Of a DNA stretch of 34,742 nt, positions 1 through 34,742 are shown in pieces. The notes below the pieces were generated by a model. The model did not search any database, was not told the DNA's origin, and was given only the letters and a program-made list of their open reading frames with translations. Where the stretch lies: sequence record SRR2962707_4129. One strand, given 5' to 3'. Both the position numbers and the translations under genes were made by a program. Each line of letters begins with the position of its first letter. The stretch's first letter is position 1.

Positions 1-134
1 TATCTGGGTATTTCACAATAAATTTGTGGACAAGATTAAGGACCTTGTCTAGAAACTCACTGTCACCCTTTTTTAACCGTCAAGTCCTATTTAATACTAA
101 ATGACTTTTTAAAAACAGCTAACTAAGAATAAAA

Positions 135-497
135 ATGAGTAAGACAGTTTTAGTAGTAGATGATTCCATCTACATGAGATCTCTAATCAAATCGACCATG
201 GAAAGTGCTGGATATGAGGTGGTTGGAGAGGCTCAAAACGGAGAAAGTGCAATTGATCTTGCATGTCAGCTCCAGCCTGATCTGATCACCCTGGACAATA
301 TCTTGCCTGATATGATGGGTTTTGAGATCCTGAAAGTAATCAAAGAAGAAGGAGTAGAATCTAAGGTTATTATGGTAAGCGCCGTTGGTCAGCAAACCGT
401 GGTGAACAAAGGACTCTCTCTTGGTGCGGCAGAATACATTGTAAAACCATTTACCGAAGAAGATCTTCTGAAAGTAGTAGATAAGGTAATGTCATAA
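135..497 (+). CDS. Single-domain CheY-like response regulator
   Basis: 120 aa receiver: VVDDS acidic pocket, LITLDNILP phospho-Asp, VSA, YIVKPF Lys motif; first gene of the operon. Confidence 0.93.
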   Translation: MSKTVLVVDDSIYMRSLIKSTMESAGYEVVGEAQNGESAIDLACQLQPDLITLDNILPDMMGFEILKVIKEEGVESKVIMVSAVGQQTVVNKGLSLGAAEYIVKPFTEEDLLKVVDKVMS

Positions 498-513
498 ACT
501 CCAATCGGAATAA

Positions 514-3135
514 ATGATTCGAAGACTCAACAACCTACCAATTAGGCAAAAATTTGCGGTAATTATCATACCGCTTATAATTATCATACTCGCCTTTGAC
601 TATTTGCAGGTCAGATACCATTATCTGGATTATACTGACTCCAATCGTCTCAACGATGCAATCATTGTTGGCATTGAAATAAATCATGTTGTACACGAGA
701 TTCAGAAAGAGCGAAGTATTTCTTCCGGATTTCTGGCAAATCAGGGTGAGAGCTTCGATGAAAAGTTGAGACTTCAACGCAAGAGAACTGATAGTACACT
801 GAATAAGTACTATCAGGAGTTGCAGGGAGATCATTTAGTTGATCTCATGAAATTACATCGTGAAGATCTCGACAGACTAAATACCTATTTCCAGCGATTG
901 GAAACGCTTCGATTGGGTATTGATCAACACAGAATTACCTCTGAGGAGTCCATTGATCGATTCTCTGATATCAATAATGTGGCTTTAAATACTGTCATTC
1001 GATTAATTGATGAAACCAGAGATAAAGAAGTGGCTCAACAGGTTCATGCGCTTATCTATTTTCTGAAATCGAAAGAGTTTGCCAGTATTGAACGTGCTAT
1101 TGGAACTCAGGCTTATTCGTTGAGCCATTTGGACTTTGATTTATACAATAGGTTCACCACACTTGTTGCCAATCAAAATGCCTACCTGGATGCTTTCAGG
1201 ATCATAGCTAGCGAGGGCTTTGTTCAGCAATATGGAAATATTGTTCAAGGAGATGCAGTAGAAGAAGTGTCAAGAATGAGACAGGTATTGTTTCAGAATA
1301 GCACATTAGCAGAAGATCCAAATCATTGGTACGAGGTAAGTACGGATAAGATCAACCTTTTGAAAAGTGTTGAGGATTACATGTCCGATAAAATTCAAAG
1401 TTCGGTAGAGGAAATTTCAGCACGATCAGTACGTAGTTTCTGGACTTTCCTTTCCCTTGATGTTACGATAGGAATTATTGCCTTTTGGTTGATGACGACT
1501 ATCGTTACGAACTTACTTAAGAACGTGAGCAAACTTGAATCATTTACCCGTAAGATCTCTTCCGGCGATATGACTAAGAAAGTTGTCATTGAAACCAAAG
1601 ATGAATTGGGTCAGTATGCCAAGACTTTCAACAGGATGGTCTTCGAGATTCGTAAGTCACATTTTGAGTTGAGGAAACAACGTGACAAGGCTAACTTCAT
1701 GTACAAAAACATCTACGGAGTGTCACTGGTTGTTTTTGAAAACATTCAACAAGGGATTTTCCTACTGGATAAGGATTTCAAAATCTCCAAGTTCCACTCA
1801 AAAGCAATGCGCGAGATCTTTAGCAACGATCGCATTTCCGGTGAGAACTTTGCCAGTTTCATGCGACCATTGATTTTACCTAGAGAATTGGAAGCGCTTG
1901 AAATGTTCATGAGGCATTTGTTCAATGACGACATGGATGAGGATGTGGTGAATCAGTTGAATCCCATTGATCAGGTTAAAATCCACACAGAGAAAGATGG
2001 TATTGTAGCGAGCAAATACATTCGAGTCGACTTTACACGAATCTTCAGAAAAGATAAAATCACCAATATTATGGTGACTGTTTCGGATGAGACTGAATCA
2101 ATCTTGTTGCAACAACACCTTGAGGAAGCTGAGAAGAAGAAGCAGCAAGAGACAGAAAGAGTACTTAGTATTCTTAAGATCGATCCATCTGTACTACGAG
2201 GATTCCTACACAATTCCAAGAAGATGCTTAAGAGCATTTCCGAGCGATACGAAAGAAATGATAATGATGAATACTCAGACCTGTTGAGTTTTACTTTTGA
2301 TGTCATTCATAACTTGAAGGGAAATGCAGTAGTTATAGGTATGGAACTCATGGGTAACAAGTTCCATGAGATTGAAGAAGCAATTACCAAGCTTCAGTCC
2401 AAGGAGGTTCGAGGTAAGGATTTCTTAGCCATTTTGTATGAAGTAGATGAGGCGGATCGAATGATCAGTGAGATTGCAGACATGCTGAATAAAATCGTCA
2501 ACATCTACAAGAAATTGCCAGCTGAAGGCGATGCTGCTGAGAATGTCATGGTTGTGGATACACTTGAAAGAGGGGCAGAGACAATCAGTAAGGAAGTAGG
2601 TAAGAATGTTGAGTTGGTCTTTCAAAATGAAGACAATGTAGTCCTTGCCAAGGAGTACGTAGAGCCATTTAAGGATATCATGATCCAGTTGATCAGAAAC
2701 TCCGTCATCCATGGCATTGAGCCGCCTGATGTACGGATGAACAACGGAAAGATCATGGTGGGTAAGTTAAAGATTGAAATGTATCGAGACGAGCATGATC
2801 TGATCATTAAGTACTCAGATGATGGTAGAGGTCTTGATATGGATAAGATCAAAATGAAGGCAGTTGAGAAGGGAATCGTTACGGAAACGGCTCTGAAAAG
2901 CATGGAGGAAGATGATTTGAAGAAGTTGATTTTTCAGGAAGGATTCTCAACAGCCGATAAGACAGATAAACATGCAGGCAGAGGACAAGGTATGCAGCTA
3001 GTCAGCAACCTAGTAGCTGAGAATAACGGCTCCTTTAGCATTGCTTACACACCTGGAGAGTCGTTTGAAATGATCATCCGATTCCCTTATATCGAACACG
3101 AAGAAGAAACCAGCGAAGAAACCACTGAAGAATGA
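514..3135 (+). CDS. Membrane sensor kinase: TM-NIT(nitrate/nitrite sensor)-TM-HAMP-PAS-like-HPT-CheA-type HATPase, no CheW domain
   Basis: TM1 FAVIIIPLIIIILAF; NIT-like motifs HEIQKERSISSGFL and IERAIG; HAMP KDELGQYAKTFNRM; HPT IHNLKGNA; CheA-type N box QLIRNSVIHGIE, DDGRGLD, IFQEGFST, AGRGQGM; protein ends just after the ATPase domain. Confidence 0.88.
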   Translation: MIRRLNNLPIRQKFAVIIIPLIIIILAFDYLQVRYHYLDYTDSNRLNDAIIVGIEINHVVHEIQKERSISSGFLANQGESFDEKLRLQRKRTDSTLNKYYQELQGDHLVDLMKLHREDLDRLNTYFQRLETLRLGIDQHRITSEESIDRFSDINNVALNTVIRLIDETRDKEVAQQVHALIYFLKSKEFASIERAIGTQAYSLSHLDFDLYNRFTTLVANQNAYLDAFRIIASEGFVQQYGNIVQGDAVEEVSRMRQVLFQNSTLAEDPNHWYEVSTDKINLLKSVEDYMSDKIQSSVEEISARSVRSFWTFLSLDVTIGIIAFWLMTTIVTNLLKNVSKLESFTRKISSGDMTKKVVIETKDELGQYAKTFNRMVFEIRKSHFELRKQRDKANFMYKNIYGVSLVVFENIQQGIFLLDKDFKISKFHSKAMREIFSNDRISGENFASFMRPLILPRELEALEMFMRHLFNDDMDEDVVNQLNPIDQVKIHTEKDGIVASKYIRVDFTRIFRKDKITNIMVTVSDETESILLQQHLEEAEKKKQQETERVLSILKIDPSVLRGFLHNSKKMLKSISERYERNDNDEYSDLLSFTFDVIHNLKGNAVVIGMELMGNKFHEIEEAITKLQSKEVRGKDFLAILYEVDEADRMISEIADMLNKIVNIYKKLPAEGDAAENVMVVDTLERGAETISKEVGKNVELVFQNEDNVVLAKEYVEPFKDIMIQLIRNSVIHGIEPPDVRMNNGKIMVGKLKIEMYRDEHDLIIKYSDDGRGLDMDKIKMKAVEKGIVTETALKSMEEDDLKKLIFQEGFSTADKTDKHAGRGQGMQLVSNLVAENNGSFSIAYTPGESFEMIIRFPYIEHEEETSEETTEE

Positions 3136-3506
3136 AAAAGAAACTACTCATTGTTGACGATTCTTCTGTGATGAGACGAACTATTGAGAAGAATTTAGCT
3201 GATTATGACCTTGAGATAATTGGTCAGGCATCTAATGGGAAAGAAGCATTGGACATGGTCAAAGATGACATGCCTGATGTGATTACTCTTGATATCACCA
3301 TGCCTGAAATGGATGGAATAGCCTGCCTGGAAGAGATTATGAAAATCCACCCTGAAGCCAAGGTGATGATCATTACTGCACTATCGGATAAACTAACCGG
3401 ACTCACAGCTCTTGACAAAGGAGCTCGCGGTTTTATGTTTAAGCCTGTGAATTCTGATGATCTTGCGCGAGCATTTGACAAACTTTTGAAGAGGGATGGA
3501 AAGTAG
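3132..3506 (+). CDS. Second single-domain CheY-like response regulator
   Basis: IVDDS, VITLDITMPEMDG, ITA, FKP motifs; 4-nt overlap with the kinase stop. Confidence 0.93.
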   Translation: MKKKLLIVDDSSVMRRTIEKNLADYDLEIIGQASNGKEALDMVKDDMPDVITLDITMPEMDGIACLEEIMKIHPEAKVMIITALSDKLTGLTALDKGARGFMFKPVNSDDLARAFDKLLKRDGK

Positions 3507-3963
3507 GAAAGAAGAATTCGAAGCAACCTGTAATCTATTCATCAATTCGGTGAGTAATTACTTCAAGCACCTGACTGAAATTGATTCGGACATGCGAGTT
3601 CCTTATTTGAAAGAATCGAAGGGGTTGGTGTTGAAAGACTATACGGGCATGATTGGTATATCCGGAAGCCGTAAAGGTTTCGTATATATCTCTGCAAATC
3701 GGGAAATGTTTGGGGATCTGATCAATATGTTTATTGGCATTGAAGATCCTTCAGATGAAGATATCCTTGATATGGCCGGGGAGATCTCTAACGTTGTTGC
3801 TGGAAACGTAAGAGCAAATCTGGGAGCCAATTTTATGATTTCGGTGCCTACTGTTTTTGAGGGTATGCCGGATGAATTGGAAATCCCTGAAGATGTTTCT
3901 GTTTATGTCATTCCTATCAATTGGAATAAACATGAAGCATTTGTTGTTCTAGGTTTAGATTGA
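3496..3963 (+). CDS. cheX: CheX-family CheY-P phosphatase
   Basis: TGMIGISG..KG and DMAGEISNVVAGN (ExxN catalytic motif), ISVPTV; adjacent to CheY. Confidence 0.88.
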   Translation: MESRKEEFEATCNLFINSVSNYFKHLTEIDSDMRVPYLKESKGLVLKDYTGMIGISGSRKGFVYISANREMFGDLINMFIGIEDPSDEDILDMAGEISNVVAGNVRANLGANFMISVPTVFEGMPDELEIPEDVSVYVIPINWNKHEAFVVLGLD

Positions 3964-3964
3964 T

Positions 3965-4765
3965 ATGCGCGAACTGAGTAAATCACAATCGGCAGCTAAA
4001 GAGAATTGGCTGGAAAATCTTGATAGAATTCAGGATAGCACGAGAAGGAACTATTTTTCTGTCCTTCCTGAAGAAAAGCGATTGCTCGAATTTTTCTCAG
4101 AAGCATTTGTCATAAACAATCCAAAGGGTAGAGTAGGAGGAGATGGATTTTGGCTCCATAGCAACGGGACTGATGTGTATCTAGCCCTTTTTACTTGTGT
4201 AGGTGAAGGCCACCTGGCTAGTATGATGATCCGAATCTACATGGAGGCCCTCAAGAAAATGGTTGATGGTTATGCCATGGACTTCCCAGGGTCTATTCTT
4301 CAATTTCTGCATAGAGAAGTTCAGGCAAAATTTAAAAACAAGAATAATATTCTACTCAATACTAACGCCAATGTTGGTATCGTCAAGTTGAATATTCAAA
4401 CAAAAGAAATGGAGTTTGCGGGTGCGAATATGGATCTGCTTCAAGTCAATCGACAAGGAGTCAGTATTATTCGTGGTGAAGATCAACAAGTAGGTGAAAA
4501 TACAGAAAAGGTGAAGAGTTACTCTTCAATAACACTCCAGGACATTAAAGGGTCCAGCTTTTACCTCTGCAGTACAGGTGTATTCAACCTGGTTGGTGGG
4601 CCATCCTTCAAAAAGATGACGATTGATTCAATGGGTGCATTCATGAGAGAAAACAGGAAAGCACCGATGGAGGAGCAAAAGCCCCATACTGAAAAGTATT
4701 TGACCGAATGGACAGGTGTCAATCGTCAAAATGATGATATCATGATCATCGGTTTCAAAGCCTGA
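3965..4765 (+). CDS. Stand-alone SpoIIE/PP2C-fold protein, probably catalytically degenerate
   Basis: PKGRVGGDGFW, FAGA and terminal QNDDIMIIGF match the family; the usual DCTGHG reads TCVGEG and SDG reads STG. Confidence 0.8.
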   Translation: MRELSKSQSAAKENWLENLDRIQDSTRRNYFSVLPEEKRLLEFFSEAFVINNPKGRVGGDGFWLHSNGTDVYLALFTCVGEGHLASMMIRIYMEALKKMVDGYAMDFPGSILQFLHREVQAKFKNKNNILLNTNANVGIVKLNIQTKEMEFAGANMDLLQVNRQGVSIIRGEDQQVGENTEKVKSYSSITLQDIKGSSFYLCSTGVFNLVGGPSFKKMTIDSMGAFMRENRKAPMEEQKPHTEKYLTEWTGVNRQNDDIMIIGFKA

Positions 4766-4768
4766 TTT

Positions 4769-6394
<1,626 letters not shown>

Positions 6395-6397
<3 letters not shown>

Positions 6398-6415
6398 GGG
6401 CAAATATTGCCCTAA
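6395..6415. repeat. Perfect 9-bp inverted repeat TTAGGGCAA-ATA-TTGCCCTAA (possible operator)
   Basis: Seen directly in the divergent intergenic region, overlapping the putative -7 element. Confidence 0.6.
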
Positions 6416-6512
6416 TCCCATTGAAGTGGTAAATTGAATGGTCACCAAACGGGTATTGATGCACGGGAATTTGAAAATAATGACATCTAATACCTAATTA
6501 GTAGGACCAAAC

Positions 6513-7223
6513 ATGAAAAAACTACTCACTCTAATCACGTTCCTGTCTATCCAGGCTACTGCCCAGGATTTGTTGAGAACAGGGGAATGGCAATCATTTT
6601 TCAAAGAGCGGAAGTATGAAGCTAAGGCGCTGGAAATCACAGATGATACCTTCTGGGAGATTAATGATCGCTATACCTATTACTCCAATTACCCGGTACT
6701 TCTTATTTACGATGGAGGAGAGTCTGAAATAATCCAATGGCAATACGATGGGTTGAATAATCTTCTGCATAAGAAGCATACTTTGCTTGATGAAAATTTT
6801 GAAAGAGTGGAGAAGGAAAATCTAGCTTATATGGTATTTGATGGATTGCTCTTGAAGAATCCTATGGTTGGGAACATGATCGATGGTGATTTTATGATCG
6901 TGTACAAACGTGGACCTATTAGTATCTATCGAGAGTATTATACTTCACCAATTGAACGGGATAATATTGAGTCAGCTCTAGCAGTGTATTATTTGAGTGA
7001 AGCAGTAAGTAACTTCTATTTAGGACAATTCGAGAAGAAGGCTGCCAAATTGGTGTCGGATTATCCCAGATTGGCTAAGAAGATCAAAGACCGAATTATT
7101 GGCTATTCCAATAGCCTCGATGACATGATTCGAATAGCTGAAGAATACAATGCATGGGTGGAAGAAAACTACCCGTACCGATATGAAGAACACACAGTTA
7201 TGTTTTGGAATAGCCGATTTTAA
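6513..7223 (+). CDS. Exported hypothetical protein
   Basis: Signal peptide MKKLLTLITFLSIQATA-Q; 236 aa; no recognisable catalytic motif. Confidence 0.75.
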   Translation: MKKLLTLITFLSIQATAQDLLRTGEWQSFFKERKYEAKALEITDDTFWEINDRYTYYSNYPVLLIYDGGESEIIQWQYDGLNNLLHKKHTLLDENFERVEKENLAYMVFDGLLLKNPMVGNMIDGDFMIVYKRGPISIYREYYTSPIERDNIESALAVYYLSEAVSNFYLGQFEKKAAKLVSDYPRLAKKIKDRIIGYSNSLDDMIRIAEEYNAWVEENYPYRYEEHTVMFWNSRF

Positions 7224-8536
7224 TTGATGTTCTCACATGTCTTTCGGTAGGGTATTTCTTTACCTACAAATTCATTCCATTCTTCCTCTGACATGTTTCT
7301 AGCTAGCAATCCACATATTCTGTTTGCTAATACAGCAGGGTCAACTGGCCAGGTACGAATGAATTGATCCCCACTACCCGTAACAATGGTTTTGCCAGTC
7401 AGATCGAATGAACCTGAGAAAACCCAATCCCTGTGATCATCTAATATGATTGGCAGCTTTCTGGAATCATCAAGGTCCCAAATTCTCGCCGATCTGTCCC
7501 TGCTCGTGGTAAGAAGTATTCTTTCTGTTGGACTGAAATCAATATCAGTGATCGCGCTGATGTGGCTTGATATTACTCGCTCAATGACTTTTTCCTCAAG
7601 GTTCCAAAGAATGACGTCTCCTTTTTCTCTTCCGATGGCGAGTAGTCGTCCGTCGGGGCTAATGTCCATGCAATTGATGGCGAACGAACCCAGCTTAAAT
7701 CCAAAGTAAGTCTTATCGTCTAACTCGTCTATGATTCCAGTAATCTCATCTTCCTTGACTTGATAGGGCTTTTCCCATGCCTCAAGGGAACCACTTTTGG
7801 TGCCTGCATAGATGGTTCCATCATTTTTATCTACTGCCAATTGATTGATTTTTTGAGTGGTGTGACCTACTATTTCTGTCTGACTATCAAATCCTTTTAT
7901 TTTTAAATCTCCAGTTCTAGTGACACTTAAATATCGCTGTTCTCCGGGTATGAAGATGGCAGTTTGTACGGGTTCAGGGTCTTCATAGGTTGTGATGTCC
8001 TCACCTTGAGGTACATTCAATGGAATAAGAACCAAACCTGTTTTATAGCAAGAGGCTAACAGTAGTTGGCCGTCATCTGAAATATCCAATGATTGAATAA
8101 TATGATCGGATTGATAGACGACTTCAGGAATGGCTGATGGATCTTCAATATTCCATTTGATAATGGTCCCATCTGCAGAGGATGTGTAATAGTACCTGGG
8201 ATCGCTACCAAATTTTATGTCTGATACTTTGTTTGAATGGACACCAACCTGATTGTAGGCAATCATACTGGTTGAGTCAAAACCAAGGTATTTGTTGGCT
8301 TGATGCAGAGCAGAAAAAACGTTCACATGAGATACATATGGTTCTGTATTACCATTCTTCCAGAAATCATAGGCTTGTTTAGCGAGTAAGGCCTTCAATT
8401 CGGTCAAATAGCCTGGCATGACAAGTGATCGTTGTGTCATGGACATCACCAGGGCAGAAGTTTGATCCGTATTGGTCTGCCCTACAATGGGATTTAGCAC
8501 ATTCGCAATAAGTATCAGAATCAATACTTTTCTCAT
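7220..8536 (-). CDS. Exported WD40-repeat beta-propeller protein
   Basis: Multiple WD repeats (SADGTIIKWN, KGDVILWN, SRDRSARIWD, GDQFIRTW); start moved to ATG 8536 (MRKVLILILIA signal peptide) instead of 8590. Confidence 0.85.
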   Translation of the reverse strand: MRKVLILILIANVLNPIVGQTNTDQTSALVMSMTQRSLVMPGYLTELKALLAKQAYDFWKNGNTEPYVSHVNVFSALHQANKYLGFDSTSMIAYNQVGVHSNKVSDIKFGSDPRYYYTSSADGTIIKWNIEDPSAIPEVVYQSDHIIQSLDISDDGQLLLASCYKTGLVLIPLNVPQGEDITTYEDPEPVQTAIFIPGEQRYLSVTRTGDLKIKGFDSQTEIVGHTTQKINQLAVDKNDGTIYAGTKSGSLEAWEKPYQVKEDEITGIIDELDDKTYFGFKLGSFAINCMDISPDGRLLAIGREKGDVILWNLEEKVIERVISSHISAITDIDFSPTERILLTTSRDRSARIWDLDDSRKLPIILDDHRDWVFSGSFDLTGKTIVTGSGDQFIRTWPVDPAVLANRICGLLARNMSEEEWNEFVGKEIPYRKTCENIN

Positions 8537-8609
8537 AGTAAGTGTGATTTTAAGGAAAGATAGCAAGAAGCGTTCTCGAACGTGAATCATTTTCTGCCTT
8601 TTTACTGCC

Positions 8610-8640
8610 TTGTAAGATTGGCTATGATTTAATAGATTCG
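8610..8640 (+). promoter_or_regulatory. Putative Bacteroidota promoter TTG-N20-TAGATTCG for the heme-protein pair
   Basis: -33 TTG at 8610-8612 and -7 TAGATTCG at 8633-8640, 21 nt before ATG 8662. Confidence 0.45.
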
Positions 8641-8661
8641 ATAAACTATCCCCAACTAAAA

Positions 8662-9066
8662 ATGAAAAAAATCGCTCTTATCATGTTGGTTGCTGTCTTT
8701 GTAGTCGAGGGCTACAGTCAGAAGCCGGAAACCCAAGTTTTGTTAGTCCCAAGCGCGGATTCTACGCGACTAGTGTCGTTCTCATTGGATGCCATGTCAG
8801 TCATTGATGGTAAGTGCTTAGGATGTCATTCTCCAAATGCACGAAATGAGAAGTCCAGAAATGCCATGCAGTGGGAAAAACTGCAATCGATGGGCAAAAC
8901 AGATGCTTACGCGCAGTTGGATGAAATAATGGAAGTATTGGAAGAGGGTACTATGCCTCCATCCAGAATGGTTGAAAGAAATCCGGGAATGAAATTAACA
9001 GATGAAGAGGTCGAAAAACTTAAAAAATGGGTTGAAGCATCTCTAGCTAAGCTAGAATCGAAATGA
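8662..9066 (+). CDS. Exported monoheme c-type cytochrome (Haem_bd-like)
   Basis: Signal peptide, CLGCH heme motif, distal GTMPP Met, LTDEE..LKKW ending. Confidence 0.82.
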   Translation: MKKIALIMLVAVFVVEGYSQKPETQVLLVPSADSTRLVSFSLDAMSVIDGKCLGCHSPNARNEKSRNAMQWEKLQSMGKTDAYAQLDEIMEVLEEGTMPPSRMVERNPGMKLTDEEVEKLKKWVEASLAKLESK

Positions 9067-9521
9067 TTAAGAAAATACTATACGTTGTTTTAGGAGCCAT
9101 AATTGTTTTACAATTCTTCAGAGGAGCAGCTCCGGATGTAAAGGAAGTAGGGCCTAATGACCTAATTGTTGCTGAGCAAGTCTCTGGAGAGGTAGCGGAG
9201 ATTTTGAGGTCAGCTTGCTACGATTGTCATTCAATGCAAACCAAATATCCGTGGTACACCTACATAACACCTGTTTCCTGGTTTGTTTTTGATCATATAA
9301 ACCATGGGAGGGAAGAACTTAATTTTTCCGAATGGACTACTTATGAGAAAAGGAGGAAAATTCGGAAGCTGAAGGAAGTGGGTGAGGAAGTCGAGGAGAA
9401 TAAAATGCCCCTGGAATCATACATCTCCATGCATAGTGAAGCCAATCTGACTCCCGAGCAACGTGTGCTCATACAGAATTGGGCCTCTGAACTATCTGAG
9501 AGAATAATGACTTCAGAATAA
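9063..9521 (+). CDS. Heme-binding domain cytochrome c (Haem_bd family)
   Basis: N-terminal anchor, SACYDCHS..T.YPWY, GREELNFSEW, KMPL.SY...H. Confidence 0.88.
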   Translation: MIKKILYVVLGAIIVLQFFRGAAPDVKEVGPNDLIVAEQVSGEVAEILRSACYDCHSMQTKYPWYTYITPVSWFVFDHINHGREELNFSEWTTYEKRRKIRKLKEVGEEVEENKMPLESYISMHSEANLTPEQRVLIQNWASELSERIMTSE

Positions 9522-9526
9522 GGATT

Positions 9527-11773
9527 TTAAGTCGTTAGCTTATGAATATTTACACCAACAGATTTAGAGGCAGGTGTATGGCTTTTTCGTGCGTATAAAT
9601 TCAATGGTACCAATGGATTTGCCTCCGGAAAATAGGTAGCTACGCAACCCTTTGGTATGTCATAAGGAACAACAGCAAAACCGGCTACTTTTCTTTCTAC
9701 TTGGTAATGGTTGGACAGCTCGACAAGGTCTCCTTTTTGAAGACTAAGATTGGTCATATCTTCTTCATTCATGAAAACGACATTTCTACCACCGAAGATT
9801 CCTCGATATCTATCATCCATTCCGTAAACGGTCGTATTGAATTGATCATGGCTCCTAATGGTCATCATGATGAAATGGTGATCATCTGGGATTGGCTCAG
9901 CCAATTCATTAATAGTAAACTGTGCCTTTTTAGTAGGCGTGTTAAATACCCCATCACGCGCACCATTAGGCAGCTCAAAACCGTTTTCATTCTTTAGCCG
10001 ATCATTGTAGTTTTCAAACCCATCAATGGCTTGAGCGATTAGATCGCGGATCTTGCCATAATCTTCAACCAAACCACTCCAGTCAATGTCTTCATTTCCT
10101 AATGTTTGTGAAGCAATCGAGGCGACAATAGCTAGTTCACTCATTAACTCGTCAGAAGGAGGGGTGAGTGAGCCAATGGAGCCATGTACAACTCCCATGG
10201 AGTTTTCAACAGTCACCATCTGCTCCTTGCCATTTTGTATATGCTTATCGGTTCGCCCCAGGCAGGGGAGGATTAGAGAAATCTTTCCGGGAGCAAGGTG
10301 AGACCTATTTAGCTTAGTGCTGACATGAACAGTCAATTCGCAATTCTTTAGAGCTTGTTCTGTCAATAAAGTATCGGGAGCAGCAGATAGAAGATTTCCA
10401 CCCATAGCCATAAAGAATTTGGCTTTCTTTTCATGCATGGCTTCAATGGCTTCTACCACGTTATATCCAGGAGAAGCAGGTGGCTCAAACTTGAATACGT
10501 CCTTCAACTTATCTGTCCATGCCTTGGTAGGCCGTTCCCATATCCCCATGGTTCGATCACCCTGTACATTACTATGTCCTCTTACTGGGCATGTGCCGGC
10601 TCCTTTCTTACCTATGCTACCTTTCAGAAGTAGTAGATTTACTATCTCACGGATATTGTCCACTGCGTTGACGTGTTGGGTCAATCCCATGGCCCAGCAA
10701 GCGATGATCTTGGTATTAGACGAGAGCCATTCAGCACTTAACCTGACATCTGATTCCGCTAATCCCGTAAGTTCTATTAAATCGCTTAGTGAATGTTTCG
10801 AAAGATCTCTCTTCAATTCCTCTAAGCCTGCTGTTTTGTCAGAGATAAAGGAATGGTCAAGTGAATCTTCGTTTTCAAGCAAGAGCTTCAACCATGCCTT
10901 TAGCAGAGCTACATCCTGGTTGATTTTGATCTGGAGATATAAATCTGCAATATCAGTTCCTTTGCTCACCCATCCATTGATCTTCTGAGGATTTTTGAAT
11001 TTCAGCAGGGCCACCTCTTTCAAAGGATTGATCACTATGATTTTGGTACCATTCCGCTTTGCCTTTTCAAGCGAATTCAACATTCTTGGGTGGTTGGTAC
11101 CTGGGTTTTGACCAAAAATGAGAATCACTTCTGCATGTTCAAAATCTTCCAGTTGAACGGATCCTTTGCCAATTCCTACCGTTTCGCTTAAACCCACGCC
11201 ACTGGATTCATGGCACATGTTCGAGCAGTCGGGGAGATTATTGGTCCCGAACTTTCTTACAAACAGCTGATAAAGAAAGGCTGCTTCATTGCTTGTTCTA
11301 CCCGAGGTGTAGAAAATGGCTTCATCAGGATGTCCGATTTTTGAGAGGTAGTCTCCAATAAGTTCGAAAGCTTCTTCCCATTTGATAGGTTGATACCTGG
11401 GATTTCCATCAAGATTGATCATGGGCTGGGTCAGACGTCCCTGTTTGCCTAGCCAATAGTCACTTCTCTTGCGAAGAGAATCGATGGAGTGCTGCTTGAA
11501 GAATGCTTCATTGCAATGCTTGTGCTGAGCTTCTTCAGCTATGGCCTTAACACCATTTTCGCAGAATTCGCCAAGTTTAGATCGTTTTTCAGGATCTGGC
11601 CAGGCGCAACCGGGACAATCTATTCCCTTCTTTTGATTCAGTTTGCGCAACAACTTAAGAGCCTTCCATGGTGGCATAGACTTAAGGATCATCCTGCTCG
11701 CATTCAGTACGGAAGTGGGGCCGACGGAAACCTTTGGAGGGTTTTTAACGCGAAGATGATGATGATCAGACAT
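9527..11773 (-). CDS. FdhF/YdeP-family molybdopterin oxidoreductase
   Basis: DCPGCAWPD, EFCENGVKA, FYTSGRTSNEAAFLYQ, NNLPDCSNMCHESSG, RGHSNVQGDRTMG, RSHDQFNTTVYG; start taken at ATG 11773 (11791 possible). Confidence 0.92.
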   Translation of the reverse strand: MSDHHHLRVKNPPKVSVGPTSVLNASRMILKSMPPWKALKLLRKLNQKKGIDCPGCAWPDPEKRSKLGEFCENGVKAIAEEAQHKHCNEAFFKQHSIDSLRKRSDYWLGKQGRLTQPMINLDGNPRYQPIKWEEAFELIGDYLSKIGHPDEAIFYTSGRTSNEAAFLYQLFVRKFGTNNLPDCSNMCHESSGVGLSETVGIGKGSVQLEDFEHAEVILIFGQNPGTNHPRMLNSLEKAKRNGTKIIVINPLKEVALLKFKNPQKINGWVSKGTDIADLYLQIKINQDVALLKAWLKLLLENEDSLDHSFISDKTAGLEELKRDLSKHSLSDLIELTGLAESDVRLSAEWLSSNTKIIACWAMGLTQHVNAVDNIREIVNLLLLKGSIGKKGAGTCPVRGHSNVQGDRTMGIWERPTKAWTDKLKDVFKFEPPASPGYNVVEAIEAMHEKKAKFFMAMGGNLLSAAPDTLLTEQALKNCELTVHVSTKLNRSHLAPGKISLILPCLGRTDKHIQNGKEQMVTVENSMGVVHGSIGSLTPPSDELMSELAIVASIASQTLGNEDIDWSGLVEDYGKIRDLIAQAIDGFENYNDRLKNENGFELPNGARDGVFNTPTKKAQFTINELAEPIPDDHHFIMMTIRSHDQFNTTVYGMDDRYRGIFGGRNVVFMNEEDMTNLSLQKGDLVELSNHYQVERKVAGFAVVPYDIPKGCVATYFPEANPLVPLNLYARKSHTPASKSVGVNIHKLTT

Positions 11774-11842
11774 GCCTCTAAAGATAGGCACGCTTATTCA
11801 ATTTGAGATTAGAATCTGATATTCTGGTAGAAACTCTTGAGC

Positions 11843-12226
11843 CTATTTCTGTAGATCCGGAACCAATTCAATAAATGTGAATGGAAGGTCAAGAAGATCG
11901 CTATAATCCTCTCCAGCTTCCATCATGTCCTCATCATACTGATCATAGTACCATCTTACGATTACTTTGGTGCCATTCTTCTCCAGGCTCTTGATCTCTT
12001 TTAGCAAGTCGTAAATACATTTAGAAGAACTGGTGTTGAAGTATTCCATTTTAATACGCACATCCAGCTTATCAGACTGGCTAGTGGAAAGGGCATATCT
12101 AACGGGTTCGTAAAACCTCAGCGAATTTTCAGGGCTTGATCTACCGTACATTTTGAATACTCCTTTTGATGGGTCTAGAAGTACGGCTGGTGTGTTTATG
12201 GTTGGTCGAATCTTGATAGCTTCCAT
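11843..12226 (-). CDS. SiaC-family (DUF1987) phosphoprotein
   Basis: T..TP, GRSSPEN...FY.P, EYFNTSSSK (phospho-Thr motif), WYY...DEDMMEAGEDY. Confidence 0.87.
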   Translation of the reverse strand: MEAIKIRPTINTPAVLLDPSKGVFKMYGRSSPENSLRFYEPVRYALSTSQSDKLDVRIKMEYFNTSSSKCIYDLLKEIKSLEKNGTKVIVRWYYDQYDEDMMEAGEDYSDLLDLPFTFIELVPDLQK

Positions 12227-12451
12227 GTTCTAAAATGGCTTTACCTCAAAGTAACCACACCTTCTGTAAACAAATGAATTATTTAGGTGAAGCCCCTGTA
12301 TTTTACGTTCAACATTGTGTCTACATTGATGAAAAATCTAGGCATTTTGCTGAGATAATAAAGTGATCTGCGATCATGTTAGAAAGACACAATTTTATCT
12401 TGTAAAAGTATCAATGGATTTCGCTTGACATCAGGATGTAAAGAGGGGGGA

Positions 12452-13051
12452 TTACAGTAAAACTGTAATAAGCTTGGTTATGTAGTCGTCACTCATGTTG
12501 TGGAACTGACCAAAAACATAGTTGTTAATAGCAGCATTGCTGGACGAGAAGTACTCTTTTATAGCATCATACATTTCAGGTTTGCTCAGCTTGCCATCTT
12601 TGTTGATGTCGAGTTGTTTAAATGCGAAAATGATGTTGCCTCTATCCAAACCCAGTATTTGATAAAGCGTTTCGAATTCGTCAAAGTCAATGAAGCCATC
12701 TTTGTTATGGTCGCAAAGGTCAAATAGGAAGCGGACGGCTGAAGCAGAGAACCATCGTACGAAATAGGACTGCTTCTTGCGTTCATTGGATTTCTTAATT
12801 ATTCTCACCCATTCCAATAAACTGATCTTTCGCTCCTTGCCAGTGCCAGCCTCGATCAGCAACCGGTCAAAATTCTTGAGCGTAACATACCTTAAGTACT
12901 TCGCATCAGTTTCGCTGAATAGTCCTTTTCTTACATTGATCAGCCGGCTGAGTAATTCATCAAAATCAGCTGGTTCCAGAACACCATCTTTATTGGCATC
13001 AAGAACATAAAAAAAGAATATCCACTTACGTATAGTGTCTTCGAGTTGCAC
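12452..13051 (-). CDS. EF-hand calcium-binding protein (calerythrin/sarcoplasmic Ca-binding protein-like)
   Basis: Loops DANKDGVLEPAD, DHNKDGFIDFDE, DINKDGKLSKPE plus a degenerate second loop (GTGKERKISLLE); GTG start. Confidence 0.85.
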   Translation of the reverse strand: MQLEDTIRKWIFFFYVLDANKDGVLEPADFDELLSRLINVRKGLFSETDAKYLRYVTLKNFDRLLIEAGTGKERKISLLEWVRIIKKSNERKKQSYFVRWFSASAVRFLFDLCDHNKDGFIDFDEFETLYQILGLDRGNIIFAFKQLDINKDGKLSKPEMYDAIKEYFSSSNAAINNYVFGQFHNMSDDYITKLITVLL

Positions 13052-13144
13052 AGTTTCAGGCGATCAAACATCTAATCTATCAAAGTCTGAGCAGACTTGA
13101 TTCAATATTAGGAAAATAATAGAGCTTGAGATTAGTTTATTGTA

Positions 13145-13657
13145 TCACTCCAGATTTAGATGATGAATGTGCTCATCAATCAGATCTATCCGAGTGGTCA
13201 CATTTACAATGTATTTACTTAGTTCCTTCTCTAGCTTCTCTATTTCATCGTAGTATTTGGAGCCGCTTTCTTGCTTGTATTTTTCACCGATCTCAGTAAA
13301 CTGTTTACACTCTTCGTTTAAGAATTTCTTGAAATTCGGAGTGGTATATTCAGTTTCAACAGTAAGAATGTCCTTTAATGTTTCCTTCGCCTCCTTGTCT
13401 TTGATATTGTCATATTTCTCACTCACGATTTGATAAAGTAAGGTGTCGTAATGATGAATCTTGTCCAGGAGCTCTATCGTTTCCATTCGATAATCCTCGG
13501 AATTGCAGTAATATTTTAAGCCAGAGAACTTCTCCAGGCTCTTAGCACTTTTATCCCATTTGACCGTTAGGTCGTCAATGATTTTTACGATGTTCTCACT
13601 TTGGGCAGATCCTAGAAGTGGAATTACTAATAGTAAGGTGATAATTAGGTTTTTCAT
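13145..13657 (-). CDS. Exported alpha-helical hypothetical protein
   Basis: Start moved to ATG 13657 (MKNLIITLLLVIPLLGSA-Q signal peptide); two Cys; His-rich C-terminus. Confidence 0.75.
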   Translation of the reverse strand: MKNLIITLLLVIPLLGSAQSENIVKIIDDLTVKWDKSAKSLEKFSGLKYYCNSEDYRMETIELLDKIHHYDTLLYQIVSEKYDNIKDKEAKETLKDILTVETEYTTPNFKKFLNEECKQFTEIGEKYKQESGSKYYDEIEKLEKELSKYIVNVTTRIDLIDEHIHHLNLE

Positions 13658-13775
13658 GATATGAATAATTGATGGATTATTAATCAGGTGGTCCGTCAAT
13701 ATACAAATCATTCAAACACGATTATACAATGAATCGACAAGTGATTCATTTTAATCTATGAAGTACTATAGGTAA

Positions 13776-15383
13776 CTATTGATCTAAGGCCGCAACTTTA
13801 AAGCGTTTGGTGAGGTTAATTGGTTCTCCGGAATCAGAAATCCCTCGCACAGATATGACGTAGTTCCCTTCGAGTCGAGATGTAGAAAAATCAAGATTCA
13901 AGATGCCACCATTGTGCTTGCGGATCGGTTCCCAGTAGATTTCAGCATCGTAGTGAGGTAGTTGATTGTCAATAGCCAGACTGAACCCTTTTGAAGAATA
14001 GTTTTGATAATTAGTCAGTGATTTATTAACTCCATTGGAATTGATTTCCAGCTCTTTCCTGCCGAAAGAATGAACTGAGATAACACCTTTATAAACCACA
14101 TCATTAACAAAATAGTAGGCTGGAATGACCTCAATTTTCTCAATGTCATTGGGTGATTGATCCAATATATCTTGAGGAGTCACCTTAATTCCATCTAAGA
14201 GTACAAGCGGTGCCCTTACTGAAGATGGAATAGATAAAGACTCTTCACAACGCACACTCATTTTGTAGTTGTCATCAGACTTGGATACACCCACATATTT
14301 AGTCAATTCAATAAAAGTATCTCTGACAGAAGGATATCGTTCGTATTCATCCAGATAGTAGATTTTGGCATCTGGTCGTGTAAAGGCCATCCGCTGAGTG
14401 AACATATCAACGGGTGGTTTTATGTATGCTCTTTGTATTTGCGACTGGACACTTCTTTCCACCAGTTCATTGGTAATGAGTGAATCGAGTGGGAAATTAC
14501 CGCTGTTCAGAGGTGAATAACTATAGTTGAATTCATCTATTATAGAAATTTGGTAGGCTGAGTCACCATCAATTTCAACCTGTATTTCAGCATTTAGTGA
14601 CGAAAGTTCTGGGTTGTAATTCATCCAGAACCTTCCCTGTTGGTCCGTTTTGGTGGTAGACACTTGCATTGACGAACCTTTGATTGACATATTCACTCTT
14701 GTCTGATCGAGTTTACCAGAGGGTTTACTCACCTGTCCTTGTATGAGCGCATATCTGTACTCTGGCAGGACTTCAAAAGAAGAAAGGTCTTTCTTGCTGT
14801 TCTCTGTCATTACCTCATTGGTATAATGAAGTTGATTTGCCTTATTGATAGAAATAGAAAGGGTAGAAGGATCCACCGATCCAAGATTTAATGAAATCTC
14901 TTGCAGTGAGGTATAAGTTTCAGCAGAATTCCAGGCATCAAATGCTGTATGCAATGGATTACCACTTATCGAATCATTTTGTGTTACACCATTGTATGGA
15001 TTGAAAATAAGAATCGGTTGTGAAAAGTAGGAATTATAGTTCGTCATCCATCTTGTATAGGCGATGAGACGATATGTTCCCGACATCCATTGAGAGTTGA
15101 TGTATAATTCGCCTGAGCCTCTTCCGTCTCTTAAACCAACTTTAGATTGATGAATGGAACGGCCGTTACCGTCAATCAATTCAACATAAACAACGCTACT
15201 TAATTGGCTGATTTTCTTTGTGTCGTTGCTATAGACAAAGACCGAGAAATGCAGGGTTTCACCAACCAGGATGTTAGTGGTATTTGTACTCAGGTATACC
15301 TCTTCCTGATAGTTTTTATTTTGTCCGTTGACATTTATCAAAATCAGAACGAACTGGATGTAAAGTAGTTTTCTTATTCCCAC
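13776..15383 (-). CDS. Exported protein with macroglobulin(MG2)-like N-terminus and TonB plug-like segment
   Basis: EEVYLSTN..VGETLHF, SSVVYVELID, SGTYRLIAYTRWM; PLVLLDG...DIEKIEV; IYWEP C-terminal region; probable GTG start 15383 overlapping the upstream stop (ORF track start 15419). Confidence 0.7.
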   Translation of the reverse strand: MGIRKLLYIQFVLILINVNGQNKNYQEEVYLSTNTTNILVGETLHFSVFVYSNDTKKISQLSSVVYVELIDGNGRSIHQSKVGLRDGRGSGELYINSQWMSGTYRLIAYTRWMTNYNSYFSQPILIFNPYNGVTQNDSISGNPLHTAFDAWNSAETYTSLQEISLNLGSVDPSTLSISINKANQLHYTNEVMTENSKKDLSSFEVLPEYRYALIQGQVSKPSGKLDQTRVNMSIKGSSMQVSTTKTDQQGRFWMNYNPELSSLNAEIQVEIDGDSAYQISIIDEFNYSYSPLNSGNFPLDSLITNELVERSVQSQIQRAYIKPPVDMFTQRMAFTRPDAKIYYLDEYERYPSVRDTFIELTKYVGVSKSDDNYKMSVRCEESLSIPSSVRAPLVLLDGIKVTPQDILDQSPNDIEKIEVIPAYYFVNDVVYKGVISVHSFGRKELEINSNGVNKSLTNYQNYSSKGFSLAIDNQLPHYDAEIYWEPIRKHNGGILNLDFSTSRLEGNYVISVRGISDSGEPINLTKRFKVAALDQ

Positions 15384-16558
15384 GATGCAGGTTTTTCTAA
15401 AGTTCCATAATTTGAGCAATCACTACAGATTTCAGGTACAAGGATTATGTCTTGTGGATAAGTTGTGCCCGGAACCGGATACTCCTTATCTACCCAGAAA
15501 TCATAAATTAGTCTTTCATCGAAATCATACGTACCACTAAGGATTTCAATGGTCATAATAGTATCTAACAATCCTGCACAGTAATCAAAAGTTATTGGGG
15601 GATTGTAGCCATCATCTTCCCAGGTACCTTCATCAAATATCTTAAGGTCTTCAGATATCCCTGTCACCTCAAAGTATCCAAGTACGGGCTCAGAGGGGTT
15701 ATTAAGGTTCTGAATGTTACCATTAAGCGATCCTTTTTGTCTGTCAAAGAATGAGCCTGCAGACTCATTGTTTTCTTCAAGATCTTTATAGTATTGATAA
15801 GCGGCCGATGAAATCCTGTATGACTTAACCTTGAGCGAGTACTTGCCAATCAGCTTAGTTTCCTCCTCCGATACGTAATTAATGGGGAATTCGCGGAGAT
15901 CTCCGGTGATCTGACCACTTGTGGTAGCTATCATTAATGTTTGAGATTGATCCTTGAGATAGCATTTCCTTATAGAGTTGTCTCTTTTGTCAATTGTATT
16001 GGTTAATGCATTATAGATATAGAGTGACTCGTATGGCACAGACACTTCATAATCTTCTTCGTATTGGAAACGAAAATTCTGATTTTGATCATCTATAGCT
16101 TCAATATCCACTAAGAACTGAACACCTTCATCAAAACCGTCTTCTGTTTCTGATCGAAGGCGAAGAAATCTACCATAGATGTTCGATATGTTAGCCGGAG
16201 GTAGCAGTTCTTCCTCTGAAGATTGATATTGACTGCCTTCCTGAGTCTCTATTTGAAGTTGATATTTTCTACCCACTATTCCCGCAAATGGTGGGTTGGG
16301 CTGGTAAAGTCCATTACCCACATCATGAAAAACTTCACGGTTGCCGTTATCATCCGAAACTACTACACTGGCACCACTTACTACCTCAGGATCTGATCCA
16401 TTCAGGGCATAGGAGTAGGTAAGACGAACAAATTGCTCATTTGGAAGATTGGAAACCAGGGCTTCAATGACCAAGGCTTTCCGAGTGTCTACCACTTCCA
16501 AATTGTAGGGTTCAATACATGAACCAAAAATTAGCAGTATAAGTATGTATTTCTTCAA
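15374..16558 (-). CDS. DUF4249-family outer-membrane lipoprotein (copy 4)
   Basis: Lipobox FGSC-IEP, LVIEAL, YQYYKDL...GSFFD, GNI.N...EPVLGYFEV, CSDC..YG...KP..W; TTG start. Confidence 0.85.
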   Translation of the reverse strand: MKKYILILLIFGSCIEPYNLEVVDTRKALVIEALVSNLPNEQFVRLTYSYALNGSDPEVVSGASVVVSDDNGNREVFHDVGNGLYQPNPPFAGIVGRKYQLQIETQEGSQYQSSEEELLPPANISNIYGRFLRLRSETEDGFDEGVQFLVDIEAIDDQNQNFRFQYEEDYEVSVPYESLYIYNALTNTIDKRDNSIRKCYLKDQSQTLMIATTSGQITGDLREFPINYVSEEETKLIGKYSLKVKSYRISSAAYQYYKDLEENNESAGSFFDRQKGSLNGNIQNLNNPSEPVLGYFEVTGISEDLKIFDEGTWEDDGYNPPITFDYCAGLLDTIMTIEILSGTYDFDERLIYDFWVDKEYPVPGTTYPQDIILVPEICSDCSNYGTLEKPASWE

Positions 16559-16597
16559 ATTCTAAAACTTTCAGATTCCAAAATCTTAGTAATGTTA

Positions 16598-17779
16598 TCA
16601 ATCCCAAAACGCTGGTTTTTCCAGTGTTCCATAGATTCTACAGTCGCTACAAATTTCATGGATAAGCATGATATTTGGTGGGTAGAAAGTCCCTGGGACT
16701 GCCTCCCCACCAACGATAAAATCGTGAATCAAATTATCTTCAAAATCATAGTTCCCGGAGAGAATTTCAATAGTTGGTACAGGTACTTCAAGATCCTTAC
16801 AAAACAAAAATATTTTACTTGGTTTGTAGCCGTCATTCGTCCAGATACCTTCATCAAAAAATATGTATTTCTCAGATATTCCTGAAACTTCAAAATATCC
16901 AGCCACTATATCAGAAGGGTCATCAATATTTGAAATATTTCCTATAATGGTACCTTTTTGGCGATCAAAAAATGATCCGGAAGATTCATTATTCTCCTTG
17001 AGGTCTTTATAGTACTGATATGCGGAGGACGAAATTCTGTATGATTTTACCAACATGGAATACTTGCCAATTAAATGTGGTTCACTTTCAGTAATGTATC
17101 GCAACGGGAATTCAGATAGGTTGCTGTTTATCTGCCCACTGGTAGATGTGATAATCAATTCATTAGATCGATCCTGCAGGTAGCATCTCCTTAAGGATTG
17201 CTGACGATAATCAATGGTTAGAGTGGTGGGATTAAAAACGTATATTGATTCATATGGAACGGTAAGCTGATAATTTTCTTCATATTGGAATCTATAGTTG
17301 TGATTTTCTTCACTGACTCCAGTGATATCTATTAGAAACTGAACACCTGTTTCAAATCCGCCACTTGTGTCTGATCGAAGCTCAAGATATCGCCCATACA
17401 CATCTGTAATGTCAGGTGTTTCCAACAGCGTTTCGCGTTCTGATTGATAGTACGTACCATCTTTTGTTTCTATGGTTAATTGGTAGTTTCTTCCTGAAAT
17501 TCCAATAAACGGATCAATAGGTTCATAAACACCATCATCTACCTCATTGAATGTGGTGACATTTCCGAGATTATCGGTTACCAGAACACATGCACCAGTC
17601 GCTGGTTCCGGAACGGAATCATCAAACGAATAGGAGTATTCCAATTTCACATATTGTTCTTCAGAAAGATTGGTGACAAGGGCATCTACGACTAATACTT
17701 TTCTAGTATCAACCACCTGTAATTCATAAGGTTCAATACAGCTAACTGAAAAGAATAATATGATGATATACTTTTTCAA
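16598..17779 (-). CDS. DUF4249-family outer-membrane lipoprotein (copy 3)
   Basis: Lipobox SVSC-IEP and the same conserved blocks; TTG start. Confidence 0.85.
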   Translation of the reverse strand: MKKYIIILFFSVSCIEPYELQVVDTRKVLVVDALVTNLSEEQYVKLEYSYSFDDSVPEPATGACVLVTDNLGNVTTFNEVDDGVYEPIDPFIGISGRNYQLTIETKDGTYYQSERETLLETPDITDVYGRYLELRSDTSGGFETGVQFLIDITGVSEENHNYRFQYEENYQLTVPYESIYVFNPTTLTIDYRQQSLRRCYLQDRSNELIITSTSGQINSNLSEFPLRYITESEPHLIGKYSMLVKSYRISSSAYQYYKDLKENNESSGSFFDRQKGTIIGNISNIDDPSDIVAGYFEVSGISEKYIFFDEGIWTNDGYKPSKIFLFCKDLEVPVPTIEILSGNYDFEDNLIHDFIVGGEAVPGTFYPPNIMLIHEICSDCRIYGTLEKPAFWD

Positions 17780-17819
17780 ATCTTATTTTGCTTTGTCGGT
17801 ATATGTATCATCGAACCTC

Positions 17820-19001
17820 TCATTCCCAATAACCTGGTTTCTCTAAATTCCCATAAATCCTACAATCACTACATTCAGCTGGCGCCAATACAATGGTATC
17901 ATCGTATGGTGTACCTGGGAGCAATGGTCCCGTAAAATCGAATGTATAAATAAGACGGCCATCAAAATCAAAGTTTCCAGCCAGAATATCTGCAGTCAAA
18001 ACAGTATCCAACATTCTTTTACAATTAGGTAGAAAGTCTTCTGGTCGGTATCCGTCATCTGCCCATGATCTTTTTTTGAATATTTTGTAATCTTCATAGA
18101 CACTGGCTACTTCAAAGAATCCAAGTACTGGCTCGCTCTGATCGTTCACATTTCTTACATTACCTATTAATGCTCCCTTTTGCTTGTCGAAGAATGAGCC
18201 CGCAGATTCATTGTTTTCCTCTATGTCTTTGTAATATTGATAAGCTCCGGAGGATATTCGATAAGCCTTTACAACTAGTGAATATTGACCGATTAGATTA
18301 GGCTGTTCTTTAGGGATAAACACAACGGGTAGCTCACTCAGGTCACTATTGATTTGACCACTTGAGGTAGCAATGAGAAGACCATTCGACTTGATATTTG
18401 CATAACATTTCCTAAGTGAGATTGGCCTCCGGTCTATGGCGCCTGTTTCATAATTATATTCATAACGAGAATCATAAGCTACCACAACTTCATAATCTTC
18501 TTCATATTCGATTCGATAGTGATGACCTTCTTCGGTAGCCCCAGAGATGTCTGCAAAAAATCGCACACCTTCATCGAATCCTTCACTTGTTTCAGATCTA
18601 AGTGATTGAAAATTGCCATACACATTGATCCTGGTAGCAGGTGCTAAAAGTGTTTCTTCTTCTGATTCATATTGCTTACCGTCTGGTGTTTGAATAGAAA
18701 GCTGATAGGTTCTGCCAATTTCACCAGAAAAAGAAATATATGGTTTATAAAGCCCAGAGCTAACTTCTTGAAGCTCCACACTGTTTCCATTTTCATCACT
18801 GATGATAACCTGAGCTCCGGAAACCATCTCGGGATAACTGTCCTTTAATGGATAGGAGTAGGATAGCTGAACGAACTGCATATCAGGCTCATTTGTTAGT
18901 AGCGCTTCTACTACCAATACTTTTTTCGTTTCCAGTTCTTCAGGTTCGTATGGCTGAATACAAGCAGATAATAAAATGAGTATGGTTAAGTATTTATTCA
19001 T
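17820..19001 (-). CDS. DUF4249-family outer-membrane lipoprotein (copy 2)
   Basis: Start moved to ATG 19001 (MNKYLTILILLSAC-IQP); same conserved blocks. Confidence 0.85.
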   Translation of the reverse strand: MNKYLTILILLSACIQPYEPEELETKKVLVVEALLTNEPDMQFVQLSYSYPLKDSYPEMVSGAQVIISDENGNSVELQEVSSGLYKPYISFSGEIGRTYQLSIQTPDGKQYESEEETLLAPATRINVYGNFQSLRSETSEGFDEGVRFFADISGATEEGHHYRIEYEEDYEVVVAYDSRYEYNYETGAIDRRPISLRKCYANIKSNGLLIATSSGQINSDLSELPVVFIPKEQPNLIGQYSLVVKAYRISSGAYQYYKDIEENNESAGSFFDKQKGALIGNVRNVNDQSEPVLGFFEVASVYEDYKIFKKRSWADDGYRPEDFLPNCKRMLDTVLTADILAGNFDFDGRLIYTFDFTGPLLPGTPYDDTIVLAPAECSDCRIYGNLEKPGYWE

Positions 19002-19009
19002 TCTCTGAT

Positions 19010-20188
19010 TTACTCCCAAAATGAAGGTTTATTAATACTTCCATGAACTCGGCAATCCCCACACTCTTCAGGTACCAACACAATCCCCGTACTATAGGAA
19101 GTACCTGGAATAAAATCCCCAATTGTAAACACATGGATCACTCTTCCATCCAATGAGAGATTGCCATTTAACAAATCAACGGTTCTCACAGTGTCAACCT
19201 GATTCTTGCAATACCCAAGGAACGTTTCAGGTAACAGGCCATCATCTTGCCAATTTCCTGCCTCAAAAAATTGAAAACTTTCAGAAACACCTGCCACTTC
19301 AAAATACCCAAGAACGGGCTCTGCCTGATCATTGGAATTCTGAATATTACCTACAAGGGTGCCTTTCTGACGATCAAAGAATGAACCTGCAGATTCATTG
19401 TTTTCTTCCAAATCTTTGTAATACTGATATGTGGAAGATGATATTCGATAGGGCCTTACTGTAAGTGAATAATTACCAATTAATTCAGGCTCTTCCTGAG
19501 ATATGTAGATAATGGGAAGCTCCTTCACCTGGCTGTTTATTTGTCCGCTTGATGTGGCTATCAATAGTCCTCTGGATTCCTCATGGATGTAACATGTTCT
19601 TACCGGAAATTCTCTTCGATCGATGCTAGAGGTAGCAAAATCAAATTCGAACAGGGATTCATATGGAACACGAATTTCAAAGTCCTCTTCGAATTCCACT
19701 CTGTAGTTATGAATGTCATCATCAAATCCATTAATATCTGCGAAAAAGCGGACACCTTCTTCAAATCCATCGCTTGTTTCGGATCTTAAAGATTGATAGG
19801 TGCCATAGACTTCTGCAACCTCACCCGGAGTAAGAAGCTCTTCCTCGGTAGATTGATAGTGCTTTCCTTCGGAGGTTTCGATGTTCAGTTGATACTTACG
19901 CCCAACAACGCCCACAAAAGGCGTAACCGGTTGGTAGATTCCTTCTATATCCTCCTGAAAAGTGAATGCATTACCCAGGTTGTCAGTTATTACGACACTG
20001 GCACCAGATACAAATTCTGATTGAATTCCATCCAGAGAAGTAGAATACTCCAATCGAACAAATTGCTTGCCGGGAATATTGGTTACAAGTGCATCAACTA
20101 CCAATACTTTCTTGGTATTCTTTACATCAATGCTGTAAGGTTCAATGCAAGAAGCGAAAAGGATCAATATGGTAAGATGCCTTCTCAA
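19010..20188 (-). CDS. DUF4249-family outer-membrane lipoprotein (copy 1)
   Basis: Lipobox FASC-IEP; TTG start overlapping the receptor TGA (TTGA); same conserved blocks. Confidence 0.85.
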   Translation of the reverse strand: MRRHLTILILFASCIEPYSIDVKNTKKVLVVDALVTNIPGKQFVRLEYSTSLDGIQSEFVSGASVVITDNLGNAFTFQEDIEGIYQPVTPFVGVVGRKYQLNIETSEGKHYQSTEEELLTPGEVAEVYGTYQSLRSETSDGFEEGVRFFADINGFDDDIHNYRVEFEEDFEIRVPYESLFEFDFATSSIDRREFPVRTCYIHEESRGLLIATSSGQINSQVKELPIIYISQEEPELIGNYSLTVRPYRISSSTYQYYKDLEENNESAGSFFDRQKGTLVGNIQNSNDQAEPVLGYFEVAGVSESFQFFEAGNWQDDGLLPETFLGYCKNQVDTVRTVDLLNGNLSLDGRVIHVFTIGDFIPGTSYSTGIVLVPEECGDCRVHGSINKPSFWE

Positions 20189-22932
20189 AATTTGAAATTG
20201 TAGGTAATGGTTGGTATAGGCGTTGGAAAGATGCTAAGCTGATATCCTTTGACCTCTTCATCTTCTACTTCGAAGAAGATGGAATAAATGTTGTCTCTAC
20301 CCAGCAAGTTGTAGATAGAGAACGTCCATGATGAGTGTGTGAACTTCTTCAGTTTAGGACTCACGTTGACATTGAAGCCAAGATCGACCCGGAAATAGTT
20401 TGGTATTCGGAACTCATTTCGATCTGAGTACAGTATATTCTCAGACGATTTGAAATTCCACTTTCCAACTGGGTAGGTAACTGGTATGCCACTGGAATAA
20501 ACGAGATTCAAGGTCATGGTCAATCGACGTGTAAACTTGTAGTTTGTCACCGAATTGAAATAGTGGGGTTTGTCATAGCCGGTAGGGAAGAAGACGCCAC
20601 CATTTACGGTCTCTGATGGACTTCCTCCATCAAGGCGCACAAATGACCTGGAATAGGTATAGTTTAACCATCCGCTAAGCCATCCGGTGGATTTGGATAG
20701 TGAGAATTCGACACCATAAGATTTGCCATCTCCTTGTAGCAGATCTGTCTCTATATTGGGGTTGAACTGAAGCTCTGCACCTGTCTTGAAATCAAGCAAA
20801 TTATTGATATCTTTATAGTAAGCCTCTACAGAAGCTTCAATCAAGTGCTCACCAAAGAAATTCTTGAAGTATCCAATAGATACCTGATCAGCAAGTTGTG
20901 GTTTGATGAATGGTCCCGAAAGTCGCCAAACATCGGTTGGAGCGATGGAAGCTGCATTGAGTAATAAGTGTATGTTTTGTCTTGTTCGTCCGTATCCAAT
21001 CTTCACCGAGCTTCCAGAACCCACAAGATATCTGCCTTGAATTCTAAACTCAGGTCCATGATTGCTGTGTATAGTTTCTCCCTTACTATATTCCTTGGTT
21101 CCAATTATGGATGATGATCGTTTTGGCTCACCTTCCTGATAGATATTGATCTCCGCAGGCCCATAGGAATTGAACAAGGAATACCTGACTCCTGCATCAA
21201 ACGCCAGCTTGTCATTCAGATGGTATGAAGCTGAAACATAGGGTGTCAATTCAAGTGCTTTCTCCTCATCGATGGTTTGCGCCTCTATTAATGAACTTGC
21301 ACCATTTGGTGTTTTCTTGCCAGGGCTTAGTGTATAGGCTTTTGATTCTATCCCGAATTTGTAATTAAGGTTTTGGTTGACGAAGTAATCCAGTTTGACA
21401 GCAGTTCTAAACTCATTCACAAAGAGATCTACATTGAATGCTTGTGTTGGTAGCACGTCATAACTTGATCGATAGCTGAAATTACTATTTCCAACTTCTA
21501 GTATTCCGAATAGGTTGTCGCTAAAAATGTGTTTCCAACTCGCTCCAAGTATTTTGTTGTTATATGAAAAATCACTGAAGGATAACAAGGTGTCTGACTG
21601 CACCTTGAATGCGTCATAGCTATAATAGGCAGTTACAGAAACCTCATCCGTATCACTGAGTTTTGTGTGCGTTTTGAGTGTAAAATCATAAAAAGAGACT
21701 TCATTATTGCCGATAGATGAATCTTTGAATTTGTTCAAAATATATTGGGAATAGGTACCTCTTCCATTAAGCATGAAGCTGGTTTTAGCATCTTTAATAG
21801 GTCCTTCAACCTGAATCTGTGAGGTAACCAGGCCCAGCCCTCCATTTACCTCAAGCTCTTCCTCATTTGGTTGTTTTGACTTTATATCAAAAACCGATGA
21901 CAGCCTGCCACCATATTCGGCAGGGATTCCGTTTTTATAAAGCGCTAGTTCACCGACACCCCTTGAATTGAATGCGGAGAAGAATCCGAAGAAATGGTTT
22001 GTTGTGAAGACGGTGTTATTATCTATCAGAAATAGGTTCTGATCCGCTTTGCCTCCACGAATATTTATACCTGCCGAACCTTCGCCAACGTTTTGTACTC
22101 CAGCGGTTGAAGTGGCAACCCTGATTATGTCTTTTTCTCCTAAGAAAGCAGGTAGGATGGCAACTTTCTTTGGATCGATTGAAGTCAATCCCATTTGGGT
22201 AGAGTTGATGTTCTTCTCTCTTTGAGCACTAACTACTACCTCTTCCAAAGCCACAACATCAACATCCAGTTTTACTTCCAACTCCCCATCAGAGTAAAGG
22301 TTGATTTTGCGCCGTGTGTCTATGGTTGTTACAGATTGAAAATTCAATTCATTGATACCACTTGGAAGCGTGATGGAAAATCTCCCTTGCTCATCAGTGA
22401 TGGCACTTACAAACGGTTCCACACTAAAAATGTACACTCCATCCACAGGACCACTTTCGGAAACAACTCGTCCGGTAATGGTGCTGTTGCTTCCTTTCAC
22501 GAAGCGTTTGATATTGCCTATGACGAATAGCCGGTTCTCATCATTACTGTTAGATTCATTGCGAAACAATACTTCTTCCAGATAATTGGTGGGGTCATCA
22601 TCTGTCACATTTCTTTTTTGTACTTGTGGAACAACCACTGTGGTATTGTAGAGAAGTATGACTCGATTACCGTCTTTAAAGTAGTTGAGTTTGGTATCTT
22701 CAAGCAGTAAGTTAAGTGCCTCTTCATCTGGTAATTCCAGCTTAACCTTATTCTTATGAATATTGATTCCATCAACCCACTCAGAACGGAAGAAGAAGTC
22801 CAGGTTTTTAGTTGATGATTCAAATGCTTTAATAGCTTCCGAAAGAGGAATACTATCGTTTGTTATCTGTACTTCCTGTGCCTCGACAGAAAGAAGAGCA
22901 ATGACTAATAGAATGCTTAGTATATATCTCAT
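20185..22932 (-). CDS. TonB-dependent outer-membrane transporter with N-terminal extension and CarboxypepD_reg-like domain
   Basis: Signal peptide; TDEQGRFSI; LEEVVV TonB box; plug NIRGGKADQNLFLID, YGGRLSSV; barrel ending PTITYNFKF. Confidence 0.93.
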   Translation of the reverse strand: MRYILSILLVIALLSVEAQEVQITNDSIPLSEAIKAFESSTKNLDFFFRSEWVDGINIHKNKVKLELPDEEALNLLLEDTKLNYFKDGNRVILLYNTTVVVPQVQKRNVTDDDPTNYLEEVLFRNESNSNDENRLFVIGNIKRFVKGSNSTITGRVVSESGPVDGVYIFSVEPFVSAITDEQGRFSITLPSGINELNFQSVTTIDTRRKINLYSDGELEVKLDVDVVALEEVVVSAQREKNINSTQMGLTSIDPKKVAILPAFLGEKDIIRVATSTAGVQNVGEGSAGINIRGGKADQNLFLIDNNTVFTTNHFFGFFSAFNSRGVGELALYKNGIPAEYGGRLSSVFDIKSKQPNEEELEVNGGLGLVTSQIQVEGPIKDAKTSFMLNGRGTYSQYILNKFKDSSIGNNEVSFYDFTLKTHTKLSDTDEVSVTAYYSYDAFKVQSDTLLSFSDFSYNNKILGASWKHIFSDNLFGILEVGNSNFSYRSSYDVLPTQAFNVDLFVNEFRTAVKLDYFVNQNLNYKFGIESKAYTLSPGKKTPNGASSLIEAQTIDEEKALELTPYVSASYHLNDKLAFDAGVRYSLFNSYGPAEINIYQEGEPKRSSSIIGTKEYSKGETIHSNHGPEFRIQGRYLVGSGSSVKIGYGRTRQNIHLLLNAASIAPTDVWRLSGPFIKPQLADQVSIGYFKNFFGEHLIEASVEAYYKDINNLLDFKTGAELQFNPNIETDLLQGDGKSYGVEFSLSKSTGWLSGWLNYTYSRSFVRLDGGSPSETVNGGVFFPTGYDKPHYFNSVTNYKFTRRLTMTLNLVYSSGIPVTYPVGKWNFKSSENILYSDRNEFRIPNYFRVDLGFNVNVSPKLKKFTHSSWTFSIYNLLGRDNIYSIFFEVEDEEVKGYQLSIFPTPIPTITYNFKF

Positions 22933-23645
22933 CTCAAAATCGATTCACAATATGCAATGACAGCTACGAGAAGCACTTCAGGGTCCCGCCTGGCTGAAAA
23001 ATTATCTTTCACAAACTTTTTAATTTCCTTTTTCCGGTCAGGAAACAATTCATTCAGTGATGCAGGTCTTTTGTATTCGATGGTTTGGTCCTGGTATTTT
23101 ACATAATATTCCCTCTTTTCATCAAATTCGTATCCGGTTTGGCCCATGGTACCTGATTTGATCTCTTTGGAGTAGCAAGCGAGATGCTTACCCTTGACGA
23201 TCTTTCTGTAGAATCCTTCTTCTCCAATTTTTGCATGTTTGAAGTTCAGAAACTTCTGATTGTGGATAGTAAAAGAATCTACTTTAGCTTGATTGATCAG
23301 CAATGACTTTTCCCCATTCAAGCTCATTTCCCAACTCCAGATAAGGAGCAGATCTTCAGAGGTATTGTAAATGATATTCATTTTGGAGTAAATCCTTCCT
23401 TCGAAAGACAATTCTCCATTTCGATCCCATCCTCCTTTGTAGAACGGTGTTTGACCGGGGCTTATGATTTGCTCTGTGTTTTGATAGTAATGAGTTCCTT
23501 TCATGAGCGGTGTTTCAATCTCGCTCGCTGTAGAATTGTACCATTCGTCCAGATTTCCATCCAGTTGCGGCAGTTGATCAAATTCCTGCGACTGCACAAG
23601 ACCAAAAAAGCAATTTAGAATTAATAGAAGGCTAGGTTTTTTCAA
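22929..23645 (-). CDS. Exported hypothetical protein, first gene of the transporter operon
   Basis: TTG start, signal peptide, 4-nt overlap with the receptor start; FPDRKKEIKKF C-terminal helix. Confidence 0.75.
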   Translation of the reverse strand: MKKPSLLLILNCFFGLVQSQEFDQLPQLDGNLDEWYNSTASEIETPLMKGTHYYQNTEQIISPGQTPFYKGGWDRNGELSFEGRIYSKMNIIYNTSEDLLLIWSWEMSLNGEKSLLINQAKVDSFTIHNQKFLNFKHAKIGEEGFYRKIVKGKHLACYSKEIKSGTMGQTGYEFDEKREYYVKYQDQTIEYKRPASLNELFPDRKKEIKKFVKDNFSARRDPEVLLVAVIAYCESILR

Positions 23646-23689
23646 TTAATTGATGATCTATGGTTGTTGTAATCAAGTTTGCTAATTAG

Positions 23690-23697
23690 CGAAACTA
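23690..23697 (-). promoter_or_regulatory. Putative -7 promoter element (TAGTTTCG) of the transporter operon
   Basis: Minus strand TAGTTTCGC about 45 nt upstream of 23645. Confidence 0.45.
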
Positions 23698-24000
23698 CAC
23701 GCTAAGACCTATTTACACTTGTAAAAAAGCAAGGCAGTATGAGCTTAGCATTCGTTCACTGAGTCTATATCGACTTCAGAGACCGAAAGTAGTGACTACT
23801 TTATAACAATTACTGCCAGTTAAAAACCTATTGCGCCGATTAAAAAAGATCATATTAATTCGCGTGTATTGACCAATGGGATGAGTTTCTAAGCGGGGAA
23901 TTGGTGGTAGTAGATAATCAGTAGAGCAGGGGAGAAGTATCGATATAACCATCAAATACCATTTAGTTAGTTACCTTTATTCCAAACATTAACAAAGTAT

Positions 24001-24642
24001 ATGACGGAGCAATCAAATAATGGCGGAAGAACTGTCATGATCATCGTAATCATCGTAGTGGTGTTGATCGGATCTTTAGGTGGCTGGTACTTTTTCAGTT
24101 ACAAACCGGAACAGGAGGCCATGGAGCAGGCACGGTTGGCGCAAATTGCCCAGGCTCAGGAGGAGCAAAAAAGAAAAGAACAAGCTGCAGAGAAGAAGAA
24201 CAAATATGATCAGTTGATTGTAAACGCGGATGCCGCGTTTGAGCAGGAGATCTGGAGAACCGCTCAATCACTCTATTCGGAAGCATCATCATTATTTCCT
24301 AATGAACAATATCCGAAGGATCAATTAGGCATTGTGAATGCCAGGCTGGATGAGATAGCAGAGCGAGAGGCTCGAAAGGCCGCCGGAGTGGTTGAATCGC
24401 TTACAACACCCACTAACCGCTATTATGTCATTATTTCCAGCAGCATCGATGGTGATCTGGCGATGGACTATGCCAGCAAGTTGGCGAAGGAGGGAACCAG
24501 CGTTCAAATCATTGAGCATACAGTTAATAAGTTACCCTTCTTTGGAGTATCCGTAGCAGATTACGCTACCTGGGATGAGGCAATGAATGCCGTACCTTCA
24601 TATAGTAACTATGGTGAGGGTGTGTGGGTGTTGAAGTTTTGA
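24001..24642 (+). CDS. Membrane-anchored coiled-coil/TPR-like protein with C-terminal SPOR-like domain
   Basis: N-terminal TM helix, EQ-rich coiled coil, TPR-like helix pair, RYYVIISS...AMDYASKL...VWVLKF. Confidence 0.7.
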   Translation: MTEQSNNGGRTVMIIVIIVVVLIGSLGGWYFFSYKPEQEAMEQARLAQIAQAQEEQKRKEQAAEKKNKYDQLIVNADAAFEQEIWRTAQSLYSEASSLFPNEQYPKDQLGIVNARLDEIAEREARKAAGVVESLTTPTNRYYVIISSSIDGDLAMDYASKLAKEGTSVQIIEHTVNKLPFFGVSVADYATWDEAMNAVPSYSNYGEGVWVLKF

Positions 24643-24799
24643 GATGACGATCATACTATCGTTTCGAAAGACAGTCTAGTAGTAGTTAAGACCGATACAA
24701 ATGTTTAAGCATATTCCAAATTTCATTTTACAAATAATGGATTGGATGATTGATTGCTGATCTTCTAACTTTTCATGGATTCTTTATATGAGCTAAAAA

Positions 24800-24819
24800 A
24801 ATACCTAAAATTAGGTATT
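24800..24819. promoter_or_regulatory. 7-2-7 palindromic operator copy 1 (AATACCTAA-AA-TTAGGTATT)
   Basis: Perfect 9-bp inverted repeat 52 nt upstream of the S8 ATG; recurs at 29679-29698. Confidence 0.8.
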
Positions 24820-24871
24820 GATCTAGTTAATAGATATACGATTATTGTACGGAATTATTTGGGTTCTGGTC

Positions 24872-26329
24872 ATGAATCTTGTTAAAGTAACAGTAACATT
24901 TAACGAACTTACAAAGCAGAAAGAAGGACTCAAAAATAGCCTTCTTGAATTATTCATTCCGAAGGAGCGCGACAAGCATCACACTATCAAAATTTTTCAT
25001 CGTTACGGTTTCTGTGTTACTTCTGAAAGTGAACTAACAATGACTTTTGAGGGACCAAAAGAAGGGTTTGAGACCCTTTTTGGAACAAAGTTGACAACAT
25101 TCAGAATGCCAAATTCGGATACTGCTTCTGAGCCATTATTCTGGTATCCTAAGGATGGTGAAGTATGGAATTATAATCATGAATTGAAGGGTGTAATAGA
25201 TGAGGCTTATATTCAACAACCTCATTATTATACATTTGATTCAGTCTCTTTTCCTGAAGTCTTGTATCATCATTTGCGTGTACCCAATGACGTAGCAAGG
25301 GTTCTGGGTGCCTCAAAGGTTCATGCTTTAGGCATTAATGGACAGAATGTAAAAGTGGCAATGTTGGATAGCGGTTTTTATTTCAATCACGATTACTTCA
25401 AAGAAAAGAATTATTCGACTTCAGTTATTTTAGGACCTGGAGCAAGAGATTGTGAACACGATTTTCATGGTCATGGAACAGCCATGGCAGCCAACTTACT
25501 GGCAATAGCACCGGGTGTAACTTTTACTGGGATCAAAATGGGAATTGAGCCTGATCCTGATTCGGGTTTAGCCGCAGGAAACAGTGGCACCAAAATGATT
25601 GAAGCATTTCAACTGGCGCTATTGTCTGAACCAGATATCATTTCAATGAGTCTGGCCTACGATTTAGTAACTTCGATAGCAGGGAGACAACATAGAAAGA
25701 AATTACCCAATGGATGCAAAGGTCTGGAAGCTTTAATGCTGAGGGCAATTCAAAAAGGCATTACAATTGTTTGTGCAGCGGGAAATGGCCATGTGGGTTT
25801 TCCAGGAATGATGGATGAGGTAATTTCTGTTGGAGGTGTTTATGAAGATAGTACGGGATCTCAGCAAGCATCTGATTTTACGAGTGCCTTCACTAGCAGA
25901 GTCTATTCAAATCGTCATGTGCCAGATATATGCGGATTATCAGGACTAATTGATAATAACGATCCAAATGATCAAAAACCGATGGTCGGTGGACTCATGA
26001 TGGTGCCTGTACAGCCCAAAAGTAAATTGGATAAAGATACAAGGGATGATACTCCAGGAAACGATGGATGGTCAATGATAGGAGGGTCTTCTTCTGCCAC
26101 TGCTCAAGTTGCTGGAGTATGCGCACTCATGTTACAGAGAAATCCGTTATTAAAACCTTCGGAGATTAAGAAAATTCTTCAGAAAACATCAAGGAATATC
26201 GTGAGAGGTAAGTCCAATAAGGAAAGTAATGAATACAAAGTCCTAGAAGCTACAGAAGAACAACCAGACCTTGCTGTTGGTTATGGTCTTGTTGATGCTT
26301 TTAAGGCATGCAAGTCAATAGAGACTTAA
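24872..26329 (+). CDS. S8 family (subtilisin-like) serine protease with N-terminal prodomain
   Basis: Asp VAMLDSG, His HGHGTAMA, oxyanion CAAGNG, Ser GGSSSATAQVAGVCALM, VGYGLVDA; ATG 24872 preferred over TTG 24845; no clear signal peptide. Confidence 0.9.
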   Translation: MNLVKVTVTFNELTKQKEGLKNSLLELFIPKERDKHHTIKIFHRYGFCVTSESELTMTFEGPKEGFETLFGTKLTTFRMPNSDTASEPLFWYPKDGEVWNYNHELKGVIDEAYIQQPHYYTFDSVSFPEVLYHHLRVPNDVARVLGASKVHALGINGQNVKVAMLDSGFYFNHDYFKEKNYSTSVILGPGARDCEHDFHGHGTAMAANLLAIAPGVTFTGIKMGIEPDPDSGLAAGNSGTKMIEAFQLALLSEPDIISMSLAYDLVTSIAGRQHRKKLPNGCKGLEALMLRAIQKGITIVCAAGNGHVGFPGMMDEVISVGGVYEDSTGSQQASDFTSAFTSRVYSNRHVPDICGLSGLIDNNDPNDQKPMVGGLMMVPVQPKSKLDKDTRDDTPGNDGWSMIGGSSSATAQVAGVCALMLQRNPLLKPSEIKKILQKTSRNIVRGKSNKESNEYKVLEATEEQPDLAVGYGLVDAFKACKSIET

Positions 26330-26376
26330 TAGGATACCTCGAAAAGAAATTAATATGTCACCAAACAAATAATAGT

Positions 26377-26970
26377 ATGCCCAGAAAAACATGTATCCAA
26401 TACTTGAATTTAAGTGATAATGAAAATTATCAACAGATTTATGCTAGCCAGATTTATGGTACCTTTTTTACTGTCCAGGCAAGGTTCAATGTAGTAGATA
26501 AGGAGCCAGAAAAAGGAGACTTTTTTGTTGAAAGTATGGACTTCAAGGTTATCAATTATAAAGGCACTATGGATATAGGAATAGCGGCTATTGAAGGGCC
26601 GGGACAATTTAGAGAAGTTCTGGAAAACGATGCAATAAAAATGTTTCATCTTAAGATGAGAGCAATGTGTCCTGGTCAGCTATCTAATATTCCACAGGAT
26701 GAAATTGATGGATTTCCCGTAAATGAGTGGATAAACAAGGACGATTACGTCTATATTTCAAGAACACTCAAAATGCTTCACGATGATGAGGTAGCATTTG
26801 CTCATGGTATTTTTGATACCGAGTTCTATTACAGAGAAGGGTTAAAAGAAGATAATGATTATCAACAACGGATTCCACGACCTAAGCAAACGGCGTTAAC
26901 CACCAATGATCCACTATCATTCGTAAGCGGATGGGTATGTACAGAAAATATTGCAAGAGTTTTGAAATAA
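26377..26970 (+). CDS. Hypothetical protein between the protease and the kinase
   Basis: Open frame 26308-26970; likely start ATG 26377 (MPRKTC); no signal peptide or known motif. Confidence 0.7.
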   Translation: MPRKTCIQYLNLSDNENYQQIYASQIYGTFFTVQARFNVVDKEPEKGDFFVESMDFKVINYKGTMDIGIAAIEGPGQFREVLENDAIKMFHLKMRAMCPGQLSNIPQDEIDGFPVNEWINKDDYVYISRTLKMLHDDEVAFAHGIFDTEFYYREGLKEDNDYQQRIPRPKQTALTTNDPLSFVSGWVCTENIARVLK

Positions 26971-28844
26971 GTAGATTCATTATTTTGATTCTACTATTGA
27001 TATACTCACAACATTCATCAGGACAGTATGAGGATGTCAGAGAATCATTTTTCATGAATGTAAAGAACTTCAAATATCATGAGGCCATTGAGAATGCTGA
27101 TGAAGTTGATGATGTGGGGTGGAGATCTGCCCTAAACCTTCTTGGAAATACGCTTTACGAAGCTGGACAGAAAAAACCAGAAGATTTTGAAAATAGTACT
27201 AATGAAATAAAAAAGCTTGAGAGAGCCTTTAATCAAAATGGAGATGAACAGATTCTGATTAACCTTTTGTGGGCTTACCATTATTTCTATTTGGATCCTT
27301 ACACGGAAAAGCCGATTGATTTTTTCACACAAGCATATAAGATGGCAAAATCGAATGGCACTGAGGAGGAGATTAAGTTTTGCATCTACTCAATTTTAAA
27401 ACTTTATCACTGGGAATTGTATCAATCAAATGATGACATGCTGGAATACCTTGAATTGTATGAAAGCTATGTTGATGACGATGCAGACCAGTTTCATTTA
27501 AAAATGAGCTGGTTTTTGTATGAGTTGAGAGGAATTGATTTTGAAGTTAATCTAGGCGAAAACTATGTGAAAGACTTTAATGTCCTGATGAAGTCTTTTC
27601 CTGATGATCATCTTTTCTGGGTTGAGTTCAATATTATGCTCGCTATTTACAAGAAATATCTTGGCACAGTTAATAATAATGATATGCTATTGGATGAATC
27701 ATCTCAGTTATTACTTGCCACCCTAAACAAGGCAGGGAATGAGCCTCATCTTAGGTATTTGATGTTCAGAGCGTATACCCAACTTTCTGAAATAGCGTTA
27801 AGAACAAAAAAAATAACTAGTGCTAGAGCATATCTTAAAGAAGCTGAAAAATATATCTACTTGAATGATTCGGTAAGGGCATATTATCACCTGAACAGGT
27901 ATCTAGCGCCTATTCTATTTGAGTTGGGAAAACTTGACAGTGCATACTACGCTTTGCAAGAAGCCGAGGTACTTCGAAACAAACTGGGAGCACAAGTAAA
28001 TTCGCTCAGAATATCTCAATATCAATGGAAATTTCTAACCGACGAAAAAGAAAGACAAGTAGTACTTGAGAAAGAGGCAAAGATTCGAATTGTTGCAATT
28101 CTTCTTGTTTTGATTGTATTGGGCCTAATAATCAGCATACTAATCAATAGGAATGCCAAAAGAAAGGAACTACTGGCTATCAAAGACAAAGACATCCAAT
28201 CTCAGAAGGTCACTAGTCTTTTGAAGGACCAGGAACTTGTTTCAATAAACGCCATGATCGAAGGTCAGGAAAAAGAGCGTAAAAGAATTGCTGAAGATCT
28301 TCATGATCGCTTGGGCAGCACGTTATCAGCTGTGAAAATGCACTTGGAAGTAATGGCCGAAGATGATTCACGATATGAAAAAATCAATGCAATTGTCGAT
28401 AAAGCAGTCAATGATACGCGAGAAATAGCACACAACATGTTGTCCGGAGTGCTAACCAATTTCGGATTGATGGCTGCACTCCAGGATCTGAAGCTAACCA
28501 TCGAATCCGCCAATCACTTTAATTTGAACCTAAGCAGCATTCAATTTGATGAGCGACTGGATGCAGAAACAGAGCTACATATCTATAGAATAATTCAGGA
28601 ACTTATTAGCAATACCTTAAAACATGCCAATGCAACTGAGGTTAATTTGGAATTGAAGAGAATGAATAACCAAAGGACCTTCATTTCTTATACTGATAAT
28701 GGTACTGGTTTTGATCTTGATACAGCTGATAAAGGGATGGGTCTGATGAACATCAAAAGCAGAGTAGAAAAGATTAATGGAACTTGGAAAATTAGTTCTT
28801 CTCCATCTCATGGAGTTGAGGTAATAATAGAACTTGAAAACTAA
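26931..28844 (+). CDS. Sensor histidine kinase (HisKA_3 type) with large periplasmic helical/TPR-like domain
   Basis: N-terminal hydrophobic segment, about 350 aa helical region, TM IVAILLVLIVLGLIISILI, H box ERKRIAEDLHDRLG, YRIIQELISNTLKHA, DNGTGF, GMGL. Confidence 0.92.
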   Translation: MGMYRKYCKSFEISRFIILILLLIYSQHSSGQYEDVRESFFMNVKNFKYHEAIENADEVDDVGWRSALNLLGNTLYEAGQKKPEDFENSTNEIKKLERAFNQNGDEQILINLLWAYHYFYLDPYTEKPIDFFTQAYKMAKSNGTEEEIKFCIYSILKLYHWELYQSNDDMLEYLELYESYVDDDADQFHLKMSWFLYELRGIDFEVNLGENYVKDFNVLMKSFPDDHLFWVEFNIMLAIYKKYLGTVNNNDMLLDESSQLLLATLNKAGNEPHLRYLMFRAYTQLSEIALRTKKITSARAYLKEAEKYIYLNDSVRAYYHLNRYLAPILFELGKLDSAYYALQEAEVLRNKLGAQVNSLRISQYQWKFLTDEKERQVVLEKEAKIRIVAILLVLIVLGLIISILINRNAKRKELLAIKDKDIQSQKVTSLLKDQELVSINAMIEGQEKERKRIAEDLHDRLGSTLSAVKMHLEVMAEDDSRYEKINAIVDKAVNDTREIAHNMLSGVLTNFGLMAALQDLKLTIESANHFNLNLSSIQFDERLDAETELHIYRIIQELISNTLKHANATEVNLELKRMNNQRTFISYTDNGTGFDLDTADKGMGLMNIKSRVEKINGTWKISSSPSHGVEVIIELEN

Positions 28845-28850
28845 GGTAAC

Positions 28851-29516
28851 ATGAAAGGGGATACAATTAAAGTATTGTTAGCAGATGATCATGAGCTTAT
28901 ATTAGACGGTTTGAAGCTGATATTGATGAATGATGAAAAGTTTGAGGTGGTGGGTGAAGCACATGATGGTGAAGAACTATTGAATGAGCTAAAAGTCATT
29001 CCTGAGCTTGATATAGTAGTACTAGATATTAATATGCCTAAGAAAGATGGCATTCAGGTAACAAAGGAAATAAAGTCTACCTACCCAGAGGTAAAAGTAT
29101 TGATTCTATCTATGTACAATAGGAAAGAGTTTGTAAAAAACTTGGTGGATGAAGGGATAGATGGATATATCATGAAAAACGCAGGAAAGGTTGAGCTAAT
29201 AATGGCATTGGAGACACTGGCTGGTGGTGATCCATATTATGGTAAGGAGATTACTAATACCATCATGAAAAGTTATCAAAAAAGAAAAGTCTTTAACAGT
29301 CCTATGGAAGTGGAGTTATCTGAGAGGGAGAAGGAAATAGTTGCTTTGATAGCCAATGAAATGACTACACTTGAGATTGCAGATAAGCTTTTCATTAGTC
29401 CTTATACAGTAGATACACATCGCAAAAACATTCTCTCTAAGCTAGGTGTAAAAAATGCTGCTGGCATTATGAGATTTGCCTTGCAAACAGGCATTATCAA
29501 AGGTTTTGACCTTTGA
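28851..29516 (+). CDS. NarL/LuxR-family DNA-binding response regulator
   Basis: LADDH, LDINMP, LSMY receiver; HTH LSEREKEIV...IADKLFISPYTVDTHRKNILSKL. Confidence 0.95.
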   Translation: MKGDTIKVLLADDHELILDGLKLILMNDEKFEVVGEAHDGEELLNELKVIPELDIVVLDINMPKKDGIQVTKEIKSTYPEVKVLILSMYNRKEFVKNLVDEGIDGYIMKNAGKVELIMALETLAGGDPYYGKEITNTIMKSYQKRKVFNSPMEVELSEREKEIVALIANEMTTLEIADKLFISPYTVDTHRKNILSKLGVKNAAGIMRFALQTGIIKGFDL

Positions 29517-29678
29517 ATTTTTGATAAACTGATTGACTTGATTCACGTGTCAATTCAACTAAATTTTAGTTAATGGAATATGAGCTATCATGTGTTTTTG
29601 TACAATTTCAATATCAATTAGTCTTGAAGACTTAATATTTCATATAACCACTTTATATATTACTACCGTCAAGTGATA

Positions 29679-29698
29679 AATACCTAATATTAGGTATT
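29679..29698. promoter_or_regulatory. 7-2-7 palindromic operator copy 2 (AATACCTAA-TA-TTAGGTATT)
   Basis: Perfect 20-bp palindrome 61 nt upstream of ATG 29760; followed by TTG-N20-TAGTTTCA (29697-29727), a promoter-like spacing. Confidence 0.8.
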
Positions 29699-29759
29699 GT
29701 TGACTTTAAAAGTTCCACCTAGTTTCAAGGTATTAATAAAATTCATTTAATAAATAATC

Positions 29760-30101
29760 ATGGCTACTCACCGATTTAACAAAGAAAAAGATATAGGAGA
29801 TGATGAAAAAGTAACCTTCACGGTTGATTTCATCTCGGACGGCAACACTGGAATGACAGATGTTAACATTCCCGGAGAAAATGATCCTGAAATAAAGGAT
29901 GAGGGAACTGTCTCCCTTGGTATTGGAAAAGACTTGAAGTCCTCAAGAACAATTGTGGTTTCAAATATTTCGAATTTGAACAAAAATGAAGAGGATATAA
30001 CGATATCCTATAAAGTTAATGGAGTAGAGATACAAAGATATTCCAAGAAGAAATCAGTCGATGAGGCACCACTTATCATACTGAAAATTAAATTCAAGTA
30101 G
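29760..30101 (+). CDS. Small beta-rich hypothetical protein
   Basis: 113 aa, AT-rich leader, no signal peptide, 1 nt from the next gene. Confidence 0.75.
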   Translation: MATHRFNKEKDIGDDEKVTFTVDFISDGNTGMTDVNIPGENDPEIKDEGTVSLGIGKDLKSSRTIVVSNISNLNKNEEDITISYKVNGVEIQRYSKKKSVDEAPLIILKIKFK

Positions 30102-30102
30102 A

Positions 30103-31401
30103 ATGAGAATATTAGTCATTTTATTGATTGCGATAATAATAAATCCAATCTGGGCACAAAACGAAGCAGACGTAGAACAACTACGTCCCGTTTCTAATCC
30201 TGCAACATCCATTCTTGGTTTGCAACCTACTGTCACACTTAATCCAAAATCAAGAGAAATGTTGCAAGCATCATTGTTCTCTTCCTTCCAGGAGAATGGC
30301 TCACCGAATATTGCGGATGATTTCAGTATGGAGTTTGCACCTTACTGGTTCAAAGATCATGGGTTATCACTTGAAGAGTACTTGTTTGCCAATGTTGTAG
30401 ATCAGGTATTTAGGAATGCCTCTTTTTCTATTGCTTCCAGTAAAAATTTCATTCTAGGAGACTCTTCCGCTACAGAGGCAATTTCATTCGGATTTCGAAC
30501 ATCATTCCATCTAGGTAATACTGTAGATCGAAAAGCAATTTTGGATTATAAAGCAAATTTAAATGGGATACAAAGTTTTAGAATTGAGATTGCTTCAAAA
30601 TATGAAGAGTTGGTTGATACACTTAATCATGATAATCCGAACTTCAGGGCTGCCTTGGAACAAATCAAACCACACATTGTCAATGAACTGATAGACTCTG
30701 ATTTGGTCAAATCCAGAAAGGAGGCTGAGCAGTTGACTTTGGAAAGCATGGATGAAGCACTTGGGTCAGAAGCTGCTGATTATTATGAATTGGGAGATGC
30801 ATTGTATGAGAAGCTGGCGGAAATTGTTGATTCCAAACAAGTTTTATCGCAATTTCAGAACTACTTGGATGATCGTGACGGAATTTATGTGGATTTCGCA
30901 TACGCAACACTCTTAAATTTTCCAACCAATAGTTTTGATGAAAAGTATATTTCAGGTCAATCTGTTTGGTTAATGCCAAGCTTCAACTTTAAAGGCAAGG
31001 TAGATTTCCTGTCGCTATCTATCATATCAAGATTTAACTGGTATGATTTGGACTTTTACAACAATTACTTCCCTGACTCAGAAGTCTATGAAAACAATTT
31101 TGACATTGGGGCCTCCCTCAATGCCCACTTCAAAAAATTTGAGATTCAGCTTGAAATGGTTAAAAGAAAAAGTTCAACAAAAGTTCCAGACGGGACGAAT
31201 GCGGGTGGGATGCCTTTGTTTTATGAATTAGAAAACAATGACTTCCAAACCGTTGGTTCACTGGCCTACCGAATCAATGAAAAAGTTGTCCTCAACTATT
31301 CACTCGGGAATGCCTTCGAACCCATTTCAAATCCAGAGGCTACTTTGGTATCCATTCTTGGTTTGAACATGGCTTTTGGCCAGCAAAAAGTGGGTGAGTA
31401 A
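30103..31401 (+). CDS. Exported hypothetical protein, possible outer-membrane beta-barrel with helical insertion
   Basis: Signal peptide ending IWA-Q; alternating beta-strand pattern in the C-terminal half ending LGLNMAFG. Confidence 0.7.
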   Translation: MRILVILLIAIIINPIWAQNEADVEQLRPVSNPATSILGLQPTVTLNPKSREMLQASLFSSFQENGSPNIADDFSMEFAPYWFKDHGLSLEEYLFANVVDQVFRNASFSIASSKNFILGDSSATEAISFGFRTSFHLGNTVDRKAILDYKANLNGIQSFRIEIASKYEELVDTLNHDNPNFRAALEQIKPHIVNELIDSDLVKSRKEAEQLTLESMDEALGSEAADYYELGDALYEKLAEIVDSKQVLSQFQNYLDDRDGIYVDFAYATLLNFPTNSFDEKYISGQSVWLMPSFNFKGKVDFLSLSIISRFNWYDLDFYNNYFPDSEVYENNFDIGASLNAHFKKFEIQLEMVKRKSSTKVPDGTNAGGMPLFYELENNDFQTVGSLAYRINEKVVLNYSLGNAFEPISNPEATLVSILGLNMAFGQQKVGE

Positions 31402-31442
31402 GTACTTTAAAATCTAAAATGGATATAGTATTTCTATAAGAA

Positions 31443-33485
31443 TTGGAATCTGTAACCAAAATATTGAGAGACCTATTTGCTCATGAAGCTGTTAGGGCAG
31501 TTCTCGATTCAAATGAATTCTACTTCCAGAAAGCATTGGATAAATACATGGAATTCCTTGAATTGGAACTACCTGATAAAGAGAATAATATATATGAGGA
31601 GTTGATTTTAGAATATGCCAATTTTGAAGTTCAGGGAGCTTATAAATTCGGTCAGTTTCTTTCTAGGAAAGCGCCTAAAACATTTGGACTCAAAGGTCCT
31701 GGTTTATTCACCAAACATGCTCAATATAAGATTCTTCTTACCGTAGGAGAGCTTATTTCTTATATCGATCGAAATGCTTACAACAAATCAGAATGGAATG
31801 AATATGAGGACAATCGCACTATGGCTAGATCCATGGTGCGTCAGGACCCTTGGGTCATAAACTTACTCAAGTTCAAATCCAACGGAAATAACTTAGAAGG
31901 AATCAAAAGCCCAAATATTCTAAATGCCTTGGCGTTCCTTTCTTCTCCAAGTGATCACACCACGGTATTGTCTTTAAAACATAGAGCACAGATCCTGAAG
32001 AGCTTTGGTTATAAGTCTGGGGATGTTGCTGATTTTGACCAACTGGTCCTTGACTTCTTTTCATTGCATAGGGATCAAATCACACTGGCCAATTCAGATA
32101 ATTTTTCAACACTTATCTCAGTATTACTTTATAGAAGGCCTTTCAGGATTCAGTGGGATAATGCCTTGAGTGAAAAACTTGGAGGCAAGGTTGAAAAGGA
32201 AGAGTCGTTTCAAGCTACCGTTACTGAAGTTGAAGACGTTCAGGAGGAAGAAGAAACTGTTGAACGTGATCAAGAGGCCTTATCCATTGTCCTAAGCATT
32301 GCCGGTTCTCCAACGGCGCAAGCTGATGATCTTGCTAAGAGAGATCGTTTGGGTCGACAAAAAATGATTGACGCATTGGCTCAACTTATGAGTCATCCGG
32401 AACAGGGAACTCCCTTTACAATTGGAATCTTTGGAAATTGGGGAGCGGGTAAAAGTTCATTGGTTGAATTGGTGTTTACACAGTTGAGATCTTTATACTC
32501 AGGTAAGAATAAATCATTTAGGAAATTCAAATTCATTCAATTCAATGCATGGGAATATGAGCGAACAGAAAACATTGCTGTGGGCTTAACACAGGAAACA
32601 GTAAAAGGATTGATGAATGACGAAAATATAATTGGGAAAATTATCATCAGAGTTAAGTATGCATTTAAGATGCATAAGTGGGCTTCAATAAGTTCGATCA
32701 TTGGTATTATTGGACTGGTTTATTCTTTTTTTTTCCTGGATGTTCATACGAATAATAGGATTCGAACAGAAACGCTTGAAGTTTCACAACCAATTAATGG
32801 GATCCTTGATACCCTGAAATTGACCCGTGAAACGATTGAAGTAGTGAATGATGATTCTCTTAAGATTACTCTAACAACCACAACTGAGTATTTCCCACAG
32901 AAGGACTCAATGCTGGTTACCAATAAAAGCAGAGTTGAGCCTATTGAAGATACCAAGACCGATAATGACACTTATGATATTTGGCATATTTTGAAGCAAA
33001 TCACCTCTGGTAGCGGAGCTTTGATCCTTCTTTTATTTTTTAAACGATTGAGCGACAACCCTCTCACAACTAAATTTTTATCTAACACAAAGATTCCAGA
33101 TTATAAAGAGCAACTTGGCTTGGTTCCCGTGCTCAAGGAACAAATAAAGGCGCTGAGGGACATTACTGTTGGATCCCGAAAGCGTATGATTGTCTTTGTT
33201 GATGACCTTGACAGATGTTCCCACGAAACGATTATGAAGACCCTGGAAGCTGTACATAGAATATTAGATCTTAAGAAAACCATCGTTCTAATTGCTGTTG
33301 ATCATCGTATTGCACTTCAGGCAATCGCAGAAAGCATGGGGCAAAATGATCCAACAAGAACAAAAGAGGAAATGGCAAGAGATTTTCTAGGAAAGCTAAT
33401 ACAACTTCCTGTTAGAATTAAAGATCCAACAGATGAAAGCATTGCCAATTTTATAGATAACTCACTGTTTGTAAACAAAGATTGA
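31443..33485 (+). CDS. KAP-family P-loop NTPase, N-terminal part (extra N-terminal domain, two TM helices)
   Basis: LGR..., TIGIFGNWGAGKSS Walker A, FNAWEY, two TM segments, IVFVDDLDRC Walker B, FLGKLIQLPV. Confidence 0.88.
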   Translation: MESVTKILRDLFAHEAVRAVLDSNEFYFQKALDKYMEFLELELPDKENNIYEELILEYANFEVQGAYKFGQFLSRKAPKTFGLKGPGLFTKHAQYKILLTVGELISYIDRNAYNKSEWNEYEDNRTMARSMVRQDPWVINLLKFKSNGNNLEGIKSPNILNALAFLSSPSDHTTVLSLKHRAQILKSFGYKSGDVADFDQLVLDFFSLHRDQITLANSDNFSTLISVLLYRRPFRIQWDNALSEKLGGKVEKEESFQATVTEVEDVQEEEETVERDQEALSIVLSIAGSPTAQADDLAKRDRLGRQKMIDALAQLMSHPEQGTPFTIGIFGNWGAGKSSLVELVFTQLRSLYSGKNKSFRKFKFIQFNAWEYERTENIAVGLTQETVKGLMNDENIIGKIIIRVKYAFKMHKWASISSIIGIIGLVYSFFFLDVHTNNRIRTETLEVSQPINGILDTLKLTRETIEVVNDDSLKITLTTTTEYFPQKDSMLVTNKSRVEPIEDTKTDNDTYDIWHILKQITSGSGALILLLFFKRLSDNPLTTKFLSNTKIPDYKEQLGLVPVLKEQIKALRDITVGSRKRMIVFVDDLDRCSHETIMKTLEAVHRILDLKKTIVLIAVDHRIALQAIAESMGQNDPTRTKEEMARDFLGKLIQLPVRIKDPTDESIANFIDNSLFVNKD

Positions 33486-33506
33486 TGCCATTTAAACAAT
33501 AATTGT

Positions 33507-33980
33507 ATGGTAGATCATAAGGAGAATACACAGGTCAAAATTACAAATGATCAGCTATCAACTAAGAATACTTCATGGGAAGTACAGGTAGAAAGTCTTG
33601 GATTAATTTCACTTAAGGAGAGTCCTGAGGAAATTGGAATTTTCAAGAAATATGTTAGAATGTTTCAACTTAAAAATCCTAGACAAATAAGGAGGTTGAG
33701 AAATAGTTATAGACTTCTAAAGGTAATGGAAGAGGGTAATGGCGGTATTTCACTAATGTTCATCATTTTTATGATGGAATATCTTATGAGTAAGTTGAGT
33801 GATTCTACGATTGGCAACAACATGGTAAATTTCGACGTGGACGTATTTACTAATTTGACAATTAATAAAACCATAAACAATGAAATAAAAGAGCTTGGTA
33901 TTCATGATTTGAACTCACTAGCTTCTATTGGACTCCAGGTTATACTACCATCTTCTCATGAAAGTAATTTTGAAGTTTGA
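33507..33980 (+). CDS. C-terminal portion of the KAP NTPase (same frame, separated by one TGA)
   Basis: Contains NPRQIRRLRNSYRLL, the KAP C-terminal helical motif; in frame with 31443-33485. Confidence 0.75.
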   Translation: MVDHKENTQVKITNDQLSTKNTSWEVQVESLGLISLKESPEEIGIFKKYVRMFQLKNPRQIRRLRNSYRLLKVMEEGNGGISLMFIIFMMEYLMSKLSDSTIGNNMVNFDVDVFTNLTINKTINNEIKELGIHDLNSLASIGLQVILPSSHESNFEV

Positions 33981-34487
33981 GATTCGGGTTAGCGTTTGAT
34001 TACAAGTGAAAACTTTTAACACCATTTCCTAATTCACAACGTTCACGTGATGCCACAGGATCCCCTAGCTACAGGTCTTGGCTGGGAAACCGTGCTAAAT
34101 ACAGCATTCGAAGCAGCAAAAGCTGCAGCTAATACGTAGTTTGATATATGGTATATAAGCCAAAGCTATTTGTTATCAGAAACAACAGTAAAACACTAAT
34201 TCTCTCATATACCGTCCATGGTAGGTGAGGGACTTTGGTAGGGGCAGGAGGGAAGGTTCTGAACACTCTTTTGCCATTTCTCAGATGTAGGAATTGCCAT
34301 CCCTGAAAGGGATACTGGGATTATGGTGGAAAGTGGCTATATAGATAACACAGGGAAAATCGTACAATTTGTGCAGGAGTCTGAAGGGATTACCATGTTG
34401 TGAAGATTTGCTGTAACAGCAGGGAAGGACATACAAATGTGTGCATGCTAAAAACCTAGTTCTCCATATCTTCCTATTTTTAATCAT

Positions 34488-34742
34488 ATGGAAGATCAGT
34501 CACCTTACGATTTAATCCTAAAGAATGTATCTCGTTTCATTGACCTAACGGAAGAAGAGAAGGAGCTCTTCATATCGCATTTGATCAAAGGAAATGCCAA
34601 ACGTAAGGAGTTTGTTATGCAACCAGGGGAGATTACCAGGTATGAATATTTTATCACCAAAGGCTGTCTAAAAGTTTATTCTCTCGATAGAAATGGAGTT
34701 GAGCACGTGTCAATGTTTGCGATTGAAGATTTCTGGACAGGA
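34488..34742 (+). CDS. Crp/Fnr-family transcriptional regulator (3' truncated by window end)
   Basis: Not in ORF track; reads MEDQSPYDLILKNVSRFIDLTEEE...PGEITRYEYFITKGCLKVYSLDRNGVEHVSMFAIEDFWTG, a cNMP-binding domain start. Confidence 0.88.
   Translation, partial: MEDQSPYDLILKNVSRFIDLTEEEKELFISHLIKGNAKRKEFVMQPGEITRYEYFITKGCLKVYSLDRNGVEHVSMFAIEDFWTG

Follow-up and report, generated by a model that had tools for sequence, protein, structure and literature searches.

Introduction

The agrBDCA locus of staphylococci has the gene order processing protease, precursor, kinase and regulator, and is autoregulated with a second promoter. Its proteins are a membrane cysteine protease (AgrB), a precursor of about 46 aa (AgrD), a polytopic kinase of the HPK10 type (AgrC) and a regulator of the LytTR type (AgrA). 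In the loops formed by CpxP/DegP with CpxA, LiaF with LiaS, and NreA with NreB, the system's own kinase is modulated by a small protein that is co-encoded or induced; for Cpx, this modulator is removed by a serine protease that is co-regulated with it. CpxP and DegP are periplasmic, and LiaF is a membrane protein; the kinases LiaS and NreB are of the HisKA_3 type and have partners of the NarL type. NarL binds inverted heptamer repeats in a 7-2-7 arrangement. Sensor kinases of the TPR type with NarL partners are abundant in the genomes of Bacteroidota and, to our knowledge, functionally almost unstudied; we know of no peptide quorum sensing in this phylum. ComP is a HisKA_3-type kinase and ComA a NarL/LuxR-type regulator. 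They belong to ComQXPA, which is encoded by four adjacent genes on one strand, comQ-comX-comP-comA, and in which ComX and ComP's N-terminal domain vary far more than the kinase core and the regulator (PMC4008528). That census places ComQXPA in Firmicutes only. Proteolysis beside a substrate gene is also a feature of the bacterial gasdermins: 43 of 50 adjoin protease genes, mostly of the C14 or CHAT type, and the proteins have a conserved Cys as well as a short inhibitory peptide at the C-terminus (bioRxiv 10.1101/2021.06.07.447441). The literature, in the portions covered by the search, contains no description of a cassette like the one presented below.

Organization of the locus

The window, i.e., the whole stretch of DNA that was analyzed, comprises 34,742 nucleotides of sequence record SRR2962707_4129. 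A previous sequence-only reading had reported four tightly packed, co-oriented genes, and this description holds: all four lie on the + strand, with domains assigned by Pfam. The host group of the cassette is marine Bacteroidota. The flanks of the window contain a TonB-dependent-receptor-like gene and DUF4249 genes; no exporter gene was found in the cassette or in the window flanks.

The first gene (24872..26329, +) encodes an S8 protease of 485 aa, starting at ATG 24872 in a reading frame that is open from TTG 24845. The protein matches Pfam Peptidase_S8 (PF00082) with an E-value of 1.6e-28. Residues D166, H201, N305 and S407 align with D32, H64, N155 and S221 of subtilisin BPN', which confirms the full triad proposed earlier: Asp, His and Ser occur in the subtilisin order, together with the oxyanion Asn, as defines a subtilase. 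An extension of about 135 aa at the N-terminus occupies the place expected for a propeptide in this alignment. The prodomain claimed for the protease is thus matched in position, but no Pfam propeptide family was found at E ≤ 0.01. The N-terminal hydropathy agrees with the earlier remark that a clear signal peptide is absent, and a hydrophobic N-terminal segment is missing from all eight cassette-linked S8 proteins. The signal peptide and I9-type propeptide that characterize secreted subtilases were therefore not found in the window protease.

The second gene (26377..26970, +) encodes the accessory protein of 197 aa. It begins at Met24 of ORF 26308-26970 (nt 26377), the residue from which homologues align, and its 3' end overlaps the kinase ORF by 40 nt. 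The third gene (26931..28844, +) encodes a sensor histidine kinase of 637 aa with Pfam domains HisKA_3 (PF07730, E 8.5e-10) and HATPase_c (PF02518, E 2.5e-10). H458 in the motif EDLHDRLG is invariant in 18 homologues. Hydropathy predicts a signal-peptide-like N-terminus, a periplasmic domain of about 350 aa and one membrane helix at about residues 387-405; the signal-peptide-like start followed by one later helix is common to the N-termini of 12 homologues. The large periplasmic domain of the earlier description is thereby retained, but its TPR-like character derives from language-model neighbors only (TPR neighbors in the ESM Atlas, score 0.95), as no Pfam TPR was matched in the kinase at E ≤ 0.01. 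The fourth gene (28851..29516, +) encodes a NarL/LuxR-type response regulator of 221 aa, assigned by Pfam and NCBIfam, with a receiver domain (PF00072, E 3.2e-24) containing D59 and a GerE domain (PF00196, E 7.6e-17). A kinase with its His and a regulator with its Asp and GerE domain, the two components of a HisKA_3/NarL-type system, are hence both present.

A terminator-like hairpin followed by a T-run is located at the end of the regulator gene (29497..29516, +). It was detected in a consensus scan and is weak evidence on its own, since the number of such sites, nine, is near that in shuffled sequences (6.0 ± 2.8). A sigma-70 promoter scan yielded 33 matches versus 36.2 in shuffles; this consensus is unsuited to Bacteroidota. 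Downstream lies a window-specific candidate target operon of four ORFs (29760..33980, +; from the ORF list), which encode, in this order, a 113-aa protein, a 432-aa protein with a signal peptide, a KAP-family P-loop NTPase (680 aa; Pfam KAP_NTPase, E 9.7e-35) and a 157-aa protein.

The accessory protein family

The accessory protein had been regarded as an orphan, which it is not: a profile search (E ≤ 1e-3) retrieved at least 381 cluster representatives, with clusters defined at 50% identity. The family shows about 20 invariant or near-invariant residues in a folded domain of about 185-190 aa and the motifs QxIYxSQxYGTFF, NYKG and FDxEFYYREG. An invariant Cys lies 8-11 residues before the C-terminus across the family (Cys188 in the window, ten residues from the end). 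This Cys is the single invariant residue of an otherwise variable C-terminal segment, and the linker before it is very variable in length. The family alignment contains no conserved Trp.

AlphaFold2 (AF2) modeled the accessory protein as an all-beta fold (pLDDT 89.4, pTM 0.86). The low-structure tail described earlier is found in part: the linker at about residues 156-186 is the only weaker part of the model (pLDDT 67-80), but residues 190-196 form a strand within the sheet (block pLDDT 93). The beta domain with its C-terminal strand recurs in the model of P0061, a natural fusion to an S8 protease, and is thus seen in two family members. Neither a signal peptide nor a membrane helix, and no hydrophobic or amphipathic membrane-insertion segment, was detected in the accessory protein (sequence and hydropathy), which is predicted to be cytoplasmic.

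The family is previously undescribed and has neither a Pfam entry nor a fold relative in the PDB. Searches of Pfam, NCBIfam and PADLOC with the accessory protein gave no match, and Pfam applied to 81 aligned family members gave noise only (three members at most, best E 0.0034). With the model, Foldseek found no match in the PDB at E ≤ 1e-3, and the wide fold search with VIA reached a best Z of 3.3, with no chain at Z ≥ 5. The family profile against PDB sequences returned noise only (E about 1), and the ESM Atlas gave no match for the accessory protein. Among the clusters there is no descriptive name except 'subtilisin family serine protease', which was given to one fusion.

Recurrence of the gene order

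Of the 31 loci whose sequence extends far enough downstream, 30 have a homologous full-length kinase gene directly 3' of the accessory gene; they comprise 27 of the 28 related loci with 600 nt or more of downstream sequence, as well as L044, L045 and the window. The NarL regulator gene comes after the kinase gene wherever the sequence of the locus continues. In most loci the stop codon of the accessory gene is inside or abuts the kinase ORF. The position immediately 5' of the kinase is kept among relatives that are 23-49% identical, while every other neighbor changes. In locus L001 four same-strand genes recur, ending in kinase and regulator; the protease orthologue has the same position and is 55% identical, and the regulators are 81% identical. 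In a sample of 401 genomes of the phylum, centered on the genome that carries L001, the accessory family occurs in two genomes and the kinase sensor domain in the same two. The family is patchy (2/401 and 4/401 genomes in phylum samples), and in the genomes sampled it was never seen without this kinase type. One further, weak match to the sensor domain, in genome G240 (E 7e-4), belongs to a LytTR-type kinase in a different module and is unrelated to the cassette.

The protease is the less constant partner. An adjoining protease gene (S8, trypsin-like or caspase-like) is present in 11 of 24 distinct loci; an S8 gene is directly upstream in eight distinct loci and downstream in one. In L044 a trypsin-like protease gene follows the regulator, and in L017 a C14 (caspase-like) gene lies on the other side of the operator from the cassette, in divergent orientation. 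None of these adjoining proteases, whether S8, trypsin-like or C14, has a signal peptide. The remaining 13 of the 24 loci have no nearby protease gene, from which it follows either that proteolysis is not obligatory or that a distant protease serves. At least three natural fusions of an S8 protease with an accessory domain exist, and the Cys motif is retained in three. The AF2 model of the P0061 fusion (mean pLDDT 68.4, pTM 0.49, linker pLDDT <50) has no confident domain arrangement, and hence offers no hint of linker docking in the protease.

The four genes are thus a real, recurring signaling cassette. The sequence-only reading would have been refuted had the genes not co-occurred elsewhere, and on this count it stands: accessory protein, kinase type and regulator co-occur almost without exception, and an S8 protease adjoins or is fused in a sizeable minority. 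This co-occurrence, the adjacency or fusion of S8 proteases and a conserved operator shared with neighboring genes (see below) support functional coupling and autoregulation. Co-variation of the tail with the kinase sensor had been suggested as a check. The tail is so short and variable that it defies alignment, and for the accessory protein as a whole no robust correlation with the sensor was obtained. In a mirror-tree comparison of 15 loci the distances of accessory protein and sensor correlated with a Pearson coefficient of 0.70 (partial 0.63) but a Spearman coefficient of 0.09; the signal stems from a few close pairs and was discarded as evidence.

Putative operator and candidate target genes

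The palindrome TACCTAA-NN-TTAGGTA occurs exactly twice in the window, versus a chance expectation of 0.13 at up to two mismatches. Operator 1 (TACCTAA-AA-TTAGGTA, 24802..24817, exact match) is a 7-2-7 palindrome 70 nt 5' of the protease ATG; operator 2 (TACCTAA-TA-TTAGGTA, 29681..29696, exact match) lies 79 nt 5' of the next operon. Of 30 testable loci, 18 have the core TACC-N8-GGTA within the 200 nt that precede the cassette, and 7 of 19 testable loci have it at -60 to +400 nt of the regulator stop codon. In 359.6 kb there are 41 such sites versus 4.1 ± 2.0 in shuffles, a tenfold enrichment; they are concentrated 20-112 nt 5' of the cassette and after the regulator, with further sites in front of later genes. 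The palindrome is a putative binding site of the NarL-type regulator and would give autoregulation. Autoregulation, part of the analogy drawn earlier with loci whose regulator drives its own and a second promoter, gains support from this conserved putative operator before the cassette and neighboring genes.

The genes after the regulator are highly variable between loci and mostly encode proteins with a signal peptide or a lipoprotein N-terminus. An envelope protein and the KAP NTPase had been named as the output of the circuit. As a conserved output this was rejected: the 432-aa and KAP targets are not conserved with the cassette, and none of the 113-aa, 432-aa, KAP and 157-aa proteins has a homologue in 36 related loci (E 1e-5) or in L001 (pairwise). 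The KAP NTPase has a partial QatA-like match (109 bits versus a cutoff of 600, about 80 residues covered) and partial similarity to PifA. QatA accompanied by QatB, QatC and QatD, which would make a Qat system, was not found; the ORFs beside the KAP NTPase have no PADLOC match.

Proposed function

The best reading, to which we give somewhat less than an even chance, is a two-component cassette that regulates itself positively and whose accessory protein is cytoplasmic and under the control of a protease. It builds on the genes observed and the families they belong to, on synteny, natural fusions and the conservation of the operator, and on predicted topology; partner binding, the direction of regulation and cleavage are what we infer. 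Judged from family knowledge, the kinase would sense something in the periplasm via its TPR-like domain and phosphorylate the NarL-type regulator, which would then bind TACC-N8-GGTA before the cassette and neighboring genes. The regulon would differ between organisms and consist mostly of exported envelope proteins, here the 432-aa secreted protein and the KAP NTPase. The accessory protein, a predicted cytoplasmic beta-sandwich co-produced with the kinase, most likely acts on the cytoplasmic side of the kinase, as a co-sensor or feedback modulator, and the invariant Cys beside its C-terminal strand is its likely functional site. A facultative protease without a signal peptide may act on the accessory protein by cleavage or degradation, the probable target being the variable linker that precedes the Cys, and this would gate the effect of the accessory protein on signaling. 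The class of the protease appears to be swappable, S8 here and trypsin-like or caspase-like elsewhere. In predicted complexes of the accessory protein with kinase residues 32-385 and 406-637, in which alignments were not used and the partner fold was uncertain, ipSAE was 0.00 both times. Against this reading, a cytoplasmic partner for a periplasm-sensing kinase is not the commonest design, and the accessory protein could be a mere first member of the regulon rather than a signaling component.

This last thought can be extended to the protease: both proteins might be ordinary regulon members unrelated to signaling, e.g., in intracellular protein turnover, and hold the first places in the operon for no other reason than the location of the regulated promoter. 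The highly variable composition of the downstream regulon is consistent with such passengers. The retention of the place 5' of the kinase among distant relatives whose other neighbors change, and the lack of the family, among the genomes sampled, outside those with this kinase type, argue against them, and we consider the explanation unlikely.

Somewhat more doubtful is a protease-activated effector resembling the gasdermins. The C-terminal strand would hold the effector inactive, cleavage would release it for action on the membrane or on some other target, and the two-component system would control only its expression, within an envelope-stress or defense response. Interchangeable protease classes (S8, trypsin-like, C14) beside one substrate family, as with bacterial gasdermins, the patchy distribution of the family and the KAP NTPase with its partial QatA and PifA similarity in the window regulon all fit this picture. 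Somewhat against it, the PDB hits of Foldseek and the 30 VIA matches with Z ≥ 2 contain no gasdermin, no resemblance to another pore former was seen in these fold searches, and Pfam and PADLOC gave no gasdermin match for the accessory protein. Membrane-insertion segments are absent, the neighboring regulon genes resemble ordinary envelope proteins, and it is the kinase, not the protease, that is the constant neighbor.

A peptide autoinduction circuit, as originally proposed, is improbable. The protease would cut before the invariant Cys, and a C-terminal Cys peptide of about 10-30 residues would leave the cell via an unlinked exporter or by lysis and bind the periplasmic TPR-like domain, so that the cassette and its neighbors are induced. 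The nearest analogue is ComQXPA: the gene logic (modifying enzyme, pre-peptide, kinase, regulator) is that of comQ-comX-comP-comA. One invariant Cys stands in a variable segment behind a length-variable linker, the family co-occurs strictly with this sensor type, and the place of the operator points to positive autoregulation. Fast evolution also marks the accessory protein and the sensor domain (mean p-distance 0.73 and 0.77) relative to kinase core and regulator (0.48 and 0.46), but sensor domains and small proteins often evolve rapidly in any case. Several observations count against the claim that the protease cuts the accessory protein into a periplasmically sensed signal: accessory protein and protease carry no export signals while the sensor is periplasmic; the cassette lacks an exporter and the window flanks contain a TonB-dependent-receptor-like gene and DUF4249 genes; the supposed leader is a conserved, confidently folded domain of about 185 aa; the last seven residues are modeled as an in-sheet strand in two family members; 13 of 24 loci have no protease nearby; and the KAP and 432-aa targets do not accompany the cassette elsewhere. 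Its most specific form, a Bacteroidota counterpart of ComQXPA in which a Cys peptide, possibly thiol-modified, is released from a carrier of about 190 aa and read in the periplasm of neighboring cells by the TPR-like sensor, is slightly less probable still.

Significance

The cassette defines a kinase subtype by three features, a new partner family, a conserved operator and a swappable cytoplasmic protease, and provides a testable module of three or four parts (kinase, regulator, accessory protein and, as the fourth, protease). With the conserved operator it should be possible to predict the regulon in uncultured marine bacteria from nothing but sequence. A modulator or co-sensor gated by a protease, if true, would be a new route for cytoplasmic input into a periplasm-sensing kinase. 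A signal precursor, if true, would be a new kind of cell-cell signaling, and the peptide reading would then mean strain-specific sensing of density or kin damage.

Comparison with known systems

The cassette resembles ComQXPA of Bacillus subtilis in its gene order (an enzyme, then substrate protein, kinase and regulator), in the pairing of a HisKA_3 kinase with a NarL-type regulator, and in a substrate and sensor part that are more variable than kinase core and regulator. It differs in that ComQ is an isoprenyl transferase whereas the first gene of the window cassette encodes an S8 protease, and in that the short pre-peptide ComX has a conserved C-terminal Trp, whereas here a folded domain of about 190 aa with a conserved Cys is present. 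The ComP sensor has 8-10 membrane helices, in contrast to the soluble periplasmic TPR-like domain, and the first two genes have no sequence homology. Of the features of ComQXPA the four-gene order is hence found, but not the isoprenyl transferase or the short ComX with its Trp.

With agrBDCA the cassette shares the gene order, probable autoregulation with a second promoter, and a candidate precursor whose C-terminal part contains a Cys. The AgrB, AgrD, AgrC and AgrA families are absent from the window cassette (Pfam), which has instead an S8 protease, a folded 197-aa protein, a one-helix HisKA_3 kinase and a GerE regulator. The gasdermin operons are similar in that a substrate stands beside interchangeable proteases (C14, subtilase, others) and has a conserved Cys and a short C-terminal segment that packs against a beta core (10.1101/2021.06.07.447441). 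An adjacent protease gene is found in 11 of 24 distinct loci, to which three fusions are added. The Cys is N-terminal in gasdermins but C-terminal in the accessory family, and a two-component system is the constant partner here. With the Cpx, Lia and Nre loops the cassette has in common a small protein tied to a two-component system and, for Lia and Nre, the HisKA_3/NarL pairing. The accessory protein has no sequence or fold relationship to the proteins of these loops and, unlike in Cpx and Lia, both it and the protease are predicted to be cytoplasmic.

Cassette genes

ORF calls bear out an arrangement of four co-oriented genes behind an operator at 24.8-29.5 kb of the window, as the sequence-only reading had described. 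The first gene encodes a subtilase of 485 aa (ATG at 24872; Pfam Peptidase_S8, E 1.6e-28), with about 135 residues N-terminal to the start of the mature domain. The full triad previously ascribed to this protease was confirmed by alignment to subtilisin BPN', in which D166, H201, N305 and S407 occupy the triad and oxyanion positions, and, as also claimed, no signal peptide was found. The middle ORF (26308-26970) aligns with its homologues only from Met24 (nt 26377), which gives the 197-aa accessory protein. The sensor kinase (26931-28844) has a signal-peptide-like N-terminus, about 350 predicted periplasmic residues without a Pfam match, and one strongly hydrophobic, predicted membrane helix (residues ~387-405) ahead of HisKA_3 and HATPase_c. 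The helical, TPR-like sensor proposed earlier is supported in part: a language-model comparison places residues 32-385 among Bacteroidota TPR proteins (score 0.95, taken as a lead only), but a Pfam match is absent there. The regulator (28851-29516) contains REC and GerE domains, and a terminator-like hairpin lies at the end of its gene. Neither the two-component core nor the subtilase departs from what is usual in its family.

The window also contains a separate signalling cluster (135-4765) of a stand-alone receiver, a HAMP kinase with a nitrate/nitrite-sensing NIT domain, a second receiver, a CheX-like phosphatase and a 266-aa unknown. Four tandem DUF4249 paralogues of 392-399 aa each (13776-23645, minus strand) lie downstream of two other genes, one of 915 aa that is TonB-dependent-receptor-like and contains CarboxypepD_reg, the other of 238 aa; this region is an expanded receptor/lipoprotein array.

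Accessory protein family

A word-based search retrieved only two relatives of the accessory protein. A profile run against 1.84 billion cluster representatives retrieved 381 at E<=1e-3 (159 at E<=1e-10, 12 at E<=1e-30), and the gene is thus not the orphan it had been called. Most members are 175-250 aa long. Five residues are invariant in the alignment (Q25, Y27, G63, R153, C188) and the motifs QxIYxSQxYGTFF, NYKG and FDxEFYYREG are kept, followed by a linker of very different length from member to member and a C-terminal G-x-x-C-(P)-x-(S) with 8-11 further, mostly hydrophobic residues. AlphaFold2 with the family alignment gave a confident all-beta model (pLDDT 89.4, pTM 0.86). The tail of the protein, formerly described as low-structure, is not simply so in this model: residues 190-196 form a strand (block pLDDT 93) and only the linker is weaker (pLDDT 67-80). 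A second member, modelled within a natural fusion, has the same domain and terminal strand. Pfam gave nothing above noise on 81 aligned members, and NCBIfam and PADLOC were blank for the window's protein. Foldseek found no solved structure at E<=1e-3, VIA no relative among 48,161 chains (best Z 3.3), and the family profile only noise among PDB sequences. The family is new: Pfam, NCBIfam and PADLOC lack it, the sources checked give it no name, and it is without a PDB relative.

Recurrence of the cassette

Related loci carrying the accessory gene comprised L001 (a Cyclobacteriaceae MAG), 32 more from a metagenome scan, and L036, L044 and L045 from genome sampling. The four-gene order, whose recurrence had been proposed as a check, is kept entire in the closest relative, L001: identity to the window is 55% for the protease, 46% for the accessory protein, 54% for the kinase and 81% for the regulator, and a related palindrome, TACCCAATGGTAGGTA, is found 112 nt upstream. 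Where a related locus extends at least 600 nt beyond the accessory gene (28 cases), a full-length kinase homologue, sensor domain included, comes directly after that gene in 27. It follows directly in 30/31 once L044, L045 and the window are counted in; in the sole exception, L028, an S8-like ORF takes the kinase position and a kinase C-terminus is convergent. A NarL-type regulator comes next in every sufficiently long locus (20 loci plus L044, L045 and the window). In most loci the accessory stop codon lies within or abuts the kinase ORF; the overlap in the window is 40 nt, so that the first kinase codons also encode the ten residues after Cys188.

The family was present in 2 of 401 genomes of a phylum-wide sample and 4 of 401 of an order-wide sample, one of these being a weak 28-residue fragment. 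When the window's sensor domain alone served as query, the matches were those two phylum genomes and one weak hit, which belongs to a different, LytTR-type module. This near-obligate pairing of the accessory family with one sensor-kinase type is new.

In L015 the accessory gene is separated from the kinase homologue by a 179-aa ORF without a Pfam match (8525-9064), which could be a frameshifted kinase N-terminal fragment or an additional component. In L011 a 1915-aa RHS-repeat protein gene (2142-7889) ends 70 nt ahead of the accessory gene.

Associated proteases

Proteases were counted in 24 distinct loci with ~1.2 kb or more upstream, the near-identical pairs L026/L027 and L008/L009 counting once each. 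An S8 gene is co-oriented and directly upstream in eight (window, L001, L012, L018, L019, L023, L026, L030), and an S8-like ORF is directly downstream in one (L028). In two cassettes without S8 the protease position is held by a trypsin-like protease (L044, 11102-12028, plus strand, 21 nt after the regulator) and by a caspase-like C14 (L017, 7039-7866, minus strand) that is divergent from the accessory gene, with an operator in the shared 105-nt spacer. No protease was found within the ±4.5 kb available in 13 of the 24. The cassette-linked S8, trypsin-like and C14 proteases have no signal peptides. Natural fusions account for three of the 150 relatives listed; in each, an N-terminal S8 part is joined to a C-terminal accessory domain that retains the terminal Cys motif. 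One chromosomal slot, beside Aminotran_4 and PRA-PH genes, is common to several flavobacterial loci, and the cassette stands there variously with S8, with C14 or without a protease. Because of the fusions, swaps and protease-free loci, the protease is regarded as functionally tied to the accessory protein, yet facultative and replaceable. A swappable cytoplasmic protease of this kind, fusions included, is new.

Operator and target genes

One copy of the perfect 7-2-7 palindrome TACCTAA-NN-TTAGGTA precedes the protease ATG by 70 nt and another precedes the next operon by 79 nt; allowing <=2 mismatches, the window has just these two matches (0.13 expected). The window and the loci together (359.6 kb) contain 41 sites of the relaxed pattern TACC-N8-GGTA, versus 4.1 ± 2.0 in shuffles (maximum 10, n=200). 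Of 30 testable loci, 18 have a site <=200 nt ahead of the first cassette gene, mostly at 50-112 nt; of 19 testable loci, 7 have one at -60 to +400 nt from the regulator stop, and additional sites stand ahead of later genes (e.g., three each in L012 and L018). This conserved predicted operator is a new feature of the cassette. Knowledge of NarL-type systems suggests that the regulator binds the palindrome and activates both promoters.

Genes behind the sites vary by locus (OMP beta-barrel, DUF5723, PD40, VWA, GerE-only, peptidase C1 and many unknowns), and most of their products have a signal peptide or lipoprotein-like N-terminus. Counterparts of the window's 113-aa, 432-aa, KAP NTPase and 157-aa genes were found in no other locus, and a conserved output of envelope protein plus KAP NTPase is therefore rejected. 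The KAP-family P-loop NTPase (31443-33485; PF07693, E 9.7e-35) has hydrophobic segments inserted in its NTPase domain and resembles the defence proteins QatA, PifA and PDC-S20 only in part; no Qat partner genes are present. Its place behind the second operator makes induction by the cassette probable, in the window's organism only.

L001 has a second operator-like site, TACCCAATTCCAGGTA (14994-15009), close to the 5' end of a convergent unit of a 162-aa gene and a 445-aa gene with a signal peptide; the output genes of this locus are thus on the opposite strand and unrelated to the window's. Immediately after the regulator and behind an operator copy, L012 (11207-11584) and L026 (6324-6698) encode a GerE-only protein (124-125 aa, with 50% identity from one locus to the other) that may be a second-tier regulator or anti-activator in S8-bearing flavobacterial cassettes. 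Just past the target gene in L008 are a type I restriction-modification methylase and an AAA_13 ATPase gene.

Proposed mechanism and comparison with known systems

Accessory protein, kinase and regulator form a conserved triad, with a facultative, cytoplasmic protease known also from natural fusions. The palindromic operator is conserved in an autoregulatory position, and the regulon is variable and consists mostly of exported proteins. The predicted topology puts the sensor on the outer side and both the accessory protein and the protease in the cytoplasm. Synteny, overlap and fusions suggest that the accessory protein acts together with the kinase and serves the protease as a substrate or partner. 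The preferred reading, held tentatively, is a cytoplasmic, protease-gated accessory protein: the protease would gate it in the cytoplasm, and it would modulate the kinase or act as its co-sensor.

Peptide autoinduction, as first proposed, would agree with the gene order, with the single invariant residue inside the variable accessory C-terminal segment and with fast evolution (p-distance 0.73 for the accessory protein and 0.77 for the sensor, versus 0.48 for the kinase core and 0.46 for the regulator). It is nevertheless improbable given the predicted topology, the conserved, folded accessory body of ~185 aa, the structural role predicted for its final residues, the failure to find an exporter, and the 13/24 loci in which no protease was found. 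A protease-activated, gasdermin-like effector is suggested by the interchangeable protease classes beside the accessory protein (compare bioRxiv 10.1101/2021.06.07.447441), but Foldseek and VIA gave no fold support for it.

A narrow search, confined to literature open without subscription, found no such cassette. For the preferred protease-gated modulator, CpxP/DegP is an example of an accessory-protein feedback loop with like logic; here the accessory protein would act on the cytoplasmic side, and the proteins are unrelated. For autoinduction, Agr had been named as an analogue, and ComQXPA is judged the closer one (PMC4008528).
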